Part shown: in pieces, positions 1-55,524 of the stretch
Layout: every line of letters starts with the position of its first letter
Position numbering within the stretch: the stretch's first letter is position 1
Made by a program: the position numbers and the translations under genes
Source of the DNA: Candidatus Liptonbacteria bacterium
Lineage (GTDB): Bacteria > Patescibacteriota > Minisyncoccia > UBA6257 > 2-01-FULL-56-20
Length of the DNA: 55,524 nt
Assembly: GCA_016204335.1 (NCBI GenBank)
Contig: JACQKU010000021.1
Location: 1-55,524 of the forward strand
Direction of reading: 5' to 3'
The notes under the pieces: generated by a model
Database searches by the model: none
What the model saw: only the letters and a program-made list of their open reading frames with translations
What the model was told of the DNA's origin: nothing

Positions 1-186
1 AAAAATCAAAAATCAAAATGACCCATTCAATGCAATTCAGGGTCATTCTGAGCAGAGTCGAACGGATGACAATGTAAAATTAAAAAATGAATTCAAGTGT
101 ACTTTTTTCCGCCAGAGGCGGATCCGCCCCTGGCGGAAAGTTTTTATTTGCCATTTTCCATTTTTACCTTTAAACTTTGAACTACT
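1..186. mobile_element. MITE-like palindromic element, cut by the window edge (A/T-word arms plus GC core, TCCGCCnnnGGCGGA twice)
   Basis: aaaatcaaaa-type arm at the 5' end. Core ttccgccagaggcggatccgcccctggcggaa at 107-138. T-rich partner arm runs to ~183. Same architecture at 18924-19056, 50008-50163, 54232-54406 and 55401-55524. Confidence 0.65.
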
Positions 187-187
187 T

Positions 188-805
188 ATGATGGGTCCAA
201 AAGAAAAAAAGGAACGCGCGCTTGGAGAACATCTCCATTTGAAAGCGCGCCGCTGTTTGTCCGCCAAGTGCGCTTTGGTGCGCCGGCCGCAGAAGCCGGG
301 CGTGCACGCAAAGAGCAAGAGAAGGCGGATGCTTTCCGATTTCGGCAGGCAGATTCGGGAAAAGCAGAAGTTCAAATTGATATACGGCATTGATGAGAGA
401 AGTTTAAGCAGAGTATTCAATCAGGCCCGGCAGAGCTCCGGTTCGACAGTCGATAAGCTTATTGAATTGGTCGGACGCCGACTCGACAATGCGATTTTTA
501 AATTGGGGTTCGGAGGTTCGCGTTCCGAAGCGCGCCAGCTTGTCGTGCACGGCCACATTATGGTAAATCAGAGGCGGGTGCGCTCCCCGGGTTTTCTGGT
601 TAAAACGAACGATATTGTCACTGTCCGGCCCGAATCGAAATCAAAAACAACGTTTCGGGCATTGAGCGAGTCCCTGAAAAATTATGAGCCGCCGGCGTGG
701 ATTCATCTTGATAAAGAAAAATTGGAAGGCAAAATCCTCGGGCTTCCGGAAGAGGAGCGGTTGCCGGTCGAAATGAATCTTTTGGTTGAATCATTAAACA
801 AGTAA
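188..805 (+). CDS. rpsD: 30S ribosomal protein S4
   Basis: Translation has the S4 N-terminal region and the S4 RNA-binding domain (RLDNAIFKLGFGGSRSEARQLVVHGHIMVN). Sits upstream of rpoA as in the alpha operon. Confidence 0.95.
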   Translation: MMGPKEKKERALGEHLHLKARRCLSAKCALVRRPQKPGVHAKSKRRRMLSDFGRQIREKQKFKLIYGIDERSLSRVFNQARQSSGSTVDKLIELVGRRLDNAIFKLGFGGSRSEARQLVVHGHIMVNQRRVRSPGFLVKTNDIVTVRPESKSKTTFRALSESLKNYEPPAWIHLDKEKLEGKILGLPEEERLPVEMNLLVESLNK

Positions 806-930
806 ACATAAGGTCAAAAATAAAATATCAAAATGCAAAATGAAAATGTAAAATGCAAAAAGAGTTGGAACTTTTTGAATTTTTATTTGTCATTTTGATT
901 TTTGACTTTTGCATTTTAAATTAAAATCAC
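806..930. repeat. Intergenic long hairpin built from aaaatg/caaaat words (no GC core)
   Basis: Left arm atcaaaatgcaaaatgaaaatgtaaaatgcaaaaag is complementary to right arm tttatttgtcattttgatttttgacttttgcatttt. Confidence 0.6.
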
Positions 931-1713
931 ATGGAATACACTCATCTTAGCGAAACAGTAACCGTCAAAACAGTATCCGAAGAGGCGAATAAAGGAGTAT
1001 TTGAGATTGAAGGCCTCTATTCCGGCTACGGAATGACTATCGGCAACGCCCTCCGCCGGACTCTTCTTTCATCGTTGCCGGGCGCGGCCGTCACATATCT
1101 CAAAATCAAAAACGCGTCCCACGAATTTTCAACATTGCCTGGAGTCAAAGAGGATTTGGTGGAGTTAATCTTAAATTTCAAACGATTACGGTTTCGGATG
1201 CATACCGATGAGCCGCAAATTCTCACGCTCAAAGCGAAAGGAGAGCAAATGGTAACGGCGGGAGACATCAAGCCGAGCGCGCTTGCCGAAATTGTCAATC
1301 CGAAGGAAGTTCTCGCGACCTTGACTTCGAAAAGCGCGGAACTGGATATGGAAATAACCGTGGAGCGAGGCCTCGGATATTCTCCGGCGGAAGACCGCGG
1401 AGACAAAAAACTTACCGTGGGTTTAATTGCCGTTGACGCGTTTTTTTCCCCGGTCAGAAAAGTGAATTACGGCGTGGAAAATATGCGTGTGGGCGAGCGA
1501 ACCGATTACAGCCGGCTCAAGCTTGAAATAGAGACGGACGGCACAATCAGCCCTTCGTCGGCGCTTCACAAATCGGCGAATATTTTGAACGATCACTTTC
1601 AGAAAGTGGGCGCGGTGCCGGTTCAGGAATTCGAAACCGTTGCGGCAAAAACATCGAAAACCGCCAAAAAGGAAGAAGGAGCCGGCAAGAAGAAAGGCAA
1701 GTCGAAAAAATAA
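931..1713 (+). CDS. rpoA: DNA-directed RNA polymerase alpha subunit, N-terminal domain only with a Lys-rich tail
   Basis: GYGMTIGNALRRTLLSSLPGAAV and VDAFFSPVRKVNY motifs of the alpha NTD. The 260-aa ORF ends in AKKEEGAGKKKGKSKK and has no alpha-CTD-like segment. Confidence 0.9.
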   Translation: MEYTHLSETVTVKTVSEEANKGVFEIEGLYSGYGMTIGNALRRTLLSSLPGAAVTYLKIKNASHEFSTLPGVKEDLVELILNFKRLRFRMHTDEPQILTLKAKGEQMVTAGDIKPSALAEIVNPKEVLATLTSKSAELDMEITVERGLGYSPAEDRGDKKLTVGLIAVDAFFSPVRKVNYGVENMRVGERTDYSRLKLEIETDGTISPSSALHKSANILNDHFQKVGAVPVQEFETVAAKTSKTAKKEEGAGKKKGKSKK

Positions 1714-1808
1714 GGTAATGCTACGAAATACGAAATAGTACGAATATATGAAAAGGATTTGAATACATTCGTATATTCGTAAAAAATTCGTAATTCGTAG
1801 AGAATTTC
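1714..1808. repeat. Intergenic hairpin built from tacgaa(a/t) words
   Basis: ctacgaaatacgaaatagtacgaatata pairs with tatattcgtaaaaaattcgtaattcgtag. Related copies at 17280-17369, 48664-48786, 49609-49688 and 54773-54857. Confidence 0.7.
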
Positions 1809-2162
1809 ATGAGACACCGCAAGAAAGGAAAAAAGTTCGGAATGGTAACCGGAAAGCGCCGGGCATTTCTTCGGATTCTGGCCGGCAATCTTATCCGCGA
1901 CGAGCGGATTGAGACCACTGAAGCGCGGGCGAAAGCAATCAGGCCGCTTATGGAAAAACTGGTTACCATCGGAAAGAAGCAGGACCTTGCGGCAAGGCGT
2001 TTGCTTCTCAAGCGTCTTCATAATAAGGACATCGTTGAGAAACTCTATGGCGAACTGGCTCCGCGGTACAGTGAGCGCGCAGGAGGGTATCTCCGGGTCG
2101 TGAAATCCGCGAAAGCGAGGAAAAGGGACGGCGTGAGAACGGCTGTGATAGAGTTTGTATAA
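1809..2162 (+). CDS. rplQ: 50S ribosomal protein L17
   Basis: MRHRKKGKKFG...RRAFLRILAGNLI...GGYLRVVK is typical L17. Follows rpoA. Confidence 0.95.
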   Translation: MRHRKKGKKFGMVTGKRRAFLRILAGNLIRDERIETTEARAKAIRPLMEKLVTIGKKQDLAARRLLLKRLHNKDIVEKLYGELAPRYSERAGGYLRVVKSAKARKRDGVRTAVIEFV

Positions 2163-2284
2163 ACAAAATCAAACATCAAAATGCAAAATGAAAATGTAAA
2201 ATGCAAAAAGAATTCATGCGTTAACATTTTTTAATTTTGATTTGTCATTTTTATTTTTGATATTTGCATTTTGAATTTATTATT
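2163..2284. repeat. Intergenic hairpin of the aaaatcaaa/aaaatgcaaaatg family
   Basis: atcaaaatgcaaaatgaaaatgtaaaatgcaaaaag pairs with ttttgatttgtcatttttatttttgatatttgcatttt around a central gaattcatgcgttaac. Confidence 0.6.
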
Positions 2285-2662
2285 ATGGATTACAAAATTG
2301 ACGGAAAAAATAAAATACTGGGAAGATTGGCTTCCGAAATCGCCCTGATACTTCAAGGGAAAAAATCTCCGAAATACGAGCCGAGGAATGTTGGGAGCGA
2401 CAGAGTGCTTCTCAAGAACTTTCGCGACGTAGCCGTAAGCGGCAAAAAATTCAAGGAAAAAATCTATTATCGCCATACTGGTTATGTCGGGCATTTGAAA
2501 AAACAGACGTATGAAGAAATAGTCAAAAAAGACCCAAGGCAGGCCGTGCGCGAAGCGGTGCGGAGAATGCTCCCCAAGAATTTTTTGAACGCCAAACGGC
2601 TGAAAAATTTAATTTTTATTGAAAACGACAATGGTTCGACAAGCTCACCACAAAATGGTTAA
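2285..2662 (+). CDS. rplM: 50S ribosomal protein L13
   Basis: ILGRLASEIALILQGK...YYRHTGYVGHLK is L13-like. Start placed at the ATG for MDYKIDG; the ORF track's TTG at 2264 lies inside the hairpin repeat. Confidence 0.9.
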   Translation: MDYKIDGKNKILGRLASEIALILQGKKSPKYEPRNVGSDRVLLKNFRDVAVSGKKFKEKIYYRHTGYVGHLKKQTYEEIVKKDPRQAVREAVRRMLPKNFLNAKRLKNLIFIENDNGSTSSPQNG

Positions 2663-3128
2663 AAAAATCGATTCCCCGCAACCGAAAAAAGCGGATGGTT
2701 CGACACGGCTCACCACAAGTGGTTCGGCACACGCACCACGAGAGCGGTATTTCGAGGGAATCGGCAGGCGGAAAACCGCCGTCGCGCGCGTGCGCATCGT
2801 GTCCGGCAAAGGCGGGATTTTGGTGAACAACAAGGAAGCGAAAGCGTACTTTCCAATGCCGGCGCTTCAGCAGATTATTTCTTCTCCTCTCGAGAACCTT
2901 AAAATGGCGGACAAATTCGACATCAGCGCGAAATTGAGCGGCGGCGGCATCCACGCGCAGGCGGAAGCGCTTCGCCTGGGGCTTTCGCGGGCGTTGGTGC
3001 TTTTAAACCCTGATTTTAAAAAGAAGCTCCGCGGGCTCGGATTCATGACCCGCGATTCGAGAATGGTGGAGCGCAAAAAATATGGGCTTAAGAAAGCAAG
3101 GAGAGCGCCTCAGTGGCAGAAACGTTAA
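2655..3128 (+). CDS. rpsI: 30S ribosomal protein S9 with an N-terminal extension
   Basis: GRRKTAVARVRI...GGGIHAQAEALRLGLSRAL...TRDSRMVERKKYGLKKARRAPQWQKR. Start uncertain (2619, 2631 or 2655). The 2655 ATG overlaps the L13 stop as ATGGTTAA. Confidence 0.85.
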   Translation: MVKKIDSPQPKKADGSTRLTTSGSAHAPRERYFEGIGRRKTAVARVRIVSGKGGILVNNKEAKAYFPMPALQQIISSPLENLKMADKFDISAKLSGGGIHAQAEALRLGLSRALVLLNPDFKKKLRGLGFMTRDSRMVERKKYGLKKARRAPQWQKR

Positions 3129-3177
3129 TCATCTTTAGCGCTATGACGCGTCATAGCGCCGGGCTTTGTTCATATCT

Positions 3178-4515
3178 TCAATCCCGCGCAAACTCCAAAC
3201 TCCAAAGCCCGTTATTTTTTACAAAGTAGAGCTTATTCGACTGTTCGTCGTAGAGGGCAGGTTTTCCGGAAGCGATTATCGGAAAGTTCTCGAGCGCCTT
3301 ATCGTTCAAGTCGAGGAATCGGACTGTTTCGGGATAAATCACGAAAAGATGGTTTGCATCCTTGTACCATTCGAGCCGTTCGATTTTTTCGTTATCAGGC
3401 AGGCGGAACCGCCAGTAGTCGTTTTCGGAACCGAACGAAAAAATTTCCACACTGTTATGTTCCAGCGCCGCGACTAAATCCTTGTTTTTCGAAAAAGAAA
3501 AATCTTTGACGTCGCTTGCCGTTTTTTGGGCAGGATTTTCTCCGGTTCGTTCGACGTAAAAACCGCCGTCGTCCTGCAGTATGCCGAGTTTGTTGCCGTT
3601 CCGGAAATCCAGTTTTACCGTTTTTCCCGCGAATGTTTTACCGTTCAGCCGCGTTTGAGAAGCGCGATTGTAGAGAGTTAAATCGGACGTATTGCCTCTT
3701 GCGTTAAACGTCGTCCACGCGAACCAATAAGCGGAAGCCGTGAATTGAATTATCGTTGAGCTCGATTTTTCAGTCGCAGACAGTTTGTTATTCGAGATAT
3801 CGAAAACAGAGACCGAATCAGAGGTTTGAAGAAGCAAGTTTTTGTCATTGCCGGGGTCAATTAAAACTTTTTGAAATCCCGGCGAACGGATACCGAGATT
3901 TTTTCCTCCTTGTACGGAAAACGAGGGATTGAAATTTGTGCTCGTCGGCGCGCCGCCTGAAACATCGTTAATGAAATACGCTTTATTTTTTTTGTCTTCC
4001 GTCAGGATTTTTTTGAAGTCCGCTGTCCAGCCGATAACTTCGTTGCCGCTCAATTTTGAGCCATCCCACAGAAGTTCGCCGCGTTCATTTTGAATAAGAG
4101 GTTTTTGGTTCACGAGCCAAAAATTTTTAACGGAACTTGTGGCGACCCTTTCCGCAGTTTTTGGAATTAAAACCGCGTATTTGATTTCTGAAACAAGAGA
4201 CGGCTTCACTGCGATATGTTCTTCCCAGTCAAGATACCCTTCGGCATTGAGCGCAAGTTTGTAATTTTTGGGGAACAGACCGTTGATAAACGTGCCGCGC
4301 GTCAGTATGCCGGTTTTATTTTCTATCAGTTTGCCGTTTAGGCGAATATCCGCGGAGGCGGGAAAACTTTTTACGTAGATTGCGCCGACCTTCCGAACCC
4401 GGAACGTTTCCAAGTCAAGCCGCCAGCCCTGGGCGTACAATATGATGGCGCCGCCCAAGAGCGGAAACAGCAGTAAAAGCCCGTAAAATAAAGACCGCCT
4501 TGTTTTTTTAGTCAT
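3178..4515 (-). CDS. Membrane-anchored PEGA-domain protein
   Basis: N-terminal MTKKTRRSLFYGLLLLFPLLGGAIILY signal anchor, followed by a PEGA-like segment (VKSFPASADIRLNGK...NYKLALNAEGYLDWEEHIAV). The ORF extends to 4581, but the internal ATG fits an anchor better. Confidence 0.7.
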   Translation of the reverse strand: MTKKTRRSLFYGLLLLFPLLGGAIILYAQGWRLDLETFRVRKVGAIYVKSFPASADIRLNGKLIENKTGILTRGTFINGLFPKNYKLALNAEGYLDWEEHIAVKPSLVSEIKYAVLIPKTAERVATSSVKNFWLVNQKPLIQNERGELLWDGSKLSGNEVIGWTADFKKILTEDKKNKAYFINDVSGGAPTSTNFNPSFSVQGGKNLGIRSPGFQKVLIDPGNDKNLLLQTSDSVSVFDISNNKLSATEKSSSTIIQFTASAYWFAWTTFNARGNTSDLTLYNRASQTRLNGKTFAGKTVKLDFRNGNKLGILQDDGGFYVERTGENPAQKTASDVKDFSFSKNKDLVAALEHNSVEIFSFGSENDYWRFRLPDNEKIERLEWYKDANHLFVIYPETVRFLDLNDKALENFPIIASGKPALYDEQSNKLYFVKNNGLWSLEFARD

Positions 4516-4619
4516 TGTTGAAGGTGATATGCCAGGCAGTAGAAATGCGATATGTCTTGCAACCGGCCGCAATGCGACCATCGCATTTTCACTGCCTGTT
4601 ATGGTATACTTATCATACT

Positions 4620-4855
4620 CCCGCTTTAGAAGTTCGGATTAAATAATTTTTTAAGGGAGGACGATATCTCTTCGGCCTTTGGGTCGGAGTTGAGTCCACC
4701 CACCTGGCTTTACACCGGGCATTTCTAGGCGGGATTGCAAAGACGTTCGCGTGAGCTAGGCAGTAGAGTTTCGAGAAGTCGCGCAAGGCGCGCCGAGACG
4801 TGAGGCCTCGTACTCGAAACTTCACTGCCTGGTGAGGCGGACGTTTTTGATTTTT
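4620..4855. ncRNA. Candidate structured RNA or long structured leader, family unknown
   Basis: GC-rich 345-nt non-coding gap. Long imperfect stem: aggcagtagagtttcgag pairs with ctcgaaacttcactgcct. A T-run follows on +. Promoter-like boxes occur on both strands (tggtatact on +, ttaata-N17-taatac on -). Confidence 0.3.
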
Positions 4856-4926
4856 TAGAGTTTATAGCCCGCAGTATTACAGTATACAGTATACAGTATT
4901 AACATTTTATACGATCGTAGAAAATG

Positions 4927-5232
4927 TTAATATTTTCGCCACCAGACTGAAAGCAAGATAAGCTTCCCGAGTACGAGCGTTTTTGGTATGAGGCCGAACT
5001 CTCGACTTGAATTTGCCCACGGGACGATTCCGGAGACTTCATATGAGTCGGCAATGATTTTCTTCACTTTTTTGACGAAAATCTCTTTCCGGTTTTTCGG
5101 ATTTTTGAAAATAACATAATCGCCGGCGTTCGGCTTGAACAGCGAGGTCGCAAGATAGCGTTTGCCCGGAATCAGTTCCGGCCATAAACTTTCACCTTCC
5201 ACTTTAACCAAAAATAACATAAATGTATTCAA
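4927..5232 (-). CDS. sodX: S26-family peptidase, Ni-SOD maturation protease-like
   Basis: GESLWPEL (Ser motif) and KKVKKI (Lys) of signal-peptidase-like enzymes. About 100 aa. Immediately downstream of sodN. Confidence 0.7.
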   Translation of the reverse strand: MNTFMLFLVKVEGESLWPELIPGKRYLATSLFKPNAGDYVIFKNPKNRKEIFVKKVKKIIADSYEVSGIVPWANSSREFGLIPKTLVLGKLILLSVWWRKY

Positions 5233-5312
5233 ACTCTAAATCCGAAATTCTAAATCCTAAACAAATCTCAATACCAAATAGGACTTGGTGCTTAGAATTT
5301 AGAATTTTTTAC
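5233..5312. repeat. Intergenic hairpin built from ctaaat/tctaaa words
   Basis: ctaaatccgaaattctaaatcctaaac is partly complementary to cttagaatttagaatttt. Confidence 0.45.
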
Positions 5313-5801
5313 CTAGTAGAGCTTGTCGGTAAGTATTTTATATGCATCGAAGCGTTCGGGAACGTTTTTGACTTCGTAAAAAATTTTCGCGATTTCATCC
5401 ACGGCGCCGACCAGTTTTTTCGCGGCTTCTTCGTCAACGTCCTGTTTTACTTTCGAGCAGAGTTTTTCCGCGTTCCAGAACAATTCGTGCAGGTTCGGTT
5501 GCTTTGCAAGATGCTCGGGCTTGAAGAAATCGGACCAGAGAATCGCCAACTCTCTTTTGCATATCTCCGCGTGCGTTTCTTTGACCGCTATGCGGCGATT
5601 GACGCCGTTGAGATAATGGAGCCGTTCGTGCGCGTCATCCCAGTTTTTCGTGAGCTCGAACGCATTCAGTTGTTCGGTCATCCGCAAGGCGGTTTTCGCC
5701 GCGATTTTCGCAGGCGTGGGCTCGTAAATGCCGCAAGGAATGTCGCAGTGGGCCTGCGCCGAAATCACCGGAAGAATTTTGTAAATGTATTTTTTAAGCA
5801 T
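5313..5801 (-). CDS. sodN: Nickel superoxide dismutase precursor
   Basis: A 17-aa leader (MLKKYIYKILPVISAQA) is followed by HCDIPCGIY, which matches the Ni-hook HCxxPCGxY. Confidence 0.9.
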   Translation of the reverse strand: MLKKYIYKILPVISAQAHCDIPCGIYEPTPAKIAAKTALRMTEQLNAFELTKNWDDAHERLHYLNGVNRRIAVKETHAEICKRELAILWSDFFKPEHLAKQPNLHELFWNAEKLCSKVKQDVDEEAAKKLVGAVDEIAKIFYEVKNVPERFDAYKILTDKLY

Positions 5802-5900
5802 TGTATTTTGAGTTTGTTATTGATTTTCGACTTTTTTGCCCCGCCGTTGGCGGGGTACAAGAAACGCTAAGCTCGTATACTCGCTAAGCGATTTCCAATG

Positions 5901-5971
5901 TCGGGCCGCCGGGAATCGAACCCGGTCTAAACGCACCCCATGCGCTCGTACTGCCGGTATACTACGGCCCG
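5901..5971 (-). tRNA. tRNA-Pro (anticodon GGG)
   Basis: Reverse complement is CGGGCCGTAGTATACCGGCAGTACGAGCGCATGGGGTGCGTTTAGACCGGGTTCGATTCCCGGCGGCCCGA. Hand-folded cloverleaf with a 7-bp acceptor, GGTTCGATTCC T-arm and anticodon loop AUGGGGU. CCA is not encoded. Confidence 0.85.
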
Positions 5972-6028
5972 TTCGGAGATATCGGAGATACAGATTTAAT
6001 ATACTGTAGTTGCCCAATAAAACCAAGT

Positions 6029-6826
6029 TCAGTTTCCCTGTTTCAATCCTTCAATAATCTTTTTGAAACCCAAAAGCCTTTCCTTTAGTTTTGGATTTAG
6101 GCTTGTCAACCTATCTTCCAGTTCTAATCCTTGAATTTGAGCCGAAATAGATTCTATGAAATAGCCGAAGATTTGTTTTTCAAAATCTGACTGTTCGCCA
6201 TGCGCATCTTTAAATTTTCTGACACCTTCTCTGATAATATTTGAGGAAAGCGCGATATAGAATAACGGGATATGCTCTGCCCCCGCAGGGGTAACTACTT
6301 TTTTGTCACCTATATCTTTCAGCCGTAGAGCGTATTTAACGTTGGAACCCCCTCTCGTATTTCGATCCATCACCGCCTTTTGTTTTTCTGAATAGAATCG
6401 GTCGTTTATGTCGCTTACTTCATCGAAAGCGCATATGAGATGCCCATTTTCTTTGTCGAGTAGCATCGTATCAACGTGATTTACTGCATCATCGTGGTGT
6501 GATGTACGGGCGACTATAAATTGTTTTCCCAAGTTCTTCAAAAAAAGAGCGTATGCTAAACGTTCAAGCATTTCGCCGTCTAGATTCGCTTTTTGCTTCT
6601 CAGTAGTTCCTTCGATTCTTGATGCTTCTTGCCTGATGTCTTCATCAACGCTTTCGCCATAGAGCAGTTTATACCCTTCCATTCTTATTCTGCCATCTTC
6701 TCCGATTGGAAGTCCTTGCTTTCTGTAATCAGCCGTGGCCGATTCTATGAATCTTGCCAACGCAGGCACTCTTTCTTCTGTTTCCGCTTCGGATAAGTCC
6801 CTCCGAATTTTCCCGAAATCTTTCAT
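6029..6826 (-). CDS. Hypothetical protein (265 aa), no family recognised
   Basis: Long ORF with native-like composition. Its start overlaps the rpmB stop (ATGA at 6823-6826). Confidence 0.65.
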   Translation of the reverse strand: MKDFGKIRRDLSEAETEERVPALARFIESATADYRKQGLPIGEDGRIRMEGYKLLYGESVDEDIRQEASRIEGTTEKQKANLDGEMLERLAYALFLKNLGKQFIVARTSHHDDAVNHVDTMLLDKENGHLICAFDEVSDINDRFYSEKQKAVMDRNTRGGSNVKYALRLKDIGDKKVVTPAGAEHIPLFYIALSSNIIREGVRKFKDAHGEQSDFEKQIFGYFIESISAQIQGLELEDRLTSLNPKLKERLLGFKKIIEGLKQGN

Positions 6827-7014
6827 TTACTCGTTGTGGTTTTATTCAACGTTTTCAGGCAGTTCGTGCAGATGAGTTTCCGTATGCCTTTCACCTTTGC
6901 AAACTGGAGATTGGGATATTTTCTCGACGTTGATGTGGGGTTGTAATGCCCGCGCAAGAGTTTCCGCTTGCCGCCGATTTTAGAGCCTTTGTCGCAGAGT
7001 GTGCAGTGTCGCAT
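6823..7014 (-). CDS. rpmB: 50S ribosomal protein L28
   Basis: MRHCTLCDKGSKIGGKRKLLRGHYNPTSTSRKYPNLQ... is L28-like. Start placed at the second ATG. Confidence 0.8.
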   Translation of the reverse strand: MRHCTLCDKGSKIGGKRKLLRGHYNPTSTSRKYPNLQFAKVKGIRKLICTNCLKTLNKTTTSK

Positions 7015-7116
7015 GGTAGTAGGTGTCAAGTATCATGTGTCATATATCAAGAGAGGTTGAACAAAAATCAGTTTGGATTTCTATCCTGATACTTGATACC
7101 TGATACGTGACACTTT

Positions 7117-7593
7117 TTACTCTATTTTCACATTTAACTTCTTCGACTTTTTTCGGTTGAGTTTCGGAAGCCGGACGGTCAAAATGCCGTTTTTGAAATT
7201 AACAGTCGCGCGGTCCGGGTCGATTTCTTCCGGCAGAATAACCGAGCGTGAAAATCTGCCCCAGTAGCATTCCTGATAGAAATAATCCCCGTCTTTTATT
7301 TTTTCGTCCCTGCGGCGTTCGCCTTTGATGGTAATCGAGTCGGTTGAAACGTTCACATCCAAATCCTCGGGCTTGATGCCCGCGATTGCCGATTCAACGA
7401 CTATTTCCGAAGGCGTTTTATAGACATCTATAGTCAGCTTGCCCTCGGTTTCAATCTCGTCGTCAGCCCATTTTTTCGCGGGCGTTTTTTCTTCCGTCTC
7501 GGAAGAATCCTCGCCGGCATCGACTTTGTAGTGATGGTTATCGGGTCCGCCTTTCGCGAGCGATTCAAAAAATTTTTCTTCGGAAGTAGCCAT
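7117..7593 (-). CDS. Hsp20/alpha-crystallin small heat-shock protein
   Basis: An alpha-crystallin domain is evident: LTIDVYKTPSEIVVESAIAGIKPEDLDVNV...GRFSRSVILPEEIDPDRATVNFKNGILTVRLPK. Confidence 0.9.
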   Translation of the reverse strand: MATSEEKFFESLAKGGPDNHHYKVDAGEDSSETEEKTPAKKWADDEIETEGKLTIDVYKTPSEIVVESAIAGIKPEDLDVNVSTDSITIKGERRRDEKIKDGDYFYQECYWGRFSRSVILPEEIDPDRATVNFKNGILTVRLPKLNRKKSKKLNVKIE

Positions 7594-7667
7594 TGTAGTA
7601 TTCGCGAATAATGCTAATTGTTATTAATAATGCGAATGGTTATGATTCGCGTTATTCGCGATTACTT
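7594..7667. repeat. Intergenic hairpin built from gcgaat/attcgc words
   Basis: gtattcgcgaataatgc...aataatgcgaatgg...gattcgcgttattcgcgattac contains inverted gcgaata words. Confidence 0.45.
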
Positions 7668-8369
7668 TTATACCCTTTCTCCTCTCAATTTTTGGAAATC
7701 GGTCAGCGTAAAGAAGCCGATGATGATTACAAAAATGACGGAATACAGGAGGTTGCCGTAGTTAAGTATAAGATAGTTGAAGACGGCGTGCAAGCACGTC
7801 GCGAAGACAATCCCGACAACCAGGAGTTTTTTGTCAAGGAAATGCCTTATATCCAGCGCCCAGTAGTATCCGAGGAGCGATGAGGTGAGTGTGTGAAGAA
7901 GCGTGGCGCCGACGAATCGGAATGAGGCGATTTCAAATACCGTGTCTAACATGTTGGCTTGGCTTCCTCCGCCAGAAAGCGCCGCAAGGTTTTCAACGGT
8001 TGCGAATCCGAGCGCCGCCACCGCCATATATACCATAGCGTCAACCGGTTCGTCAAAAAATTTGCTTTTGTGGATGGAAAAATACGCGGCTCCGAATTTA
8101 GAAATTTCTTCGACGAATGCGAAAATAAGAACAAGAAGCGGCGTAAGTTCAGCGCGGATGAAAAATTTTTCCTGACAGCCGACAAAATAATACGCAATCC
8201 CGCAGTTTACAAAAAGCTGGACTATCAAAGCGAAAATCGCAGAACCCATTCCCGCTAAAAATACGAGAGCTATCAGCCGTTTTGGTTCGGGATGCAGGTC
8301 CTCACGAAGATAAAAAAAGAGCCACGCGAAACCGGGAAGCAAGCCAAGAATTATTATGAGGGCAATCAT
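7668..8369 (-). CDS. prsW: PrsW-family intramembrane protease
   Basis: Multi-pass membrane protein with the FVEEISKFGAAYF (EExxK) motif and later His motifs (LLHTLTS, CLHAVFN). Confidence 0.75.
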   Translation of the reverse strand: MIALIIILGLLPGFAWLFFYLREDLHPEPKRLIALVFLAGMGSAIFALIVQLFVNCGIAYYFVGCQEKFFIRAELTPLLVLIFAFVEEISKFGAAYFSIHKSKFFDEPVDAMVYMAVAALGFATVENLAALSGGGSQANMLDTVFEIASFRFVGATLLHTLTSSLLGYYWALDIRHFLDKKLLVVGIVFATCLHAVFNYLILNYGNLLYSVIFVIIIGFFTLTDFQKLRGERV

Positions 8370-8525
8370 GATTGGTTATCAACGAATAACGAATACGATT
8401 TCTCCTCCGAAGGCGGATCCCCGCCTGCGTCCGACTTCGGACGGGCAGGCGCCTCTGGCGGAGAATTTACGAATCTACTTTTTATTTGTTCATTCGTATT
8501 TAATTCGTTATTCGTTGATGGATTT
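8370..8525. mobile_element. Palindromic element with a nested GC hairpin core and cgaataacgaat arms
   Basis: The core ggcggatccccgcctgcgtccgacttcggacgggcaggcgcctctggcggaga (8411-8465) recurs inverted at 22727-22800 with one mismatch by eye. Arms caacgaataacgaatacga and tcgtatttaattcgttattcgttg. Confidence 0.7.
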
Positions 8526-11441
8526 TCACCATTTTTCGACCATCAACATTTTTTCCGGTTCGAATTTCCGATAAATCTCTTCCGTGACGAACGGCATAAA
8601 AGGGTGGAGCATTTTGAGCGATTCAAGTAGAAGCGTTTCGAGCGTTTGGTAAGCGGCTTCGCGATCATTTTCATCAGCGCTGTTCAGCCGCGCCTTGGCA
8701 TCTTCAATTATTTTGTCCGCAAGCGTGTGCCAAATATAATGGTACACGGTTTCGGCGGCCAGGTGGAATTCGAACTTTTCGATATGCGTTGCCACCTTGG
8801 CTTTGATTTTTCGGACTTGTTCTATGTTTTTGCGGTCTTCTTGTGAAAGCGCAGATTTGCGCTGATTACTACGCACCTGCCCGTCCGAAGCCTGGCGAAG
8901 GCGGGGATTTACGCTGATATTTTTTCCGCGTTGGTCCGCGTGCAGTCCGCGTAGTTCCGCGGGTTTGTGCAATTGCACAAACCGCGCGATGTTCCAAATT
9001 TTAGTCGCGAAATTGCGGTACCCGCGGATTTTTTCCTCTGAAATGACAATATCGCGGCCTGCGGTATTGCCGGCAACGAGCGCCATTCGAAGCGCGTCGG
9101 CGCCGTAGAGCTCGGCGACTCCGAGCGGGTCAATCACGTTTCCTTTCGATTTCGACATTTTCTGGCGGTCCTTGTCGAGCACCAGGCCGTGCAGGTACAC
9201 GGTTTTGAAGGGAACTTCGCCGGTCCGGTAGAGCCCGAGCATTATCATCCGCGCGACCCAAAGAAAAAGAATGTCGTATCCTGTTTCCATAACGTCTGTC
9301 GGGTAAAATGTTTTGAAGCCGTTCTTCCTTGTCGCTTGTCGCTTGTCGCTTGTCGCCATTAATGTGGCGAACGGCCATTGCCCCGAAGAAAACCATGTGT
9401 CGAACACATCGGGGTCTTGCTCGTAAAGGTCGCCGCCGCATGTCGAACAAGGGTCGCTTATTGTCAACTCAACTATTTTTGCGTTTTCGATTGCATCGCG
9501 CTCTAGCATTTCCTCGATAGTCCATTTTTTTATGTTTTTAATAATTGTTCTAATCGGACCGCCGTGCGTGACAATGAGAATATTTTTATGGTGATGCGAT
9601 TTCTTGTGATGTTTGAAACTTTCCCATACGCGTTCCTCCAGTTCCTTAAAGCTTTCGCCGCCCGGCGGTTTTCCTTCGTGGGTGTAAAGAATGTCGCCGT
9701 ACATTGCATTGCGGTCGTCCCTCGCCATTCCTTGCGTGATGCCGAGGTGCCGTTCCCTAAGGTTTTTGTCGAAGATTACTTCGGCGCCGGTCGCTTCCCG
9801 GATAATTTCCGCGGTTTCGCGGCAACGGCCCAAGTCGGAACTGATAATAAGGTCGATTCCTCTATGTTTGAGAGTTTCCGCCGCTTTTTTTGCCTGTTGC
9901 CTGCCTTCTCCGTTTAATGGAACATCGGCCTGTCCTTGTGTTCTTCCTTCCTTGTTCCAGTCGGTTTCTCCGTGGCGTATTAAAAACCAGTTGGCTTTTA
10001 TTTTCGGATTGACTGCTGTTTTGCCGCACGTTATGCAGTACCACGCAGGAATTCTTATGCCCCACGTAATCTGCCGCGAGATGTTCCAGTCGCGGAGATT
10101 TTTCATCCAGTTGAAGAATGTTTTTTCAGTTCTCCGCGGTATCAGTTTTATTTTTTTGCTTTTCACCGCTTCCACGCCGAGGTCGCGAAGCGATTTTCCT
10201 CCATTTTGATTTTTGATTTTTCCTGCCCGCCGAAGCATCGGCGCAGGCGGGGATTTTTGATTTTGAGCATGCGGCTCCGCCGTCATGCGAATGAACCACT
10301 GGCTTTTTATCTGCGGTTCTATCGCCGTATTGCATTTGTAGCACACGCGGACGCTGTGTTTGTAATGCTCATCTGTTTTTACAAGCAATCCTTTTGACAC
10401 CAATTTTTCTATAATAAGCAGCCGGGCGTTTTTGATGTGCATGCCGGCGAATTCGCCCGCGACTGGAAGCAATTTACCCCGGAAATCGATAATCTGCTCT
10501 TTTTCGAGTTTGTGCCGCTCGGCGATTTCAAAGTCGGTCGCATCATGCCACGGCGTAATCGTCATCACGCCCGTGCCGAACTTCATATCAATCGCTTTGT
10601 CTTTGACGATTGTCGCCGTAATCGTGCCGTTTATCCATTCCACTTCGATTTTTTGCCCCTGCGCGTATTCCTTGTAGCGCTTGTCGTCAGGGTGCATCAC
10701 CACATATTTGTCGCCGAATTTGGTTTCCGGGCGCGCTGTCGCGATGGTGAACGGTCCGTATTTGAGATAGTAAAACGGGTCTTCCTGTTCGCGGAATTGA
10801 TTCTCGATGTCCGAGAGCGATGTCTGATGTTTCGGGCACCAGTTCACGATGCGCTCGCCCCGGTAAATCAAACCGTCTTTGTAAAGTTTTTCGAATGTTT
10901 CATAAACTATTTTTACGATGTCGGAGTCAAGCGTGAATTTTTCGCGCGACCAGTCGCAGGACGCGCCGAGCCGGCGAAGCTGGTCCTCCATCGTTTTTTT
11001 ATTGTTCTGCGTGAAATCCCAAATTTCTTTGAAAAGTTGTTCGCGGTCGATTTCATATTTATTCCGCCCTTCTTTTTCGAGTTTCTTGTCGAACACCACC
11101 CAAGTTTCGAATCCCGCGTGGTCGGCGCCGGGGAGCCAGAGCGCCTTTTTCCCGCGCATGCGCGCAAAGCGCGTCATAATGTCCTGGAGCGTGACAAACA
11201 CCGCGTGGCCGATGTGGAGCGAGCCGTTCGCGTTCGGCGGCGGCATTATTATTGTAAACGCTGATTTATGCTGATTGACGGGCTGATTTATGCTGATATT
11301 TTTTCGCGTTGATTCGCGTTTAGATTCGCGGAGATTCGCTCCAACCGGCGGCAGCCGGTCGGGATTGAAGTAGCCAGATTTTTCCCAGAGTTTGTAAATC
11401 CGTTCCTCGGTTTTCTGATGGTCGTAGCGCGGTTCGAGCAT
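8526..11441 (-). CDS. valS: Valyl-tRNA synthetase carrying a nested histidine-phosphatase domain and several repeat-derived inserts
   Basis: PPPNANGSLHIGHA (HIGH) and KMSKSKGN (KMSKS) motifs, ValRS-like editing and anticodon-binding regions. Residues ~485-660 read WFLIRHGETDW...ERHLG...IVTHGGPI. Confidence 0.95.
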   Translation of the reverse strand: MLEPRYDHQKTEERIYKLWEKSGYFNPDRLPPVGANLRESKRESTRKNISINQPVNQHKSAFTIIMPPPNANGSLHIGHAVFVTLQDIMTRFARMRGKKALWLPGADHAGFETWVVFDKKLEKEGRNKYEIDREQLFKEIWDFTQNNKKTMEDQLRRLGASCDWSREKFTLDSDIVKIVYETFEKLYKDGLIYRGERIVNWCPKHQTSLSDIENQFREQEDPFYYLKYGPFTIATARPETKFGDKYVVMHPDDKRYKEYAQGQKIEVEWINGTITATIVKDKAIDMKFGTGVMTITPWHDATDFEIAERHKLEKEQIIDFRGKLLPVAGEFAGMHIKNARLLIIEKLVSKGLLVKTDEHYKHSVRVCYKCNTAIEPQIKSQWFIRMTAEPHAQNQKSPPAPMLRRAGKIKNQNGGKSLRDLGVEAVKSKKIKLIPRRTEKTFFNWMKNLRDWNISRQITWGIRIPAWYCITCGKTAVNPKIKANWFLIRHGETDWNKEGRTQGQADVPLNGEGRQQAKKAAETLKHRGIDLIISSDLGRCRETAEIIREATGAEVIFDKNLRERHLGITQGMARDDRNAMYGDILYTHEGKPPGGESFKELEERVWESFKHHKKSHHHKNILIVTHGGPIRTIIKNIKKWTIEEMLERDAIENAKIVELTISDPCSTCGGDLYEQDPDVFDTWFSSGQWPFATLMATSDKRQATRKNGFKTFYPTDVMETGYDILFLWVARMIMLGLYRTGEVPFKTVYLHGLVLDKDRQKMSKSKGNVIDPLGVAELYGADALRMALVAGNTAGRDIVISEEKIRGYRNFATKIWNIARFVQLHKPAELRGLHADQRGKNISVNPRLRQASDGQVRSNQRKSALSQEDRKNIEQVRKIKAKVATHIEKFEFHLAAETVYHYIWHTLADKIIEDAKARLNSADENDREAAYQTLETLLLESLKMLHPFMPFVTEEIYRKFEPEKMLMVEKW

Positions 11442-11478
11442 TGTTCAATTTTACCACAAAAGCGTCTATCTACTTTTT

Positions 11479-11556
11479 CTATATCCCCAAGTCGCCGTTC
11501 GCCACCAACGGTAATTTTTTATTCTTGAGATGCGCGAAATATCCCGTGGTCGCAAT
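11479..11556 (-). pseudogene. Decayed duplicate of the last ~25 codons of tsaD
   Basis: Reverse complement translates to IATTGYFAHLKNKKLPLVANGDLGI*. The real TsaD C-terminus is IAAAGYFAHLKNKKLPAVANGDLGI*. DNA is about 85% identical by eye to 11711-11790. Confidence 0.75.
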
Positions 11557-11595
11557 TTAGCGGATTTATCTCCGCCGAATAAATTAATCTCCCAA

Positions 11596-11634
11596 GTGCT
11601 ATGCTACAGCATAGCACTATGCCGCGGCATAGTG
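11596..11634. repeat. Overlapping perfect palindromes (REP-like), family member 1
   Basis: agtgctatgct-ac-agcatagcact overlaps cactatgccgcggcatagtg. The latter recurs at 21878-21907 and 22564-22597. Confidence 0.75.
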
Positions 11635-11710
11635 GTCTGACTCGAGTGCTAGAAGAATCTAACGATGCAGTTTTTGTCATATATTTGTCTATGCGTCCGC
11701 AACGAAGTAG

Positions 11711-12880
11711 TCAAATTCCAAGATCGCCGTTTGCGACCGCTGGTAATTTTTTATTCTTGAGATGCGCGAAATATCCCGCGGCCGCAATCATCGCGGCGTT
11801 GTCACCGTTGTATTCGTTATGCGGAATGTAAAATGTTAAATGGGACATGTCGCATTCCGCTTTTAACATTTTCCTCAAAGATTTATTCGCCGCCACGCCG
11901 CCGCAGAGAATGATTGAGCGCGCGCCATATTCTCTCGCGGCGCGGAGGGTTTTTGAAACGAGGACGTCGACGACGGCTTGCTGGAATGATGCCGCTATGT
12001 CGGCAGTAGAAGCGAATCCGTGCGAATCTATTTGCGAATTGGTGCGAATTTTTACTTTTCGCGGATTTTCGCGAACATTTTCGCGTGTTTTCGCTTCTAT
12101 ATCCCTTAGGTAATAAAAAACAGAGGTTTTAAGGCCCGAAAAGCTGAAATCGTAATCCTTCGTGTTAATCATCGGGCGGGGAAAGTTAATAGATGGTTTT
12201 TCTCCCTTCGACAGGGGCTTCGAGTGAGCCTCAGCCGAACTCCTCAGGGCGAGACGCTCGATCTCCGGCCCGCCGGGGTAGGGAAGTTTCAGCATTCGCG
12301 CCACTTTGTCGAACGCTTCGCCGGCGGCGTCGTCTCTCGTCTCTCCGAGTTTTTTCCATTTTGTCAGTGAGTCCATTTTCAAAAGAATCGTATGCCCGCC
12401 GCTTACCAGCAACGCGATTGCCGGGAACATTCGGGGCGAGGGGAAAGCGGCACGCGGCACGGATTTTTGAGGTAGCAGGAAACTATACAAATGGCCGTTA
12501 AGGTGGTTCGCGCCGATGAGCGGTTTCTTATATTTTTTCGCGAGTTCTTTAGCGAATGTTATTCCGGCCCACAGCGCAGGCTCAAGCCCAGGCCCCGTTG
12601 TTACTGCTATTAAATCGACATTTTTTATTCGCGCCGCTTTCGCGTTTTGTTTCGCAGTTGCTTCGCCAAAAATCTTCCGATATAGTATCGGAAGATTTTT
12701 AAGGTGTTCCCTTTTCGCGAGATTCGGCACCACGCCGCCGAACGGCCGGTGTATTTTTATCTGCGAGGAGATGAGGTTTTTTAGAACCTTAAAACGAGGA
12801 TGTTTTAAACCGCCGCTCGCCTCGACGAGCGCAATGCCGGTTTCGTCGCAACTGGTCTCTATGGAAAGTATTTTCACCAA
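11711..12880 (-). CDS. tsaD: tRNA N6-adenosine threonylcarbamoyltransferase TsaD (Kae1/Gcp family)
   Basis: ILSIETSCDETGIALV and GANHLNGHLYS (HxxxH metal site) motifs with family-wide similarity. Contains a repeat-word insert (RENVRENPRKVKIRTNSQIDSHGFAS). TTG or GTG start. Confidence 0.9.
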   Translation of the reverse strand: MVKILSIETSCDETGIALVEASGGLKHPRFKVLKNLISSQIKIHRPFGGVVPNLAKREHLKNLPILYRKIFGEATAKQNAKAARIKNVDLIAVTTGPGLEPALWAGITFAKELAKKYKKPLIGANHLNGHLYSFLLPQKSVPRAAFPSPRMFPAIALLVSGGHTILLKMDSLTKWKKLGETRDDAAGEAFDKVARMLKLPYPGGPEIERLALRSSAEAHSKPLSKGEKPSINFPRPMINTKDYDFSFSGLKTSVFYYLRDIEAKTRENVRENPRKVKIRTNSQIDSHGFASTADIAASFQQAVVDVLVSKTLRAAREYGARSIILCGGVAANKSLRKMLKAECDMSHLTFYIPHNEYNGDNAAMIAAAGYFAHLKNKKLPAVANGDLGI

Positions 12881-12881
12881 A

Positions 12882-13301
12882 TTACAGCGGAAGAATATTT
12901 ATTTTTCCCGAGTCCTCGGTATCGGCGAGCAAAGTGCGCACTCGGAGTTCCGGATATTTCCCTTTCACAATTTCAGCGGCTTTCATTAAATGGTCGGAGT
13001 GTTTTTTTCTTTCTTCATCGCGAGATGAAAAAGCGTTTCTTCCTCCGTACGCTCCGCAGTCTGTGTGATTTTTTAAAATGAGGTCGGTGATGCCGTGTAG
13101 CCGCTTTGAGGTTTCAATCTGCTTCATAATAAATTCCCGCTCGGATTCATGTTCCGGAGCCGCGATGTTTTTCGCCGCGCCGGCAACCGAAACAATGTCG
13201 CAATCGTCCAAAAGATTGTTTTCTTCGAGATAGCGTTTCACCGTGCCGCCGAGCCGGAAATCCATGCAGTGAATCATGAGAGTTTTACATTGGTGCGTCA
13301 T
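12882..13301 (-). CDS. Small protein with beta-carbonic-anhydrase-like motifs (CxDxR ... HxxCG)
   Basis: IHCMDFRLGG and NHTDCGAYGG are spaced as the Zn-ligand motifs of beta-CA. 139 aa, native-like composition, no SD. Confidence 0.45.
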   Translation of the reverse strand: MTHQCKTLMIHCMDFRLGGTVKRYLEENNLLDDCDIVSVAGAAKNIAAPEHESEREFIMKQIETSKRLHGITDLILKNHTDCGAYGGRNAFSSRDEERKKHSDHLMKAAEIVKGKYPELRVRTLLADTEDSGKINILPL

Positions 13302-13446
13302 ATATTCACGAAGATAGTTAGTATTCTTACAAAGTTAAAGTTTTTAGGCAAGATGTCGTATGTATCAGTGTATTAAATTGGTTCGAGCCCCGGATGTTCT
13401 GGGGCTCGTTGGTGCTATGTGCTATGTAGAGGTTTGGGGGGGCAGG

Positions 13447-14016
13447 TCAATGAAGGGCGGTGTGCCGGTGGGTGACCCATTTCTCCGGAGGAACGAGATA
13501 GTTCCTCATCTTTGCTTCTCCGGTCAGCGGGCGGTAGTCCACGTGGAGGAGCGTGAGCACCTCCAGTTGCGGGTTGAACTCCACGAGGCGAGTGCGGGCG
13601 GTCACGAGGTCTCCGACGACTTCTTCCGGCTCCATGCCGGTATCCAGTGCCCATCCGCAAGGCAGATGAGCTCGGAGCTTGAAGTAGTTTATCCCAGTTA
13701 ACCTCGGCGCCTGAACGACATCCGAGAAAAACACCTCGTGAGCATTTGGCGAGTTTCGGTTTGACTTTGACTCCGGAACCAGCCGAGGAGCTCCTCCATG
13801 CCATCGGAACAGATGGCTTTGCGGGTCCTCGTGGGGCTCGTAGCCACGGAGACCGGCGAGATGTTTCATCCCTTCATCGACTCGCCGATAATCCCCGCAG
13901 CAGATATCGACGGCCGGCATCCGGTGTTTCAGATGCCGCGACTCGATATCTTCGAGCAACCCGTTTGCTATTCCGTCCCTGACGAATTCGAGTATCCTTG
14001 GCTCGTGAGCGGTCAC
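13447..14016 (-). CDS. G+C-rich hypothetical protein, divergent relative of the neighbour (CCGDYR ... HLPCGWA)
   Basis: GTG start preceded by aagggggcgtt. Hand count of line 13561-13620 gives 40/60 G+C. Motif pair resembles 12882-13301. Confidence 0.5.
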   Translation of the reverse strand: MTAHEPRILEFVRDGIANGLLEDIESRHLKHRMPAVDICCGDYRRVDEGMKHLAGLRGYEPHEDPQSHLFRWHGGAPRLVPESKSNRNSPNAHEVFFSDVVQAPRLTGINYFKLRAHLPCGWALDTGMEPEEVVGDLVTARTRLVEFNPQLEVLTLLHVDYRPLTGEAKMRNYLVPPEKWVTHRHTALH

Positions 14017-14053
14017 AACGCCCCCTTTCGCTGAAAATAATAGTGAATTGCGC

Positions 14054-16300
<2,247 letters not shown>

Positions 16301-16307
16301 GATAAAA

Positions 16308-17279
16308 TTATCTCAATGATTCCACTCCAGATGTTATCTCAATTATTTCTCTTGTAATCGACGCCTGGCGGGATTTATTGTATTCGAGGTTCAGTTTCGA
16401 GCCGAGGTCGTCCGCGTTGTCCGATGCGTTTTTCATCGCGAGCCGGCGCGCCGCGTGTTCGGATGCGTTCGCTTCGAGAATCAGATGGTAAATCTGCATG
16501 GTCACAAGATGGGGGACGAGTTCGTTCAGAACCGCTTCCGGCGACGGCTCGATGAGATAATCAACTGATGACTGATGACTTATGACTGATGACTGTTTGA
16601 ACTCGGAGAACCGGCCGGTTTGAGGAATAATTTCTTCCGCGGTTTTTTTGATGCTTTCGAAATCAACCGGAAGTGCGACACGGCGGAGCGGTTCCTGCCG
16701 GAGCGCGCTGCGGAAATGGGTCGAGAACACGATAACGCTGTCCCATTTTTTTTCAAGATAGCCGGAAACCAAAAGCTCGGCAATCGGCTTTACTTCTTCA
16801 ATGGTCGTGAAATCGCCGGCGCGCAGGAATTTATGCGCCAAAGTAAATCTTTTTTGCAAATAATTAGCCGCTTTTTGACCAACGGAAATGAAAACAGGGT
16901 TTAGGGTAGAGGGATTAGGGCTTAGAGTTTTTTCTTGTTTTAGGAACTTTTCAAAGTCGCGAATCACAGCGCTGTTGAACGAACCGGCAAGGCCTTTGTC
17001 CGACGTGACGAGCACGAGCGCGGTTTTTCGAATTTCTCTTTTTTGGAGGAGTGGAGGTATCTCTATATCTCCAAGACGGGCCTGCCCGCCGTAATTTTGA
17101 TGAAGGCGGGCGAGGTTCGCGAGAAAATCCAAACTCGCGAACGCGTATGGGCGCGAAGCGAGCGCGATTTCCTGCGAACGGCGCATTTTGGTCGCCGCGA
17201 CCAGTTCCATCGCTTTTGTGATTTGCCCGATATTTTTGACGCTCTTCGCGCGCCGTTTTATGTTTTGAAGCGATTCCAT
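16308..17279 (-). CDS. atpG: F1 ATP synthase gamma subunit
   Basis: MESLQNIKRRAKSVKNIGQITKAMELVAATKMRR at the N-terminus and ASITREIIEITSG at the C-terminus. Contains repeat-word inserts. Confidence 0.92.
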   Translation of the reverse strand: MESLQNIKRRAKSVKNIGQITKAMELVAATKMRRSQEIALASRPYAFASLDFLANLARLHQNYGGQARLGDIEIPPLLQKREIRKTALVLVTSDKGLAGSFNSAVIRDFEKFLKQEKTLSPNPSTLNPVFISVGQKAANYLQKRFTLAHKFLRAGDFTTIEEVKPIAELLVSGYLEKKWDSVIVFSTHFRSALRQEPLRRVALPVDFESIKKTAEEIIPQTGRFSEFKQSSVISHQSSVDYLIEPSPEAVLNELVPHLVTMQIYHLILEANASEHAARRLAMKNASDNADDLGSKLNLEYNKSRQASITREIIEITSGVESLR

Positions 17280-17369
17280 GGTTTTCTCTACGAATTACGA
17301 ATTTTTTACGAATATACGAATAAACTTAAGTCCTTTTCGTATATTCGTACATTTTCGTATTTCGTAGCA
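17280..17369. repeat. Intergenic tacgaa-word hairpin
   Basis: ctacgaattacgaattttttacgaatatacgaa pairs with ttcgtatattcgtacattttcgtatttcgtag. Confidence 0.7.
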
Positions 17370-18902
17370 TTATTCTAAAAATTTTTGTATTGCCGCCTTC
17401 AATTTTTCCTCGGTTTCGGCCGAGAGCTCTCCGCTTTCCCTGATGGGTTTCAAAATGTCGGCTTCGTGGAATTTTTCGACGTATTCGACGAAAGAGTTTT
17501 CTTTTTCTTTCACCGAGGCGATTTCGAGGTTGTCGAAATAATCGTTGAGCGCCGCGTATAAAATAACAACCTCTTTTTCAAAAGGCATCGGCGCAAGGTC
17601 ATTTTGTTTGAGAACTTCGGTGATTACCTGACCGTGCTTGATTCTTTTTTTGGTGGTTTCGTCCACGTCGGCTGCGAATTGGATGAATGCCTGGAGTTCG
17701 CGGAACTGCGCGAGCGCGAGCCGGAGGCGGCCGGCGACTTTTTTCATCGCTTTCGTCTGCGCCGCGGAGCCGACACGCGAGACAGAAAGCCCGACGTTGA
17801 TGGCCGGCCTGATGCCCTGGTAAAAAAGTTCGCTTTCAAGATAAATCTGGCCGTCTGTGATTGAGATTACGTTGGTCGGGATGTACGCCGTGACATCGCC
17901 GAGCTGTGTTTCGACGATGGGGAGGGCGGTCAGCGAGCCGCCGCCTTTCTCTTTCGAGAGTTTTGCCGCGCGTTCGAGCAGGCGCGAGTGGAGATAAAAA
18001 ATATCCCCGGGATACGCTTCGCGGCCCGGCGGCCGGCGAAGCAAAAGCGAAATTTGCCGGTATGCCCAGGCGTGTTTCGAAAGGTCGTCGTAAATTACGA
18101 GCGCGTCCTGTCCTTTGTCGCGGAAGTATTCTCCGATGGCGCAGCCCGCTAGCGGAGCAAGATACCACAGCGCGGCAGGGGACGAAGCGGGCGCAGAAAC
18201 AACGACTGTGTGCTTTAAGGCGTCGAAATTTTTTAGAGTTTCGACGATTTTCGCGATTTTCGATTCTTTTTGCCCAATCGCTACATAGATGCAAATAACT
18301 TGTCGCTTGTCGCTTGTCGCTTGTCGCTGGTTAATTATCGTGTCCAGAACCACCGCGGTTTTGCCGGTTTGCCGGTCGCCGATGATGAGTTCTCGCTGGC
18401 CTCTGCCGATAGGTATCATCGCGTCTATGCTTTTTATGCCTGTGTGAACGGGCGTGTTGACGGGTTCGCGGTCCATAACCGAAGGCGCTTTATTTTCCAA
18501 AAAGTAGCGTTCGGATTTTTGAGCCGTCTTGGCGGAGAATATCGGGCCTTTGCCGTCCGAAGGATTTCCCAGCGGGTCAATAACTCTGCCTGCGAGTTCG
18601 GGTCCGACTTCGATTGAAAGAACCTGACCGGTATTCCGCACGAGGTCGCCGCTTTTGATATGCTGGTACTCTCCGAGGACGAGCGCGCCGATAGTTTCTT
18701 CTTCAAGGTTAAGAGCCACGGCTCGCACAACTTCTTCCGATGTTTCGATGTCGAGGAGCTCCTGGCTCAAAGTTTTTCCGAGGCCGGAAATTTTCACGAT
18801 GCCGTCGCTTACTTCGATTACTTTCCCGACATCCTCCCATTTCTTCTCGTCTTTGTATCCCTCGATTTCCTTTTTCAGTTTTTCTATTATTTCGTAGCTC
18901 AT
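17370..18902 (-). CDS. atpA: F1 ATP synthase alpha subunit
   Basis: [10 protein letters not shown] Walker A and full-length alpha similarity. Start placed at MSYEIIEK. Contains the QATSDKRQ insert from a (cttgtcg)4 tract. Confidence 0.97.
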
Positions 18903-18923
18903 AGTGTTTAATTTAAAAATCAA

Positions 18924-19056
18924 ATCTCAAAAATCAAAATGACAAATCAAAATTTTCCGCCAAAGGCGGATCCGCCTCGGGCGGAAAAAAGACAAAGCAT
19001 GAATTCTTTTTACATTTTACACTTTCATTTTGCATTTTGATATTTGCACTTTGCAT
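18924..19056. mobile_element. MITE-like element with GC double-hairpin core (divergent copy)
   Basis: caaaatgacaaatcaaaattttccgccaaaggcggatccgcctcgggcggaaaaaaga...ttacattttacactttcattttgcattttgatatttg. Confidence 0.7.
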
Positions 19057-19434
19057 TTAGGAAAATAGCTTATCTATTTTCCGCTTGAGCGACCCGTCGA
19101 ACTGGGTTTCATCGTTGACGGTAATTTTTACTCCCGCCAACAGTTCCGGATTTATTTTTTCTTCAACGACATCGGTCTTTATGAGGAAATGTCCAAATTT
19201 TGTTTTAAGATTCGCTACTTCTCGCGCGGTTTCGATTGTCACGCTCCGCCGCCCTGTTTTCACCCTCAAAATTTTTTCCGTTTCCTCAAAAATTTTTTTA
19301 AGCTGATGCGTGTCGTTATTTTTTTCGATAACTTCAAAAAAATTTTTGACGAGACGGGTTTCTTCGGTCTTGTTCAAATCGCCGGCGGCGAGTTCGCCGA
19401 ATGCCTGCGCGTATAGTTTCGAAGGATATTTCAT
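19057..19434 (-). CDS. atpH: F1 ATP synthase delta (OSCP) subunit, short form (125 aa)
   Basis: YAQAFGELA at the N-terminus and LLAGVKITVNDETQFDGSLKRKIDKL at the C-terminus are delta-like. Lies between atpF and atpA. Confidence 0.75.
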   Translation of the reverse strand: MKYPSKLYAQAFGELAAGDLNKTEETRLVKNFFEVIEKNNDTHQLKKIFEETEKILRVKTGRRSVTIETAREVANLKTKFGHFLIKTDVVEEKINPELLAGVKITVNDETQFDGSLKRKIDKLFS

Positions 19435-19943
19435 GCTGTCTGTTTCGCGCTTTTTAATTCTCCAATCGCCTTTTTAATCAAAACTTCGTCGATTGTTTCC
19501 GGCGACAATTCCACGGTTTTCGCTATCGCTTCCCTGACGAGTCCGACCGCTTCTTTCCTGACAAGTTCCCGCGCTTCCTGATTTTTCGTCTCTATAATCA
19601 GCTCGGCGTTTTTCAGAATTGCGTTTTCTTTTTCTTTCGCCTGCGACAGAAGAGCCGATTCCAAAGTTTTCGCTTTTTGTTCGGTTTCCCTAAGCATTGC
19701 AAGGGCGTCCTGCTCGGCTTCCTTCAGTTTTTCTTTTTTAAGGAGATTCGCTTCACTGAGTCGGGTTTCGGCCTCTTCGGATTTTCTGACGCCGTCCTCG
19801 ATTTTTTCCTTTCGTTCTTTCAAAATTTTCAATACCGGCTTGTAGACCAGGAAAGTGAGAAGGGTGACGAGAATCAAAAAATTGACTGCTTGCGAAGTAA
19901 GCAGTCGCCAGTCGATGCCGAGTTGTTGGAAAAGTTCTTGCAT
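19431..19943 (-). CDS. atpF: Fo ATP synthase subunit b
   Basis: Single N-terminal TM (LTSQAVNFLILVTLLTFLVYKPV) followed by a long charged helix. Operon position fits. Confidence 0.8.
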   Translation of the reverse strand: MQELFQQLGIDWRLLTSQAVNFLILVTLLTFLVYKPVLKILKERKEKIEDGVRKSEEAETRLSEANLLKKEKLKEAEQDALAMLRETEQKAKTLESALLSQAKEKENAILKNAELIIETKNQEARELVRKEAVGLVREAIAKTVELSPETIDEVLIKKAIGELKSAKQTA

Positions 19944-20035
19944 AGAAGCGAAAAAGTGCGAATCAACCTGCGAATCAGTGCGAAATTTTTTCGCGTCATT
20001 TCGCCCAACTTTCGCGGTGATTCGCTTCTAGTTCG
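19944..20035. repeat. Intergenic gcgaa-word hairpin
   Basis: agcgaaaaagtgcgaatcaacctgcgaatcagtgcgaaatttttt pairs with cgcgtcatttcgcccaactttcgcggtgattcgcttc. Confidence 0.5.
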
Positions 20036-20505
<470 letters not shown>

Positions 20506-21243
20506 TTAGTGTGCCTCTTCATGCTCAGCAGTGGCTATAGCGGTGAAGACGAGCGATAGCATCGCGAAAATAAACGCCTGGATGAATCCCACGAATAATT
20601 CAAGAAAGAGAAACGGCAGAGGAATGACATACGGAATCAAAAACGCGGCAACCACAAGAAGCACTTCGCCGGCGAACACATTGCCGAACAGCCGGAACGA
20701 AAAAGAAACGATTTTTGCGAACTCGGAAACCAATTCGAGGGTTCCAATGAAAAAACCGACGGGGCTCTTGAAGTTGAAAAATTTGGAAAGATGCGCGCGC
20801 GCGCCTATGGCAAGAATACCCAGGATATTCGCGCAAATGACGGTTATGAGCGCGAGCGCGAGCGTGAAGTTGAGGTCGCTTGCCGGCGAGCGGAAGAGTG
20901 GAATAAACTCTTTGTGTTCTTGAAGGCCGATTGAACCGATGCCGGGCATCAGGCCGAGCCAGTTCGAAAACAGGATAAAAACAAAAATAGTCGCGACCAG
21001 CGGCAGATATTTTTCCGATTTTTTCCGCTCGCCGAGCACAGAGTCCATAAGGCGCAGGAGTTCCTCTATGACAAACTCGATTACATTTTGGAGCATGCCG
21101 GGAATAATCCTGATGCTTCTCCGCGAGAGAATCGCGATGGCCGCTATGATAACCGCAGCCGTCACGGAGAGAAGAAGCGTATTTGTGACTGAAAGACCTC
21201 CTAAACGGAAAATTTCTTCGGCTTTGAGAGAGATGTGTACCAT
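20506..21243 (-). CDS. atpB: Fo ATP synthase subunit a
   Basis: Multi-pass membrane protein with the conserved SFSFRLFGNVFAGE motif. First gene of the atp operon here. Confidence 0.9.
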   Translation of the reverse strand: MVHISLKAEEIFRLGGLSVTNTLLLSVTAAVIIAAIAILSRRSIRIIPGMLQNVIEFVIEELLRLMDSVLGERKKSEKYLPLVATIFVFILFSNWLGLMPGIGSIGLQEHKEFIPLFRSPASDLNFTLALALITVICANILGILAIGARAHLSKFFNFKSPVGFFIGTLELVSEFAKIVSFSFRLFGNVFAGEVLLVVAAFLIPYVIPLPFLFLELFVGFIQAFIFAMLSLVFTAIATAEHEEAH

Positions 21244-21315
21244 AATACTGGAATTATATGATAAAAAAAGAGGTAGAATCAACCCCGCAAAATGGAATTA
21301 TGAGCAGATATAAGC

Positions 21316-21356
21316 GAACGGCTCATTTCTTCCCATTTGAGCCGTTCAACGGCTCA
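21316..21356. promoter_or_regulatory. Three copies of a 9-10-mer (GAACGGCTCA) in alternating orientation upstream of atpB
   Basis: gaacggctca (21316-25), tgagccgttc (21338-47) and aacggctca (21348-56). The last two form the palindrome TGAGCCGTTcAACGGCTCA. Confidence 0.4.
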
Positions 21357-21425
21357 AATGATATTATATTTATAGATATCAGCAACTTTTCAGCTTAATG
21401 CTTAGCGAAATATAAATTTCGTTTG

Positions 21426-21455
21426 TCAGATGTTATGACATGTCATAACATCTGA
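21426..21455. promoter_or_regulatory. Perfect 30-bp palindrome upstream of the atp operon
   Basis: In tcagatgttatgacatgtcataacatctga, the first 15 nt are the exact reverse complement of the last 15. Confidence 0.6.
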
Positions 21456-21552
21456 TTTCGTTCATACTTTATTATTTCATTCACATTTTGCCTTTGTGCG
21501 CGTGAGAGAGATTCTCGCCGGGTAGGGCAAAGGCGGAGTAAAAAAGAAATTT

Positions 21553-21573
21553 CCGCTCAAGAGAGCGGTTTTT
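21553..21573 (+). terminator. Intrinsic-terminator-like hairpin plus T-run
   Basis: ccgctc-aaga-gagcgg followed by ttttt. A weaker T-rich tract on the other strand could make it bidirectional. Confidence 0.45.
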
Positions 21574-21585
21574 GAATTGCGAACG

Positions 21586-21760
21586 GAAAAAAATATGAGG
21601 GGCGGCGCGAGATGTGAATCCTCGCGCCACCGCCTTGCTACCCCGCCGAAGCGGTACTCATCACGCCTGGGCGGGTACTCTTCTGTTGGCTAGATCTGTG
21701 CCTGCGCGAACTGGCGTGCCTTCATGCGTAGTCACCCCCTCCCACTCGGCGGATTTACTA
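21586..21760 (-). ncRNA. Candidate ~175-nt GC-rich small RNA, bounded by a promoter and a terminator, family unknown
   Basis: On the - strand: TTGACA-N16-TATAGT (21794-21767), then a GC-rich segment, then the hairpin ggcggtggcgcgag...ctcgcgccgcc followed by ctcatattttttt. No convincing ORF. Confidence 0.4.
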
Positions 21761-21766
21761 CCTATC

Positions 21767-21794
21767 ACTATAAACCCTTCCCGATTTATGTCAA
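21767..21794 (-). promoter_or_regulatory. Sigma70-like promoter TTGACA-N16-TATAGT
   Basis: + strand shows actata at 21767-72 and tgtcaa at 21789-94, with a 16-nt spacer. Confidence 0.4.
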
Positions 21795-21877
21795 AAAAAT
21801 TTATCCACAATATGATTTTCCACCAAGCAAGAACTTTTCTTTTATGGAAACTGGCGCAACTTCGCCGGGCTTGGTTT

Positions 21878-21907
21878 CCTGCCACTATGCCGCGGCATAG
21901 TGGCAGG
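21878..21907. repeat. REP-like 30-bp perfect palindrome, family member 2, plus a ~100-nt conserved flank
   Basis: cctgccactatgccgcggcatagtggcagg. Flank aggagcgttggagcgagcggcggcgaaacatttt parallels 22591-22640. Confidence 0.75.
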
Positions 21908-22128
21908 AGCGTTGGAGCGAGCGGCGGCGAAACATTTTCCTGTCTGCAGCCTGCCTGTCGGCAGACATGGCTGGCAGGCGCCGGCGAAATGTTATCGCGG
22001 TTCACGAAAGGAAAATGTCCGAGAGAAATTTATCCGCAAGACAACCGCTGAAATTCAAAAAAAGAGTAAACCCTCGCATCAAAAATGAAGTATTAAACCA
22101 AACGCCGCGAACGACTGAACATGGGATT

Positions 22129-22165
22129 AAAAAAACAACTTCCCGCCTAGAGCTTCCTAGGCGGG
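22129..22165 (-). terminator. Intrinsic terminator on the - strand
   Basis: Stem cccgcctag-agcttc-ctaggcggg (22142-65). On the - strand it is followed by aagttgttttttt (A-run 22129-35 on +). Confidence 0.5.
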
Positions 22166-22401
22166 GTGAAACGGATGGACATCTGGCCCATCCCACTTCT
22201 TACGGCGGTTCTTCTCTGCACGGCCTTACGGGCCGCACCCCTTTTCCCGAGGCGGCTGCATATCTCGCTTCGAAGGGTCTCGCGGAGGAAAGGATCGTAG
22301 ATGTCGTATCGATCCAGCGTCCGGTTAACGGCATCTGGAAACTTTACCCCGCCGCGATAGAGAACTGCCGCGTACTCGGTCATACTTCTGATGTCTGCCA
22401 A
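22147..22401 (-). CDS. Possible small G+C-rich ORF (84 aa), TTG start with a strong SD
   Basis: gagaggagggtcaagcgTTG: GGAGG lies 8 nt upstream. The ORF ends inside the terminator hairpin. No family recognised, so it could be non-coding. Confidence 0.3.
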   Translation of the reverse strand: MADIRSMTEYAAVLYRGGVKFPDAVNRTLDRYDIYDPFLRETLRSEICSRLGKRGAARKAVQRRTAVRSGMGQMSIRFTPPRKL

Positions 22402-22563
22402 CGCTTGACCCTCCTCTCGAGTTTTGACATCGCGCTACTAATTCCTTTCTAATATATTTTTCGGAAAAAGTCAAACTAATTTCCAAAACATAGATTTTCT
22501 TTCTTATCCAAAAGCGGAGATTTCTCATTTGAGAGAAGCTATCGGAGTCCCGACGGGTTTGGT

Positions 22564-22597
22564 CTCCTACCACTATGCCGTGGCATAGTGGTAGGAG
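22564..22597. repeat. REP-like palindrome, family member 3
   Basis: ctcctaccactatgccgtggcatagtggtaggag, 34 bp with one central mismatch. Confidence 0.75.
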
Positions 22598-22726
22598 CGT
22601 CGGAGCGAGTAGTAGCGAAAAATTTCCCTGCCTGCCCTGCCCGCCGGCAGGCAAGCGCGTCCCGATCGCAGGAATCGGGACGACACCGGTTCTATCAAAT
22701 GAGAAATTGTAGCCCGTAGCCCCAAG

Positions 22727-22800
22727 GAGAATCTCCGCCAGAGGCGCCTGCCCATCCGAAGTCGGACGCAGGCGGGGATCCGCCTTTGGCGGAGAACTCC
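22727..22800. mobile_element. GC nested-hairpin core element, inverted copy of 8401-8466
   Basis: Reverse complement matches ggcggatccccgcctgcgtccgacttcgga(c/t)gggcaggcgcctctggcggaga. Flanked by ttgtagccc/gtagcccca (22707-24) and ttgtagcccca (22836-46). Confidence 0.7.
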
Positions 22801-22838
22801 TAATTTTATTTACGCCGCGTGCCCCCACACCAAAGTTG

Positions 22839-22910
22839 TAGCCCCACGGGGAGTCGAACCCCGGTTACCGGCTTGAAAAGCCGATGTCCTAACCGCTAGA
22901 CGATAGGGCC
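22839..22910 (-). tRNA. tRNA-Glu (anticodon UUC)
   Basis: Reverse complement is GGCCCTATCGTCTAGCGGTTAGGACATCGGCTTTTCAAGCCGGTAACCGGGGTTCGACTCCCCGTGGGGCTA. Hand-folded cloverleaf has G-U pairs at 1-72 and 6-67. Confidence 0.85.
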
Positions 22911-22927
22911 ATGTTGTTTTGGTGTGT

Positions 22928-22969
22928 GGGTGAAAAAGGGCGTCGTCCTGACCATTAGACGATGAGGCC
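22928..22969 (-). pseudogene. 5'-half fragment of a tRNA-Glu-like gene
   Basis: Reverse complement is GGCCTCATCGTCTAATGGTCAGGACGACGCCCTTTTTCACCC. It has an acceptor 5' strand, D-arm and half an anticodon arm, but no 3' partner or T-arm. Confidence 0.6.
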
Positions 22970-23183
22970 TCTACTACGCTCCGATTTACATCGGAGCTTC
23001 AAAGAGCAAGTAATAACGATTATTTAACTACTTGTCCTTCCGAAGCCCTGAAGCAAACCAATGGCGAAGGAGGAGACGATGAGGCCGAGGTAGGTATGGT
23101 ATAATCAAATCTGGTTTTTTTCAAGCGATTAGTTTGCGGTAAAAGGTCGTTAGTCGTAAGTTGTCAGTCATCAGTCAATTATT

Positions 23184-23588
23184 ATGTTTGATTTTTCTTT
23201 TTATTACGGCGATTGGGCGCTGGCGTTGCTCCGAATAATTTTGGGCATCCTGCTTGTCGTCCACGGTTTGCCTAAATTAAAAGACCTCAAAGCAACCTCG
23301 GCGGGTTTCGATTCCATGGGATTCAAGCCCGGCGCGTTTTGGGGGCCGCTGGTCGCGTTCGCTGAATTTTTCGGCGGACTCGCGCTTGTTCTCGGAATCG
23401 GGACGGAATTTGCCGCGGCGGTGTTCGTCATTCAATTCGCCGTCATCACAATCTGGAAAATAATCAGTCGCCAGCCGTTTGCCGGAGGATTCGAGATTGA
23501 CCTTTTGATTTTGGGAGCGGCCGCGATTCTTTTGACCCAAGGCGCCGGAGTGTTTTCAGTCGATAAGTTTTTCTACGGCGGATTTTAG
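23184..23588 (+). CDS. DoxX-family membrane protein
   Basis: Four TM segments and LLRIILGILLVVHGLPKL...FAEFFGGLALVLG, typical of DoxX. Confidence 0.8.
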   Translation: MFDFSFYYGDWALALLRIILGILLVVHGLPKLKDLKATSAGFDSMGFKPGAFWGPLVAFAEFFGGLALVLGIGTEFAAAVFVIQFAVITIWKIISRQPFAGGFEIDLLILGAAAILLTQGAGVFSVDKFFYGGF

Positions 23589-23638
23589 AAGCGAGTATTC
23601 GCAAAACTTCGCGAAAACATTCGCGGTGATTCGCTTCT

Positions 23639-25333
23639 ATGTCTATGCACAGATTTTTTGAAATTCTTCCGGGGACGCTGGCGTGGCTCACGCTTATTTT
23701 GATAGTTATTTTTTCCCGGTGGTTGCCGGTTTTTACTTCTGTTTTTATCATTCTTTTCGATATCTACTGGCTTTTGAAAACGGTTTATCTTTCTCTTCAT
23801 CTCCGCTCTACATTCTCGGCGATGAAAAAGAATCTCAAAGTGAACTGGCTTTCGAAGCTTGAAGAACTTGAAAATAATGCGAATGTTACGAATAACGGCA
23901 CGAATGCAACGAATAAAATTCGTAGCATTCGCACTCCATTCGTAGATTCGAATTATGGTATGTCTTGGAGAGACATATATCACCTTGTGATACTTCCTAT
24001 GTATCGCGAGCCGTATGAAGTCGTGCGGGAAAGTTTTGAAAGTTTGGTCAACGCGAATTATCCGAAAGAAAAATTTATCGTAGTTCTCGCAACGGAAGAG
24101 CGCGGGGGCAGGGCCGCGGAGGAAACCGCGCGAAAAATCGAGCGGGAATTCGGTTCGCAATTTTTCAAATTTTTGCTTACGAAGCATCCCTGGGATATTT
24201 CGGGTGAAATTCCCGGCAAGGGCTCGAACGAAACGTGGGCGGCCAAAGAGGCGAAGCGGTTAATCATAGATCCCTTGCTTGAAGCCCAGTCAAAGTCCGT
24301 GCCGGAATTAACATTAGAAGCGAAACTTTGCGAAAATCAGGCGAAACAACGCGAAAACTTTCGCAAGGATTCGCGCATGGATTCGCATAGTTTCGCATAC
24401 GGAAACGTCTTAGTTTCCGTTTTCGACATCGACACCCAGATTTTTCCCGAATATTTCGGCCGGCTGACATACGTATTTTTGAACGCGCCAAACCGGCTCC
24501 GCGCCATTTATCAGCCGATTCCTCTTTTTACGAACAACATTTACAAGGCTCCCGCGCTCGCGCGCGTCATTGCGTTTTCAAGCACATTCTGGCAGATGAT
24601 GCAGCAGGCGCGGGCCGAACGGCTCACTTCTTTTTCTTCGCAGTCGCTGCCATTCCCCGTATTGCTCGACATCGGCTTTTGGCACACCGATGTCGTTTCC
24701 GAGGATTCAAGAATTTTCTGGCAGGGGTATCTCCGGTATCACGGCGATTTCCGCGTTGAGCCGCTTCTGTATCCGGTTTCGATGGACGCGAATGTCGCTC
24801 CGGGGTTTTGGGAAACGATGAAAAATAACTATCGCCAGCACCGGCGCTGGGCATGGGGCTGTGAAAATATTCCCTATATGCTCGATGGATTCCGGAAAGA
24901 CCCGCTCATACCAAAAATAAAAAAGTGGTACTGGTCGTTCAACGCCATCGAGGGATTTCATTCCTGGGCGACCAATGCGCTGATGATTTTCGCTTTGGGC
25001 TGGTTGCCGGTGCTTCTCGGCGGCAAACACTTTAACGCTTCGCTCCTTTCTTACAGCTTGCCGCAGATTACAAAATTCATAATCCAGCTTTCGATGCTCG
25101 GCGTCGCGAGCTCGGCAATCGTCAGCATTCTTCTTTTGCCGCCACGGCCGAAATGGTTCCGCTGGCATCATTACTTTCTCTATTTTTTACAGTGGATTTT
25201 TATTCCGGCGACGCTCATCGTTTTCGGCGCGTTTCCCGCGCTTGAGGCGCAGACGCGGCTCGCGCTCGGCGGTAAATGGCGTTTGGGATTTTGGCCTACT
25301 CCTAAGAGTAGGAGCGAAATTATGCGAAAATAA
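23639..25333 (+). CDS. Membrane-embedded family-2 glycosyltransferase (processive type)
   Basis: N- and C-terminal TM bundles. PMYREPYEVV...NYPKEKFIVVLATEE, FDIDTQ and RQHRRW (QxxRW-like). Two repeat-word inserts (NANVTNNGTNATNKIRSIR, CENQAKQRENFRKDSRMDSH). Confidence 0.8.
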   Translation: MSMHRFFEILPGTLAWLTLILIVIFSRWLPVFTSVFIILFDIYWLLKTVYLSLHLRSTFSAMKKNLKVNWLSKLEELENNANVTNNGTNATNKIRSIRTPFVDSNYGMSWRDIYHLVILPMYREPYEVVRESFESLVNANYPKEKFIVVLATEERGGRAAEETARKIEREFGSQFFKFLLTKHPWDISGEIPGKGSNETWAAKEAKRLIIDPLLEAQSKSVPELTLEAKLCENQAKQRENFRKDSRMDSHSFAYGNVLVSVFDIDTQIFPEYFGRLTYVFLNAPNRLRAIYQPIPLFTNNIYKAPALARVIAFSSTFWQMMQQARAERLTSFSSQSLPFPVLLDIGFWHTDVVSEDSRIFWQGYLRYHGDFRVEPLLYPVSMDANVAPGFWETMKNNYRQHRRWAWGCENIPYMLDGFRKDPLIPKIKKWYWSFNAIEGFHSWATNALMIFALGWLPVLLGGKHFNASLLSYSLPQITKFIIQLSMLGVASSAIVSILLLPPRPKWFRWHHYFLYFLQWIFIPATLIVFGAFPALEAQTRLALGGKWRLGFWPTPKSRSEIMRK

Positions 25334-25388
25334 ATTTATGCGAAACAGTGCGAAAATATAGAGGCGAATCAATTGCGAAATAGAAAAA

Positions 25389-25814
25389 ATGCGAAATAAC
25401 GCGAAAATTACAAATCAAGACCTGCTTTATCCCGAATTAAGTTACGAGGCGACAGGAGCTATTTTTGAAGTTTGGAAAAAGCTCAGTCCTGCATTTAAAG
25501 AGAGCGCGTATCAAAAAGCGCTCGCGGAAGAATTCAAATCTCGAAACATTCCATTCGAAAGCCAAAAAGCAATCCCGATTTACTATAATGACAAAAAAGT
25601 TGGCAGTTATGTTCCGGATTTTTTGCTTGACGGCAAAATCCTCATCGAAATCAAACATCTTCCTCGTTTGACTTTTAAAGAAAACAAGCAAGTGTGGTAT
25701 TATTTGAAAGGTACGGAATACAAACTTTTGCTTTTGGTCAATTTTGGAGGGAACAATATTGAAATTAAAAGGCGTATCTATGACAAGGCGCGTATTCAGA
25801 AAAATTCAAAATAA
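25389..25814 (+). CDS. GxxExxY-family protein (PD-(D/E)XK fold)
   Basis: ESAYQKALAEEFKSRNIPFESQKAIPIYYNDKKVGSYVPDFLLDGKILIEIK matches the family pattern. Confidence 0.8.
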   Translation: MRNNAKITNQDLLYPELSYEATGAIFEVWKKLSPAFKESAYQKALAEEFKSRNIPFESQKAIPIYYNDKKVGSYVPDFLLDGKILIEIKHLPRLTFKENKQVWYYLKGTEYKLLLLVNFGGNNIEIKRRIYDKARIQKNSK

Positions 25815-26673
25815 CTTTCGCAAACTTTCGCATACTATTTCGCGAGGTTTCGCTTCCTGCCGTCTTCGACGGCAGGGTTTCACCGTCATCGAACTCCTTA
25901 TTTTTTCCGCGATTTTTTCCATCATCGCCATATCGTTTTTCGGCGTGCTTGTTTCCGTCATCCAGATTCAGACGCGGCAGACCGCGGTTGTCGAGGTGAA
26001 TCAGCAAAGCCAGTTTCTTCTGGAAACAATCCAACGTTCCGTCGAACGTTCGAGTTTGGTCGAGTTGCCGCCGGATGCCGCCACGACTACTCTCAAATTG
26101 CGGATGGCTTCCTCGACTGTCGACCCGACGTACATTTATTTGAACGGCAACTCCGTTTATTACAAGGAGACCGACGGCGGCGCCGTCCAGCCGCTGACCT
26201 CCGATAAAGTAAATGTTTCGAATCTCGTTTTTACAAAGCGCGCGAATCCTCCCGGGCATGATTCTGTAAGCGTGGCATTCACAATCGCGTATAACACATC
26301 GAATATAAAACGGGCGTTTCTCCAGAATCTTCAGATTTCCGTTGCGCGGGTGAGCGCCGCGACATTTGATTCTAATGTGATTCCATCTGCAAACAGCACT
26401 TACAATCTCGGCGTTACTTCCCAGGCCTGGCAATCCGTGAACAATCTGATTTATTTCAGCGGTTCGAATGTCGGTATCGGCGTTTCAAGTCCGGGACAGA
26501 CGCTCGAAGTGAACGGCGGCGTGCGGCTGAATACCACAACGGTCAAACCGGCATGCGATTCCGCCCAACGAGGCACGTTCTGGGTTGTTGAATCCGGCTC
26601 CGGCGTCAAAGACAGCGTTCAAGTGTGCGTAAAAAACGCTTCTGATACATACATGTGGTCAGTTATTTATTAA
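25780..26673 (+). CDS. Prepilin-type N-terminal methylation-domain protein (type IV pilin-like)
   Basis: QGFTVIELLIFSAIFSIIAISFFGVLV matches the G/FTxIE prepilin motif. C-terminus has SNVGIGVSSPGQTLEVNGGVRLN, the motif repeated in the 1374-aa protein. Start uncertain (25744 or 25780) with an unusually long leader. Confidence 0.75.
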   Translation: MTRRVFRKIQNNFRKLSHTISRGFASCRLRRQGFTVIELLIFSAIFSIIAISFFGVLVSVIQIQTRQTAVVEVNQQSQFLLETIQRSVERSSLVELPPDAATTTLKLRMASSTVDPTYIYLNGNSVYYKETDGGAVQPLTSDKVNVSNLVFTKRANPPGHDSVSVAFTIAYNTSNIKRAFLQNLQISVARVSAATFDSNVIPSANSTYNLGVTSQAWQSVNNLIYFSGSNVGIGVSSPGQTLEVNGGVRLNTTTVKPACDSAQRGTFWVVESGSGVKDSVQVCVKNASDTYMWSVIY

Positions 26674-26845
26674 TTCTTCCTGTGGATAACGGAGCATTTT
26701 GCTTATTAAGAGAAATGGTTGTAGAATAAGCAGTGTCATCGAATAACAGCAGTATCACCGAATAACGAATCTGATTACACGATTACGAATGAACGAATAT
26801 TCGTAAATTAGAAACAAAATTCGCTATTCGTTGATGACATAATCT

Positions 26846-27418
26846 ATGGCAGGAAACAAAAATTGGAAAATTATAATCGCGGTCATTGCGGCCGTGCTGC
26901 TCGTTTTAGCCGGTTGGTGGTTGTATAAAAAACAAGGTGTTTCGCCGTCGGGTTCTTCGGACGGCGCAGGCGCTCTTGACAGCGCGGGCGGCGCAGGGGA
27001 CACAACCGTTCCTTCCCAATCCGCCACTCGCCTGCCCGCGTCATCTGGAATTTCCGTGCCCAATGCGACATCTTCAAACGTGCCAGCGAACGTCGCCAAA
27101 CCCAGTATTGTGACTTCGGCCGCGCCGAACAGCTCCGCGAGCTTCCGGAAATTTTCCATAAGCGCCGGCGGCGGCCAATTTATTCCGAATACGGTGATTG
27201 TAAATATCGGCGATACGGTTCATCTCGATATCACAGCGGTTGACGCGGGATACGACTTCACGCAGCCGGATTACGGATTTAACATAATTCTTCCCAAAGG
27301 GCAGGCGAAGGTGGTTGAGTTCCAGGCAACCGCCGAAGGCAAATACACTTTCTTCTGCAAAGCGTGCGGAGGCCCCGCGAAAGGGCCGGTCGGGTATGTC
27401 GTTGTTGCCCCGAAGTAA
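26846..27418 (+). CDS. Membrane-anchored protein with a possible cupredoxin-like beta-sandwich domain
   Basis: TM anchor and Ser/Ala-rich linker, then FIPNTVIVNIGDTVHLDITAVD...KVVEFQATAEGKYTFFCKACGG resembles Cupredoxin_1-type domains. Canonical Cu ligands are not evident. Confidence 0.4.
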   Translation: MAGNKNWKIIIAVIAAVLLVLAGWWLYKKQGVSPSGSSDGAGALDSAGGAGDTTVPSQSATRLPASSGISVPNATSSNVPANVAKPSIVTSAAPNSSASFRKFSISAGGGQFIPNTVIVNIGDTVHLDITAVDAGYDFTQPDYGFNIILPKGQAKVVEFQATAEGKYTFFCKACGGPAKGPVGYVVVAPK

Positions 27419-27592
27419 GAATTTAGTTATTAGAAACTAGAAACTAGAAACTAGTAATAGAAAATGGAGAATATTATAAAGTAGTCGCTCTTCCAATTTC
27501 CAGCTTCAAATTTCCATTACCATTTTCCAATTTCCAAAAACTATTTTCAGTTTTTATTTTGTGTTTAAGATTTAGAATTTAATAAAAATAAT

Positions 27593-28042
27593 ATGCTTTC
27601 AAAAAAATTTATCATCGCATTATTGGCGGTTATCATTGTCGCATTCATCGGCTTCGGTATCTGGCTTGGTTCTTATTTGAGCTCTCGCCAGCCGAATCCC
27701 GCGAGCGCGTCTGAATATTCGGCGGTCTATCTTTCAACCGGCGACATCTATTACGGCATTCTTTCATGGTTTCCTTTGCCGCGCCTTACGAATGTGTGGT
27801 CTTTGCAGAGAAGCGGCGACCAAAACAATCCGCAAATAGCCCTTGTGGCGTTCAAGAATTCATTGTGGGGGCCCGTTGATGAGATACGGCTCAATCCGAA
27901 GCAAATCATTTTCTGGACCCGTCTCCGTAACGACAGCCAGGTCCTGAAAGCGATTCGGAATCCGGATTCGCTCCAGCCGCAAGCGCAACAGCCGGCGGCT
28001 TCTCCCGCGCCGACAAGCACGCTGCGCGCTCCTGTCCGCTGA
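27593..28042 (+). CDS. Hypothetical membrane-anchored protein
   Basis: N-terminal TM (FIIALLAVIIVAFIGFGIWLG) and a Pro/Gln/Ala-rich tail. Same strand as its neighbours with tight spacing. Confidence 0.6.
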   Translation: MLSKKFIIALLAVIIVAFIGFGIWLGSYLSSRQPNPASASEYSAVYLSTGDIYYGILSWFPLPRLTNVWSLQRSGDQNNPQIALVAFKNSLWGPVDEIRLNPKQIIFWTRLRNDSQVLKAIRNPDSLQPQAQQPAASPAPTSTLRAPVR

Positions 28043-28101
28043 TGCTTTCGCGGCGATGGCAGGCGGGCATTCTGCTTAACCGCTAAAATAAAGATGTCCT
28101 A

Positions 28102-31100
28102 ATGTCTTCTTTTAAAAATCCCCAATCCGGTTTTCGAGCAAAGTTTCTCCCGTGCGCTATCTGCGCGCTTGTCATTCTTTTAATTTCCGCCTTTTCGTAT
28201 TATTTCTTTTCTCATATTAATTCCACCTTCGCTTTCACCGGCCCATCGACTTCCGTAGGCATCGGCGGCGGCGCCATCGGCGTTGATTCCTCCAACAACT
28301 TGAGCATCGGCACTTCCGCGACCCAGCCGGACACCAAACTTCTGATTGTCGTTTCCTCCACGGACGCATCCAATTTCGGGTTCAAGATACTGCAACCCGG
28401 CCAGAATCCGATATTTGTCGTCAGAAACGACGGCAGTATAGGAATCGGGACTGCGAATCCAACAAGCACATTGACTGTTGTAGGCGCCGTTAAAAGCACA
28501 AATGGCGGTTTCATTTTTCCCGACGCCACAATTCAAACAACAGCTTATCTGGGCGGGTCCCAGGCGATTAACGCTTCAAATATTACCGCCGGCGTATTCG
28601 GCGCGGGCAACTTCGCCTTTCCTTCGTCGCTCGGAATCGCGACATCAACGCAGGTAGGTCTTCCTCAATCGCTCTCAATCTACGGCGGAGGGTATTTCAG
28701 CGGCAACGTCGGCATCGGGACGGCGGGACCGAATGCCAAGTTATCCATTGGAAATAATGTCGCGACGGGATTTCTCGATAATTATAGTGAATACCAGATA
28801 ATGCTCTACGACGCCGGTACAGCCGCCGGTTCGTATGGAATTGGCATTAAGTCAGGCACAATGGTCTTTAATGCCGGCGCCGCCGCCTATAGTTTTGATC
28901 GTAGCGGAAATGCCACCACGATGACCCTTGATGGCTCCGGCAACGTCGGCATCGGGACGACGAATCCGAGCAATTTACTGCATGTCAGTGGATCAAACCA
29001 GGGCATCCGATTAACCGAAACAGGGGCTTCGAAGAGTTGGCTTCTCCAGAACTCTGGTTCAGATCTTCTCCTTACAGAAGTTGGTTCTGGAAATCGTGTT
29101 GTATTTCAAGCGGGCGGCAACGTCGGCATCGGTATGACTGCGCCGAGCACCAAACTCGAAGTCGCCGGAAACGTGAGCTCGACAGCGTTGTGTCTCGGCG
29201 GAACTTGCAATACGACATGGCCGTCCGGCGGCGGGGGAGGATCGATTTCAACTTCGTCTGCCATCACTGCCGGATACTTCCCGTATTGGGCGAACACGAC
29301 CGGCGGTCTGAACGGCACATCAAATATTTTTCAATCTGGCGGCAACGTCGGCATCGGGACGGCTGCGCCGGCAGGCAAGCTTGATGTATCAAGCGGCGGA
29401 GCCGGCATTTCCGCCGGCGATTTGGTTGTTGATACTGCCAATAAAACGGTATATGTCGGGCGGCAGAGCGGAAACATTGGCGACAGCAGTTTGTTTATCA
29501 CCAGAAATAGATTTGGAACAAAACTCCTCGTTGTTGATACGAACAATCAAATCTCATATTTTGAAAGCGGCAACGTCGGCATCGCCACCACTACTCCTTC
29601 TTTTCCTCTGACGGTCCAAGGCAATGCGTATGTTAGCGGCACGCTTACTGCCGGCAGCATATCCGGTTCATACGCCGGCACAGTCTCCGCGGCGAACGTC
29701 ACCGCCGGCGTATTCGGCGCGGGCAACTTCGCCTTTCCTTCGTCGCTCGGAATCGCGACATCAACGCAGGTAGGTCTTCCCCAATCGCTCTCAATCTACG
29801 GCGGAGGGTTCTTCAGTGGCAACGTCGGCATCGGGACGGCGGCGCCCGGCCAAAAACTCGAAGTCGCAGGCAACGTATCTTCAACCGGCCTTTGTCTCGG
29901 CGGAACTTGCAATACGACATGGCCTGCGAGTGGAGGCGGAGTTACATCGGTTTTTGCCAGAACCGGAGCAGTAATTGCGACAACCGGAGATTATGCGGTG
30001 GCGCAAGTTACGGGAGCCGCCCCTCTGGCGAGCCCGACATTTACCGGCATTCCGGCGGCGCCCACCGCCGCAGGAGGAACTAATACAACGCAACTGGCTA
30101 CAACGGCATTCGTAACTACTGCCGTAAGCGGCGCGACTATCACCGCCGGCAATGTTTCTTCCGGTTCTTTCGGTTCAAACACCGGCGGCGGGAATTACAC
30201 CTTTCCCGCGAGCGTTAACTTCGCCGGTTCGGGCATTTGGAATTCATCCGGCAATGTCGGCATAGGGACGGCGGCGCCGGGAGCGAAGTTGGAAGTAGTC
30301 GGAAATACGCTTCTGAACGCTAATAAACTTGGCTTTACAAACACAGGCGGGATAATGTTCAACGGTTTGTCTGATTGGAATTGGCAATTAAGAACAACAA
30401 GCGGTTGGAATTATGTATGGACAGGCGCCAGTTCCGGAGAGAGAAGTTGGATTTTTGCCGACAAGACCAATAGTACAAACGATGACACTTGGACTGAGCG
30501 GTTCAAAGTTAGAATGAGCGATGGACAAACATATATGGCGGGCAACGTCGGCATCGGGACGGCGGCGCCGGGAGCGAAGTTGGACATACGACCTATTTCT
30601 TTTGCCGGCAGCCAAAGCGGCGGCATAAAGCTTGATACGCTCACTGGGAATTGGCCGTCAGGAATGTATTTACGGAGCGATGTCGGCGGTACGCCAAGAT
30701 TGGCGCTTGATATTGTTTCTACGGAAGCGTTGTCTATCGTAAACGGCGGCAACGTCGGCATCGGGACGGCGAGTCCGCTCGCTAAGTTACATATTTCTGG
30801 TAGCAGTTCGGGAGCCTCAAATATACGGCTGACGAGCACAATCGTCGGCGGGCGGTCGTGGGAACTGAACCCATATGCTATAGGTGTTAGCGATACCCCG
30901 TTTACGATCCGAGACGTTACCGCAGGGGCAGATAGGATTACAATTGACTCTTCCGGCAACGTCGGCATCGGAACGGCAAATCCGGGAGCACGACTCCAGG
31001 CAATCGGAGCGGATAGTTTGGGCACTTCGTTCGCGTTTTACGCCGGCGGAACAACTGGAACGGGACTGACCATGACCAACGCGAACAACGTCGGCATCGG

Positions 31101-32226
31101 GACGACGGCGCCGGGGACTTCGTTACATGTAAATTTGCCAACTCAAACCACAGCAACCGTAAATTCATTACTTATCTCAAGATGGACAAGACCACAGACA
31201 GGAGGTGTTAAATGGGGAAATTCTATGGATATGCTTTTGGGCAGTTATGGAACTTCGATGAATTCTCAATCTCGCGTTGATTTCAAATTAGCAGACGGCG
31301 GCACTGATTTACCAGACACTACAGTAATGACACTCCAGGGTAACGGCAATGTCGGCATAGGAACGAGCAACCCAAACAGGAAACTTGACGTAAGCGAAAG
31401 CGGTGATGGAATAGCTTTTGGTCGGCAGTCGGATAATATCTTGTCGATCCAGTCCTATATCGATGGCCACTGGGCGGACCGAACCACATACGCGGACGGA
31501 TGCTGCAATAATCTTGTTCTCCAGCCGGATGTGGGTGGTGTCGGCATCGGGATACAGGAAGCGCCAAACGCGAAGCTGGAGATTGGCGGTTCCAACGCTG
31601 CCGGTGAAACCCGCATGATTTTTTCCACGAACAGTTCTCCAAAGTCGAATAGATTTTTTATTAAGACAGATCTTGATGTCAGTTCAAACAATGATATCCT
31701 CGAGTTCAGTTCAACAAATGTAGGCAATATTATTGTCTTAAAAGGAGACGGCAAAGTTGGTATCGGGGCGGCGCCGTCCAGCTATCAATTGCAACTTTCC
31801 ACAGATTCTGCCGGAAAACCGAACGGTGGTTCATGGGCTAACTCTTCCGATGAAAGGCTGAAAACAAACATCAAGCCCGTTAAAGACGCACTTGCCAAAA
31901 TAACCAAACTTCAACCGATACTGTTTGATTGGCGAAATCCATTGCTACATGGCAACGCGGTTTCGAGTGGCGGTTTCGCGGCACAGCAAATCGCCGAGGT
32001 ATTCCCAGAGTTTGTAACAGATGTCCCTTGCGCCGGCGCCGATTGTTCGCTTACCGATAACGGAAAAGTGAAATCGCTCACCTTGCCGTTCACGTTTGAC
32101 GCTTATCTTGTGGGCGCCGTCAAGGAACAGCAGACCGAAATTGACGCGTTGAAATCCGAAAACGCCGGATTAAAAATAGAAATAAATTCTTTGAAAGCCC
32201 GCATAGACGCGCTGGAGAAAAAATAG
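28102..32226 (+). CDS. Giant (1374 aa) membrane-anchored fibre-like protein with GNVGIGT-xxP-xxKLEV repeats and a C-terminal S74 intramolecular-chaperone domain
   Basis: About 15 copies of ggcaacgtcggcatcgggacg (GNVGIGT). C-terminus is NSSDERLKTNIKPV...LQPILFDWRN...GGFAAQQIAEVFPEFV plus a coiled coil, as in endosialidase/tail-fibre chaperone domains. Confidence 0.85.
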   Translation: MSSFKNPQSGFRAKFLPCAICALVILLISAFSYYFFSHINSTFAFTGPSTSVGIGGGAIGVDSSNNLSIGTSATQPDTKLLIVVSSTDASNFGFKILQPGQNPIFVVRNDGSIGIGTANPTSTLTVVGAVKSTNGGFIFPDATIQTTAYLGGSQAINASNITAGVFGAGNFAFPSSLGIATSTQVGLPQSLSIYGGGYFSGNVGIGTAGPNAKLSIGNNVATGFLDNYSEYQIMLYDAGTAAGSYGIGIKSGTMVFNAGAAAYSFDRSGNATTMTLDGSGNVGIGTTNPSNLLHVSGSNQGIRLTETGASKSWLLQNSGSDLLLTEVGSGNRVVFQAGGNVGIGMTAPSTKLEVAGNVSSTALCLGGTCNTTWPSGGGGGSISTSSAITAGYFPYWANTTGGLNGTSNIFQSGGNVGIGTAAPAGKLDVSSGGAGISAGDLVVDTANKTVYVGRQSGNIGDSSLFITRNRFGTKLLVVDTNNQISYFESGNVGIATTTPSFPLTVQGNAYVSGTLTAGSISGSYAGTVSAANVTAGVFGAGNFAFPSSLGIATSTQVGLPQSLSIYGGGFFSGNVGIGTAAPGQKLEVAGNVSSTGLCLGGTCNTTWPASGGGVTSVFARTGAVIATTGDYAVAQVTGAAPLASPTFTGIPAAPTAAGGTNTTQLATTAFVTTAVSGATITAGNVSSGSFGSNTGGGNYTFPASVNFAGSGIWNSSGNVGIGTAAPGAKLEVVGNTLLNANKLGFTNTGGIMFNGLSDWNWQLRTTSGWNYVWTGASSGERSWIFADKTNSTNDDTWTERFKVRMSDGQTYMAGNVGIGTAAPGAKLDIRPISFAGSQSGGIKLDTLTGNWPSGMYLRSDVGGTPRLALDIVSTEALSIVNGGNVGIGTASPLAKLHISGSSSGASNIRLTSTIVGGRSWELNPYAIGVSDTPFTIRDVTAGADRITIDSSGNVGIGTANPGARLQAIGADSLGTSFAFYAGGTTGTGLTMTNANNVGIGTTAPGTSLHVNLPTQTTATVNSLLISRWTRPQTGGVKWGNSMDMLLGSYGTSMNSQSRVDFKLADGGTDLPDTTVMTLQGNGNVGIGTSNPNRKLDVSESGDGIAFGRQSDNILSIQSYIDGHWADRTTYADGCCNNLVLQPDVGGVGIGIQEAPNAKLEIGGSNAAGETRMIFSTNSSPKSNRFFIKTDLDVSSNNDILEFSSTNVGNIIVLKGDGKVGIGAAPSSYQLQLSTDSAGKPNGGSWANSSDERLKTNIKPVKDALAKITKLQPILFDWRNPLLHGNAVSSGGFAAQQIAEVFPEFVTDVPCAGADCSLTDNGKVKSLTLPFTFDAYLVGAVKEQQTEIDALKSENAGLKIEINSLKARIDALEKK

Positions 32227-32269
32227 TTTCCTCCATATTTCGGTCTTGCGATGGCCTAAATATAAAAAA

Positions 32270-33136
32270 ATGCGACTAGAAATTATAAAAGAAACATTCG
32301 CCGATTATTCCAAAAGGTACTGGAAGTTCTGGGCCGTTCTTTATGTGTTCACGGTTCTCGCGGAAGTTATGCGGGAAATTTATCTTGAGCGAGTCGCGAT
32401 TTATTTGTCAGGGATAACTTACAATCCGGTTATTTTATTCAATTTGCTCATCCGCGAAATGCTCGCCTCGCCGGTGGTTTTTTTGGCAGTGGCAGGAGGG
32501 GTTTTGTTTAATCTCTGGGGGTTTGCATCGCTTTATTTTTTATTTTCCGGAGCATCATTCATAAAATCGGCATCAGAAGGATTGAAGCATATTTTGTCTT
32601 ACTTTGGTTTGGTGGTTGCCGGAGGCATTATTGTTTTCGCTGGATTTCTCGTTCTTGCAATGCCGATTCTTCTCCTTCTCAACGCGTTTTTGGGCGATTC
32701 GCTCAATCCGAACGTCGCTATGGCGATTTTTCTCGCGTTCGGGATTCCCGGCTGGTGGCTCCTCGTTTCGTTTTCAGTAGCGCCATTCATTCTGCTTCTT
32801 GAAAAAAGAAAGATATTCAACGCGCTTCGGGAAAGTTATCGCCGTGTTTCGTTCGCGCTCTGGCAAACCATTCAGACGCTTATTGTCGCGTTCGTTATGT
32901 CTGCGGCCGCCTATTATGCTTTAAGCTGGATAATTTTCTCTTTGAAACTTATTTTTATTCAAGACCTTTCTTTCCGCGGAGAAACATCGCTTAGAATTTT
33001 TGTTTACTCGATTCCCTGGGTGGTTGTCGCGAGTTTTTTCGATTTGGCGGTTTACAGAATATATCTCCGCCTTAAACCGCTTTCGGATTCTCTGCCTTCC
33101 GAAAATGAAGCAATCCGCAAGGATTTTTTAGGATAG
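32270..33136 (+). CDS. Hypothetical multi-pass membrane protein
   Basis: At least 6 hydrophobic segments. Start placed at the ATG for MRLEIIKE; the ORF track's TTG is at 32246. Confidence 0.6.
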   Translation: MRLEIIKETFADYSKRYWKFWAVLYVFTVLAEVMREIYLERVAIYLSGITYNPVILFNLLIREMLASPVVFLAVAGGVLFNLWGFASLYFLFSGASFIKSASEGLKHILSYFGLVVAGGIIVFAGFLVLAMPILLLLNAFLGDSLNPNVAMAIFLAFGIPGWWLLVSFSVAPFILLLEKRKIFNALRESYRRVSFALWQTIQTLIVAFVMSAAAYYALSWIIFSLKLIFIQDLSFRGETSLRIFVYSIPWVVVASFFDLAVYRIYLRLKPLSDSLPSENEAIRKDFLG

Positions 33137-33147
33137 AGATCGAATAT

Positions 33148-34257
33148 ATGAATATGAATAAAATACCGACCAAAATAGCGACAGGCATATTGATTATGGC
33201 GGTCATTGCCCTGGCGATTACTCCGATACCGGCGTACGCGGGAGGGAACGGGCTGTCGATAATCGGTATTGTCTTGGGAATCATCGTTGCCATACTTTGT
33301 TATGGCACATGCATACCACTTATCGTGGGCGCCCTCGGAATAACCGGAGCGGCGCTCGCAACTACGGTTGTCGTGCTGACCTATGTGTCGTATGGGATAA
33401 CCGCGGCAGGCCTTGGATTTCAGTCATACGCTACTTCTTCCTGCTCCGGAAATTACGATCCGGTTTTTGGAACCTGTACGACATCAAAAAGATTAAGCCA
33501 GCAGATTTTTACATCAACAAACGCCAAGTTTACCGGAATTGATGTGAACGGCGCGCCGTCGCCGGAGGAATTTGAAGGTAATCCGAATGTCACGGCAACG
33601 ATTAAATGGGAGGCAGACGCGCACCCCGGCTTGGTAAATTACCTCGTCGTTTCCGACAAAAACGGCGGCACAGGCATACCCGCTTCCGCCGGACCAAACG
33701 GCAATGTTTGTAGTGCCGGCCCGCAAGGCAATGTTTTTAATTCTCTTTCTTACGGCAAGACATATGTTGCGGAAATTTGGTTTGCTTCCTGTTTTCAGAT
33801 TAGAGGAGGAAATCTGACCAAAAATGCGGTTCCCACTTGTAGCGGCTGCGGTTACGATGCCGTGGGCGCAAAAATAGAATTCACGACACCGATGCTCCCG
33901 CCGCTCGGTATTGATATTAAAGCCAACGGGAAGGACGGAGGATTCGCTTTTGTCCCGGGCACCCCAATTGTTCTTTCTTGGACGTCGCAATACGCGACTT
34001 CCTGTTCCGCCGAGGGCAGTTGGAGCGGTTCAAAGCCGACTTCAGGGACGGAGACGGTTACTCCTAAAAAAGGAAACGAGGTTTACACGATAGCGTGTAC
34101 GCGGCCTGACGGCGGCATGGCGCAGGATTCGGTTTCCGCGGCGGTGTCGTCGCCGGGATTCAAAATCAGCGCTCCTCCTCCAAACGGCAAATCGCCGGAT
34201 AATGCGGATAATGCGGAGAATGGCAAAAAACCGTTTTTTAAAGAAGTTGTTCCTTAA
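33148..34257 (+). CDS. Hypothetical membrane protein with a Cys-containing extracellular Ig-like region
   Basis: Several N-terminal TM segments, then IVLSWTSQYATSCSAEGSWSGSKPTSGTETVTPKKGNEVYTIACT, a pattern typical of beta-sandwich surface domains. Confidence 0.6.
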   Translation: MNMNKIPTKIATGILIMAVIALAITPIPAYAGGNGLSIIGIVLGIIVAILCYGTCIPLIVGALGITGAALATTVVVLTYVSYGITAAGLGFQSYATSSCSGNYDPVFGTCTTSKRLSQQIFTSTNAKFTGIDVNGAPSPEEFEGNPNVTATIKWEADAHPGLVNYLVVSDKNGGTGIPASAGPNGNVCSAGPQGNVFNSLSYGKTYVAEIWFASCFQIRGGNLTKNAVPTCSGCGYDAVGAKIEFTTPMLPPLGIDIKANGKDGGFAFVPGTPIVLSWTSQYATSCSAEGSWSGSKPTSGTETVTPKKGNEVYTIACTRPDGGMAQDSVSAAVSSPGFKISAPPPNGKSPDNADNAENGKKPFFKEVVP

Positions 34258-34342
34258 CCCTCGAGAATTTTTTAATTGAGTATTAAAAGCGGAAAGCGGG
34301 AGCGGCAAGGTTCGAAGAACCCATACCGTCCCGCTTTTTGCT

Positions 34343-34894
34343 TCACTTGGCGTTCGCCTCCTTCCTGAGCTCCGCGAGGTTCGTACGGCGGAGCGCGGCA
34401 TTATAGATGTACTCGCTGCCGGCGAACGGATGTCGGATGTCGGCGACGAGCCCTTCGGGGCTCATCGTATACTTTCCGACCCACTGGCCGGAATGTACGA
34501 TGAGTTTGCCGTTTTCGAAGCGGGCTTCGACCCGCTCCGAGCGCGACTTGCCCCATTCGTGTCCCCAAATGTTCGGGATTCCGCCGATGCCGAACACCAC
34601 AGTCACGTCGTCGGGCGACGCGATTCGTTCGACGATAAGGACATGTCCTCGGGAATCACCCGTGAACCGATGTCCAACCCGGGCCTGCCATAGTCCGGCG
34701 AAGGCCGCCATGTCTGCGGGGATTTCTTGAGCAGGAGCCACTATGGCTACCTGCTCCGGCAGGAGAGCGTCAGAATCAGACACCGCAGAGATGCCGAGCA
34801 TCATCCCTTGGCCAGCGAGGTAGCCAGCGCAGTTGGCGCTCCCGACCAGAATCCCAAACAGCAAAGCCACCAAACCGACCACGTTCCTTTTCAT
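34343..34894 (-). CDS. G+C-rich secreted hypothetical protein with a strong SD
   Basis: Signal peptide MKRNVVGLVALLFGILVGSANCAG. ggaggaagcgATG upstream. Hand count of line 34561-34620 gives 38/60 G+C. Confidence 0.6.
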   Translation of the reverse strand: MKRNVVGLVALLFGILVGSANCAGYLAGQGMMLGISAVSDSDALLPEQVAIVAPAQEIPADMAAFAGLWQARVGHRFTGDSRGHVLIVERIASPDDVTVVFGIGGIPNIWGHEWGKSRSERVEARFENGKLIVHSGQWVGKYTMSPEGLVADIRHPFAGSEYIYNAALRRTNLAELRKEANAK

Positions 34895-35054
34895 CGCTTC
34901 CTCCGGTTGTAGGGGTTGGTCGAAGGTTAATCGCCAAATTTAATGGTACTTGGTATTTTCTGTAGTGTTGTTTATGGGAAAGTCCTAATTATGATATACC
35001 ATACTTTAAAAGTTTTGTTAAAGAAAATTTTCTTACCGGATTTATTACTCTCAA

Positions 35055-35237
35055 AACTTAATACCCCGCGCGCCACGCCACGCCGTAGGCAAGCCCCGCT
35101 AAAGCGGGACCATGGGTAAGCGTGTGGTATTAAGTTTTTCCTATTCCGCCGAAGGCGGAATAGGGCTTCGTCGTTCGCCTGAGCGAACGACGAAGAAGAG
35201 GGAGAAGATACCACGGCTGTAAAGCCGTGGTATCTTC
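35055..35237 (-). terminator. Array of four consecutive strong hairpins immediately downstream of recG
   Basis: Stems aaacttaatacc/ggtattaagttt, cctattccgcc/ggcggaatagg, cttcgtcgttcgc/gcgaacgacgaag and gaagataccacggc/gccgtggtatcttc. The last three are perfect, 11-14 bp. Confidence 0.6.
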
Positions 35238-35241
35238 ATAG

Positions 35242-37566
35242 TTACTCCGGATGAATTTTTTGTTTGAATTCATCGAGCCGTTCGATAAGCAATGGATATT
35301 TTTTCAAATTTCCGCCGTTTTGGATAACCTTAAGCGCGGCGGCTCTCGATTGCTTGATGAGTTCTATGTCCTGCAGTCCGCGCATCGCAATGTCGGGCAG
35401 GCCGGTTTGTTTTTGTCCGATGAATTCGCCGGGACCGCGCAGTTTCAAATCCTTTTCCGCCAGCTCAAATCCGTTTTTTGCTTCAAGAATCGCTTTCAGA
35501 CGCTCGCTTGTCGCTTTTGAATCCGAATCGGTGAACAGAAAACAAAACGACTGGTGCCCGCCCCTGCCCACTCTGCCGCGGAGCTGGTAGAGTTGCGCGA
35601 GTCCGAATCGCTCGCTTCCCTCTATCATCATTATGCTTGCGTTCGGCACGTCCACGCCTACCTCGATAACCGAAGTTGAAACGAGAATATCGGACTTGCC
35701 TGCCGCGAAGGAGGACATAATTTTTTCTTTTTCTTTTGACCGCATCCTGCCGTGAAGCATCGCCACTCGAAGGTCCGGAAAAATTTTCCGCGAAAGTTTT
35801 TCGTACTCTTCCTTTACTGCCTTGGTTTCCCAAGGCACCGCTGATTTATGCCGATTAAGCTGATTGATGCGGATGTCGTCATCAGCATAAATCCGCTTAT
35901 CATCAGCATTGATCAGCGTGTCCCCGTTAATACGGGGACAGATGACGAATGCCTGCCGCCCCTTTTTAATTTGCTCGCGGATAAACTGATACGCTTTATG
36001 GCGGTTTTCCGGCGCCACGATTTTGGTGGTAATCGGCTTTCTTCCCAAAGGAAGTTCGGTGATAGTTGAAATATCGAGGTCGCCGAAAACAGTGAGCATA
36101 AGCGTGCGGGGTATCGGCGTGGCTGACATACTTAATAGGTGAGGAATCAGAGAACGATTTTTTAATAATTCAGCTCTCTGTTTTACTCCAAATCGATGTT
36201 GTTCATCAATGACCACCAAAGCCAAACTGTTAAACGTTGCGTCTTTCTGAATAAGCGCGTGAGTGCCGACAATTATTTTTATTTCGCCGGCTCCCGCTTT
36301 CTTTTTAAAATCAGTCTTTGAAATTTTCGCTTCAAGGTCATTTTCGTACAGCACTTCTGCGAAAGATGATGTCAGAATGCCGACAGCGGGCTGGTCAGCC
36401 GCGCTGATTCCGTGAAAAAGTTTTTTCAACGTTTCGAAATGCTGGCGCGCGAGTATTTCGGTCGGAGCCATGAAAACGCTTTGAAATCCGTTTTGGCTCG
36501 CGAGCAGAGCCGCGAGCGCGGCGATGACGGTTTTTCCGGAGCCGACATCGCCCTGGAGCAGGCGATTCATCGGCATGGGTTTTTCGATGTCCTGGATAAT
36601 TTCCCAAAGCGATTTTTTTTGCGAAGGAGTGAGCGTGAAAGGCAAACCCTTAAGAATCTCTTTCAGTTTTTCAATGTCAGTTCGTATTGCCGGAGCTTTT
36701 TCCAGCGCGAGTTTCAACTTCTGTTGAGTGTTGAGAATCTGAAGCAGAAACAATTCTTCGAACGCAAACCGTTTTTTTGCCAGAAGCGCCGCGTCAATGG
36801 TGTCCGGAAAATGGACTGCGGCAAGCGCGCGGTTGATGTCGGGAATGCCTGCTGTTGCGAGAACTTCTTTTGGCAGCCAGTCCGTGGGCGGCTCAAGGTT
36901 TTTCAAAATCGGCTGGACAAGAAATCTGATGCCCTTTGATGTCAGTCCGCGGGTTTCGGGGTATATGGGCACCAAACGCGCCGTATGGCGCGTTTCGCTG
37001 ACTGACGCGCCTGCCCGTCCGAAGCTAGGCGCCCGGCCTTCGTAGCCGAAGCTACTTCGGCGGAGTAGGCAAGGCGGGGACTTGACGCTGACTGACGCTG
37101 AATTCTGGGAGATAGAATTTTCCGCGTAGTTCTGCGTATAGTCTGCGTGATTCCGCGCTGGGATGAGTTCGTAGATAGGATGCGAAAGAGCGAGATTATC
37201 TTCGCTTAATGTGATTTTGCCGGAAAAATTCGCCCATCGGCCCGGCCTCAATACATTGAGAAGATACGGTTGATTGAACCAAGTCGCCTTGATGTCGCCT
37301 GATTCGTCCCGGATAATTGCTTCAACAATGACGAACCTCCGCCTGAAGCTTCGTCTGATTTTTATACTCTGAATTACTCCCTGGATTGTTCCGTGCCGGC
37401 CCGGTTCGAGTTCGGCGATTGGAATAATTTCCGAAAAGTCCTCGTAACGGAACGGAAAATGCCAAAGCAGGTCTTTGACGGTGAGAATGTTCAGCTTCGC
37501 GAAATTCCGCAAAAAGCGTGGAGCGATACCGTTTATTTCCGAAAGAAGCGTTTGGAGTTTCAACAC
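35242..37566 (-). CDS. recG: ATP-dependent DNA helicase RecG
   Basis: OB/wedge N-terminal region, GDVGSGKT, DEQHRFG, and RGRVGRG in the C-terminal helicase motifs. Two repeat-derived inserts. GTG or TTG start. Confidence 0.92.
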   Translation of the reverse strand: MLKLQTLLSEINGIAPRFLRNFAKLNILTVKDLLWHFPFRYEDFSEIIPIAELEPGRHGTIQGVIQSIKIRRSFRRRFVIVEAIIRDESGDIKATWFNQPYLLNVLRPGRWANFSGKITLSEDNLALSHPIYELIPARNHADYTQNYAENSISQNSASVSVKSPPCLLRRSSFGYEGRAPSFGRAGASVSETRHTARLVPIYPETRGLTSKGIRFLVQPILKNLEPPTDWLPKEVLATAGIPDINRALAAVHFPDTIDAALLAKKRFAFEELFLLQILNTQQKLKLALEKAPAIRTDIEKLKEILKGLPFTLTPSQKKSLWEIIQDIEKPMPMNRLLQGDVGSGKTVIAALAALLASQNGFQSVFMAPTEILARQHFETLKKLFHGISAADQPAVGILTSSFAEVLYENDLEAKISKTDFKKKAGAGEIKIIVGTHALIQKDATFNSLALVVIDEQHRFGVKQRAELLKNRSLIPHLLSMSATPIPRTLMLTVFGDLDISTITELPLGRKPITTKIVAPENRHKAYQFIREQIKKGRQAFVICPRINGDTLINADDKRIYADDDIRINQLNRHKSAVPWETKAVKEEYEKLSRKIFPDLRVAMLHGRMRSKEKEKIMSSFAAGKSDILVSTSVIEVGVDVPNASIMMIEGSERFGLAQLYQLRGRVGRGGHQSFCFLFTDSDSKATSERLKAILEAKNGFELAEKDLKLRGPGEFIGQKQTGLPDIAMRGLQDIELIKQSRAAALKVIQNGGNLKKYPLLIERLDEFKQKIHPE

Positions 37567-37683
37567 GTCGCCATATTCTAGCCGATTTTTGAGTAAAATT
37601 CAATGAAAATTTTGTTGATAAGCCGCATTTGATATTTTTCACGCCTGCGCTTTAATAAAATCAGCCATTTGAAATTTTTTGCC

Positions 37684-37738
37684 GGAACCCATCTCAAAAA
37701 TATTTTCCCGCCGCCAAGATGTTTTTGAGATGGGTTCC
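37684..37738. promoter_or_regulatory. Perfect 17-bp-stem hairpin upstream of the small ORF
   Basis: ggaacccatctcaaaaa (37684-700), a 21-nt loop, then tttttgagatgggttcc (37722-38). Confidence 0.5.
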
Positions 37739-37798
37739 ATAAAACGTTTCTCACAATCGACAAACCGGCATTTCAACTCCGCCGAATAGGAGGAAATC

Positions 37799-38047
37799 AT
37801 GGCCGAAAAAGCGGTTTTCACTTCAACCGTTACCGAGCGGAACGGGGAGTGCCATATCGACATCGACGAACTTGGTGTCGGAGTCAGCGCGCGCAGTCGC
37901 GATGTTGCCGTCTGGGCTATCACGGAATCAATCAAGAGATTCTGTGCCGAGCTCGTCAGTCGCGGTGAGAACGGTTCTATCGCCCAGACGCAAAGAACCC
38001 AACTCGCCCGCCGCGCGATTGAGAACGGGTTTTGTATCCGGCTATAA
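37799..38047 (+). CDS. Small G+C-rich hypothetical protein (82 aa), possibly of the HicB/UPF0150 fold
   Basis: aataggaggaaatcATG is a canonical SD. The sequence FTSTVTERNGECHIDIDELGVGVSARSRDVAVWAITESIKRF is only loosely antitoxin-like, so function is not established. Confidence 0.55.
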   Translation: MAEKAVFTSTVTERNGECHIDIDELGVGVSARSRDVAVWAITESIKRFCAELVSRGENGSIAQTQRTQLARRAIENGFCIRL

Positions 38048-38156
38048 AGCAACGGCCGTCGAATGCACGACTGAAGGGTCGCGGCAGTAGGCGGCTTTTT
38101 CAGTTTTAAAAGTTTTTTATGGCTTGTCGAATTGCTTGCAATGAGCAACAGTCGAA

Positions 38157-38230
38157 TGGTCCCCTCACTAGGAATCGAACCTAGATCAACGGATTAAGAG
38201 TCCGCAGCTTTACCATTAAGCTATGAGGGG
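38157..38230 (-). tRNA. tRNA-Lys (anticodon CUU), CCA encoded
   Basis: Reverse complement is CCCCTCATAGCTTAATGGTAAAGCTGCGGACTCTTAATCCGTTGATCTAGGTTCGATTCCTAGTGAGGGGACCA. Clean hand-folded cloverleaf. Confidence 0.9.
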
Positions 38231-38911
38231 TTACTGATATGCCTTACTCAACTCATAAATTTTTTCCGCCCAAGAAAAAATTTTATGCCTTAAATCCGAG
38301 GTACCCGGGCCAGTAACCCCGATTCTAATAATTCCGTTGGGAAGGATATTCGTTCTGTGGCCGGTTCCCTTAGGTTTTATAAAGGTTTTTCCAAAATTTT
38401 TCAATGGTATGTTGGTCAACTGCGACCAAAATTTTATAATTTTCTTTTCGTCATTCCCATAATGGATGTGCAAATATGCTTTGAGCTGGCTTGGAGGGAC
38501 GCCGCATATTTCTTTGAACCACGCGACTGCGAATTCGATAATGCGAGGGTCTGAGTTAACAACCGCCGTATTTTGATTTTTGGTGCCCTCGCACCAATAG
38601 AGAATCGCTCCCAACATTTTGAACGCATCTCGATTTAAAATAGTAATTTCTTTTCCGCCGATTTCTTTGATTGCAAAAATTTCTTTTTTTCGCTTTTCAT
38701 GATTTGCTATTGCGCCGAGCTTGAAAACTGCAGCTGAACGGTCTCTGAGTCTCGCATTTTGCTTGTTTGAAAGTTTAATGTCTCTGCACCAAAGACTTAC
38801 TGAACTTTTAGAAACTCCAAGCTTAGCTTTGATTTCATTATAACTAAGCCCCCTCCTTCGTAGGAGGCGGGCCTTTTCGTACGCAAATCGTTTCTGTGGA
38901 TTTTGTACCAC
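38231..38911 (-). CDS. HTH-containing protein with a possible LAGLIDADG-like endonuclease core
   Basis: N-terminal LSYNEIKAKLGVSKSSVSLWCRDI (HTH). LGAILYWCEGTK...VVNSDPRIIEFAVAWF resembles degenerate LAGLIDADG blocks. The stop codon abuts the first base of tRNA-Lys. GTG start. Confidence 0.4.
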   Translation of the reverse strand: MVQNPQKRFAYEKARLLRRRGLSYNEIKAKLGVSKSSVSLWCRDIKLSNKQNARLRDRSAAVFKLGAIANHEKRKKEIFAIKEIGGKEITILNRDAFKMLGAILYWCEGTKNQNTAVVNSDPRIIEFAVAWFKEICGVPPSQLKAYLHIHYGNDEKKIIKFWSQLTNIPLKNFGKTFIKPKGTGHRTNILPNGIIRIGVTGPGTSDLRHKIFSWAEKIYELSKAYQ

Positions 38912-38983
38912 GACTATATTCTATGTGAAAACTTTATAAGAGTACAGATATAGTTATCAACAAGGCATTAAGAAAATTACAAA

Positions 38984-39010
38984 CTGCTCTGCCAGTTGAG
39001 CCATGGGCGC
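38984..39010 (-). pseudogene. tRNA 5' fragment (acceptor strand plus D-arm only)
   Basis: Reverse complement is GCGCCCATGGCTCAACTGGCAGAGCAG. No matching anticodon, T-arm or 3' acceptor follows. Lies 3 nt after the tRNA-Arg 3' end. Confidence 0.55.
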
Positions 39011-39013
39011 ATG

Positions 39014-39087
39014 TGTCCCGGAGAGGACTCGAACCTCTAACCCTCTGCTTCGAAGGCAGATACTCTGTCCAGTTGAGCTACCGGGAC
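39014..39087 (-). tRNA. tRNA-Arg (anticodon UCG)
   Basis: Reverse complement is GTCCCGGTAGCTCAACTGGACAGAGTATCTGCCTTCGAAGCAGAGGGTTAGAGGTTCGAGTCCTCTCCGGGACA. Hand-folded cloverleaf. Confidence 0.9.
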
Positions 39088-39173
39088 TCTTTTACCCATA
39101 ATACAATAAGCGATTCAGGCCATATTTTCAAATTTGATTTTCAAAATGGCCGCTCCCGGTGTAGAATCAAGAA

Positions 39174-39845
39174 ATGGACACCACTGCGATTCTCGTATTC
39201 CAGCTAATCGTTCTGATTTTTTCCGTGATGATTCATGAGATTTCACACGGCTATATCGCCGAATATCTGGGAGACCCGACTGCGCGGCTCGCGGGGCGGC
39301 TGACGCTAAATCCCTTGAAGCACCTCGATTTTTTCGGCACGGTTATTTTGCCCGTTCTGACGTATTTTGCATGGGGGTTTCCGTTGGGTAGCGCCAAGCC
39401 GGTCCCGTATAACCCCAATAATCTTAAAAACCCCCTGCGCGGCGGGGCGTTTATAGCCGCCTCGGGCCCTTTAAGCAACATAGCAATCGCGGTTATTTTC
39501 GGAATTTTATTCAGAATTTTTCCTCCCATAGGCGACGGAATGCCGATACAGGTTCTTTTTACGCAAATTATTTTTATTAATCTTGTTCTGGCGATTTTCA
39601 ACCTTGTTCCAATACCGCCGCTCGACGGTTCGAAAGTTCTGAATTTTTTTCTGCCGGCAACATGGCAACTGCGTCTGGATAGTTTCTGGAATAATGCTTT
39701 TAACCTTATTCGGACTCAATGGCTCTTGTCCCTGATAATTTTCATTTTCTTTTTCCAATATGTGCTTACCGCCATTTTCTTTCTTATCGAGCCGGTTATC
39801 AAATTTTTATATTTCGTCGTGGCGGGGAATCCGGCGGGGTTTTAA
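39174..39845 (+). CDS. M50-family (site-2 protease-like) zinc metalloprotease
   Basis: MIHEISHGY (HExxH) in TM1, followed by NLVLAIFNLVPIPPLDGSK (NxxPxxxLDG). Confidence 0.85.
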   Translation: MDTTAILVFQLIVLIFSVMIHEISHGYIAEYLGDPTARLAGRLTLNPLKHLDFFGTVILPVLTYFAWGFPLGSAKPVPYNPNNLKNPLRGGAFIAASGPLSNIAIAVIFGILFRIFPPIGDGMPIQVLFTQIIFINLVLAIFNLVPIPPLDGSKVLNFFLPATWQLRLDSFWNNAFNLIRTQWLLSLIIFIFFFQYVLTAIFFLIEPVIKFLYFVVAGNPAGF

Positions 39846-39914
39846 GGGCATCCGAATAGCGCTCGCTCGCACTCCGCACTCGCGAAATCCGAATGCGCCC
39901 ATCCGAATTTTGAT

Positions 39915-39944
39915 TTGACATTATTGAGGTTTCCGTTTTACAAT
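39915..39944 (+). promoter_or_regulatory. Sigma70-like promoter TTGACA-N18-TACAAT upstream of rpsL
   Basis: ttgaca at 39915-20 and tacaat at 39939-44, about 90 nt upstream of the rpsL start. Confidence 0.45.
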
Positions 39945-40034
39945 CTCCCTTACTGCGAACTCCGCAGTTCATTTTATATTCCGTGTCTATAACCATAATA
40001 AACTAATCAGCTAATAAGCTAAAAAGCTAATCTA

Positions 40035-40445
40035 ATGCCCACCATCAGCCAGCTTATTAAACGAGGCAGGGATAAAACGAAGACGAAAACGAAATCGCCC
40101 GCGCTGTCTTTTTATTTCAATACGCTCAAAAACCGGCCCGTCGATTCTTCATCGCCGTTCAAACGCGGAGTATGCCTCAAGGTTTTTACCGTCACGCCTA
40201 AAAAGCCGAACTCGGCGCTTCGGAAGGTTTGCCGCGTGCGTCTGACGAACGGGATGGAAGTAAGCGCGTATATTCCGGGCGAAGGCCACACATTGCAGGA
40301 GCACTCGATTGTGATGTTGCGTGGAGGCCGCGTCAAAGACCTTCCGGGCATCAGGTATCACGTGGTCCGTGGAATTCTCGACACCACGGGTGTCGCGAAC
40401 AGGAAACAACAGAGGTCGAAATATGGAGCGAAACGTCCCAAGTGA
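40035..40445 (+). CDS. rpsL: 30S ribosomal protein S12
   Basis: [12 protein letters not shown]...[19 protein letters not shown]...[17 protein letters not shown]. Confidence 0.97.
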
Positions 40446-40541
40446 GATACCAATATACGAATGCATGCGAATGATACAAATAAATACTAATTCGTATTAT
40501 TTGTATCATTAGTACAATTGGTATATTTGTATCATAATTTT
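40446..40541. repeat. Intergenic hairpin built from atacgaat/gatacaaat words
   Basis: accaatatacgaatgcatgcgaatgatacaaataaatac pairs with gtattatttgtatcattagtacaattggtatatttg. Confidence 0.55.
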
Positions 40542-41009
40542 ATGAGAAAGAACCGCGTCTACAAAAAATATCATAAGGCAGACCCGCAATATAACAGGAT
40601 TGATTTGGGGAGGTTCATTAACTGCGTGATGAACGACGGAAAGAAATCAATTGCCCAACACATAGTGTATTCGGCATTTGAGAAAATAAAAAAAGAAACC
40701 AAACAGGAACCAGTTGAAGTGTTCGAAAAAGCCATAGCGAACGCTTCTCCGCTTCTCGAGGTTTCCTCGCGGCGTGTCGGCGGCGCGAATTATCAGGTGC
40801 CGCGGGAAGTCCGACCCGAGCGGAAATTCATCCTCGCAACCCGTTGGATTGTCCAGGTCGCGCGGAAAAAGAAAGGAAAGCCGTTTGCCGAGAAACTCGC
40901 GCAGGAGCTCATCGCCGCTTCAAAAAACGAAGGCGACGCCATCAAGAAAAAACAGGATATGCACAGAATGGCGGAAGCGAACCGGGCGTTCGCGCACTTT
41001 GCAAGGTGA
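40542..41009 (+). CDS. rpsG: 30S ribosomal protein S7
   Basis: DGKKSIAQHIVYSAFEKI...EVSSRRVGGANYQVP...MAEANRAFAHFA. Confidence 0.95.
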   Translation: MRKNRVYKKYHKADPQYNRIDLGRFINCVMNDGKKSIAQHIVYSAFEKIKKETKQEPVEVFEKAIANASPLLEVSSRRVGGANYQVPREVRPERKFILATRWIVQVARKKKGKPFAEKLAQELIAASKNEGDAIKKKQDMHRMAEANRAFAHFAR

Positions 41010-41028
41010 TTGAGTAATAAATTCACAC

Positions 41029-41328
41029 ATGGAAGACGCGGGACAGTTTTCTAAAGAGCCGCCGCCGGTTCCAAAAGATATCAGTAGGGAATTTTCTGAT
41101 ATGGACGTTTTTGGTTTTATAGAATTTTTGCACACACAAAGGAGAGAACCCGCGCTTTCCATAGAAGTTGATTGGAAGAATCCAGATAACGCAAAACGAC
41201 TTAAGGCGTTCTTGGAGTCCAAATCGACGGGCCAAAAAAGGTTTGCTGCAATACGCGCAACAAAAGAGCAGTACAACCAAGCGTTCAATGTATTTGCATC
41301 AGGAGTGAAGTGGATTGAGGTTAAGTAG
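41029..41328 (+). CDS. Hypothetical protein (99 aa) between rpsG and fusA
   Basis: Intact ORF, ATG 19 nt after the S7 stop. No family recognised. Confidence 0.5.
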
Positions 41329-41335
41329 AAATTTT

Positions 41336-41419
41336 ATGTCAAGACAATACCCAATCGAAAAAACCCGCAACACCCGCCTTCGCAAACGCTTCGGCGGGCA
41401 GGTCGACATCATCTTATAG
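41336..41419 (+). pseudogene. Duplicated fusA 5' end forming a 27-codon mini-ORF
   Basis: [12 protein letters not shown]..., compared with [15 protein letters not shown]. tagaaattttatg occurs at both 41326 and 41417. The copy then runs into a GC hairpin (cccgccttcgcaaacgcttcggcggg). Confidence 0.65.
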
Positions 41420-41426
41420 AAATTTT

Positions 41427-43562
41427 ATGCCTAGACAATATCCTATCGAGAAAACCAGAAACATAGGAATTATAGCCCACATTGATGCCGGAAAAACCAC
41501 GGTCAGCGAGCGCGTTCTTTTTTACACCGGCGTTTCGCACAAAATCGGAGAAGTTCACGAAGGCGATACGGTGATGGACTGGATGGAACAGGAACGCGAG
41601 CGTGGAATTACGATTACTTCCGCGGCAACGACCGCGTTTTGGACTCCCACTTACGTGGCGCGGACTCACGCGGACTTGAACGCAGACCAACGCAGAAAAG
41701 AGCATGAATATCGCATTAACCTTATCGATACGCCGGGACACATTGATTTTACCGTCGAGGTGAAGCGTTCGCTCCGCGTGCTCGACGGCGCGGTAGTCGT
41801 GTTTGACGGCGTGGCGGGCGTGGAGCCGCAATCCGAAACAAACTGGCATTACGCCGACGAATATCACGTGCCGCGCGTCTGTTTTATCAATAAGCTCGAC
41901 CGCATGGGCGCGAGTTTCGAGCGGAGCTTTGCTTCCATCAAAGAACGTCTGACCAAAAACGCGATGCCCGTTCAACTTCCCATCGGCATCGAGTCAACAT
42001 TCAGCGGATTGATTGACCTGCTCGAGATGAAGGCGTTCGAATTCCAGGGCGAGCACGGCGAACGGATTGTCGAAATTCCCATTCCGGAAAATATGAAATC
42101 CGAAGCCGAAATAGCCCGGCATAATTTGGTTGAAGCGATTGCCGACAGCGACGATTCGCTGATGACAAAATATCTTGCCGGAGAAGAAATAAAACTCGAT
42201 GAACTTAGGCGCGCGCTCCGGAAAGCGACCATCGAAAATAAAATCGTGCCGGTGTTTTGCGGTTCGGCTTTGAAAAACAAAGGCGTCCAGTTTGTTCTTG
42301 ACGCCGTGGTTGATTATTTGCCTTCGCCGCTCGATGTGCCGCCCGTAAAGGGAATAGACCCGAAAACAGGCGGAGAAATTATCCGCAAGCCGGATGACGG
42401 CGAGCCGTTCACCGCGCTCGCGTTTAAGATTGCGACCGACCCGTATGTCGGCACTCTTACTTATTTCCGGAATTACGGCGGCATTTTAAAACGCGGTTCG
42501 TATATTTTGAACGCGAGCAAAGGCGACCAGGAACGCATCGGCAGAATCGTCCGCATGCACGCGAATCAGCGGGAAGAAGTCGAGGAGGTGTACGCGGGCG
42601 AAATCGCGGCGATTGTAGGTTTGAAAAATACAACCACGGGCGACACGCTTTCGACGCCGGACACGCCTCTGATTCTTGAAAAAATAACTTTCCCCGAACC
42701 GGTCATCGGCATCCGCATCGAGCCGAAAACAAAAGCCGACCAGGAAAAAATGGGAACCGCGCTTCATCGTCTGGCTGAAGAGGACCCGACGTTCCGAGTC
42801 GCGGGCGACCCCGATACGGGAGAAACGATTATTTCGGGAATGGGAGAACTGCACCTTGAAATTATCGTGGACAGGATGAAACGGGAATTCAGCGTGGAAG
42901 CGAACGTGGGCAGGCCGCAGGTCGCGTACAAAGAAACGATTACTGCCGAAGCCGAAGCCGAAGGGAAATATATCAGGCAATCCGGCGGCCGCGGCCAGTA
43001 CGGCCATGTCTGGATGACGGTAAAGCCGCTTGAGCGCGGGAAAGGGTTTGAATTCGTGAGTAAAATCAGGGGAGGCGTCATTCCGAACGAGTTTATTCCT
43101 GCCGTCGAAAAAGGCGTCCGCGAGGCGAAAGACAAAGGCGTCGTCGCGCATTATCCCATGGTTGATATCGAGGCGACGCTCTATGACGGTTCGTTCCATG
43201 AAGTCGATTCTTCGGAAGCCGCGTTCAAAATCGCCGGCTCGATGGCGTTTCAGGAAGCGGCGCGGCGCGCGAAACCGGTCATTCTTGAGCCGATTATGAA
43301 AGTGCAGGTAATCGTGCCGCCTGATTTTTTGGGCGAAGTCACGGGCGATTTGAATTCGCGGCGCGGGAAAATCGAAACCATAGACGACCGGCTCAACATC
43401 AAAGTGATTGAGGTAAAAGTTCCGCTTTCCGAAATGTTCGGTTATGCGACAATAGTTCGTTCGCTCACGCAGGGCAGAGCGTCGTTCACGATGGAGTTTG
43501 ACAGATATGAGACGACGCCGAATAATGTAGCGCAGCTGATTATTGAAGGAAAGAAGAAATAG
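41427..43562 (+). CDS. fusA: Translation elongation factor G
   Basis: [22 protein letters not shown] and NKLDR G-motifs with full-length EF-G similarity. Contains a short repeat-like insert, [15 protein letters not shown]. Confidence 0.97.
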
Positions 43563-43634
43563 TTTTTGTTACACTTGCTTTTTATCTTTGTGTAAGGTAT
43601 TGTTTTTAGCAACTTGGTCGACAAGGAGGGCGTT

Positions 43635-43811
43635 ATGCTGATGTCGAATGGCAGTGAACGAGTTTTGGTTTGTTTCGGATTTGAGGAGTATGGGAGTCGC
43701 GAGGAGGCTCTCGAGAGGGCCAAGAGGATTAATCTCAGCGGGGATGACGAGAGAAGAATCTTCGTCGTCACCGAGGAGATTGCCTGGCCCCACTCCTCAC
43801 GCGCGGACTAG
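43635..43811 (+). CDS. Small G+C-rich hypothetical protein (58 aa) between fusA and tuf
   Basis: aaggagggcgttATG is a canonical SD. Followed by a 10-bp GC stem (ggggggcgcg...cgcgcccccc at 43843-74). Confidence 0.5.
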   Translation: MLMSNGSERVLVCFGFEEYGSREEALERAKRINLSGDDERRIFVVTEEIAWPHSSRAD

Positions 43812-43907
43812 AGGTTCGCGCCCAAGTTTTGAGTTAGGAGACGGGGGGCGCGCCGGGAACCGGTCGCGCCCCCCTCTCACAAATTCATCTCTGGGCAAGT
43901 CTGGGGA

Positions 43908-43935
43908 TTGACAATCAGAAACGTTCCGCTACAAT
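43908..43935 (+). promoter_or_regulatory. Sigma70-like promoter TTGACA-N16-TACAAT upstream of tuf
   Basis: ttgaca at 43908-13 and tacaat at 43930-35. Confidence 0.45.
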
Positions 43936-44067
43936 AAACAGCTGTTGATTATATTAACCAAAACAGGTCGAGAGTAATATCAGCTTTTAGGTATTAGCTG
44001 TTAGCTTATTAGGAAATAATCCGAATGGCGGCTAAAAGCTAAAACCTCAAAGCTAAAAGCTAAAAAT

Positions 44068-45267
44068 ATGGCAGAAAAAGAAAAGTTTTCGCGGGAGAAA
44101 CCGCACGTAAACGTCGGAACCATCGGACACGTTGACCACGGCAAGACAACTTTGACCGCGGCCATCACGCACGTCCTGTTTCTTAAGGGCTTGATAAAAA
44201 AAGAGGAAAGCGTTTCGCAGATTGACAACGCGCCCGAAGAAAAAGCGCGCGGGATTACCATCGCGCTCCATCATTCCGAATACGAGTCGGACAAACGGCA
44301 CTATGCCCACATTGACGCTCCGGGCCACGCCGACTACATAAAAAATATGATTACCGGCGCCGCCCAGATGGATGGAGCGGTTCTCGTTGTCGCCGCCACC
44401 GACGGTCCGATGCCTCAGACGCGGGAGCACATTCTTCTCGCGCGCCAGGTTGGCGTGCCGGCCGTCATCGTTTTTTTGAATAAAGTCGATATGGTGGATG
44501 ACCCCGAGCTTGTCGATTTGGTTGAATCGGAAGTCCGCGAGCTTCTCAAAAAATACGAATTCCCCGGCGACGAAGTCCCGATAATCCGGGGTTCCGCGCT
44601 CAAGGCGTTGAACGCGAAATCAGCCGACGACCCGGACGCTAAACCGATTCTCGATTTGGTGAAAGCGCTCGACGAATATATTCCCCAGCCGGTGCGCGAA
44701 CTCGACAAACCGTTCCTGATGCCCGTTGAAGACATTTTTTCGATTGAAGGGCGCGGCACCGTGGTGACGGGCAGAGTGGAGCGCGGCAAGGTGAAAGTGA
44801 ACGAGGAAATCGAAATTATCGGATTGCGCCCCACGCAGAAAACCGTGGTGACAGGAATCGAAATGTTCAACAAACTTTTGGACGAAGGCCTTGCTGGAGA
44901 CAACGTCGGCATTCTCCTTCGCGGTTCCAAGAAAGAGGATGTGGAGCGCGGCCAGGTTATCGCGAAACCCGGAAGCGTGACGCCCCACACCGAATTTGAA
45001 GCCGAAGTGTACGTGCTTTCAAAAGAAGAGGGCGGACGGCATACGCCGTTTTTCACCGGCTACAAACCCCAGTTTTACATCCGGACGACCGATGTGACCG
45101 GAGAAGCGACTCTACCCGCGGGCACGGAAATGGTTATGCCTGGAGACACGGTTAAAGTCAGCGTGAAACTCATTTCGCCGGTCGCGCTCGAGGAAAAACA
45201 AAGATTCGCTATTCGCGAGGGAGGGAAGACGGTTGGAGCGGGAGTGGTGACGAAAATACTGAAGTAA
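44068..45267 (+). CDS. tuf: Translation elongation factor Tu
   Basis: [32 protein letters not shown] and NKVDMV motifs. 399 aa. Confidence 0.98.
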
Positions 45268-45360
45268 ATCTCCAATCGACCGCGAATATAATCTCTAACA
45301 TTCTAGAATATCCCGGTTTAGAGATTATTCGAGATAAAATTGGAGATTGATTAGAGATAT
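45268..45360. repeat. Intergenic hairpin built from tctc(c/t)aat words
   Basis: atctccaatcgaccgcgaatataatctctaac pairs with gtttagagattattcgagataaaattggagat. Confidence 0.55.
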
Positions 45361-45696
45361 ATGGCTTCAAAGAAAAAAGAACAGTCGGCTTCGCAGAAAC
45401 TCCGTCTTCGGTTGAAGGGATACGACCACAAATTGATTGACAATTCGGCGCGCCAGATAATCGAGACCGCGGAGCGGAACGACGCCAAAATTATCGGTCC
45501 CATTCCTTTGCCCACGGAAATCAAGCGTTATACGGTCAACCGTTCGACATTCGTCCACAAGGACTCGCGCGAGCAGTTCGAGTTGCGGATTCACAAACGA
45601 CTGGTTGATATTATGAATCCGAACCAGAAAATCGTTGAATCGTTGAGAAATCTCAATCTGCCGGCTGGTGTCGATATAGAGATCAAAATGGTTTAA
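45361..45696 (+). CDS. rpsJ: 30S ribosomal protein S10
   Basis: [24 protein letters not shown]...GPIPLPT...[12 protein letters not shown]. Confidence 0.97.
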
Positions 45697-45719
45697 GCTA
45701 CCAGTGTATTCAAAACATT

Positions 45720-45980
45720 ATGGCAAAGAAAACCGTTACAAACGAAGAGCTTGCGGCAATGGTCCAGCGCGGTTTTGCCGAGACAGCAACAAAGAAAGAT
45801 GTCCAAGAGGTTGAAAAGCGGGTTAGTGAAACCGAAAAACGCCTCGTACGACATATTCAGGGGCTCGAGTTGAATATCTCGGCATATGCGTCGCGATGGA
45901 GCCAGGATTTCGAGCGCTTGCAGGACTGGATGAAAGAGCTTGATGCGCGGGTGAGTGTGATTGAGGGCAAAAAGAGATAA
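45720..45980 (+). CDS. Hypothetical coiled-coil protein (86 aa) between rpsJ and rplC
   Basis: Heptad-like charged sequence (KKDVQEVEKRVSETEKRLVRHIQ...LQDWMKELDARVSVIEGKK). No family recognised. Confidence 0.5.
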   Translation: MAKKTVTNEELAAMVQRGFAETATKKDVQEVEKRVSETEKRLVRHIQGLELNISAYASRWSQDFERLQDWMKELDARVSVIEGKKR

Positions 45981-45999
45981 CAACTTCGTAATTAATATC

Positions 46000-46782
46000 A
46001 TGAAAGAAAGTTATTTCAACCCTGGTCAGCCCGAGTACAAAGAGCTTGCCGATCTTCCAGAAGATCAGAGGGCAAATTACGTTGAAGTGGAAGGAGGGGG
46101 ACTTATAAAGAAAGGATTTGTAGAGAAATCAGCTGCAGATAACGATAAAAAGACGGCAATCGCGGCTCGTTTCGCGAAGAACTCTGAAGAATATATTCTC
46201 CGTGGAGAAGCCGATAAATTCGATAAAGTTCGCGACAGAGCTTTAAAAGAATTAGATTATGCCCTGACATCGGAAAAAATTAAAAGCCCTTTCACACAAG
46301 TTCGCAATGATGTAGCGTTGCCTGCACGGAATGCAGTTGAGTTCTCTCCATATCGCAAAGAACTTTTTGATAGCGAGGAAGTAGTACGTAAGTATGCGGG
46401 CGTAATAGGAGCACATTTAGTTTTTGGTGAAATGTCCGAACGGCTTAAAAATAACAAACAATTCGTTTTAGAGCTTCTAAATACGACTGGGGAAGGATTC
46501 AAATATGTTGGAGGAGGAATTTCTGAGTTGCCGGGAAATATGTCTTCAGATAAAGATATTATCATGGCCGCTATGAGGACAGATCCTATTGCCGCCTTTA
46601 GTCATGCTTCAGAAACAGAGCGTAATGATCTTGATTTCATCGCGACCACGCTTGATGTTATTGACGAACAAAAATATTCACCACATACGGGTTTTAATGC
46701 ATTGAATGAGATATTACGGATGGCAGATCCAGCACTCGCGAAAGATATATTGGAAAAGCGGGAGTTGGGAAACCAAAAGTGA
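46000..46782 (+). CDS. Hypothetical protein (260 aa), possibly with DUF4116-like repeats
   Basis: NKQFVLELLNTTGEGFKYV and DKDIIMAAMRTDPIAAFSHAS resemble the DUF4116 repeat pattern. This assignment is tentative. Confidence 0.5.
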   Translation: MKESYFNPGQPEYKELADLPEDQRANYVEVEGGGLIKKGFVEKSAADNDKKTAIAARFAKNSEEYILRGEADKFDKVRDRALKELDYALTSEKIKSPFTQVRNDVALPARNAVEFSPYRKELFDSEEVVRKYAGVIGAHLVFGEMSERLKNNKQFVLELLNTTGEGFKYVGGGISELPGNMSSDKDIIMAAMRTDPIAAFSHASETERNDLDFIATTLDVIDEQKYSPHTGFNALNEILRMADPALAKDILEKRELGNQK

Positions 46783-47029
46783 AAGTTGACATTTCTCGTG
46801 TCTTGCTCTACCATACCTCTATCTCTTTAATGGACGCCCGAAACATCATTAGTTGAGAGCGTTTCACAAGGATAGCCGATCGCCATGGCTGTGCCTTGGC
46901 GGTTTTTTTAGCGCCTGCGGCAATATGATGCCAATTATGCGAATTCAATGCCAATCTACCAATCGCAAATAAGATTTATTCGCAATTCGAAATATTGGCA
47001 TAAGATTCGTAGATTTGCATCGCAATAAA

Positions 47030-47638
47030 ATGAGTTTCATTTTAGGCAAAAAACTGAATATGACCCAGATTTGGAAAGGCGATGCCGTTGTTCCGGTTAC
47101 GCTTATTCAGGCGTTGCCGAATAAGGTCTCGCTCATCAAGAACAAAGAGAGAGACGGCTACGAAGCCGTGCAAGTAGCGCTTGGGAAAAAGAAGCGAGAA
47201 TTTCGCGACAAGCAACCCTCCTTCGCTAAAGCTATGGAGGGCGAGCAAGCGACAAACGACAAGGTTCAATACAAAGCAGGAGACATGATTGACGTTTCGG
47301 TTTTCAGCGAAGGGGATTTGGTGAAAATAAGCGGTTTATCCAAAGGCAGAGGATTTCAGGGAGTGGTAAAGCGGCACGGGTTCGCGGGAGGGCCTAAAAC
47401 ACACGGACAGAAAAACCGGTTGCGCGCGCCCGGCTCCATCGGTTCCACTGCGCCTCAAAGGGTGTATCCCGGACGGCGGATGGCTGGCAGAATGGGCAAC
47501 GAGCGCGTAAGTATAAAAAATCTCCTGATCGCGGGCGTCGATAAAGAAAAAAATATGCTGATGGTAAGAGGCGCGGTTCCCGGGGCGAGGGGAGGACTGT
47601 TGGAAATATCAAAAATCAAATCTCAAAATGCAAAATGA
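47030..47638 (+). CDS. rplC: 50S ribosomal protein L3
   Basis: [10 protein letters not shown]...VTLIQ...[22 protein letters not shown]...[10 protein letters not shown]. Contains the insert [17 protein letters not shown]. Confidence 0.95.
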   Translation: [202 protein letters not shown]

Positions 47639-47733
47639 AAAAGAAAACAGGTCAAAAGAATCTAGATTGTAGCTTTTTGCATTTGAATCTTTCATTTTGA
47701 TTTTTGCACTTTGAATTTTGAATTAACTTCACC
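47605..47733. repeat. Hairpin of the aaaatcaaa/aaaatgcaaaatg family whose left arm overlaps the rplC 3' end
   Basis: aaaaatcaaatctcaaaatgcaaaatgaaaaag pairs with ctttcattttgatttttgcactttgaattttgaatt. The left arm encodes the L3 C-terminus, KIKSQNAK. Confidence 0.6.
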
Positions 47734-48378
47734 ATGAAAACAGATCTCTACAACTTAAAAAACGAAAAAGTTGACACGATTGAAGTGCCCGATTCCGTGT
47801 TCGGCGTCGCATGGAAGCCGGCTTTGGTTCAGCAGGTGGTTAATGCCCAGCTCGCGAATCTTCGGCGTCCATGGGCTCACGCCAAGGGCAGGAGCGAAGT
47901 GCGTGGCGGAGGCCGCAAGCCCTGGCGCCAGAAGGGCACCGGCCGGTCCCGGCAGGGTTCGATTCGTTCTCCGTTGTGGAGGAGCGGCGGCAAGGCGCAC
48001 GGACCGAGCAAAGAACGCGATTATTCCCAGAAAGTAAACAAGAAAATGAAGCGGGTCGCTCTTTTCAGCGTTCTTTCAAAAAAATTGAAAGACAACGAGG
48101 TTAAATTTTTTAATAATCTTGAAATTGAATCGCCAAAGACAAATATTCTTTCCCGGATATTGAGAGGACTTCTTGCGCTCAAGAAAAATTCAAAAAAATA
48201 CGACGTTCTTTTGATACCGGCTCTCGAAAGCAAAAACGTGTTCCGCGCGGCCGCCAATCTCGGGAAAACCGCGGCTCTGCGTCCCGAATCGCTGAACGTC
48301 TACGATATTCTCCGCCACAAAAATATTTTCATCGCTCAAGAAGCGGCTGAGGCAATCAGCAAACACTTTAAAGTATAG
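47734..48378 (+). CDS. rplD: 50S ribosomal protein L4
   Basis: GGGRKPWRQKGTGRSRQGSIRSPLWRSGGKAHGP. Confidence 0.95.
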   Translation: MKTDLYNLKNEKVDTIEVPDSVFGVAWKPALVQQVVNAQLANLRRPWAHAKGRSEVRGGGRKPWRQKGTGRSRQGSIRSPLWRSGGKAHGPSKERDYSQKVNKKMKRVALFSVLSKKLKDNEVKFFNNLEIESPKTNILSRILRGLLALKKNSKKYDVLLIPALESKNVFRAAANLGKTAALRPESLNVYDILRHKNIFIAQEAAEAISKHFKV

Positions 48379-48390
48379 TAAAGTATAATC

Positions 48391-48663
48391 ATGACTGAAT
48401 TTATAATAAAAAAACCGCATATCACGGAAAAGGCGACTGAGTTGAATAAAATCGGCAAGTATGTTTTCATTGTGGAGTCCTCGGCGACCAAAAATGAAAT
48501 CAAAAAAACGCTTAAAAAAATATACGGCGTTGAGGCGGTGAAAATCCGGACGGTGAGCGGGCATCCGAAACAAAAGCGTTTCAAGAATGCGCGGAGCGTC
48601 CAGACGGGTTATAAAAAAGCCATCGTGACGCTGAAAAAGGGACAGAAAATAGACATCGAGTAA
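48391..48663 (+). CDS. rplW: 50S ribosomal protein L23
   Basis: IIKKPHITEKAT...YVFIVESSATKNEIKKTLKKIYGVEAVKIRT. Confidence 0.95.
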   Translation: MTEFIIKKPHITEKATELNKIGKYVFIVESSATKNEIKKTLKKIYGVEAVKIRTVSGHPKQKRFKNARSVQTGYKKAIVTLKKGQKIDIE

Positions 48664-48786
48664 ATAGCTACGAAATACGAATCAGTACGAATATACGAAA
48701 TTAGTACACACGATGACAATGACGATAACAACAAAAAACTATTTTTCGTATATTCGTAAAACATTCGTACTTTCGTAGAGAACACC
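48664..48786. repeat. Intergenic tacgaa-word hairpin
   Basis: ctacgaaatacgaatcagtacgaatatacgaa pairs with ttcgtatattcgtaaaacattcgtactttcgtag. Confidence 0.7.
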
Positions 48787-49608
48787 ATGAAGACCTATTT
48801 ACCTACAACACCGTCGCGCCGCGCTTTGACCGGCGCGGATTATTCCGGGCTTACAGGCGTAAAACCGTATAAACCGCTTCTCAAGCGGTTGAAAACCCAC
48901 GCCGGCAGAAACGCGGACGGGAGAATTACGGTTCGGCATCAATCTGGAGGAAATAAAAAATTGTATCGGCTCGTTGACTTCAGGCAGGATAAACTGAATC
49001 AGCCGGCGAGGGTTGAGGCATTGGAGTATGACCCGTATAGGACCGCGTTTATTGCCCGACTCTCGTACGCCGACGGTGAACACCGCTATATTTTAGCGCC
49101 CCATAATCTTGAAGTCGGCGCGGAAGTTATTGTTTCCGAAAGCGCGCCGCTAAAAGTCGGCAACCGAATGAAACTGAAAAATATTCCGGTCGGATACCAG
49201 GTGCATAATATTGAGTTGACCCCCGGGCGCGGAGGACAACTAGCCCGTTCGGCCGGTTCGTACGTGGAAGTGCTTGCGAACGCAATCGGATACACGGACT
49301 TAAAACTTTCATCGGGCGAGGTCCGGCGCGCGCTTTGGGAAGGATATGCTTCCCTTGGCCAGGTTTCCAATCCCGAGCATAACCTTATTACCATCGGAAA
49401 AGCCGGGCGTTCGCGCTGGCTCGGCATCAGGCCGACGGTTCGCGGCACGGCTATGAATCCCGTGGACCATCCGTACGGCGGCGGCGAGGGCAGAACCCAG
49501 CGGGGAACCCGGAGGCCTAAAACCGCATGGGGTAAAATCACCGGCGGCAGAAAAACAAGAAACAGAAAGAAGTGGTCGAATAAGATGATTTTGAAAAGAA
49601 GAAAATAA
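48787..49608 (+). CDS. rplB: 50S ribosomal protein L2
   Basis: GRNADGRITVRHQSGGNKK...IRPTVRGTAMNPVDHPYGGGEG. Confidence 0.97.
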   Translation: MKTYLPTTPSRRALTGADYSGLTGVKPYKPLLKRLKTHAGRNADGRITVRHQSGGNKKLYRLVDFRQDKLNQPARVEALEYDPYRTAFIARLSYADGEHRYILAPHNLEVGAEVIVSESAPLKVGNRMKLKNIPVGYQVHNIELTPGRGGQLARSAGSYVEVLANAIGYTDLKLSSGEVRRALWEGYASLGQVSNPEHNLITIGKAGRSRWLGIRPTVRGTAMNPVDHPYGGGEGRTQRGTRRPKTAWGKITGGRKTRNRKKWSNKMILKRRK

Positions 49609-49688
49609 CTTAATGGCTACGAAATACGAAAAAGTACGAATATACGAATTCGTATATTCGTAAAAATTCGTAATTCGTAGAGATCACC
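49609..49688. repeat. Intergenic tacgaa-word hairpin (~32-bp arms around gaattc)
   Basis: ctacgaaatacgaaaaagtacgaatatacgaa and ttcgtatattcgtaaaaattcgtaattcgtag. The arms are complementary except for one 4-5-nt internal loop. Confidence 0.75.
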
Positions 49689-50009
49689 ATGTCACGTTCT
49701 TCAAAAAAAGGGCCGTATATCGCCCCGGATATTCTGAAAAAAATTTCCCGCGTGAGAGCCGATGCAAATCAGGTGCTCAAAACCTGGTCGCGGGCATCCG
49801 AGATTTCACCGGAGATGGTCGGCTACATATTCGGAGTGCATAACGGCAAAAGTTTCATTGAAGTAAAAATCGCCGAAGATATGGTCGGACATCGCCTCGG
49901 CGAGTTTTCGCCCACAAGGAAGTTCATCAAGCACGGCGGGAAAATACAGAAAGATATCGAGCAGAAAGAGCAGGTCGCGGCGAAAACCGAACCGGCAGTA
50001 AAGAAGTAA
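49689..50009 (+). CDS. rpsS: 30S ribosomal protein S19
   Basis: SRSSKKGPYIAPDILKKI...VHNGKSFIEVKIAEDMVGHRLGEFSPTRKFIKHGG. Confidence 0.95.
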   Translation: MSRSSKKGPYIAPDILKKISRVRADANQVLKTWSRASEISPEMVGYIFGVHNGKSFIEVKIAEDMVGHRLGEFSPTRKFIKHGGKIQKDIEQKEQVAAKTEPAVKK

Positions 50010-50163
50010 AATCAAAAATCAAACATCAAAATGCAAAATGACAATGTAAAATGTAAAAGGAATTCAAGCACATTCTTTTTTCCGCCCGAGGCGGATCCGC
50101 CTTCGGCGGAGAATTTTGATTTGTCATTTTTATTTTTGATTTTTGCAGTTTGAATTTACTATC
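50008..50163. mobile_element. MITE-like element, near-identical copy A
   Basis: 119 nt (50008-50126) differ at one position from 55406-55524. Inverted copy at ~54266-54380. The GC core is ttccgcccgaggcggatccgccttcggcggagaa. The right arm runs to 50163. Confidence 0.85.
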
Positions 50164-50706
50164 ATGGCAGAACACAATCACAACACAACCAATACGGCGG
50201 CAGTTCCGCGAAGGCAAACGGCGCAACTCAACTATCTCCGGATAGCTCCGAGAAAAGTCCGCATGCTCGCGAATCTTTTGAAGGGTTTGCCGGTCAACGA
50301 AGCCGAAGCGCAGCTTCTTTTGCAGAGACGCAGGCCGGCAAGGCCCCTGCTCAAGCTTCTTCGTTCCGCCGCGGCGAACGCGGCGCATAACAGCCGCCTT
50401 AATTCGGAAAAGCTTTATGTCGAGAGCGTGCTCGTTGACCAGGGGCCGATGCTCAAAAGAGTCCTGCCGAGAGCCCGAGGCATGGCTACGCCGATTCAAA
50501 AGAAGATGAGCCACGTGACGCTGGTTCTTGCCGAAAACCCCAACCTTAAGCCGGTGCGCTTCAAAATCGCGGTTTCCAAAAAGACAAAAAAAGCGGGTCG
50601 AGAAACAAGAAAAGAAAAAAGGGTTCCGGACAAAAAGCAAGCGGAAATGATTCAGCAGAAAAACCCCGGGTTCTTCAAGAAAATATTCAGAAGAAAAAGC
50701 GTATGA
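50164..50706 (+). CDS. rplV: 50S ribosomal protein L22 with a long basic C-terminal extension
   Basis: LRIAPRKVRMLANLLKGLPVNEAEAQL...VDQGPMLKRVLPRARGMATPIQKKMSHVT. Confidence 0.93.
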   Translation: MAEHNHNTTNTAAVPRRQTAQLNYLRIAPRKVRMLANLLKGLPVNEAEAQLLLQRRRPARPLLKLLRSAAANAAHNSRLNSEKLYVESVLVDQGPMLKRVLPRARGMATPIQKKMSHVTLVLAENPNLKPVRFKIAVSKKTKKAGRETRKEKRVPDKKQAEMIQQKNPGFFKKIFRRKSV

Positions 50707-50788
50707 CTATCAACGAATATCGAATCCATTGCGAATTTACGAATTCGTTCATTCGAGAAAAGATTCGTTATTCGCTGATATAACCATC
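50707..50788. repeat. Intergenic cgaat-word hairpin
   Basis: atcaacgaatatcgaatccattgcgaatttacgaa pairs with ttcgttcattcgagaaaagattcgttattcgctgat. Confidence 0.55.
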
Positions 50789-51481
50789 ATGGGACAAAAA
50801 ATCAATCCAAAATCGTTCCGGTTAGGCATCATTAAAAATTGGCCGGTGCGCTGGTTCTTTTCGGCAAAAGGCGGACGGTCATTGTACCCGATGTATCTGG
50901 CCGAAGACGAGGCAATCAGGAAATTGATTGAAGACAAACTGAATCAGGCAGGGATAGCGAGCGTCGAAATCGAGAGGACACTCAACAGTTTGCGGATATT
51001 CATCAAAGCCGCCCGCCCCGGATTTATTATCGGTCGGGGGGGCAAAGGCATCGAGGAGTTTACGAAATCCCTTGAAACCGAGCTTAAAAAAATGAGAGAA
51101 ACAAAAACTCAGGTCAGCATCAGTTTGAACGTGGAAGAATTGAAACGCTCCGAAATCGCGGCTCAATATATCGCCCAGCAGATTGCATGGGATTTGGAGA
51201 AGCGCATGCCGTTCCGCCGGACAATGAAAAAGTACCTCGAACAGATTATGCAGAACAAAGAGGCGCAGGGAGCGAAGATTTTGCTTTCAGGACGGCTTGA
51301 CGGGGGCGAAATCGCAAGAAGCGAGTCCTTAAAAAAAGGCGCGTTGCCGCTTCAAAATCTTCGCGCCGATATCGACTATGGGCAAGCAACCGCGTTCACC
51401 ACTTACGGAACCATCGGGGTAAAAATCTGGATATACAAAGGCGAAGTGTTTCAAAAAGTAATCGCGAATAGCGCGAATTAA
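50789..51481 (+). CDS. rpsC: 30S ribosomal protein S3
   Basis: MGQKINPKSFRLGI...RPGFIIGRGGKGIEE...GRLDGGEIARSE. Confidence 0.96.
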   Translation: MGQKINPKSFRLGIIKNWPVRWFFSAKGGRSLYPMYLAEDEAIRKLIEDKLNQAGIASVEIERTLNSLRIFIKAARPGFIIGRGGKGIEEFTKSLETELKKMRETKTQVSISLNVEELKRSEIAAQYIAQQIAWDLEKRMPFRRTMKKYLEQIMQNKEAQGAKILLSGRLDGGEIARSESLKKGALPLQNLRADIDYGQATAFTTYGTIGVKIWIYKGEVFQKVIANSAN

Positions 51482-51502
51482 AGAGGTAATAACGCGAATA
51501 TA

Positions 51503-51922
51503 ATGTTAATCCCCAAAAAAGTAAAACACCGCAAGTGGCATAAGGGCCGTTCACGGAGGCGTTTAGTCGAAACCAGGGGTCTTCTCCTGAGTTATGGCCA
51601 GCATGGTTTGAAAGCGACAGAGGCGGCTTGGCTGACTTCCAAACAGATTGAGGCGGCGCGCCGGGCTGTCACGAATTTTTTGAAACGCGAGGGAAGGTTG
51701 TGGATAAGAGTGTTTCCCGACAAGCCGGTTACAATGCGTCCTCCGGAAACGACTATGGGAGGAGGCAAGGGCGCCGTCGACCATTATGTGTTTCCGGTTA
51801 GGCCCGGCCGGATAATTCTCGAGGTGGACGGCGTGGATAAAAAAACCGCGACCGAGGCGTTGCGCCGGGCGGGCCATAAACTGCCGTTTAAGAGCCGGGT
51901 TGTAAGCAAAGATGAAAAGTAA
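51503..51922 (+). CDS. rplP: 50S ribosomal protein L16
   Basis: MLIPKKVKHRKWHKGR...IRVFPDKPVTMRPPETTMGGGKGAVDHYV. Confidence 0.97.
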   Translation: MLIPKKVKHRKWHKGRSRRRLVETRGLLLSYGQHGLKATEAAWLTSKQIEAARRAVTNFLKREGRLWIRVFPDKPVTMRPPETTMGGGKGAVDHYVFPVRPGRIILEVDGVDKKTATEALRRAGHKLPFKSRVVSKDEK

Positions 51923-52027
51923 AGTATCGATGCGAATATACTAATTTACTAATGATACGAATCAAAAACTATCTTCATTAGTATAATTAGTACCATTCGT
52001 ATATTGGCATCGATACACGCTAAAAAT
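51923..52027. repeat. Intergenic hairpin (atacgaat/actaat words)
   Basis: gtatcgatgcgaatatactaatttactaatgatacgaa pairs with tcattagtataattagtaccattcgtatattggcatcgatac. Confidence 0.6.
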
Positions 52028-52240
52028 ATGAAGAAAAGAGAAATCCAGGAATTAAAAAATAAACCCGTCGCAGAACTTCAAAAGCTTGCCACGGAAGCGA
52101 GAGAACGACTCCGCGTTTTGAAATTCGACCTTGCGGCCGGCAAAGTTAAAAACGTCAAAGATTTGCGGATAGTCCGAAAAAACATCGCCCGTTTTTTGAC
52201 TCTTCAAAATCAAAAAAATATTTCTCAGAGTCAATCCTGA
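52028..52240 (+). CDS. rpmC: 50S ribosomal protein L29
   Basis: MKKREIQELKNKPVAELQKLATEARERLRVLKFDLAAGKVKN. Confidence 0.9.
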   Translation: MKKREIQELKNKPVAELQKLATEARERLRVLKFDLAAGKVKNVKDLRIVRKNIARFLTLQNQKNISQSQS

Positions 52241-52344
52241 GCGAGTCGCCCTTCGAATTCCTCAGGGCGACCCTGAGCCTGTCGAATGGGTCGAATGGAT
52301 TGACTTTTATGGCTCAAAAAGGCGATAATGCATAACCCACGACA
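52241..52344. repeat. GC hairpin element of the ctgagc...gtcgaa type
   Basis: gagtcgccc-ttcgaattcctca-gggcgac followed by cctgagcctgtcgaatgggtcgaatgg. Related words occur at 40-70 and inside tsaD (12200-12260). Confidence 0.5.
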
Positions 52345-52626
52345 ATGACCGAAGAAAAGAAACAATCAAAAAATAGGAAACTGACCGGCGTAGTTGTATC
52401 GGACCGGATGCAGAAAACCAGGGTCATAGCGGTGACCCGTCTGAAAAAGCATCCGAAATACCTGAAGTACTACAAGGAAACCGGCAAGTTCAAAGCCCAC
52501 GATGAAAAGAACGAGTACAAAACCGGCGATAACGTAATCATCGAAGAAACCAGGCCGCTTTCAAAAGAAAAAAGATGGCGAATCGTCGAGAGAGTAATCG
52601 CTAATAACGCGAATGAAAGCAAATAA
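52345..52626 (+). CDS. rpsQ: 30S ribosomal protein S17
   Basis: [31 protein letters not shown]...[29 protein letters not shown]. Confidence 0.95.
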
Positions 52627-52680
52627 TGCGAATGTGATTCGCGATATTAATCGAAATTCGCATTATTCGCGAATACTATC
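52627..52680. repeat. Intergenic gcgaat-word hairpin
   Basis: aatgcgaatgtgattcgcgatattaatcgaaattcgcattattcgcgaata contains inverted gcgaat/attcgc words. Confidence 0.5.
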
Positions 52681-53049
52681 ATGATACAGGAACGTTCAAT
52701 ATTAAAAGTCGCCGACAATTCAGGCGCGAAAATCATCCGTTGTTTCCGCATTCTGGGCGGTACGGGCCGGCGCTACGCGCGAATCGGAGACATTTTTGTC
52801 GCTTCCGTTCAGACGGCGGAGCCGAGAAAAAATATCAAAAAGAAAGACATTGTAAGAGCTGTGTTGGTGCGGAGCCGCCAGCCGTTTCGGCGCGCCGACG
52901 GTTCGTATGTCCGTTTCGATGAAAATGCCGCGGTTATAACGGATGCCAAAAAAGAACCGGTCGGTACAAGAATTTTCGGGCCGTTGCCGCGCGAATTGAA
53001 ATCAAGGGGTTTTGAAAAACTGATGACGATGGCGGAAGAGATTGTTTAG
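52681..53049 (+). CDS. rplN: 50S ribosomal protein L14
   Basis: MIQERSILKVADNSGAKIIRCFRILGG...VRFDENAAVI. Confidence 0.97.
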   Translation: MIQERSILKVADNSGAKIIRCFRILGGTGRRYARIGDIFVASVQTAEPRKNIKKKDIVRAVLVRSRQPFRRADGSYVRFDENAAVITDAKKEPVGTRIFGPLPRELKSRGFEKLMTMAEEIV

Positions 53050-53095
53050 CGACAAGCAAAATGATACAGGCGACATGGCGCATTAAACATTTAAC

Positions 53096-53404
53096 ATGAA
53101 ACTAAAGAAAGGAGACCAGGTGAAAATAATCGCAGGCAAAGACCGCGGCAAAATAGCGACGGTGACGCGCGCGTTCCCGAAAGAAAATAAAATTGCCGCG
53201 GAAGGAGTCAATTTGTATAAAAAACGCGTTAAGCCGCGAAAAGCCGGCCAGAAAGGGGAAATAGTGATTGTTGCAAGACCTCTTCCGTCCTCGAACGCGA
53301 TGATTATCTGTCCCAACTGTAAAATTCCGAGCCGGGTTGGATATCGTTTTGAATCTGCCCTGAAAATTCGTTTCTGCAAAAAATGTAAAGCCCGAATAAC
53401 TTGA
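53096..53404 (+). CDS. rplX: 50S ribosomal protein L24 with a C-terminal CxxC...CxxC extension
   Basis: KOW motif MKLKKGDQVKIIAGKDRGK. The tail is CPNCKIPSRVGYRFESALKIRFCKKCKARIT. Confidence 0.93.
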   Translation: MKLKKGDQVKIIAGKDRGKIATVTRAFPKENKIAAEGVNLYKKRVKPRKAGQKGEIVIVARPLPSSNAMIICPNCKIPSRVGYRFESALKIRFCKKCKARIT

Positions 53405-53405
53405 T

Positions 53406-53921
53406 ATGAAAATCGATAAAACAAAAAAAACCGACATATCTGCGGAAGCGAAAAAGTTCCTAGAAAAAATTGTTTTGAACGCGGGCATCGGAAAATTAAG
53501 CCAACAGCCGAATTTTGAGCAAAAAATACTGCCTCAGCTCATGAATAATCTTTCTGCAATGACGGGACAAAAGCCGGAGTTGAGAAAAGCCAAAAAATCA
53601 ATTTCCGGTTTCAAAATGCGGGAAGGTCAGATTGTTGGGTTGCGCGTAACGCTTCGCCGGCGCAAAATGGTTGATTTTTTCGAGCGGCTGATTAGAATAG
53701 TACTGCCCCGCGTGCGTGATTTTCGGGGCCTCGAAATTCTTTCCATTGATGCGGGCGGCGCCTTGAATATCGGCGTTCGCGAGCAATTGGTGTTTCCGGA
53801 GATTAATCCCGAGGAATCGCCGGTCCTTTTTCCGTTTGGAATCAATATTGTTCCAAGAATCAAAAACCGCGAAGAGGCGATAAAAGAGTATCGGCGCTTG
53901 GGGGTGCCGTTGAAGAAATAA
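53406..53921 (+). CDS. rplE: 50S ribosomal protein L5
   Basis: IVLNAGIGK...MTGQKPELRKAKKSISGFKMREGQIVGLRVTLRRRKM. Confidence 0.95.
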   Translation: MKIDKTKKTDISAEAKKFLEKIVLNAGIGKLSQQPNFEQKILPQLMNNLSAMTGQKPELRKAKKSISGFKMREGQIVGLRVTLRRRKMVDFFERLIRIVLPRVRDFRGLEILSIDAGGALNIGVREQLVFPEINPEESPVLFPFGINIVPRIKNREEAIKEYRRLGVPLKK

Positions 53922-54045
53922 TGAGAATAAATCTCTAAACCCTAATCTCTAAATCCTAAACAATATCAAAATACAAATCTCAAAAACGTTTTGAATTTTG
54001 AAATTCGAGATTGTTTAGAGATTAGAAATTAGAGATTAATATATC
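53922..54045. repeat. Long intergenic hairpin built from tctctaa words (~50-nt arms)
   Basis: aatctctaaaccctaatctctaaatcctaaacaat...caaaaacg pairs with cgttttg...attgtttagagattagaaattagagatt. Confidence 0.7.
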
Positions 54046-54231
54046 ATGTCCAAACTTTCAGTTATAATGCGCGGCAAGAAAACGCCGAAATTTTCCACAA
54101 GGATAGTCCGGCGCTGTTTTCGTTGCGGGCGCAAACGGGCGTATATCCGCGATTTCGGTCTCTGCAGAATTTGTTTCAGGGAAATGGCGAGCAGCGGTGA
54201 AATTCCCGGAGTAAAAAAAGCGTCATGGTGA
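54046..54231 (+). CDS. rpsN: 30S ribosomal protein S14, zinc-binding Z type (61 aa)
   Basis: [23 protein letters not shown]...VKKASW. Confidence 0.93.
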
Positions 54232-54406
54232 AAATAAATGCAAACTGTAAAAATCAAAAATAAAAATGGCAAATCAAAGTTCTCCGCCGAAGGCGGATCC
54301 GCCTCGGGCGGAAAAAAGAATGTGCTTGAATTCCTTTTACATTTTACATTGTCATTTTGCATTTTGATATTTGATTTTTAAATTTGTTGCTATGTATTAA
54401 GATTTA
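54232..54406. mobile_element. MITE-like element, near-identical copy B (inverted relative to A and C)
   Basis: By eye, the reverse complement of ~54266-54380 matches copies A and C with 2-3 mismatches. Confidence 0.85.
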
Positions 54407-54772
54407 TTGGCTAAAATTAAAAACGCCGTTCTGGTAAAAAAAGAAAGTTTTTTGACTTCATTTTCGAATTTCGATTTTGAGGTCGCGAAAATTCTGGTCG
54501 AGCGGAAGTATTTGAAAGACGTTCAGAAAAAAACCATAAGCAATAAAAAATTTCTGGAGATAACGCCGAATTATAAAAATAAAATGCCGGTTATCACCGA
54601 TTTTAAAATCATAAGCAAGCCGAGCCGCCATATTTACGCGAATTGCCGCGATATCAGGCGGGTGAGACAGGGGTATGGCACAGGCGTTTTTTCCACGTCC
54701 AAAGGTGTAATGACCGACCGCGATGCCAGAAGGAAAAAAGTCGGCGGGGAATATTTGTTCGAAATATGGTAA
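54407..54772 (+). CDS. rpsH: 30S ribosomal protein S8
   Basis: ...RRVRQGYGTGVFSTSKGVMTDRDARRKKVGGEYLFEIW. TTG start as in the ORF track. Confidence 0.9.
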   Translation: MAKIKNAVLVKKESFLTSFSNFDFEVAKILVERKYLKDVQKKTISNKKFLEITPNYKNKMPVITDFKIISKPSRHIYANCRDIRRVRQGYGTGVFSTSKGVMTDRDARRKKVGGEYLFEIW

Positions 54773-54857
54773 TCTCTACGAAAGTACGAATTTTTTACGA
54801 ATATACGAAAACGTTTATTCGTATATTAGTACCTTTTCGTATTTCGTAGCTAAAATT
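54773..54857. repeat. Intergenic tacgaa-word hairpin
   Basis: ctacgaaagtacgaattttttacgaatatacgaa pairs with ttcgtatattagtaccttttcgtatttcgtag. Confidence 0.7.
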
Positions 54858-55400
54858 ATGAGCAGATTAGCAAAAAAACCAATACGGTTGCAGGAATCGG
54901 TTACGGTGAAAGAAGAATCCGGGATGTTGCTTATCAAAGGGCCAAAAGGGGAATTAGGGGTTCGCGTTCTGCCGTTCTTGTCCTTTGGAATTAAAGACGG
55001 TTCAGTCGACGTGTCCCCGGTCAACCAAATCAGGCAGAGCAGGGCGAACGCGGGCACCATGTGGTCGCTGATTAAAAACGCGGCGGAAGGAGTCGCAGCC
55101 GGTTTTTCGAAGACGCTTGAGATTGAAGGTATCGGGTATCGCGCCAGCGTGGAGGGAAACGCGCTGATTCTTGCGTTGGGTTATGTTCAGCCGGTGCGGG
55201 TTGAAATTCCCGAGGGTATTGCCATAAAGACGGAGAAAAATATGATTCATATATCGGGCATTGACAAGCGTTTGGTCGGGGAAACGGCGGCAAGAATCAG
55301 GCGGCTCAAAAAACCCGAACCCTATAAAGGCAAAGGCATTCGATATCAGGGCGAGGTCGTCAGAAGGAAAGCCGGCAAGAAAGCGGCCGCGGCGGCGTAA
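54858..55400 (+). CDS. rplF: 50S ribosomal protein L6
   Basis: MSRLAKKPIRLQESVTV...IEGIGYRA...KKPEPYKGKGIRYQGE. The ORF track's upstream extension lies inside the hairpin repeat. Confidence 0.95.
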   Translation: MSRLAKKPIRLQESVTVKEESGMLLIKGPKGELGVRVLPFLSFGIKDGSVDVSPVNQIRQSRANAGTMWSLIKNAAEGVAAGFSKTLEIEGIGYRASVEGNALILALGYVQPVRVEIPEGIAIKTEKNMIHISGIDKRLVGETAARIRRLKKPEPYKGKGIRYQGEVVRRKAGKKAAAAA

Positions 55401-55524
55401 AAATAAAATCAAAAATCAAATATCAAAATGCAAAATGACAATGTAAAATGTAAAAGGAATTCAAGCACATTCTTTTTTCCGCCCGAGGCGGATCCGCCTT
55501 CGGCGGAGAATTTTGATTTGTCAT
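55401..55524. mobile_element. MITE-like element, near-identical copy C, cut by the window edge
   Basis: 55406-55524 matches 50008-50126 with one mismatch. Confidence 0.85.

What the first reader, a model, noticed from the sequence alone, without database searches (positions are those of the whole stretch)
9456..9989. Complete histidine-phosphatase (PGAM-type) domain nested inside valyl-tRNA synthetase
The 971-aa ValRS ORF reads as canonical ValRS up to ...RIPAWYCITCGKTAVNPKIKAN. It then switches for about 175 aa to WFLIRHGETDWNKEGRTQG...SSDLGRCRETA...RERHLG...ILIVTHGGPIRT. After that it returns to ValRS: ...SDPCSTCGGDLYEQDPDVFDTWFSS. The inserted block has the hallmark order of branch-1 histidine phosphatases (RHGE at the start, a later ERH, and a THGG near the end), so it looks catalytically intact. 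It sits between two CxxC pairs (CITC and CSTC), i.e. inside a zinc-knuckle loop of the synthetase. Unlike the other inserts in this gene, it is not low-complexity or palindromic. I do not know of this architecture. One speculative reading is a phosphatase positioned at the tRNA-handling face of an aaRS, acting on tRNA ends or a nucleotide or regulatory substrate.
Basis: partly seen in the sequence, partly recalled or inferred. Interest (0 to 1): 0.85.

Follow-up and report, generated by a model that had tools for sequence, protein, structure and literature searches.

The report
Phosphatase domain nested inside valyl-tRNA synthetase
The valyl-tRNA synthetase of this candidate-phyla-radiation bacterium carries a complete histidine-phosphatase domain, apparently still active, spliced into one of its zinc-knuckle loops; the design is conserved in hundreds of related genomes and recurs in isoleucyl-tRNA synthetase, but I found no paper describing it and its substrate is unknown.

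Summary
ORF 8526-11441 (-) is a 971-aa ValRS that scores above the NCBIfam valS cut-offs. Residues 485-663 are a full His_Phos_1 domain (Pfam E=3e-52). It lies between C469xxC472 and C665xxC668, which align to the CP3 zinc-knuckle cysteines 417/420/438/441 of Thermus ValRS. It is not an assembly artefact. Of the 120 best homolog clusters, 118 come from independent assemblies of Patescibacteria (Liptonbacteria, Wolfebacteria, Colwellbacteria) and share the architecture, and the TsaD-ValRS-PrsW-HSP20 synteny is conserved. The catalytic set R489/H490/N496/R539/E563/H626 is kept in 134-141 of 141 ValRS inserts. AlphaFold models the insert at pLDDT 93-98 (pTM 0.87).

New here: CPR IleRS carries the same domain type in its CP3 zinc motif, with the four core residues kept in 98/98. 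Some ValRS and IleRS proteins carry 2-4 copies, partly at two other surface loops. Two insert-less ValRS orthologs nest inside the clade, which indicates secondary loss.

Best reading: a bifunctional housekeeping synthetase with an active phosphomonoesterase. The substrate and any coupling to tRNA charging are inferred, not shown. No paper describing it was found. It is a new variant of a known kind.

The parts
8526..11441 (-). Complete ValRS gene (971 aa plus stop) that hosts the nested domain
   Evidence: ORF. NCBIfam valS NF004349 scores 784 bits (cut-off 704) and TIGR00422 scores 722 bits (cut-off 612). Foldseek match to 1GAX has target-normalised TM 0.74.
10038..11441 (-). ValRS N-terminal part, aa 1-468: first half of the Rossmann fold with HIGH (H76-H79, nt 11205-11216), CP1 editing domain, CP2
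   Evidence: Aligns to 1GAX residues 21-364 and 374-416. H76 and G78 are invariant in the 77-sequence alignment.
10026..10037 (-). First CxxC of the CP3 zinc knuckle (C469-I-T-C472)
   Evidence: Aligns to Thermus ValRS C417/C420. Cys is present in 117 and 115 of 120 homologs.
9990..10025 (-). N-side linker aa 473-484 (GKTAVNPKIKAN), containing a short beta strand
   Evidence: The linker is conserved (N478 in 81, K482 in 86 of 120). AF2 predicts a strand at 475-477 with block pLDDT about 95.
9453..9989 (-). Nested His_Phos_1 (branch-1 histidine phosphatase) domain, aa 485-663. Catalytic codons: R489-H490-G491 (9969-9977), N496 (9954-9956), R539 (9825-9827), E563 (9753-9755), H626 (9564-9566)
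   Evidence: Pfam E=3.1e-52. Phmmer against PhoE 1H2E/1EBB gives E=4e-22, with R, H, N, R, E and H aligned. These residues are conserved in 134-141 of 141 single ValRS inserts. AF2 pLDDT is 93-98.
9438..9449 (-). Second CxxC of the CP3 zinc knuckle (C665-S-T-C668), only about 2-4 residues after the last strand of the phosphatase domain
   Evidence: Aligns to Thermus ValRS C438/C441. Cys is present in 118 of 120 homologs at both positions.
8526..9437 (-). ValRS C-terminal part, aa 669-971: second half of the Rossmann fold (DTWFSS), KMSKS (aa 761-765, nt 9147-9161), SC fold and anticodon-binding helical domain. The gene ends where the Thermus enzyme is at residue 705 of 862, so the C-terminal coiled-coil arm is absent
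   Evidence: Aligns to 1GAX residues 433-593 and 622-705. Anticodon_1 hit. PF10458 is not listed for any of the 120 homologs.

Best explanation
This is the housekeeping valyl-tRNA synthetase of a Patescibacteria (CPR; Paceibacteria/Parcubacteria, near Liptonbacteria) bacterium. A whole, catalytically competent branch-1 histidine-phosphatase domain has been inserted into the loop of its CP3 zinc knuckle and inherited vertically.

Shown:
- The synthetase core is intact (HIGH, KMSKS, CP1 motifs, anticodon domain).
- The phosphatase fold is complete and held by short, conserved linkers.
- Its catalytic residues (nucleophile H490 in RHG, R489, N496, R539, E563, H626) are under purifying selection across the clade.
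- The same domain type has been recruited into the CP3 zinc motif of CPR IleRS. In some lineages it occurs in 2-4 copies or at two other surface loops.

Inferred:
- The protein is bifunctional. It charges tRNA-Val in the normal way.
- The nested domain hydrolyses a phosphomonoester through a phospho-His490 intermediate. It has a PhoE/CobC-like small cap, no mutase-type C-terminal tail, and scores below the dPGM, CobC, GpmB and PspA cut-offs.
- Because the domain recurs specifically in the two sister synthetases ValRS and IleRS, I think it more likely than not that its activity is tied to their reaction cycle or their tRNAs. Candidate substrates are a nucleotide product or a phosphorylated tRNA or nucleotide end. 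The substrate is unknown.
- The domain is accessory rather than essential for aminoacylation, since two orthologs have lost it.
For: - ORF and domain calls.
- Insertion point mapped on 1GAX.
- Catalytic residues aligned to PhoE.
- 118 of the 120 best homolog clusters, from many sources (NCBI, JGI, ENA, Logan), carry PF00133 plus PF00300.
- Residue conservation.
- The insert evolves faster than the core but far slower than the junk inserts (44.5% pairwise identity against 53-70% and 27-32%).
- AF2 mean pLDDT 89.5, pTM 0.87, insert 93-98.
- Conserved synteny TsaD-ValRS(HP)-PrsW-HSP20 in the window and in loci at 52-56% protein identity.
- IleRS with the same domain (TIGR00392 830-893 bits, cut-off 621), with R/H/R/H kept in 98/98 and conserved synteny.
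- Multi-copy and alternative-site insertions.
- Subfamily scores below cut-off (CobC 131 against 163; pgm_1 73 against 82; GpmB, PspA, SixA far below).
Against: - No biochemical data exist, and no substrate can be read from the sequence.
- The insert is not basic (median pI 7.2, net charge 0), so nothing points specifically to RNA binding.
- Extra copies sit at different loops in other lineages. This argues against a need for one precise geometry relative to the tRNA 3' end.
- Two orthologs in the same synteny lack the domain, so ValRS works without it.
- ValRS and IleRS inserts are only about 36% identical, no closer than either is to stand-alone proteins. A common functional origin is therefore not demonstrated.
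- I could not show that one genome carries both ValRS-HP and IleRS-HP.
Confidence: 0.7

Rival explanations
1. Uncoupled hitch-hiker. The nested domain is an ordinary metabolic or salvage phosphatase (PhoE/GpmB/CobC-like). It is encoded inside a highly expressed essential gene of a streamlined genome and has no mechanistic link to aminoacylation.
For: - The closest families are generic small-molecule phosphatases.
- The insert is not basic.
- Copies occur at several different permissive loops.
- The domain has been lost without loss of ValRS.
- The same loops of the window's gene tolerate meaningless repeat-derived inserts.
Against: - Among the 150 best representatives, the only multi-domain hosts found were ValRS and IleRS, hit repeatedly, across Parcubacteria-type and Peregrinibacteria lineages, and sometimes in several copies per protein.
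- The linkers are short and conserved, and the model has a high pTM. This suggests a fixed orientation rather than a loose passenger.
Confidence: 0.3
2. Allosteric sensor or regulatory module. The domain binds a phosphorylated metabolite, or becomes phosphorylated on H490, and so tunes ValRS/IleRS activity to the cell's energy or nutrient state. It does not act as a turnover phosphatase.
For: - The rigid nesting lies in CP3, next to the second half of the catalytic fold (PMC7191050).
- The full ligand-binding and catalytic set is conserved.
- A clade-specific His cluster (H612/H616/H618) lies at the base of the domain, near the attachment point.
Against: Conservation of the general acid E563 and of the complete catalytic tetrad is what turnover requires. 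There is no precedent or direct evidence. The His cluster correlation is confounded by phylogeny.
Confidence: 0.12
3. Purely structural module. The fold serves as a scaffold or tRNA-binding surface, for example compensating for the missing C-terminal coiled-coil arm, and catalysis is irrelevant.
For: The whole clade lacks the Val_tRNA-synt_C arm.
Against: - Catalytic residues are almost invariant.
- Insert-less orthologs P0099 and P0117 also lack the arm.
- ValRS proteins with the insert and the arm exist: the L001 ORF has PF10458, and P0150 matches the valS models to their C-terminal ends.
- The domain is not basic.
Confidence: 0.06
4. Assembly or annotation artefact: a chimeric contig joins a ValRS gene and a phosphatase gene.
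For: None beyond the unusual architecture.
Against: - The reading frame is continuous.
- 118 independent clusters have the same junctions.
- Synteny is conserved.
- Composition is uniform.
- The junctions are modelled confidently by AF2.
Confidence: 0.01

Closest known systems
Bacterial valyl-tRNA synthetase (Thermus thermophilus ValRS, PDB 1GAX)
   Same: Class Ia core with HIGH and KMSKS, a CP1 editing domain, a CP3 zinc knuckle with four Cys at equivalent positions, and an anticodon-binding helical domain. Phmmer E=2e-148 and Foldseek target-normalised TM 0.74.
   Different: The 17-residue loop between Cys420 and Cys438 is replaced by a 192-residue stretch holding a whole phosphatase domain. 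The C-terminal junction and coiled-coil arm (Thermus residues 706-862) are absent. There are three extra low-complexity inserts.
Small-cap branch-1 histidine phosphatases: PhoE of Geobacillus stearothermophilus (1H2E/1EBB), Thermus TTHA0368-type 'alpha-ribazole phosphatase' (1V37), CobC (TIGR03162)
   Same: Same fold and size (about 177-200 aa), and the same catalytic residues in the same order. PhoE and the 1V37-type chains are among the best PDB sequence matches, and TIGR03162 is the best NCBIfam match.
   Different: These are free-standing enzymes. The insert scores below the CobC equivalog cut-off (131 against 163 bits), lacks the last roughly 11 profile positions, and has its termini tied into a zinc knuckle. 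CPR bacteria are not known to make cobalamin (my own knowledge).
Bifunctional RNase H / acid phosphatase (NCBIfam NF005567, Rv2228c type)
   Same: A nucleic-acid enzyme joined to a CobC-like His_Phos_1 domain. The insert matches the phosphatase half of this model (110 bits).
   Different: That is an end-to-end fusion, not a nested insertion. The partner enzyme is different, and the score is far below the family cut-off (326).
CPR isoleucyl-tRNA synthetases with a His_Phos_1 domain in CP3
   Same: Sister class Ia synthetase, with the same kind of domain between the two CxxC pairs of CP3. The catalytic residues are conserved and inheritance is vertical, with conserved synteny.
   Different: The host enzyme is different. 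The inserts are only about 36% identical to the ValRS inserts. The second CxxC lies 25-35 residues after the domain. The ValRS-specific His cluster is missing.
IleRS with an N-acetyltransferase domain (NCBIfam NF040702 ileS_w_GNAT)
   Same: Another class Ia synthetase that carries an extra enzyme domain. It is known to me only from the model's name.
   Different: The added domain is different. The window protein matches only the synthetase part of that model (149 bits against a cut-off of 1999).

Membership tests
Valine--tRNA ligase (class Ia aaRS) | Score above the curated equivalog cut-offs | tested here: met
   NF004349 scores 784.1 bits (cut-off 704). TIGR00422 scores 721.8 bits (cut-off 612.1).
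Valine--tRNA ligase (class Ia aaRS) | HIGH and KMSKS signature motifs | tested here: met
   L75-H-I-G-H79 and K761-M-S-K-S765 are present. They are invariant or nearly invariant in 77 homologs.
Valine--tRNA ligase (class Ia aaRS) | CP1 editing domain with conserved (T)xRPET and GTG...HD motifs | tested here: met
   ATARPETKFGD (T235, R237-T240) and GTGVMTITPWHD are present. They align to 1GAX 'TVRPET' and 'GTGALKVTPAHD'. Editing activity itself was not tested.
Valine--tRNA ligase (class Ia aaRS) | C-terminal coiled-coil tRNA-binding arm (PF10458) typical of bacterial ValRS | tested here: not met
   The ORF ends at the position of Thermus residue 705 of 862. There is no PF10458 hit. The next gene downstream is a PrsW-like membrane protein. 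This is a clade trait and does not affect family membership.
Histidine phosphatase superfamily, branch 1 (PF00300) | Pfam score above the gathering threshold over nearly the whole profile | tested here: met
   177.5 bits (cut-off 21.7), E=3.1e-52, profile positions 2-183 of 194.
Histidine phosphatase superfamily, branch 1 (PF00300) | Catalytic core: RHG with the nucleophilic His, a second Arg, a second His and an acidic proton donor | tested here: met
   R489, H490, N496, R539, E563 and H626 align to the PhoE catalytic positions in the printed alignment (PhoE numbering R10, H11, N17, R59, E83, H151 is from memory). They are kept in 134-141 of 141 ValRS inserts.
Histidine phosphatase superfamily, branch 1 (PF00300) | Phosphatase or mutase activity through a phospho-histidine intermediate | not testable with these tools
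   This needs an enzyme assay with an H490A control.
Cofactor-dependent phosphoglycerate mutase (dPGM; TIGR01258 and NF0107xx equivalogs) | Score above cut-off; long cap and C-terminal tail | tested here: not met
   TIGR01258 scores 72.6 bits (cut-off 81.7). The dPGM equivalogs score 43-85 bits against cut-offs of 225-421, and mostly only the first ~100 residues match. The domain returns to ValRS right after its last strand.
Alpha-ribazole phosphatase CobC (TIGR03162) | Score above the equivalog cut-off | tested here: not met
   131.2 bits for the insert alone, against a cut-off of 162.9.
CP3 zinc knuckle of ValRS/IleRS | Four Cys in two CxxC pairs at the positions of the Thermus ValRS zinc ligands | tested here: met
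   C469, C472, C665 and C668 align to C417, C420, C438 and C441. They are conserved in 115-118 of 120 homologs. A zinc motif in CP3 of Thermus IleRS is stated in PMC7191050. Metal binding itself is not testable here.

The most novel reading that the evidence does not exclude
CPR bacteria have repeatedly built a phosphatase into their two sister synthetases, ValRS and IleRS, because the phosphatase takes part in the tRNA-charging cycle. For example, it might remove a terminal phosphate from damaged or immature tRNA-Val/tRNA-Ile ends before charging. Or it might destroy a nucleotide product or inhibitor at the active-site entrance. That would be a new in-cis repair, quality-control or product-removal step in aminoacylation.
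Probability: 0.2. Interest if true: 0.85.

Novelty: new variant of a known kind. Interest (0 to 1): 0.66.

Why it matters
Aminoacyl-tRNA synthetases are among the most conserved enzymes known. In bacteria their extra domains are almost always editing or RNA-binding modules. Here a complete, selectively maintained enzyme from an unrelated superfamily is nested in the catalytic body of an essential synthetase. It occurs across a large part of the candidate phyla radiation, recurs in IleRS, and is sometimes multiplied.

If the phosphatase is coupled to charging, it would define a new accessory step in translation in organisms with minimal genomes. If it is not coupled, it is a clear natural example of domain nesting in permissive loops of an essential enzyme. 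That would be useful for protein engineering, and the insert would serve as a phylogenetic marker for Paceibacteria-type lineages.

It also explains why NCBI names these proteins only 'class I tRNA ligase family protein'.

Tried and rejected
1. The GTDB genome scan with the insert-plus-flank alignment did not work as intended. Only L001 was informative: a 1262-aa ValRS with two tandem His_Phos domains and the C-terminal arm.

2. I tried to show that one genome carries both ValRS-HP and IleRS-HP, by comparing samples, assemblies and contig lengths. No shared assembly was found. Two contigs of 412,277 and 412,716 bp proved to be different records, so the question stays open.

3. I tested whether the insert is unusually basic, as a hint of RNA binding. 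It is not.

4. I tested whether the insert compensates for the lost C-terminal arm. This is rejected. Insert-less orthologs also lack the arm, and insert-bearing ValRS proteins with the arm exist.

5. I looked for flanking repeats or a composition shift that would indicate recent mobile insertion. None were found.

6. Five of the six literature searches looked for this architecture and found nothing relevant. only supplied the CP3 description.

7. I wanted the distance from H490 to the synthetic site and to the tRNA. The structure tool returns no coordinates or PAE, and /data holds no model.

8. The nearest true stand-alone relatives (P0192, P0137) sit in uninformative contexts that do not look like CPR genomes. 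The donor lineage of the domain is therefore unresolved.
Full report
**1. Observation**

The window has one uninterrupted ORF at 8526..11441 on the minus strand, 971 aa long.
- Pfam splits it into tRNA-synt_1 (2e-115, two stretches), His_Phos_1 (PF00300, E=3.1e-52, aa 486-663, profile 2-183 of 194) and Anticodon_1.
- NCBIfam's two valS equivalogs score 784 and 722 bits, above their cut-offs of 704 and 612.
- The finding's coordinates 9456-9989 translate to aa 485-662, and every quoted motif is present.
- GC content is uniform across the junctions. No repeats flank the insert.

**2. Where the insert sits**

Phmmer against PDB sequences aligns query 426-475 to Thermus thermophilus ValRS (1GAX) residues 374-423. 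It aligns query 662-826 to residues 433-593.
- C469/C472 therefore correspond to Cys417/Cys420, and C665/C668 to Cys438/Cys441.
- The 17-residue loop of the Thermus enzyme is replaced by 192 residues.
- This region is the CP3 subdomain, which links CP2 to the second half of the catalytic fold. It is structurally variable among IleRSs and carries a zinc motif in Thermus IleRS (PMC7191050).
- The four Cys are kept in 115-118 of 120 homologs.
- The ORF ends at the equivalent of Thermus residue 705 of 862, so the C-terminal coiled-coil arm is missing.

**3. Not an artefact, but a lineage-wide architecture**

Among the 120 best 90%-identity clusters, 118 carry PF00133 plus PF00300 at 49-100% identity and, in nearly all (111 of 118), full coverage. 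They come from NCBI, JGI, ENA and Logan assemblies. The names given are Candidatus Liptonbacteria, Wolfebacteria, Colwellbacteria, Paceibacterota and Patescibacteria.

The gene order TsaD - ValRS(HP) - PrsW protease - HSP20 seen in the window recurs around homologs that are only 52-56% identical. One is in a Colwellbacteria assembly (GCA_016178255.1) and another lies on a 412-kb JGI contig. This is a vertically inherited housekeeping gene.

**4. The phosphatase looks active**

The insert aligns to PhoE (1H2E/1EBB, E=4e-22) with R489, H490, N496, R539, E563 and H626 at the PhoE catalytic positions.
- In 141 single ValRS inserts these residues are kept in 134-141.
- Mean pairwise identity in the insert is 44.5%. 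The synthetase core domains show 53-70%, and the three low-complexity inserts show 27-32%.
- AlphaFold2 with a 77-sequence alignment gives mean pLDDT 89.5 and pTM 0.87. The insert and both junctions score 93-98. Confidence is low only at aa 37-56, 395-410 and 840-860.
- Foldseek recovers 1GAX (target-normalised TM 0.74).
- The N-side linker is 12 conserved residues. The C-side linker is about 2-4 residues. The domain is therefore probably held rigidly.
- By topology, the active site lies at the C-terminal ends of the strands, while both termini lie at the opposite end of the fold. The active site should therefore point away from the knuckle. This is inference.

Subfamily assignment fails everywhere:
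- CobC scores 131 bits (cut-off 163).
- pgm_1 scores 73 bits (cut-off 82).
- GpmB, PspA and SixA score far below their cut-offs.

The short cap and the missing C-terminal tail argue for a phosphatase rather than a mutase. This is inference from general knowledge of the superfamily.

**5. Beyond the finding: the same trick in IleRS, in several copies and at several loops**

A profile of the insert plus short flanks, searched against 1.84 billion representatives, found 1427 proteins at E<=1e-30. I parsed the best 150 with local HMMs and checked several with NCBIfam. They fall into five groups:
- (a) ValRS with one insert at CP3.
- (b) Bona fide IleRS (TIGR00392 830-893 bits, cut-off 621) with a His_Phos_1 domain between the CxxC pairs of its own CP3.
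- (c) Tandem pairs at CP3. One example is a 1262-aa ValRS in a GTDB MAG that still has the Val_tRNA-synt_C arm and has no flanking Cys.
- (d) Extra copies at two other loops. P0121 holds four copies.
- (e) Stand-alone single (about 190 aa) and tandem (about 410 aa) relatives.

A second homology search showed that most of the best IleRS clusters carry the domain (112 IleRS proteins with at least one domain in my pooled set). Their names include Parcubacteria, Colwellbacteria, Pacebacteria and Peregrinibacteria. They have their own conserved synteny. The four core residues R/H/R/H are conserved in 98 of 98 single IleRS inserts.

ValRS and IleRS inserts are only about 36% identical to each other. 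That is no closer than either is to stand-alone proteins. The captures are therefore ancient or independent.

The two alternative sites map exactly onto window residues 386/416 and 830/861. These are the loops where the window's own gene carries repeat-derived, low-pLDDT inserts. They are evidently permissive surface loops.

**6. Losses**

Two ValRS orthologs lack the domain.
- P0099 (Ryanbacteria) has an unrelated Cys-less segment of about 80 aa at the site. P0117 has a short Cys-containing loop.
- Both lie in the same ValRS-PrsW-HSP20 synteny, with no His_Phos gene in the DNA retrieved around them (up to 8 kb per side, less for P0117).
- Both fall among insert-bearing sequences in a neighbour-joining tree of the core.
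- P0099 is 65% identical to the window protein over the aligned half. That is more than most insert-bearing homologs.

The domain is therefore dispensable for aminoacylation. Both insert-less proteins also lack the C-terminal arm, and arm-bearing ValRS proteins with the insert exist. The insert is therefore not a replacement for the arm.

**7. Mechanism**

Shown: an intact synthetase and an intact, selectively maintained phosphatase fold, rigidly nested in CP3.

Inferred: a bifunctional enzyme whose nested domain hydrolyses a phosphomonoester through phospho-His490.

Whether that chemistry serves the charging cycle is open.
- For coupling: the domain was recruited repeatedly and specifically into ValRS and IleRS, sometimes in several copies, and its linkers are rigid and conserved.
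- Against coupling: the charge is neutral, the insertion sites vary, the domain has been lost in some lineages, and the closest families are generic small-molecule phosphatases.

My estimates:
- About 0.7 that the domain is an active phosphatase in a bifunctional housekeeping ValRS.
- Within that, roughly even odds between functional coupling and an uncoupled passenger.
- About 0.2 for the specific novel reading, a tRNA-end or product-directed step.

**8. Comparison and novelty**

The core is a member of the valS family, minus the arm. The insert is a member of PF00300 branch 1, but of none of its curated subfamilies.

The nearest analogies are the RNase H/acid phosphatase fusions (NF005567) and IleRS with a GNAT domain (NF040702). 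Both differ from this case in the partner enzyme or the added domain, and the first is an end-to-end fusion rather than a nested insert.

Five literature searches aimed at this architecture found nothing. The sequences are public, but they are auto-annotated only as 'class I tRNA ligase family protein' or as the synthetase.

Verdict: real, conserved, apparently undescribed, a new variant of a known kind. Interest 0.66.

Noticed in passing
window 11260-11297, 10222-10256, 8851-8918 (inside ValRS); 8417-8452 (intergenic); 22767-22779; 35840-35917: The three low-complexity inserts of the ValRS protein (aa about 37-56, 387-415, 831-860; all with pLDDT below 50) coincide with short repeated or palindromic DNA. 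One family is CCTGCCCG...CGGGGAT, with 4 copies of its core against 0.5 expected. The other is GCTGATTTATGCTGAT, with 8 copies against 0.35 expected. Copies also lie in an intergenic spacer, close upstream of the tRNA-Glu gene, and inside another long ORF (35242-37566). This looks like a small repeat element that inserts in frame into coding genes, reminiscent of Rickettsia palindromic elements.
   Followed up: partly
window aa 386/416 and 830/861 of the ValRS (nt about 10197-10283 and 8862-8951): The two loops that hold repeat-derived inserts in this gene are the same loops where other CPR lineages carry additional His_Phos_1 domains. ValRS P0121 and P0139 carry one at the first site. IleRS P0136, P0143, P0209 and P0217 carry one at the second. 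Class Ia synthetases therefore seem to have a few shared permissive insertion loops.
   Followed up: yes
L001:6042-9830 (+), MAG 'bacterium isolate co234_bin65': A 1262-aa ValRS with two tandem His_Phos_1 domains at the CP3 site, no flanking CxxC pairs, and a retained C-terminal Val_tRNA-synt_C arm. It belongs to a separate, more basal ValRS group that also includes proteins with up to four copies (P0121).
   Followed up: partly
proteins P0187, P0275-P0393 (IleRS); loci L087, L094: Many CPR isoleucyl-tRNA synthetases (Parcubacteria, Colwellbacteria, Pacebacteria, Peregrinibacteria) carry a His_Phos_1 domain between the CxxC pairs of their CP3. They share the conserved synteny PGM_PMM - RNase_H_2 - Aminotran_5 - IleRS - class Ib synthetase - RNase J.
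   Followed up: partly
window 8526-9437; protein C-terminus: The ValRS of this whole clade ends right after the anticodon-binding helical domain and lacks the coiled-coil tRNA-binding arm (PF10458) found in typical bacterial ValRS. This holds whether or not the phosphatase insert is present.
   Followed up: partly
ValRS aa 612-620 (nt about 9582-9608): A His-rich patch (H612, H616, H618, K619, N620; HHKKSHHHKN in the window) is conserved in the ValRS inserts that are flanked by the Cys knuckle. It is absent from IleRS inserts, from stand-alone relatives, and from the 9 ValRS inserts without flanking Cys. It lies at the end of the fold nearest the attachment point, so it may be an interface or an extra metal site. 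The correlation is confounded by phylogeny.
   Followed up: partly
proteins P0137, P0148, P0149 and about 60 others; loci L081, L082: Free-standing proteins of about 405-430 aa made of two tandem His_Phos_1 domains, both with full catalytic sets, are among the closest stand-alone relatives of the inserts. The one context examined (Ada/AraC regulator, luciferase-like oxidoreductase, biotin ligase, AlaRS) does not look like a CPR genome.
   Followed up: no
P0099, locus L089:8001-10403: The Ryanbacteria ValRS ortholog has, at the same CP3 site, an unrelated segment of about 80 aa without Cys, in place of both the zinc knuckle and the phosphatase domain. CP3 is therefore an insertion and replacement hotspot.
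   Followed up: partly

Follow-up and report, generated by a model that had tools for sequence, protein, structure and literature searches.

The in-frame segment of the valS gene analysed here probably belongs to a small, non-autonomous repeat dispersed in the Parcubacteria group (Patescibacteria), one copy of which is lodged in a tolerated loop of valyl-tRNA synthetase (ValRS). In this repeat a 30-nt GC hairpin divides a run of AAAAATC heptamers mid-way, and the copy in valS sits in a surface loop of the enzyme. All coordinates refer to the window, i.e. the whole 55,524-nt stretch of DNA that was analysed (Table 1).

The host gene encodes a ValRS with the Pfam domains tRNA-synt_1, His_Phos_1 and Anticodon_1, the second of which is inserted in the zinc knuckle. 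Its HIGH and KMSKS motifs are both intact, and its product matches the ValRS of Thermus thermophilus (PDB 1GAX, E = 2e-148). The coding strand of the segment first noted (10280-10191, minus strand) is gctcaaaatcaaaaatc-CCCGCCTGCGCCGATGCTTCGGCGGGCAGG-aaaaatcaaaaatcaaaatgg and reads AEPHAQNQKSPPAPMLRRAGKIKNQNGGKS without a stop, as the preliminary description had reported. That description also took the segment for an insertion into ValRS-like sequence, and this is borne out by comparison with other phyla. The spacing from QWF to DWxISRQ is 70 aa here, whereas 41 aa separate the two motifs in 70 of the 79 ValRS genes compared from diverse phyla, and in the 1GAX alignment residues 387 to 426 lie opposite residues 364 to 374 of the T. 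thermophilus protein. A ValRS-profile scan of genome contigs with very general patterns returned mostly distant phyla, which served only as outgroups. The proposed extent of 90 nt, or 30 aa, had to be revised, since this ValRS is longer than the canonical one by 29 aa net and the repeat unit measures 66 nt. Homologous residues are lacking in distant phyla, consistent with an insertion, whereas related Patescibacteria also carry a loop at this position. The loop begins right after the strand ending in QWFIRM, and the 66-nt unit is flanked within it by older residues, TAEPH on one side and GG on the other. It is a loop absent in other phyla and filled or emptied again and again within the clade.

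A loop on the ValRS structure had been anticipated, and AlphaFold2 indeed predicts the element-bearing segment to be a disordered one (pLDDT < 50 at residues 394-412, coil at 385-417). Three other low-pLDDT segments of the protein coincide with other repeat-derived inserts. One is a second core of the same family near the C-terminus, which falls inside the low-confidence segment 832-861; another is a heptamer array (pLDDT < 50 at residues 698-713) at whose site valS orthologs carry different heptamers; the third is a run of words at the N-terminus.

Table 1. Repeat-derived features in and around valS and core-family copies elsewhere in the window.
Feature	Position	Strand	Basis or remark
valS, host gene	8526..11441	-	971 aa; ORF and translation, Pfam, PDB match
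90-nt segment noted at first	10191..10280	-	codons 388-417
66-nt dispersed element, encoding A392-N413	10203..10268	-	sharp boundaries in alignment; nhmmer 76.5 bits, E = 3e-21
GCTC + left arm AAAATCAAAAATC	10252..10268	-	sequence and alignment of copies
GC hairpin core CCCGCCTGCGCCGATGCTTCGGCGGGCAGG, 30 nt, optional module	10222..10251	-	missing from some orthologs; fold
Right arm AAAAATCAAAAATCAAAAT, direct orientation	10203..10221	-	sequence and alignment of copies
Second core of same family, in frame near valS C-terminus	8873..8911	-	repeat-finding family D16; flanked by ATCAGCG words; nhmmer E = 1e-4
(GCGACAA)x4 heptamer array, in frame in valS	9328..9356	-	repeat search
Word-run insert, valS N-terminus (GCGAATC and AATCAGC words)	11262..11354	-	pLDDT < 50 at residues 30-71
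Intergenic core copy just downstream of valS	8418..8453	+	closest window relative of valS core
30-nt core, in frame in atpG, without arms	17081..17110	-	same site in L081 and L083; absent in L084
Composite core, in frame in recG	37007..37042	-	repeat search; RecG by Pfam
Intergenic 30-nt core without arms	41373..41402	+	sequence and nhmmer

The element is laid out as GCTC, AAAATCAAAAATC, the 30-nt hairpin core and AAAAATCAAAAATCAAAAT. The words claimed on both sides of a GC hairpin were thus recovered, both arms being made of the same AAAATC words on the same strand, that is, as direct repeats. With at most one mismatch, AAAATCAAAAATC occurs 13 times in the window versus 0.71 expected from shuffles (none of 100 shuffles reaches 13), and two of these occurrences flank the valS hairpin. 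A 34-nt stretch around the core folds at -17.7 kcal/mol (z = -2.25), the full 90 nt fold no better than shuffled sequence (z = -0.73), and pairing is confined to the core; the element copies are nearly identical, and covariation of the hairpin cannot be claimed. All three frames of the sense (A-rich) strand are open, as against one of three on the antisense strand, the length is a multiple of three, and all copies are stop-free. Rfam returned only three tRNAs at the gathering threshold in the window, with matches to the element at chance level. A simple terminator scan left the core unflagged on both strands, and blastn gave no match for the element in phages.

On other metagenome contigs, the same 66-nt unit lies in frame, between unrelated flanks, in gltX, ileS, pheS, miaA, trmD, topA and pgk, the hosts being identified as GluRS, IleRS, PheRS-alpha, MiaA and TopA by Pfam and as TrmD and Pgk by PDB matches. 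With valS this makes eight host genes, among them four aminoacyl-tRNA synthetases and two tRNA-modification enzymes. The nhmmer search yielded ten full-length matches at 57-77 bits, compared with at most 27 bits for chance matches to the searched 18-mer. Copies whose hosts are assigned to separate candidate phyla share 95-98% identity; within the 55-kb window itself there is a single full 66-nt copy. All three sense frames are used, and the element encodes three different sense-strand peptides among the host proteins; the conserved object is therefore the DNA, not a peptide. The three frame peptides returned no scored candidates from a set of 5.8 billion proteins, and phmmer found no matches for the 30-aa peptide of the window among 1.84 billion representatives, for which low-complexity filtering is the likely cause.

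Presence and absence of the element can be followed between close relatives. Two groups of pheS genes sharing 96% nucleotide identity differ by 45 nt, with the element in L127 and without it in L168 and L169, and in IleRS orthologs at 63-68% identity the site is empty. Filled and empty pheS and ileS sites revealed no clean target-site duplication, and AAAAT tracts of the empty sites overlap the arm sequence. The valS genes of L081 and L082 carry the heptamer run at the same site minus exactly the 30-nt core; likewise, ileS of L167 carries the run and, compared with that of L119, lacks the counterpart of the core. The run alone, 36 nt long, is found at the same sites in orthologs. Palindromes in intergenic spacers also occur both with and without a 30-nt core. 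Judged by these alignments, the core is an optional module, gained or lost precisely.

Members of the core family, recognized by the signature CCCGCCT..GGCGGGCAGG, are present in at least seven copies in the 55 kb, four of the seven intragenic (valS twice, atpG and recG). The intergenic copy just downstream of valS aligns to the valS core with a score of 45 (shuffle mean 16.6; none of 500 shuffles reaches 45).

We propose that copies landing with the A-rich strand in sense orientation in tolerant loops would survive because their frames are stop-free and their length is a multiple of three, and that surviving copies would be transcribed and translated as about 22 disordered residues rich in Lys, Asn, Gln and Arg. 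Frame and stop-codon statistics suggest that the valS insert is indeed translated, and ValRS most likely tolerates it rather than using it. As to how the element spreads, our leading guess would be that the element is copied into tracts containing AAAAT, through recombination at short homologies or through template switching, with a putative single-strand transposase as the alternative; no transposase was found among 20 ORFs scanned in the window, including no Y1 transposase or RAYT-like gene. The pheS alleles at 96% identity point to recent mobility. A bolder version, which we regard as possible yet doubtful, is that an active 36/66-nt family moves between distant Parcubacteria-group lineages into essential translation genes in frame, with site-specific machinery that also adds or removes the hairpin precisely. 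If true, protein loops encoded by the smallest bacterial genomes would be evolving by a new mode.

The dispersed-repeat reading has to be weighed against a native origin of the loop. According to this alternative, an old, lineage-specific, low-complexity ValRS loop contained a heptanucleotide microsatellite grown by slippage, only the 30-nt hairpin was inserted, and the likeness elsewhere reflects mutational bias. Many clade members do have the loop, with a constant 60 aa between the flanking motifs, and heptamers at the same site differ by genome (AAAAGTC, GYGTCAG). A period-7 signal pervades the genome, the autocorrelation peak being found in the window and its relatives and not in distant phyla, and a native C-terminal KLKIKN tract of ileS resembles the words. 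However, slippage in place gives no reason for eight unrelated genes to share the same arm lengths (13 and 18-19 nt), the same GCTC prefix and one and the same core. The 45-nt difference between nearly identical pheS genes is likewise unpredicted. In addition, three valS genes that show synonymous differences in their flanking codons have an identical 34-nt run. We consider this alternative unlikely. Part of the extra loop may nevertheless be old and native rather than element-derived, because other Patescibacteria have an older structured insert of the same 19-aa length and because all filled valS alleles share the flanks RMT..KSLRD. Similarly, slippage at the site itself could have produced the heptamer run, the core alone being mobile.

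The preliminary description had equated the segment with the palindromic elements that fill intergenic spacers, as if the whole 90 nt were a member of the 50008-50163 family transposed into valS in one step, in the manner of Rickettsia palindromic elements (RPEs). The arm words are indeed common to both: 19 of 20 nt match 50013-50032 (2 of 500 shuffles are as good), AAAATCAAAAATC is strongly over-represented in the window, and both place a GC core between A/T-rich words. The likeness does not extend to the rest of the segment. The arms in valS are direct rather than inverted and form no long hairpin (z = -0.73 versus -6.1 for the spacer), the cores belong to different families, that of the spacer being centred on GGATCC, and the unit is 66 nt instead of about 150. 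Moreover, some orthologs have the run without the core, and the dispersed in-frame copies elsewhere all show the 66-nt direct-arm layout. The identity with the spacer palindrome was accordingly abandoned, and a one-step insertion of this kind appears quite improbable.

Ribosomal bypassing is known from phage T4 gene 60 and the mitochondrial byp elements, and the AAAAATC words might act as take-off and landing sites that leave the core or the whole element untranslated; alternatively, the stretch might be removed from the RNA. Matched words flanking a hairpin of -17.7 kcal/mol agree with such a scheme in layout only, and orthologs differ by exactly the optional 30-nt core. However, none of the copies contains a stop and all have lengths divisible by three, neither of which a bypassed or spliced element would need. 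Three frames are used, no stop stands at the putative take-off site, and there are neither intron or intein features nor an Rfam match. We regard this explanation as extremely improbable. The intact frame, the small size and the recurrence in independent assemblies led us to reject an intein, an intron and also an assembly artefact.

Full-text searches on repeats of candidate phyla and Patescibacteria gave no description of the element. According to PMC10969869 (after Ogata et al., 2000), RPEs are short repeats of a non-coding type that lie in frame in unrelated housekeeping genes, contribute a conserved peptide and are compatible with fold and function. They are about 100-150 bp long, form palindromes over that length and are confined to Rickettsia. 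The precedent drawn from them holds as a functional analogy, namely a dispersed repeat in frame in protein genes (valS and seven others), and, judged by layout and host, not as membership: our element measures 36 or 66 nt, its heptamer arms are direct, its hairpin is only 30 nt long, it is read in three frames and belongs to Patescibacteria, and in its 90-nt surroundings only the core pairs. Nor is it a MITE, since both arms repeat one set of words on one strand and terminal inverted repeats are lacking.

The architecture resembles that of heptanucleotide arrays (STRRs) of cyanobacteria and of their small dispersed repeats (SDRs). SDRs are reportedly hairpin-forming mobile inserts of 21-27 nt nested in heptanucleotide repeats. 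The STRRs of the P6b region of the Nostoc tRNA-Leu intron are degenerate heptanucleotide runs of variable copy number, interrupted by short extra elements (PMC3488679). Tandem heptamers interrupted by a short hairpin insert, which one array may have and a homologous one lack, are shared with our element, a likeness of architecture and not of common descent, with SDRs compared by description rather than by sequence. Phylum and sequences differ, and the cyanobacterial cases are mostly non-coding or intronic, whereas here a defined 66-nt unit lies in frame in essential genes.

REPs and REPINs, which are extragenic and linked to a RAYT transposase gene (PMC3116915), resemble the core family in being GC-rich imperfect palindromes of about 30 nt with many dispersed copies. 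They differ in that most of the core copies in the window are intragenic, with no RAYT-like gene among 20 of its ORFs scanned. Yeast mitochondrial GC clusters and byp elements are likewise short hairpins rich in GC; they invade A/T-rich DNA, even within coding regions, and may be present in one allele and absent from another. Both are organellar, and byp elements are skipped by the ribosome and need not keep the frame. In contrast, the copies described here are all in frame and stop-free.

To our knowledge, Rickettsia is essentially the only textbook case of selfish DNA lying in frame in essential proteins. The valS element would be a structurally different one, in bacteria of the candidate phyla radiation with small, otherwise streamlined genomes. 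Elements of this type could explain many odd low-complexity inserts in the proteins of these bacteria, and annotators and structure predictors should be warned that such loops derive from repeats. Since its core is a module of 30 nt and filled and empty alleles are available at 96% identity, the element offers a tractable system for the movement of tiny elements and for the tolerance of enzymes towards them.

The element in valS is an insertion that is dispersed, modular, in frame in three phases, recently gained or lost, and located in a predicted disordered loop. The host protein comprises a class I synthetase core and an anticodon-binding domain, plus a His_Phos_1 domain that occupies residues 486-663 as an insertion (Pfam). 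This complete histidine-phosphatase domain sits between the CxxC pairs of the zinc knuckle and is present in 118 of the 120 closest ValRS homologues; it also occurs in the IleRS of an Azambacteria-like contig (locus L119) and in most IleRS relatives. The segment under study translates as AEPHAQNQKSPPAPMLRRAGKIKNQNGGKS and, on the coding strand, displays CCCGCCTGCGCCGATGCTTCGGCGGGCAGG flanked by the words AAAATCAAAAATC and AAAAATCAAAAATCAAAAT. The 13-mer arm word has 13 copies in the window with at most one mismatch (0.71 expected), and the fold of the core has an energy of -17.7 kcal/mol (z = -2.25). The open reading frame, these counts and this fold bear out the preliminary description of an in-frame segment with words flanking a GC hairpin.

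Positions of the features in the window
Feature	Position	Strand	Remarks
valS	8526-11441	minus	971 aa; HIGH and KMSKS motifs intact
In-frame segment of valS	10191-10280		90 nt; codons 388-417
Dispersed element, window copy	10203-10268	minus	66 nt
His_Phos_1 insert of valS	9453-9986		
Spacer palindromes (examples)	806-930, 1714-1808, 2163-2263, 17280-17369, 19944-20035, 49609-49688, 50008-50163, 53922-54035		
GGATCC-centred spacer cores	50082-50111, 54286-54315, 18959-18988		30 nt
Core of the valS family in a spacer	41373-41402		without arms
atpG	16308-17279		
recG	35242-37566		
Composite GC structures	22744-22802, 8394-8464		71 nt; 93% complementary to each other
tRNA gene	22839-22910		adjoins one composite
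Repeat-containing ORF	28102-32226		1374 aa

That the segment is extra relative to the ValRS of other phyla, as had been proposed, was confirmed: Thermus thermophilus ValRS (PDB 1GAX) aligns on both sides and has no counterpart, between its residues 364 and 374, to about 29 residues of the query, and the motifs QWF and DWxISRQ lie 41 aa apart in 70 of 79 ValRS genes from diverse phyla and 70 aa apart in the window. The expected loop location was likewise recovered in an AlphaFold2 model (33-sequence alignment, mean pLDDT 76.9), where residues 394-412 have pLDDT below 50 and are predicted to be disordered; they belong to a coil (385-417) that links a strand to a helix. The three other low-confidence segments (30-71, 698-713 and 832-861) correspond to three further repeat-derived inserts, and the tandem heptamers at the four variable loops differ between genomes (AAAAGTC, GYGTCAG, GCGACAA, GGATCGG, GCAACCA). 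In two ValRS homologues (P0027 and P0044), an insert of about 100 aa that looks folded (KKMGFHEEVVPQVLDGKTKTYRLRDH...) aligns to residues ~697-707 of the window ValRS, in the loop occupied there by (GCGACAA)x4.

The 18-nt junction CAAAAATCCCCGCCTGCG, used to scan metagenome contigs, returned 79 loci, of which 69 match the 18-mer alone and 10, representing eight distinct sites, contain the whole unit. A profile search parts the two classes cleanly (57-77 bits versus at most 27 bits), and the alignment edges are sharp, similarity running from (GCTC)AAAATCAAAAATC to AAAAATCAAAAATCAAAA between unrelated outer flanks. Hosts are GluRS, TopA, IleRS, MiaA and PheRS-alpha according to Pfam; PDB matches add TrmD and Pgk, in both of which the insert occupies variable loops. 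Every copy keeps the reading frame on the A-rich strand, and together the copies use all three frames, giving the peptides QNQKSPPAPRLRRAGKIKNQN, LKIKNPRLRRGFGGQEKSKIKN and KSKIPACAEASAGRKNQKSKV; the 66-nt consensus is open in three of three sense frames and one of three antisense frames. Because eight unrelated proteins contain this conserved DNA in three different frames, a functional peptide is ruled out; the unit is a dispersed DNA element. The closest named relatives are mostly Candidatus Liptonbacteria for the window ValRS and Candidatus Azambacteria for the L119 IleRS, that is, two distinct candidate phyla within the Parcubacteria group, and the two element copies differ at one or two of 66 positions. 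A 743-aa IleRS fragment from another assembly (P0131) is 100% identical to the L119 protein, in whose frame the element begins at about residue 744; judged by length, this suggests that the repeat breaks assemblies or gene calls.

Filled and empty alleles among relatives point to recent gain or loss. A 340-aa PheRS-alpha that carries the element falls into one cluster (at least 90% identity) with two proteins of 325 aa; it is 96-97% identical to them apart from 15 residues that they lack at the element. At the nucleotide level the genes are 96% identical, with CTAAAAAATGGGCTG at the empty site. IleRS orthologues at 63-68% identity have HWPFxKKLEYPADF where L119 has the full element, and its closest relative (P0136, locus L167; 74% identity) has an element that lacks the core. 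Similarly, the valS genes of loci L081 and L082 (proteins 63% and 55% identical) read CAAAATCAAAAATCAAAAATCAAAAATCAAAATG, and window valS has this run plus an insertion of exactly 30 nt behind its second unit, the same exact difference as between the two ileS genes. Among the 120 closest ValRS homologues, all Patescibacteria, the empty site is QWFVKM-KP-LAE, and the filled one is QWFxRMT followed by 6-35 low-complexity residues and KSLRD, with constant RMT..KSLRD flanks. Since the two states are interspersed on a rough neighbour-joining tree, the site is either a recurrent target or often loses its insert.

The core family (CCCGCCT, 13 variable nt, GGCGGGCAGG; 30 nt in all) also occurs in other settings: without arms in a spacer and, in frame, in atpG, where it is common to L081 and L083 and absent in L084; with ATCAGCG-type arms near the valS C-terminus; and as a composite in recG. 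The L081 atpG insert has extra nested hairpins, and recG has, besides its in-frame GC core, a further word-run insert, INADDKRIYADDDIRINQLNRHKSA. In two composite structures, a core of the valS type is joined to a half of the GGATCC type.

In the ribosomal-protein and ATP-synthase operons, the spacers form long palindromes composed of serial words of about 7 nt, in the window as in L081. Such palindromes make up most gaps between genes of both operons (TACGAAA, GCGAAxx, AAAATG, AATCTCT), and the same word types recur in L081. They occur with and without a 30-nt core of their own, the GGATCC-centred CCGCCCGAGGCGGATCCGCCTTCGGCGGAG, which is what distinguishes the core-bearing spacers from their paralogues 2163-2263 and 806-930. 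The proposal that the valS segment shares layout and family with these spacers held for the arm words, 19 of 20 nt matching 50008-50163 (equalled by 2 of 500 shuffles), but not for the rest: the core is not common to both, and the valS segment, its arms being direct, cannot form a long hairpin (z = -0.73 versus -6.1 for the spacer). Genes could not retain an inverted arm, because (GATTTTT)n runs into TGA whichever frame is read; (AAAAATC)n has no stop in any frame. In the window, exact 6-mers recur about 40 times per 10 kb at a spacing of 7 nt, versus about 9 times at spacings of 6 and 8, and the signal is echoed at 14 and 21. The peak is also seen in most of the relatives' loci L081-L087 (weakly in L084, not in L085), and distant phyla show the codon period only; period 7 is weak or absent in other phyla, with hints of it in Roizmanbacteria, Wildermuthbacteria, Harrisonbacteria and one Omnitrophota locus.

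Elsewhere, the repeat-containing ORF (table) has more than 10 GNVGIGT-type motif repeats (DNA repeat families D2-D4), carries a Peptidase_S74 chaperone domain at its C-terminus, and looks like a fibre or surface protein. L083 has a GyrB (17331-20074) with an intein match (Intein_splicing), and L081 a 23S_rRNA_IVP-family gene (21090-21398) between rpsK and rpsM.

The element would be transcribed, translated and tolerated by the enzyme, and selection would spare only those copies that lie in loops, lack stops and have a length of 3n. An AAAAT tract is present in the three empty sites that could be read (pheS CTAAAAAAT, ileS AATAAAAAATTA, valS GTGAAAATGAAACC), and a native IleRS KLKIKN tract appears converted to AAAATC words in L119; in such A-rich DNA, these features weakly suggest copying by short-homology recombination or template switching. 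No transposase was found among 20 window ORFs scanned, and no target-site duplication is visible.

Full-text searches of the literature on repeats of candidate phyla and Patescibacteria found no description of such elements. The precedent invoked in the preliminary description, the Rickettsia palindromic elements, is alike in function (PMC10969869). It does not apply structurally, as the valS element has no inverted repeats, for which reason a MITE was also rejected. Small extra inserts in a cyanobacterial heptanucleotide-repeat setting were reportedly described by Elhai in 2008. In architecture, the element comes closest to a cyanobacterial hairpin of heptanucleotide repeats that contains small extra inserts (PMC3488679).

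Follow-up and report, generated by a model that had tools for sequence, protein, structure and literature searches.

The analysed window is a 55,524-nt stretch of groundwater metagenome DNA, and its longest open reading frame encodes a fibre protein (Table 1), as a first-pass annotation of the same DNA had stated. Genes in this region are arranged in the order atpB, DoxX, GT2-like synthase, type IV pilin-like protein, cupredoxin-like protein, 149-aa membrane protein, fibre and then RecG, and the fibre is flanked more widely by ATP synthase, tRNA, RecG and EF-G/EF-Tu genes. The cluster from atpB to the fibre is conserved in at least eight other Patescibacteria MAG loci (L014, L015, L017, L018, L020, L021, L022 and L025). 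These are the nearest syntenic loci and, like the groundwater source, they are in line with the CPR origin proposed earlier. The fibre itself consists of a hydrophobic leader, a conserved base domain, a long repetitive shaft and a C-terminal S74 domain. None of the RNA runs that we checked for the fibre gene contains it.

Table 1. Features of the fibre gene and of its neighbours, in window coordinates.
Feature	Position	Strand	Description or basis
GT2-like membrane glycosyltransferase	23639..25333	+	564 aa, QHRRW motif; sequence inspection, weak PgaC/IcaA match
Type IV pilin-like protein	25780..26673	+	prepilin motif RRQG|FTVIELL; Pfam N_methyl, weak GspJ/ComGF matches
Membrane-tethered cupredoxin-fold protein	26846..27418	+	190 aa; Pfam Cupredoxin_1 (E 1e-8), sequence inspection
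Protein with N-terminal membrane helix	27593..28042	+	149 aa; 49-63% identity in 8 syntenic loci
Fibre ORF	28102..32226	+	1374 aa, uninterrupted translation
Probable signal peptide, aa 1-44	28102..28233	+	n-region RAK, long hydrophobic core, ...STFA|F; sequence inspection
N-terminal base domain, aa 45-135	28234..28506	+	alignments A1 and A2
Module A copy 1, aa 157-207 (NITAGVFGAGNFAFPSSLGIATSTQVGLPQSLSIYGGGYFSGNVGIG)	28570..28722	+	direct repeat D4
DNA word GGCAACGTCGGCATCGGG, 13 copies	28702..31767	+	18 nt, encodes the GNVGIG core (capping-loop motif VGIGTxxPxxxL)
Module A copy 2 with one rung and Cys knob (LCLGGTCNTTWP), aa 529-610	29686..29931	+	
Phage-fibre-type connector motif, aa 612-680 (...APLASPTFTGIPAAPTAAGGTNTTQLATTAFV...)	29935..30141	+	PHROG matches
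Distal shaft and tip, aa 681-1248	30142..31845	+	8 [VI]GIG rungs with variable segments between them
Peptidase_S74 intramolecular chaperone and C-terminal helix	31846..32223	+	Pfam, alignment, AF2, Foldseek
Two lineage-specific genes 3' of the fibre	32246..34257	+	296-aa multi-pass membrane protein, 369-aa surface protein

The S74 module that the first-pass annotation had placed at the C-terminus was recovered by every approach employed. An HMM search matched Pfam PF13884 to aa 1249-1305 (E 4.6e-12, 46.5 bits against a cut-off of 22). The catalytic residues S1249 and K1254 lie within the motif SDERLK, and S1249, D1250 and K1254 were invariant in an alignment of 21 sequences. The SDERLK stretch also aligns to the S74 region of the solved phage tail fibre 8jov (E 1.8e-5). 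Monomer AlphaFold2 (AF2) prediction of aa ~1250-1374 yielded a confident S74 fold (block-mean pLDDT 77-98), with the MyRF ICA domain 7dc3 (E 8e-5), the K1F endosialidase chaperone 3gw6 and the GA-1 chaperone 3gud as best Foldseek matches. The terminal coiled coil noted earlier is present as a helix (aa 1331-1373), but it belongs to the chaperone and would leave with it. Self-cleavage would free a fragment from D1250 to K1374 (125 aa, 13.6 kDa), while S1249 would remain on the fibre. In the same monomer model, pLDDT was below 50 over most of the modelled aa 1068-1248, as is expected of an intertwined trimer.

The N-terminus appears to differ from the anchor that had been annotated. By inspection its hydrophobic stretch ends in ...STFA|FTGP, and alignments of relatives place an AxA-type site immediately before a conserved F-x-G-P start, so the N-terminus resembles a cleaved signal peptide. 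We therefore read it as probably a signal peptide that is cleaved off, behind which a base domain specific to Patescibacteria begins; since the hydrophobic core is long (22 residues), the leader may alternatively stay uncleaved as an anchor. The base domain (FxGPSxxxGxGxGAIGVDxSNNLSIGTS...TKLLIVxSST...VVRNDG) is the conserved presentation end of the fibre. A phmmer search with aa 44-112 against 1.84 billion representatives returned 214 matches at E≤1e-3 (71 at E≤1e-10), nearly all directly behind a leader, in proteins of 76-2145 aa. Throughout these 214 family representatives a hydrophobic leader precedes the conserved mature start, which begins near residue 25-58 and argues, together with the leader, that the fibre is exported. 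When genomes were scanned with the first ~60 mature residues, matches fell into Patescibacteria-labelled or unlabelled MAGs, the sole exception being a weak match in Woesearchaeota (30% identity, E 1e-4).

Between its two ends the protein contains 15 [VI]GIG cores and 12 G[NK]VGI[GA] motifs, in agreement with the roughly 15 units described before. Conservation of the repeat at the DNA level, likewise claimed, proved to be strong. At up to three mismatches the word tabulated above is found exclusively within the fibre gene (6 of the copies are exact; shuffled sequences gave an expectation of 0.10 copies), and codon choice inside the motif varies far less than expected from the codon usage of the gene as a whole (z = 11.8). 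The exact word underlies 104 of the 253 motifs in Patescibacteria-labelled loci versus 1 of 94 in loci of other phyla. Its synonymous sites are frozen in many Patescibacteria fibre genes, and it is present on thousands of contigs in the source metagenomes.

The word also marks the junctions of modules. Positions 28585-28726 and 29701-29842 differ at only 4 of 142 sites, and module A occurs three times in the syntenic ortholog P0002. The stretch that comprises module A copy 2, the rung and the Cys knob is chimeric: one part matches 28572-28726 (94%), the other 29116-29239 (77%), and the two meet exactly at the word; homology between P0002 and the fibre likewise stops at the word, at aa 588. Short-read unitigs break at each repeat core and leave the two near-identical 142-nt copies uncovered, so the exact number and order of modules depend on the metagenome assembly.

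S74 domains occur in phage proteins as well, and 13 PHROG families match the fibre, 9 of which are annotated as tail or tail fibre. The best of these, phrog_9942 (E 7e-39), spans aa 981-1373 together with phrog_5481 (E 1e-18), and the connector motif matches phrog_2631 (E 4e-11, aa 630-677) and phrog_7032 (E 2.5e-7), both 'tail fiber protein'. Using tblastn, partial matches were found in 145 phage records, among them cyanophage fibres with the annotation 'chaperone of endosialidase', and there were partial matches in 12 viral contigs. Such matches would fit a phage-derived gene, whose product would be the tail fibre either of a decayed prophage or of a tailocin or contractile injection system with its genes at another site in the genome. 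However, they are partial, with at most 35% identity, and the phage-type homologs have no secretion leader. Among the ORFs tested within 20 kb on either side of the fibre, no phage structural, integrase or lysis genes were found, and its flanks gave no PHROG structural match. Given these results, the housekeeping genes on both sides and the synteny described above, a prophage origin is largely refuted and the chromosomal setting proposed earlier stands. The first-pass alternative of a remnant or domesticated phage receptor-binding protein is unlikely if a recent event is meant, since even the best matches in phages are partial and below 35% identity. That the gene encodes the tail fibre of a decayed prophage, a tailocin or a contractile injection system we regard as very improbable. 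A secreted, S74-assembled fibre that belongs to the cell itself is, by our assessment, highly probable.

We then considered how such a fibre might be held by its producer. As previously noted, a pilin-like gene and membrane proteins surround it. The 149-aa membrane protein, for which family searches gave no match, is encoded immediately 5' of the fibre in every case and is a candidate anchor. The cupredoxin-fold protein lacks most copper ligands, and its gene, upstream of the fibre in the cluster, also occurs near fibres in more distant Patescibacteria loci. The GT2-like gene is the first conserved gene of the cluster (55-67% identity in syntenic loci). Downstream, the genes for the 296-aa and 369-aa proteins occupy the variable zone that separates the fibre from RecG; both proteins had no relatives in 62 loci and no family matches. 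The conserved neighbours could owe their linkage to gene order alone, as the cluster adjoins the atp operon, and the DoxX and cupredoxin genes could be respiratory relics.

The pilin-like gene is the best conserved of the cluster (up to 75% identity). Its nine orthologs share 49-74% identity, with G-1 and E+5 invariant and the prepilin cleavage motif kept in 9 of 9. The C-terminal ~90 aa of its product are homologous to the fibre's module A, rung and Cys knob (BLASTP E 2e-5, 44% over 52 aa). Monomer prediction gave a confident pilin body, with a long N-terminal helix and a beta domain, and a disordered fibre-like unit (pLDDT <50). The sole pilin among the top Foldseek matches was the bimodular minor pilin PilB of Streptococcus sanguinis (7ba2, probability 0.97, E 0.08). 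These observations are compatible with a type IV pilus or pseudopilus as the carrier of the fibre, in place of fixation in the envelope, the pilin's fibre-type module docking the trimer base or co-folding with it. But the PilB match is not significant, one pilin unit alone would be insufficient for a three-fold fibre, and genes for pilus assembly (ATPase, platform, prepilin peptidase) were not identified beside the cluster. We consider this narrower version of our main explanation unlikely.

Comparison of the related MAG loci revealed that the fibre diverges faster than its neighbours. Between genomes the cluster neighbours are 41-75% identical, while fibre aa 1-600 reach just 30-43% and the C-terminal part is hardly alignable between syntenic loci. 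At this one locus the tips are either S74 (the window and L018) or one of three unrelated non-S74 domains (L014, L020, L022). The S74 module of the window shares 50-61% identity with S74 modules from non-syntenic proteins, of which two bear the same base domain on a fibre of 704-729 aa, versus 34% with the syntenic S74 of L018. L018 itself encodes two tandem fibres that share base and shaft modules and differ in their tips. We take the gene to evolve by module exchange: shaft modules and tips would be duplicated, lost and swapped when recombination occurs in the repeat core, whose DNA sequence hardly varies between copies.

Rapid divergence and the exchange of tips fit not just selection for binding but also selection by predators of the cell. 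The fibre might then be a structural part of the envelope or glycocalyx (a spacer, biofilm matrix or protective layer) that has no specific partner cell and varies to escape phages or grazers exploiting it as a receptor; that a processive GT2-like synthase opens the cluster would suit such a coat. However, S74-capped tips bind or catalyse in all studied cases and are activated by cleavage, as in the K1F endosialidase, the T5 fibre and Bd3182 (PMC10769870), and the alternative tips at one locus resemble a repertoire of binders. We judge a purely structural role to be improbable.

The best explanation, and one that we hold to be reasonably probable, is that a Patescibacteria cell exports the gene product through Sec as a fibre protein (139 kDa unprocessed). 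According to this model, the signal peptide would be cut off near A44|F45. The S74 chaperone would then align three chains, and its long terminal helices would trimerise. The chains would intertwine into a beta-helical shaft, each VGIGTxxPxxxL unit contributing a capping loop. Subsequently, the Ser1249/Lys1254 dyad would cleave the chain at the SD bond, release the chaperone fragment and uncover the end of the distal shaft as the exposed tip of a fibre of ~121 kDa per chain. The base domain would keep the fibre on the producer cell, probably through the product of one of the conserved genes that directly precede it (for the 149-aa membrane protein, the tethered cupredoxin-fold protein and the module-bearing pilin-like protein), and the variable distal part would bind either a substrate or a structure on the surface of another cell. 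That the fibre serves to attach to or recognise a host cell is suggested by the fast mosaic evolution of the distal part and by analogy to Bdellovibrio fibres (PDB 8ond, E 1.8e-8; PMC10769870); we rate the chances of this function as even. The fibre is accordingly a good candidate for how ultrasmall Patescibacteria may grip other cells.

The closest known kind are the mosaic adhesive trimer (MAT) fibres of Bdellovibrio, in particular their S74 subgroup (Bd3182; also Bd2133; PDB 8ond and 8ojn; Caulton et al. 2024, PMC10769870), and the fibre is a fast-evolving mosaic member of this family known from a predator. By sequence it is homologous to the solved MAT pieces (Bd2133, 8ond, as above; 8ojn, E 0.002), and the MAT capping-loop motif V-G-G/N-pi-x-x-P-x-x-x-L (PMC10769870) occurs 15 times. 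Like MAT fibres, it is chromosomally encoded with a predicted signal peptide, combines a conserved N-terminal end with a long shaft bearing the capping-loop motif, ends in either S74 or non-S74 tips, and comes from a producer that lives on other cells. In contrast to the diderm predator Bdellovibrio, this producer is a monoderm-type ultrasmall Patescibacteria cell, a group absent from the list of MAT-bearing organisms in PMC10769870. The base domain belongs to a type that the genome scan placed almost exclusively in Patescibacteria, the conserved cluster around the gene includes a pilin-like protein with a module in common with the fibre, and there is one fibre gene in this window versus 21 in Bdellovibrio.

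With phage S74 spikes and fibres (K1F endosialidase 3gw6, GA-1 neck appendage 3gud, T5 L-shaped fibre pb1, 8jov) the protein shares the C-terminal chaperone, the SDxxxK dyad and the C-terminal helix, as well as the predicted fold, the sequence match to 8jov and the PHROG tail-fibre families. Unlike them, it has a secretion leader, has no virion-attachment N-terminus and is encoded amid housekeeping genes. The pilin-like neighbour resembles PilB in its class III signal peptide, its N-terminal helix and beta domain and an additional C-terminal module grafted onto the pilin, but the graft is a fibre-type unit instead of a vWA domain. In T-even adhesins, crossovers in conserved motifs (gp38 glycine-rich motifs, gp37 His boxes) swap specificity determinants (Tetart et al. 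1998, as related in Trojet et al. 2011, PMC3157838). The fibre likewise has short conserved motifs between hypervariable segments, and its module duplications and orthology end exactly at the repeat core. Unlike the T-even motifs as related there, however, its motif is an 18-nt word with frozen synonymous sites, which is repeated 10-38 times per locus and is common to the fibre genes of many distantly related cellular genomes.

The gene at the centre of this analysis is an uninterrupted open reading frame and the longest of the window. Its product, the fibre, is rich in Gly, Ser, Thr and Ala, and all elements named in the first-pass annotation (repeats, conservation at the DNA level, an S74 module and a terminal helix) were found in it. 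We counted 15 [VI]GIG cores. Twelve of these conform to G[NK]VGI[GA], with a continuation resembling T-x-x-P-x-x-K-L-(E/D)-V. NCBIfam held no family for the fibre, for the 149-aa membrane protein encoded upstream or for the two downstream genes. The organism is uncultured; none of the RNA runs searched holds the fibre gene, and promoter and terminator scans gave nothing usefully above background. Dual coding across the repeats was rejected, as the antisense frames are short and broken. The longest of them, in which VPMPTLP is repeated, reads the repeat word from the opposite strand and is almost certainly not a gene.

The tip carries a genuine S74 chaperone module of the kind common to phage tailspikes. 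As had been proposed, the Pfam profile PF13884 (Peptidase_S74) matched above threshold (46.5 bits, cut-off 22; E 4.6e-12; profile positions 1-57 of 58), and the Ser/Lys dyad is present in an SDxxxK motif (S1249-D-E-R-L-K1254). S1249, D1250 and K1254 are invariant in an alignment of 21 sequences, comprising the fibre and 20 homologous C-termini. The fibre C-terminus, SDERLK included, also aligned with the S74 part of a phage tail fibre of known structure (8jov, E 1.8e-5). An AlphaFold2 model of aa 1068-1374 was confident at aa ~1250-1374 only (block-mean pLDDT 77-98). When it was compared with the PDB by Foldseek, all matches with E<0.1 were intramolecular chaperone domains, headed by MyRF ICA (7dc3, E 8e-5, TM to target 0.59), the K1F endosialidase (3gw6) and GA-1 (3gud). 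The low pLDDT of the preceding shaft would be expected from a monomer model of an intertwined trimer and is neutral on the fold. The C-terminal helix of the model lies within the chaperone fold; thus the previously noted terminal coiled coil is present as a helix, but it belongs to the chaperone and would depart with it. By analogy with the K1F endosialidase and Bd3182 (PMC10769870), we infer that S1249-D1250 is the cleaved bond. Cleavage there would free a 125-aa fragment of 13.6 kDa and give a mature chain of 1205 aa (121 kDa).

At the other end, the first 44 residues open with a basic stretch, run through a hydrophobic core of 22 residues and close with ...STFA, after which comes FTGPSTS. 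In relatives, AxA-type sites directly precede the equivalent start (VRA|QTFVGP, ANA|FTGPSS, ASA|QFIGPS). With aa 44-112 as query, phmmer returned 214 matches at E<=1e-3 among 1.84 billion representative proteins, 71 of them at E<=1e-10. In nearly all 214, the match starts at about residue 25-58, just past the leader, in proteins of 76-2145 aa. Leaderless homologs start in phage-type fashion, for example MAIKFLN...VGIGT. From these sequences we infer a cleavable signal peptide at the N-terminus, with a conserved base domain behind it (from F45), in place of the membrane anchor that the annotation had assumed. In a genome scan, the first ~60 residues of the base domain matched only Patescibacteria-labelled or unlabelled metagenome-assembled genomes (MAGs), with the exception of one weak Woesearchaeota match (30% identity, E 1e-4).

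That scan used an N-terminal alignment and one genome per species, and returned 62 loci. Its seed was an alignment of four sequences, since a 16-sequence N-terminal alignment was too diverse. The cluster order was shared, contig ends permitting, by 8 of the 62 loci (L014, L015, L017, L018, L020, L021, L022 and L025): atpB, DoxX, a GT2-like synthase, a pilin-like protein, a cupredoxin-fold protein, the 149-aa membrane protein, the fibre and RecG. The MAGs concerned are labelled Patescibacteria, Liptonbacteria, 'Saccharibacteria' or simply bacterium. The closest homolog of the fibre, the syntenic ortholog P0002, has the same gene arrangement in another MAG and is 43% identical over the first ~590 aa. 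The MAG studied here stems from a groundwater metagenome, and the window is chromosomal, with genes for ATP synthase, a class I tRNA synthetase, TsaD, four tRNAs, RecG, EF-G and EF-Tu. Phage structural families were found in none of nine flanking ORFs scanned, and Pfam and PHROGs searches of 20 flanking ORFs returned housekeeping or unknown proteins only. A prophage tail fibre, the alternative entertained in the first-pass annotation, was therefore rejected: housekeeping flanks and synteny in at least eight other MAG loci do not support it.

Features of the fibre locus and of related loci (nucleotide positions refer to the window unless another locus is named; identities are those of proteins of syntenic loci to the window's proteins)
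Feature	Position (strand)	Residues or length	Identity in syntenic loci
GT2-like membrane protein, first gene of the fibre cluster	23639-25333 (+)	564 aa	55-67%
Free-standing PD-(D/E)XK nuclease	25389-25814 (+)		
Pilin-like protein	25780-26673		49-75%
Cupredoxin-fold protein	26846-27418 (+)		41-59%
149-aa membrane protein		149 aa	49-63%
Fibre	28102-32226 (+)	1374 codons	
Fibre, first part		aa 1-600	30-43%
Fibre, second part		aa 601-1374	about 25-30%, patchy
Shaft module, copy 1 (position: near-identical stretch)	28585-28726	aa 157-207	
Shaft module, copy 2 (position: near-identical stretch)	29701-29842	aa 529-579	
Unit matched by the continuation of copy 2	29116-29239		
Chimeric segment	29688-29941		
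Span of the repeated DNA word	28702-31767 (+)		
Phage-fibre connector motif		aa 612-680	
S74 module		aa 1249-1305	
C-terminal helix of the model		aa 1331-1373	
Longest antisense ORF	30411-31025 (-)	204 aa	
Two downstream genes	32246-34257		
Second fibre of L018	L018, 17029-19474		
Overlapping ORFs of that fibre	L018, 17029-18681 and 18515-19474		
Kelch-repeat ORF of L001	L001, 14661-15002	113 aa	
Enlarged RecG of L001	L001, 19187-21892	901 aa	

Among the conserved neighbours, the pilin-like protein is the most informative. It has a prepilin motif (RRQG|FTVIELL; Pfam N_methyl 22.4 versus a cut-off of 21.2) and a class III signal (G-1, F+1 and E+5, together with a hydrophobic N-terminal helix); nine orthologs all share G5 and E10. 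Its model consists of a helix (8-62) and a beta domain (63-169), for which Foldseek returned no significant match. The C-terminal ~90 aa (AATFDSN..PS...LGVTSQ.W..NN.IYFSGSNVGIGVSSPGQTLEVNGGVRLN..KP.C..QRGTFW) are homologous to a stretch of the fibre made up of the duplicated shaft module, a [VI]GIG rung and a Cys knob (E 2e-5). Like the fibre units, this C-terminal unit is unstructured in the monomer model (pLDDT <50). It is kept in most of the nine orthologs, those of L018 and L020 diverging after the VG core. Because it ends in a fibre-type unit, the pilin-like protein is a candidate adaptor for the fibre.

The 149-aa protein is membrane-tethered and without family match. The cupredoxin-fold protein has an N-terminal helix tether and a long Ser/Ala/Pro-rich linker, and keeps one His and a CxxC without the other copper ligands; cupredoxin-like genes also adjoin fibres in distant Patescibacteria loci (L019, L026-L029 and L036). 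The GT2-like protein shows a D,D,D...QHRRW pattern, which is typical of processive GT2 polysaccharide synthases. It had no Pfam match at E<=0.01 and a weak match to PgaC/IcaA. The two downstream genes have no relatives in the 62 loci compared; they occupy a variable zone in which relatives carry extra fibres or other genes. Between the GT2-like and pilin-like genes, a free-standing nuclease gene (PDDEXK_3, E 5e-30) overlaps an upstream extension of the pilin ORF. In the closest relative (L001) the same domain is built into an enlarged RecG, and a further copy lies near the fibre of L029. The gene has the look of a small mobile or selfish insertion.

While the base of the fibre is conserved, its distal end varies between close relatives. 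At the syntenic locus, S74 tips were found in the window and in L018, versus three unrelated non-S74 domains in L014, L020 and L022. The last 160 aa of the window's fibre are 50-61% identical to non-syntenic proteins, including two fibres of 704-729 aa with the same base domain, versus only 34% to the tip of L018. Judged by these identities, the S74 tips of the window and L018 are not orthologous. L018 encodes a second fibre in tandem with its S74 fibre, with near-identical leader and base, long identical shaft stretches and a different, Cys-rich tip. This second fibre is split into two overlapping ORFs, and is either frameshifted or mis-assembled. In L001, a Kelch-repeat ORF (Kelch_1, E 5e-19) lies directly downstream of a non-S74 ortholog; it could represent a detached tip of the fibre or a piece of some other surface protein.

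The shaft itself is a mosaic. One module is present twice, and its two copies differ at 4 of 142 nucleotide positions (T/C, A/T, T/C and C/T). A diversity-generating retroelement target was considered and rejected, the mismatches of this pair not being adenine-specific; no reverse transcriptase was found among the annotated neighbours, with part of the window's ORFs scanned. The second copy runs on into a unit that matches another upstream segment (77%), and the region is thus a chimera of two upstream segments. They are joined exactly at an 18-nt word, at which homology to P0002 ends too (aa 588). A phage-fibre connector motif (phrog_2631, E 4e-11) lies further along the shaft. Module order across the 142-nt repeat comes from short-read assembly, in which unitigs break at every repeat; we consider it probably real because the 4.1-kb frame is intact and the module is likewise repeated in the ortholog. 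Contig 'joints' in metagenomes were not taken as evidence of rearrangement, since they derive from other organisms' short unitigs with the repeat core in common.

The word at the joint, GGCAACGTCGGCATCGGG, encodes GNVGIG and marks module junctions in the fibre. It occurs in 13 copies at <=3 mismatches (six of them exact), versus 0.10 expected from dinucleotide-preserving shuffles, which bears out the proposed conservation of the repeats as DNA. All copies are on the same strand and within the fibre gene. Within GNVGIG, codons vary much less than the usage of this gene would lead one to expect (z = 11.8): for instance, all 10 of 10 motif copies have GTC versus 29% elsewhere, and 7 of 10 have GGG versus 9%. 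This codon-homogeneity statistic replaced a likelihood-based test, which was uninformative because one motif codon, GGG, is rare. The same consensus prevails in orthologous fibres from eight other loci (z = 6.5-19.7) and also in unrelated Patescibacteria loci of 40-45% G+C (18 of 38 motifs exact in L051, 16 of 24 in L058). The word is frozen at synonymous sites in L014-L029, L045, L048, L051, L057 and L058. Across all fetched loci, the exact word was found in 104 of 253 motifs from Patescibacteria-labelled genomes versus 1 of 94 from other phyla (Fisher p = 2e-16). In the four source metagenomes the genome's contigs have a depth of ~5-30, and bins with certain word copies reach a summed depth of 1,000-19,000, contributed by as many as about 2,900 short contigs in a single run. 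Thus, the word and its flanks are common to very many other sequences of the community.

Candidate explanations for the freezing are selection for recombination proficiency, continual exchange between genomes, or another process. The closest published parallel, as cited in PMC3157838, is crossover in short conserved glycine-rich motifs of the T-even gp38 adhesins (Tetart et al. 1998). A far-reaching possibility, which we consider rather unlikely, is that the fibre genes of groundwater Patescibacteria form one community-wide recombining module pool. A word of 18-30 nt (GGCAACGTCGGCATCGGG...) would then serve as the exchange junction and for that reason show no silent-site changes even between deeply diverged genomes, and in this lineage the fibre would be presented on the pilin-like adaptor with its matching fibre module. 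In the boldest form, the word would be actively maintained by targeted gene conversion, uptake-linked recombination or word-recognising homing elements. If true, such a pool would do in cells what host-range shuffling does in phages. The frozen word can serve to follow module exchange through metagenomes, and perhaps as a probe with which to retrieve fibre genes from environmental DNA.

To our knowledge, how Patescibacteria (CPR) find and hold their hosts is largely unexplained; among CPR adhesion devices, only type IV pili have experimental support, and only from oral Saccharibacteria. We describe here a predicted secreted, phage-like and self-processing fibre with a fixed chromosomal site and conserved partners, the distal end of which is swapped between close relatives. 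A host-range determinant would be expected to show just such a fixed site with a swapped distal end, and the fibre is a candidate for one on sequence grounds. Clonable targets for binding and structure work are the S74 module at the tip, the base domain and two neighbouring products, the putative 149-aa partner and the pilin-like protein. The architecture as such is unsurprising after 2024; the value lies in a concrete candidate for host recognition and in an unexplained feature at the nucleotide level.

Members of the mosaic adhesive trimer (MAT) fibre family of Bdellovibrio have a signal peptide, a conserved ~130-aa beta-rich N-terminal domain and interchangeable S74 or non-S74 tips (Caulton et al. 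2024, PMC10769870). The MAT capping-loop motif V-G-G/N-pi-x-x-P-x-x-x-L occurs in 15 copies in our fibre, which also matched solved MAT shafts (8ond, E 1.8e-8; 8ojn, E 0.002). In sequence, the fibre is related to the S74 subgroup of MAT fibres, and by analogy it would work like them. Our literature search found no report of S74/MAT-type fibres in Patescibacteria or of the GNVGIGT motif, which is not proof of absence. As in Bdellovibrio (PMC10769870), the locus combines a conserved base with swappable S74 and non-S74 tips. However, the producer belongs to the Patescibacteria, which are absent from that paper's survey of other organisms (PMC10769870), and the fibre has conserved partner genes. 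Its base is probably also of a different type, one that the genome scan matched almost only in Patescibacteria. With this fibre, the MAT concept reaches beyond diderm predators to ultrasmall, monoderm-type episymbionts.

Follow-up and report, generated by a model that had tools for sequence, protein, structure and literature searches.

The window analysed here is a stretch of 55,524 nt from Candidatus Liptonbacteria, an ultra-small groundwater bacterium. Five open reading frames (ORFs) in the window, c34894, c37799, c14016, c43635 and c22401, are preceded by Shine-Dalgarno (SD) motifs (Table 1), which lie at the places where the first-pass annotation had seen GGAGG-like sequences. All five motifs are canonical in that they are purine-rich, complementary to CCUCC and located 4-7 nt before the start codon.

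Table 1. Genes, ORFs and signals at the five SD-led sites of the window
Feature	Position	Strand	Remarks
c34894	34343..34894	-	183 aa; N-terminal hydrophobic segment, invariant Cys22; G+C 60.5%, GC3 0.71
SD GGAGG of c34894	34904-34900	-	5 nt before ATG 34894; duplex -9.5 kcal/mol
Leader motif TTGGCGATTAAC of c34894	34926..34937	-	5'-leader; in all four cassettes
Promoter-like block TTTTCTTT(A/G)ACAAAACTTTTAAA..TAT	34985..35030	-	upstream of c34894; conserved in L001 (two copies) and L003
Intrinsic terminator of c34894	34281..34344	-	long hairpin, UUCG-type loop, then U-run
c37799	37799..38047	+	82-aa gene; G+C 56%
SD AGGAGG of c37799	37788-37793	+	5 nt before ATG 37799; duplex -10.2 kcal/mol
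Promoter-like TTGATA-17-TTAATA	37629..37657	+	ahead of c37799; read from sequence; hexamers and spacing identical in L084
c14016	13447..14016	-	189 aa; beta-carbonic-anhydrase fold predicted; G+C 58%, GC1 0.68
SD-like AAGGGGG of c14016	14027-14021	-	4 nt before GTG 14016, 26 nt after atpC stop codon; duplex -11.0 kcal/mol
c43635	43635..43811	+	58-aa ORF in enlarged fusA-tuf spacer; putative gene
SD AAGGAGGG of c43635	43623-43630	+	4 nt before ATG 43635; duplex -11.7 kcal/mol
G+C-rich hairpin without U-run	43841..43876	+	after c43635; read from sequence
tuf promoter TTGACA-16-TACAAT	43908-43935	+	near-consensus, 11/12 matches
c22401	22147..22401	-	84-aa ORF downstream of tRNA-Glu; putative gene
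SD GAGGAGGG of c22401	22416-22409	-	7 nt before TTG 22401; duplex -12.5 kcal/mol
Terminator-like hairpin	22142..22165	-	overlaps c22401 stop codon, then T-run

The strength of the start signals was determined as the duplex energy with CACCUCCUUU at the positions -20 to -3 relative to the start. For the five ORFs the duplex energies were between -9.5 and -12.5 kcal/mol with a spacing of 4-7 nt, whereas the native starts (n=54) had a mean of -1.5 kcal/mol and 0/54 reached -8. Random 18-mers of the window had a mean of -2.3 kcal/mol, with 1.5% at or below -9, and the native starts were weaker than these random sequences. When alternative starts in the first 40 codons of the native genes were allowed, just three extra sites at or below -8 were found: two internal ones, in rpsG and rplX, and an alternative TTG located five codons inside a pilin ORF. 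The free-energy scan of the 55-kb window thus upheld the earlier view, taken from about 30 sampled starts, that the native genes lack an SD; SD motifs are not common among them. The related genomes are also SD-poor overall (start-site duplex minus local background from -3.1 to +1.9 kcal/mol at 51 loci), and they too hold scattered genes led by a perfect AAGGAGGT; some of these are small ORFs of the fusA-tuf spacer. SD-like words were counted inside the native coding sequences, since their depletion could point to a functional anti-SD. GGAGG was present at 0.79 of expectation, and control words deviated equally or more.

The five ORFs are richer in G+C than the native genes, as had been noticed before, but the size of the difference had been overstated. 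The native coding sequence has 49.3% G+C, not ~37%, and the window 48.1%, compared to 60.5, 56.2, 54.8, 58.4 and 57.6% for the whole genes 34894, 37799, 43635, 14016 and 22401, respectively. GC3 of the five ORFs was 0.63-0.71 versus 0.54 ± 0.07 in the native genes. Some native genes overlap with the candidates, such as atpD with 56% GC and a GC3 of 0.67, and 150-nt patches with at least 60% G+C are frequent in native genes too.

The synonymous codons of the five ORFs were found not to be native-like. GCC, CTC, ATC, AAG and GAG are favoured in the five ORFs, whereas the native genes favour GCG, AAA and GAA. The fit of the five to the native synonymous usage was low (p = 0.001-0.026); the GC3-rich native genes fitted best. 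Differences were also observed in the amino acid composition, with 3.2% Lys and 9.9% Arg in the five ORFs versus 8.0% Lys and 5.9% Arg in the native genes. That the high GC3 is a mere mark of high expression was rejected, since atpD, tuf and fusA fit the native codons best and the five ORFs worst. The regions from -30 to +30 of the five ORFs had folding energies of -10.6 to -12.7 kcal/mol, compared to -5.2 ± 3.2 kcal/mol for the native genes, and the G+C content of the start region was 43-60% versus 34-36%. These results support that the five ORFs are a class apart from the native genes by their start signal, codon choice and start-region structure.

Judged by its sequence, c34894 is probably a secreted protein or a lipoprotein; its AlphaFold model was poor (pLDDT 43). 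Two homologues were found, each 72% identical, with a dN/dS of 0.21-0.28. In the syntenic contig L001, where a homologue is present, the genes beside it share 67% and 49% identity with those of the window. In L001 there are two c34894-type units in tandem, which share the framework and differ in the coding parts. The -35 box of the promoter-like block is TTAACA in the window and TTGACA in the relatives; its -10 box is imperfect and the block was not called by a consensus promoter scan. The terminator had an MFE of -34.4 kcal/mol (z -7.0), and 18 of its pairs are kept in 4 copies, with compensatory changes in 3 of these pairs. In the four aligned cassettes the GGAG core of the SD is invariant, whereas the leader around the core has diverged.

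An orthologue of c37799 (P0006, 81% identical) was found in L084 at the corresponding position, where it likewise lies upstream of recG and is divergently oriented. The dN/dS was 0.18. The orthologue has the SD AAGGAGGA at a spacing identical to that in the window, with different flanking bases. The promoter-like hexamers ahead of c37799 were not called by the consensus promoter scan. An opposite-strand ORF at 37639-38148 was considered as the gene at this locus and rejected, since the conservation tracks the frame of c37799.

For c14016, a k-mer homologue search returned the query alone, and only an exhaustive HMMER search revealed its family of about 190 aa with 133 representatives. The AlphaFold model of c14016 had a pLDDT of 94.7, and the top 50 Foldseek matches to it were all beta-carbonic anhydrases (best E 3e-4). 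The metal-site residues are C40/D42/H117/C120 in the pattern Cys-x-Asp ... His-x-x-Cys; C40 and C120 do not vary among the 133 sequences, in which D42 and H117 are at least 90% conserved. In the predicted fold and the metal-site pattern c14016 is like the beta-class carbonic anhydrases and Pro_CA_2, and its gene adjoins a Pro_CA_2 gene. It differs in that the TM-scores are only ~0.5 and that it lies below the Pfam thresholds: c14016 and ten relatives gave no Pfam or NCBIfam match, Pro_CA and Pro_CA_2 included. The sole link to a family model was obtained with hhalign to the neighbouring Pro_CA_2 protein, with a probability of 92%. According to the structural model, c14016 is a real, enzyme-like protein.

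The gene of c14016 has no promoter of its own. Relatives with 33-39% identity occupy an atpC-X-ProCA2(-tsaD) slot in L086, L087, L089 and L090, and in L085 a family member adjoins ProCA2 on a contig that holds only X-ProCA2. The SDs of six family members in the relatives are GGAGA, GGAGGAGGAG, GGAGG, GAGGAG, GGAGGTG and AAGGAGGT. The pairwise distances in the family did not correlate significantly with those of the neighbours (Spearman 0.17 and -0.26), and all lineages are about equally distant. The family has evolved more rapidly than the genes beside it and shows a deep, star-like divergence. Strict vertical descent of c14016 is parsimonious but not proven, because the distances do not track those of the neighbours. 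On the conservation of their sequences, c34894, c37799 and c14016 are taken to be genuine, selectively constrained genes.

When the three families were compared, 12/12 members were SD-led (at or below -8.6 kcal/mol) and exceeded their neighbours by 6-17 G+C points. The neighbouring starts (n=24) had duplex energies from -6.9 to +2.8 kcal/mol, and 0/24 were SD-led. Since the three families are G+C-rich and SD-led at the same sites in the relatives, we infer that both traits have been maintained for a long time. The leader comparisons show that the SD before c34894, c37799 and c14016 is under purifying selection, as it persists where the leader has diverged or cannot be aligned.

The first-pass annotation had taken the five ORFs for recent horizontal imports from a donor of higher G+C content that uses SDs and stands outside the lineage. 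Their codon usage and amino acid composition are indeed atypical, c43635 and c22401 are singletons, and the fusA-tuf spacer, which has 505 nt in the window, is only 112-248 nt long in the four closest relatives (L091, L004, L010 and L100). In addition, tRNA genes adjoin two of the five sites; nothing else there suggests an integration. The explanation fails for c34894, c37799 and c14016, as their syntenic relatives share the traits and their homologues were found solely in related CPR contexts, with no foreign best match. The phage searches were empty as well: none of the five ORFs had a PHROG, Pfam or NCBIfam match, c34894 had no tblastn match in phage records, and a viral-contig scan with c37799 found no relative. 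We therefore regard a recent import from outside as highly improbable. An ancient import of the three genes is possible. The five ORFs are not the result of one event; c34894, c37799 and c14016 are present at the same site in relatives, and the closest four relatives have a short spacer at the site of c43635.

Instead of residing in the genome, SD-led and G+C-rich single-gene cassettes might circulate among the Paceibacteria by transformation, phage or hot-spot recombination and re-enter or replace each other at the same sites. Selection in other places, such as lineages that retain the anti-SD, would then shape the SD and the composition. The c34894-type units would be consistent with this, as each comes complete with promoter-like block, leader, SD and terminator and L001 has two of them in tandem, and so would the dS of c34894 (0.75), which is below the 1.1-2.3 of its neighbours. 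Across the relatives, the fusA-tuf spacer varies from 18 to 2751 nt as a site of insertions and often holds SD-led small ORFs. The fast evolution of the c14016 family and its uncorrelated distances also point in this direction, and most gene transfer of Patescibacteria was reported to occur between Patescibacteria (PMC12455944). Against such a circulation, c37799 has a dS of 0.65, which matches the 0.55 of the adjacent recG, and the c34894 promoter-like block and leader motif occur only once each in the 55-kb window. Further, no integrase, attachment-type or flanking direct repeat or mobility gene was seen at the five sites, and, apart from the window, five lineages have the c14016 family in its slot (L085 as X-ProCA2 only) with a deep divergence. 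We consider this explanation unlikely. The preferred reading, to which we give a probability of about 0.6, is that c34894, c37799 and c14016 have kept their positions since before the split from the related Paceibacteria (CPR) and form a minority class of leadered, SD-type genes in a genome with an SD-free majority.

The ORFs c43635 and c22401 are lineage-specific and may be younger members of this class or chance ORFs. No relative of c43635 was found in the metagenome contigs or the fetched loci and no homologue of c22401 in the fetched loci. Both could be no genes at all but chance ORFs with SD-like motifs in non-coding, G+C-rich inserts, for example remnants of repeats or hairpins or units for small RNAs. 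About two sites as strong as -9.5 kcal/mol are expected by chance among the 136 candidate starts in the 11 kb of unassigned DNA, which together with the missing homologues is in line with this possibility. Also, the region from 21.3 to 22.8 kb contains repeats, palindromes and a separate promoter-terminator unit without a real ORF. On the other hand, the motifs of c22401 and c43635 are the two strongest of the window (-12.5 and -11.7) and ideally spaced, a terminator-like hairpin is found at the end of c22401, and the codon bias of both ORFs is like that of the three proven genes. Neither region fits a known RNA family, as no Rfam match was obtained. For these two ORFs the non-coding explanation has some weight, and we hold it to be the less probable one.

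The loss of SD usage is already known, as is the loss of the anti-SD in part of the Parcubacteria. As far as the literature was searched, a conserved SD-led minority in such genomes was studied only in Bacteroidia, for a single autoregulated gene. There, an anti-SD exists, but bS21, bS18 and bS6 sequester it, and rpsU, the gene with the SD, is autoregulatory, as described for Flavobacterium johnsoniae (PMC7797042, PMC9976891, PMC13000453). The window resembles this system in the genome-wide lack of SDs, the A-rich unstructured starts and the tiny set of genes with a strong conserved SD. In Bacteroidia the SD is functionally read. The genes differ: the SD-led genes of the window encode a probable secreted protein, an orphan of 82 aa and a beta-CA-like enzyme and include no ribosomal protein gene such as rpsU, and they are compositionally distinct, unlike the Bacteroidia case. 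The Parcubacteria without an anti-SD (Tsurumaki et al. 2022, RNA 28:1041, PMC9297842) belong to the same superphylum and to the class-level neighbourhood, and their native genes are SD-free. What is reported for them is the loss of the rRNA motif, and the SD passages of that paper are silent on a conserved SD-led, G+C-rich minority. The islets, phage morons and transferred genes of Patescibacteria (Gios et al. 2025, mSystems, PMC12455944) are likewise small, self-contained and atypical units between core genes. Unlike these, the genes described here lie in no prophage and have neither phage homologues nor mobility genes beside them, and in deeply diverged relatives their orthologues retain both synteny and a composition that has not moved to that of the host. 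Shine-Dalgarno, ribosome binding and codon usage are not mentioned in that paper.

Here, each of three unrelated families combines a canonical SD with a foreign-looking composition and keeps both at fixed sites in deeply diverged CPR lineages. This matters for annotation, as composition-based island finders would miscall such genes as recent transfers and SD-free gene models would mis-start them.

How the five ORFs are translated had been raised as a question, and legitimately so. Since selection keeps the SD, we infer that it is a working initiation signal in these organisms; before c34894, c37799 and c14016 it very probably still works. The majority of the genes would be initiated from A/U-rich, unstructured and SD-free start regions. 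In its simplest role, the SD would bring the small subunit to those starts where a high G+C content and structure stand in the way of the SD-independent route. c34894 and c37799 would each form a self-contained unit, with a conserved promoter-like block of its own and a hairpin terminator, and c14016 is probably transcribed together with the atp operon, as its tail. A role in initiation does not account for the fact that GC3 has stayed high down to 33-39% protein identity.

About half of the Parcubacteria are reported to lack the anti-SD motif, according to the SD passages of PMC9297842. The relative L025, whose recG is 54% identical, has the 16S tail GGAACAACUAAAUU instead of GGAUCACCUCCUUA and is thus without CCUCC. 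If the 16S tail of the window genome is GGAUCACCUCCUU, ordinary SD:anti-SD pairing would operate and the model of two gene classes would be supported. If this 16S is also without CCUCC, simple SD:anti-SD pairing cannot be the mechanism. That the lineage has lost CCUCC like L025, with GGAGG still under selection before the G+C-rich class and read by something else, seems to us distinctly unlikely. The motif might then be recognised by a factor, either protein or RNA, by some remodelled part of the small subunit or by another, SD-dependent translation apparatus, for example that of a partner cell, and the SD-led class would be a separately translated regulon. The c14016 family offers a comparative test, in which the retention of the SD is set against CCUCC in the 16S tail; either outcome would inform on initiation in ultra-small bacteria. 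When four groundwater runs were aligned to the 16S 3' end of L025, canonical GGATCACCTCCTT tails and variant tails were both present. In run X3, the 16S-tail contigs had depths of 6.1 and 7.07, both compatible with the 5.3 of the window.

Shine-Dalgarno (SD) strength was scored at each start as the best duplex of CACCUCCUUU with positions -20 to -3. The 54 native starts had a mean duplex energy of -1.5 kcal/mol and none reached -8 kcal/mol, whereas random 18-mers of the window averaged -2.3 kcal/mol, with 1.5% at -9 kcal/mol or below. Since the native starts are weaker than random 18-mers, SD-like sequence is, if anything, avoided there. The free-energy scan thus bore out the first-pass annotation, which had described the native genes as SD-less; the five SD motifs it had named in front of G+C-rich ORFs were all found at the positions given, with the start codon 4-7 nt away. 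Sequence around the native starts is unstructured and rich in A/U (34% G+C upstream, 36% in the first 30 coding nucleotides) and folds from -30 to +30 with -5.2 ± 3.2 kcal/mol, whereas the start regions of the five ORFs, with 43-60% G+C, reach -10.6 to -12.7 kcal/mol. Statements on native genes refer to this window and the loci fetched from relatives. Short word-repeats such as aaattcgtaattcgtagaga were seen directly 5' of many native ATGs (e.g. 1809, 17279, 48787, 49689), where an SD would not fit beside them. In the prepilin-type gene, an alternative TTG at 25759 lies behind a GGAGG; this motif overlaps with the ORF's first TTG and seems to be there by coincidence.

Coordinates and main characteristics of the SD-led ORFs and of further features (window coordinates unless another locus is named)
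Feature	Coordinates	Strand	SD duplex (kcal/mol)	Characteristics
c34894	34343-34894	-	-9.5	183 aa, N-terminal hydrophobic segment, invariant Cys22
c37799	37799-38047	+	-10.2	81%-identical orthologue in the related locus L084
c43635			-11.7	
c14016	13447-14016	-	-11.0	member of a family of 133 representatives, ~190 aa each (exhaustive HMMER search)
c22401			-12.5	
End of atp operon	12882-14016	-		two remotely related beta-CA-like genes side by side
ATP synthase epsilon subunit	14054-14296	-		
Candidate small RNA unit	21588-21794	-		~170 nt
Intrinsic terminator of this unit	21631-21601	-		
Repeat, first copy	21840-21947			5' of the candidate small RNA unit
Repeat, second copy	22528-22635			5' of c22401
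Alternative TTG start of the prepilin-type gene, with its GGAGG	25744-25761	+	-9.8	
fusA-tuf spacer around c43635	43563-44067			505 nt
Second tandem unit in L001	867-1244 of L001			
16S gene in L025	17775-20523 of L025			

The window (55.5 kb, 48.1% G+C) contains the str, S10 and spc ribosomal-protein clusters, the atp operon, valS and recG. In a species-level genome collection, Paceibacteria/Parcubacteria (CPR) MAGs come closest to it, the best recG protein being 65% identical. The G+C contrast reported in the first pass was right in its direction, with 55-61% in the five ORFs versus 49.3% in native coding sequence, but its size was overstated and the native value of 37% was wrong. GC3, the G+C at third codon positions, reaches 0.67 in native genes such as atpD. 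What sets the five ORFs apart from the native genes is codon choice: they prefer GCC, CTC, ATC, ACC, AAG and GAG, the native genes GCG, AAA and GAA, and their fit to native synonymous usage was significantly low (p = 0.001-0.026). The encoded proteins are Arg-rich and Lys-poor. High expression was rejected as the cause of this bias, since native usage is best matched by the GC3-rich native genes and poorly by the five ORFs. TAA is the stop codon in 33/53 native genes versus one of the five SD-led ORFs (TGA, TAA, TAG, TGA, TAG), which is a small sample.

The orthologue of c37799 in L084 is again located directly upstream of recG and divergent from it. The dN/dS ratio was 0.18, and the dS of 0.65 was near the 0.55 of the adjacent recG segment. 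AGGAGG was retained with its flanking bases changed, and TTGATA-17-TTAATA hexamers and a 3' hairpin are common to both loci. For c34894, two homologues (in L001 and L003) were found, each 72% identical, with dN/dS values of 0.21-0.28 and a dS below that of the neighbouring genes. The 5.8-kb contig L001 is syntenic with the window, having a convergent membrane-protein gene (67% identical), the next gene (49%) and then the GNVGIGT-repeat fibre gene. Both homologues have a GC3 of 0.71-0.73 versus ~0.5 in their neighbours, and their SD is AGGAGG or AGGAGA at unchanged spacing. The conserved framework consists of a promoter-like block (TTGACA in the relatives), a leader with TTGGCGATTAAC, the SD, a signal-peptide start and a long hairpin terminator, which folds with -34.4 kcal/mol (z -7) and shows compensatory changes in three pairs among four copies. 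A second tandem unit in L001 has the promoter-like block, leader, SD and terminator of the c34894 type and a different coding part. Its convincing signal-peptide frame (MKKAIGTVTLLAILV...) needs A5 instead of A6 after the ATG, which could reflect an error in the assembly, a pseudogene or slippage.

A word-based homologue search with c14016 gave no match beyond the query itself. In its family, C40 and C120 are invariant and D42, H68, G74, G75, H117 and P119 nearly so. An AlphaFold model from 26 sequences had a pLDDT of 94.7 and its best 50 PDB matches were all beta-carbonic anhydrases (beta-CA); a profile comparison gave a 92% probability for a link between the family and the Pro_CA_2 gene next to c14016. 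Pro_CA_2 is native-looking, with 47% G+C and no SD, whereas c14016 is G+C-rich and SD-led. The same slot (short atpC, gene, Pro_CA_2, tsaD) holds family members of 33-39% identity in L086, L087, L089 and L090; the L085 member adjoins Pro_CA_2 and the L088 member is located elsewhere. In all six loci the relatives lie 6-17 G+C points above their neighbours, and the motifs ahead of them are GGAGA, GGAGGAGGAG, GGAGG, GAGGAG, GGAGGTG and AAGGAGGT. The family evolves faster than its neighbours, with a mean identity of 39% versus 54% for Pro_CA_2 and 64% for atpC, and its pairwise distances do not follow theirs. The epsilon subunit has 79-83 aa in the window and in L086, L087 and L089, with ATP-synt_DE_N alone recorded, and in this lineage it seems to lack the C-terminal helical domain.

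All 12 members of the c34894, c37799 and c14016 families have an SD of -8.6 kcal/mol or stronger, and the 24 neighbouring starts range from -6.9 to +2.8 kcal/mol. The leaders of the c14016 family cannot be aligned with each other and the background chance of such an SD is ~2% each, so the SD cannot be neutral persistence. Selection maintains it in organisms with otherwise SD-free genes. A recent import from an SD-using donor of higher G+C, by which the first-pass annotation had explained its largely correct observation, is therefore refuted for these three testable genes. SD and high G+C recur in the relatives; both are traits that the genes themselves have long maintained.

The SD would serve as an initiation signal where the start region has too much structure for the SD-independent route, which would result in two initiation classes within one genome. 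Such a signal does not account for the high GC3, which persists at 33-39% protein identity and in lineages of 44-58% G+C. This persistence, the fast evolution and untracked distances of the c14016 family and the low dS of c34894 keep alive an alternative that we regard as unlikely, namely that SD-led units travel among the Paceibacteria and replace one another at fixed sites. Neither a mobility gene nor an att-like repeat speaks for it, and c37799, judged by its dS, descended together with recG. The three units are a conserved minority class, SD-led and compositionally distinct, in an SD-free CPR genome; no published description of such a class was found in the literature searched.

The closest studied parallel is found in the Bacteroidia, where sequestration of the anti-SD makes the ribosomes SD-blind and the sole strongly SD-led gene is rpsU, translated by ribosomes lacking bS21 (PMC7797042, PMC9976891, PMC13000453). 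The likeness hinges on the 16S tail of the window's genome. In the relative L025 (recG 54% identical), the 16S end reads GGAACAACUAAAUU / GGAACAACTAAATT and CCUCC is absent. Its 16S gene has a ~940-nt insert with a match to group II intron D1-D4 before the last ~130 nt. Tsurumaki et al. (PMC9297842) give the share of Parcubacteria with the anti-SD motif as only 48%. Compared with the L025 16S end, four source-like groundwater runs showed that canonical as well as variant tails occur in the community. Over 51 related loci, the start-site SD energy minus local background ranged from -3.1 to +1.9 kcal/mol. Taken as a whole the clade is poor in SDs, but scattered genes in it are led by a perfect AAGGAGGT.

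The ORFs c43635 and c22401 are singletons in a 15-billion-protein collection, and tblastn against ~170 fetched loci, as well as a metagenome scan for c43635, found no relative. With 136 candidate starts in unassigned DNA, chance alone should yield about two SD-like sites as strong as theirs. The fusA-tuf spacer around c43635 is long compared with that of the four closest relatives (112-248 nt). Over the related genomes (L091-L170, L004, L010, L018) it measures 18-2751 nt, and small SD-led ORFs, unrelated in sequence, are often present in it. The spacer is an insertion hot spot in a gene string that ranks among the most conserved in bacteria. A promoter-like sequence precedes c22401, and a terminator-like hairpin covers its stop codon; the regions of both ORFs had no known RNA family matches. 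Near c22401, a unit with a near-consensus promoter (TTGACA-16-TATAGT, 11/12) and an intrinsic terminator is a candidate small RNA: its sole ORF has 10 codons behind GGGAGGGGG, and it folds with an MFE of -69 kcal/mol (z -2.1) and no Rfam match. A repeat of ~108 nt is present in two copies, 77% identical, both of which contain a near-perfect palindrome of 33 nt (CCTGCCACTATGCCGCGGCATAGTGGCAGG).
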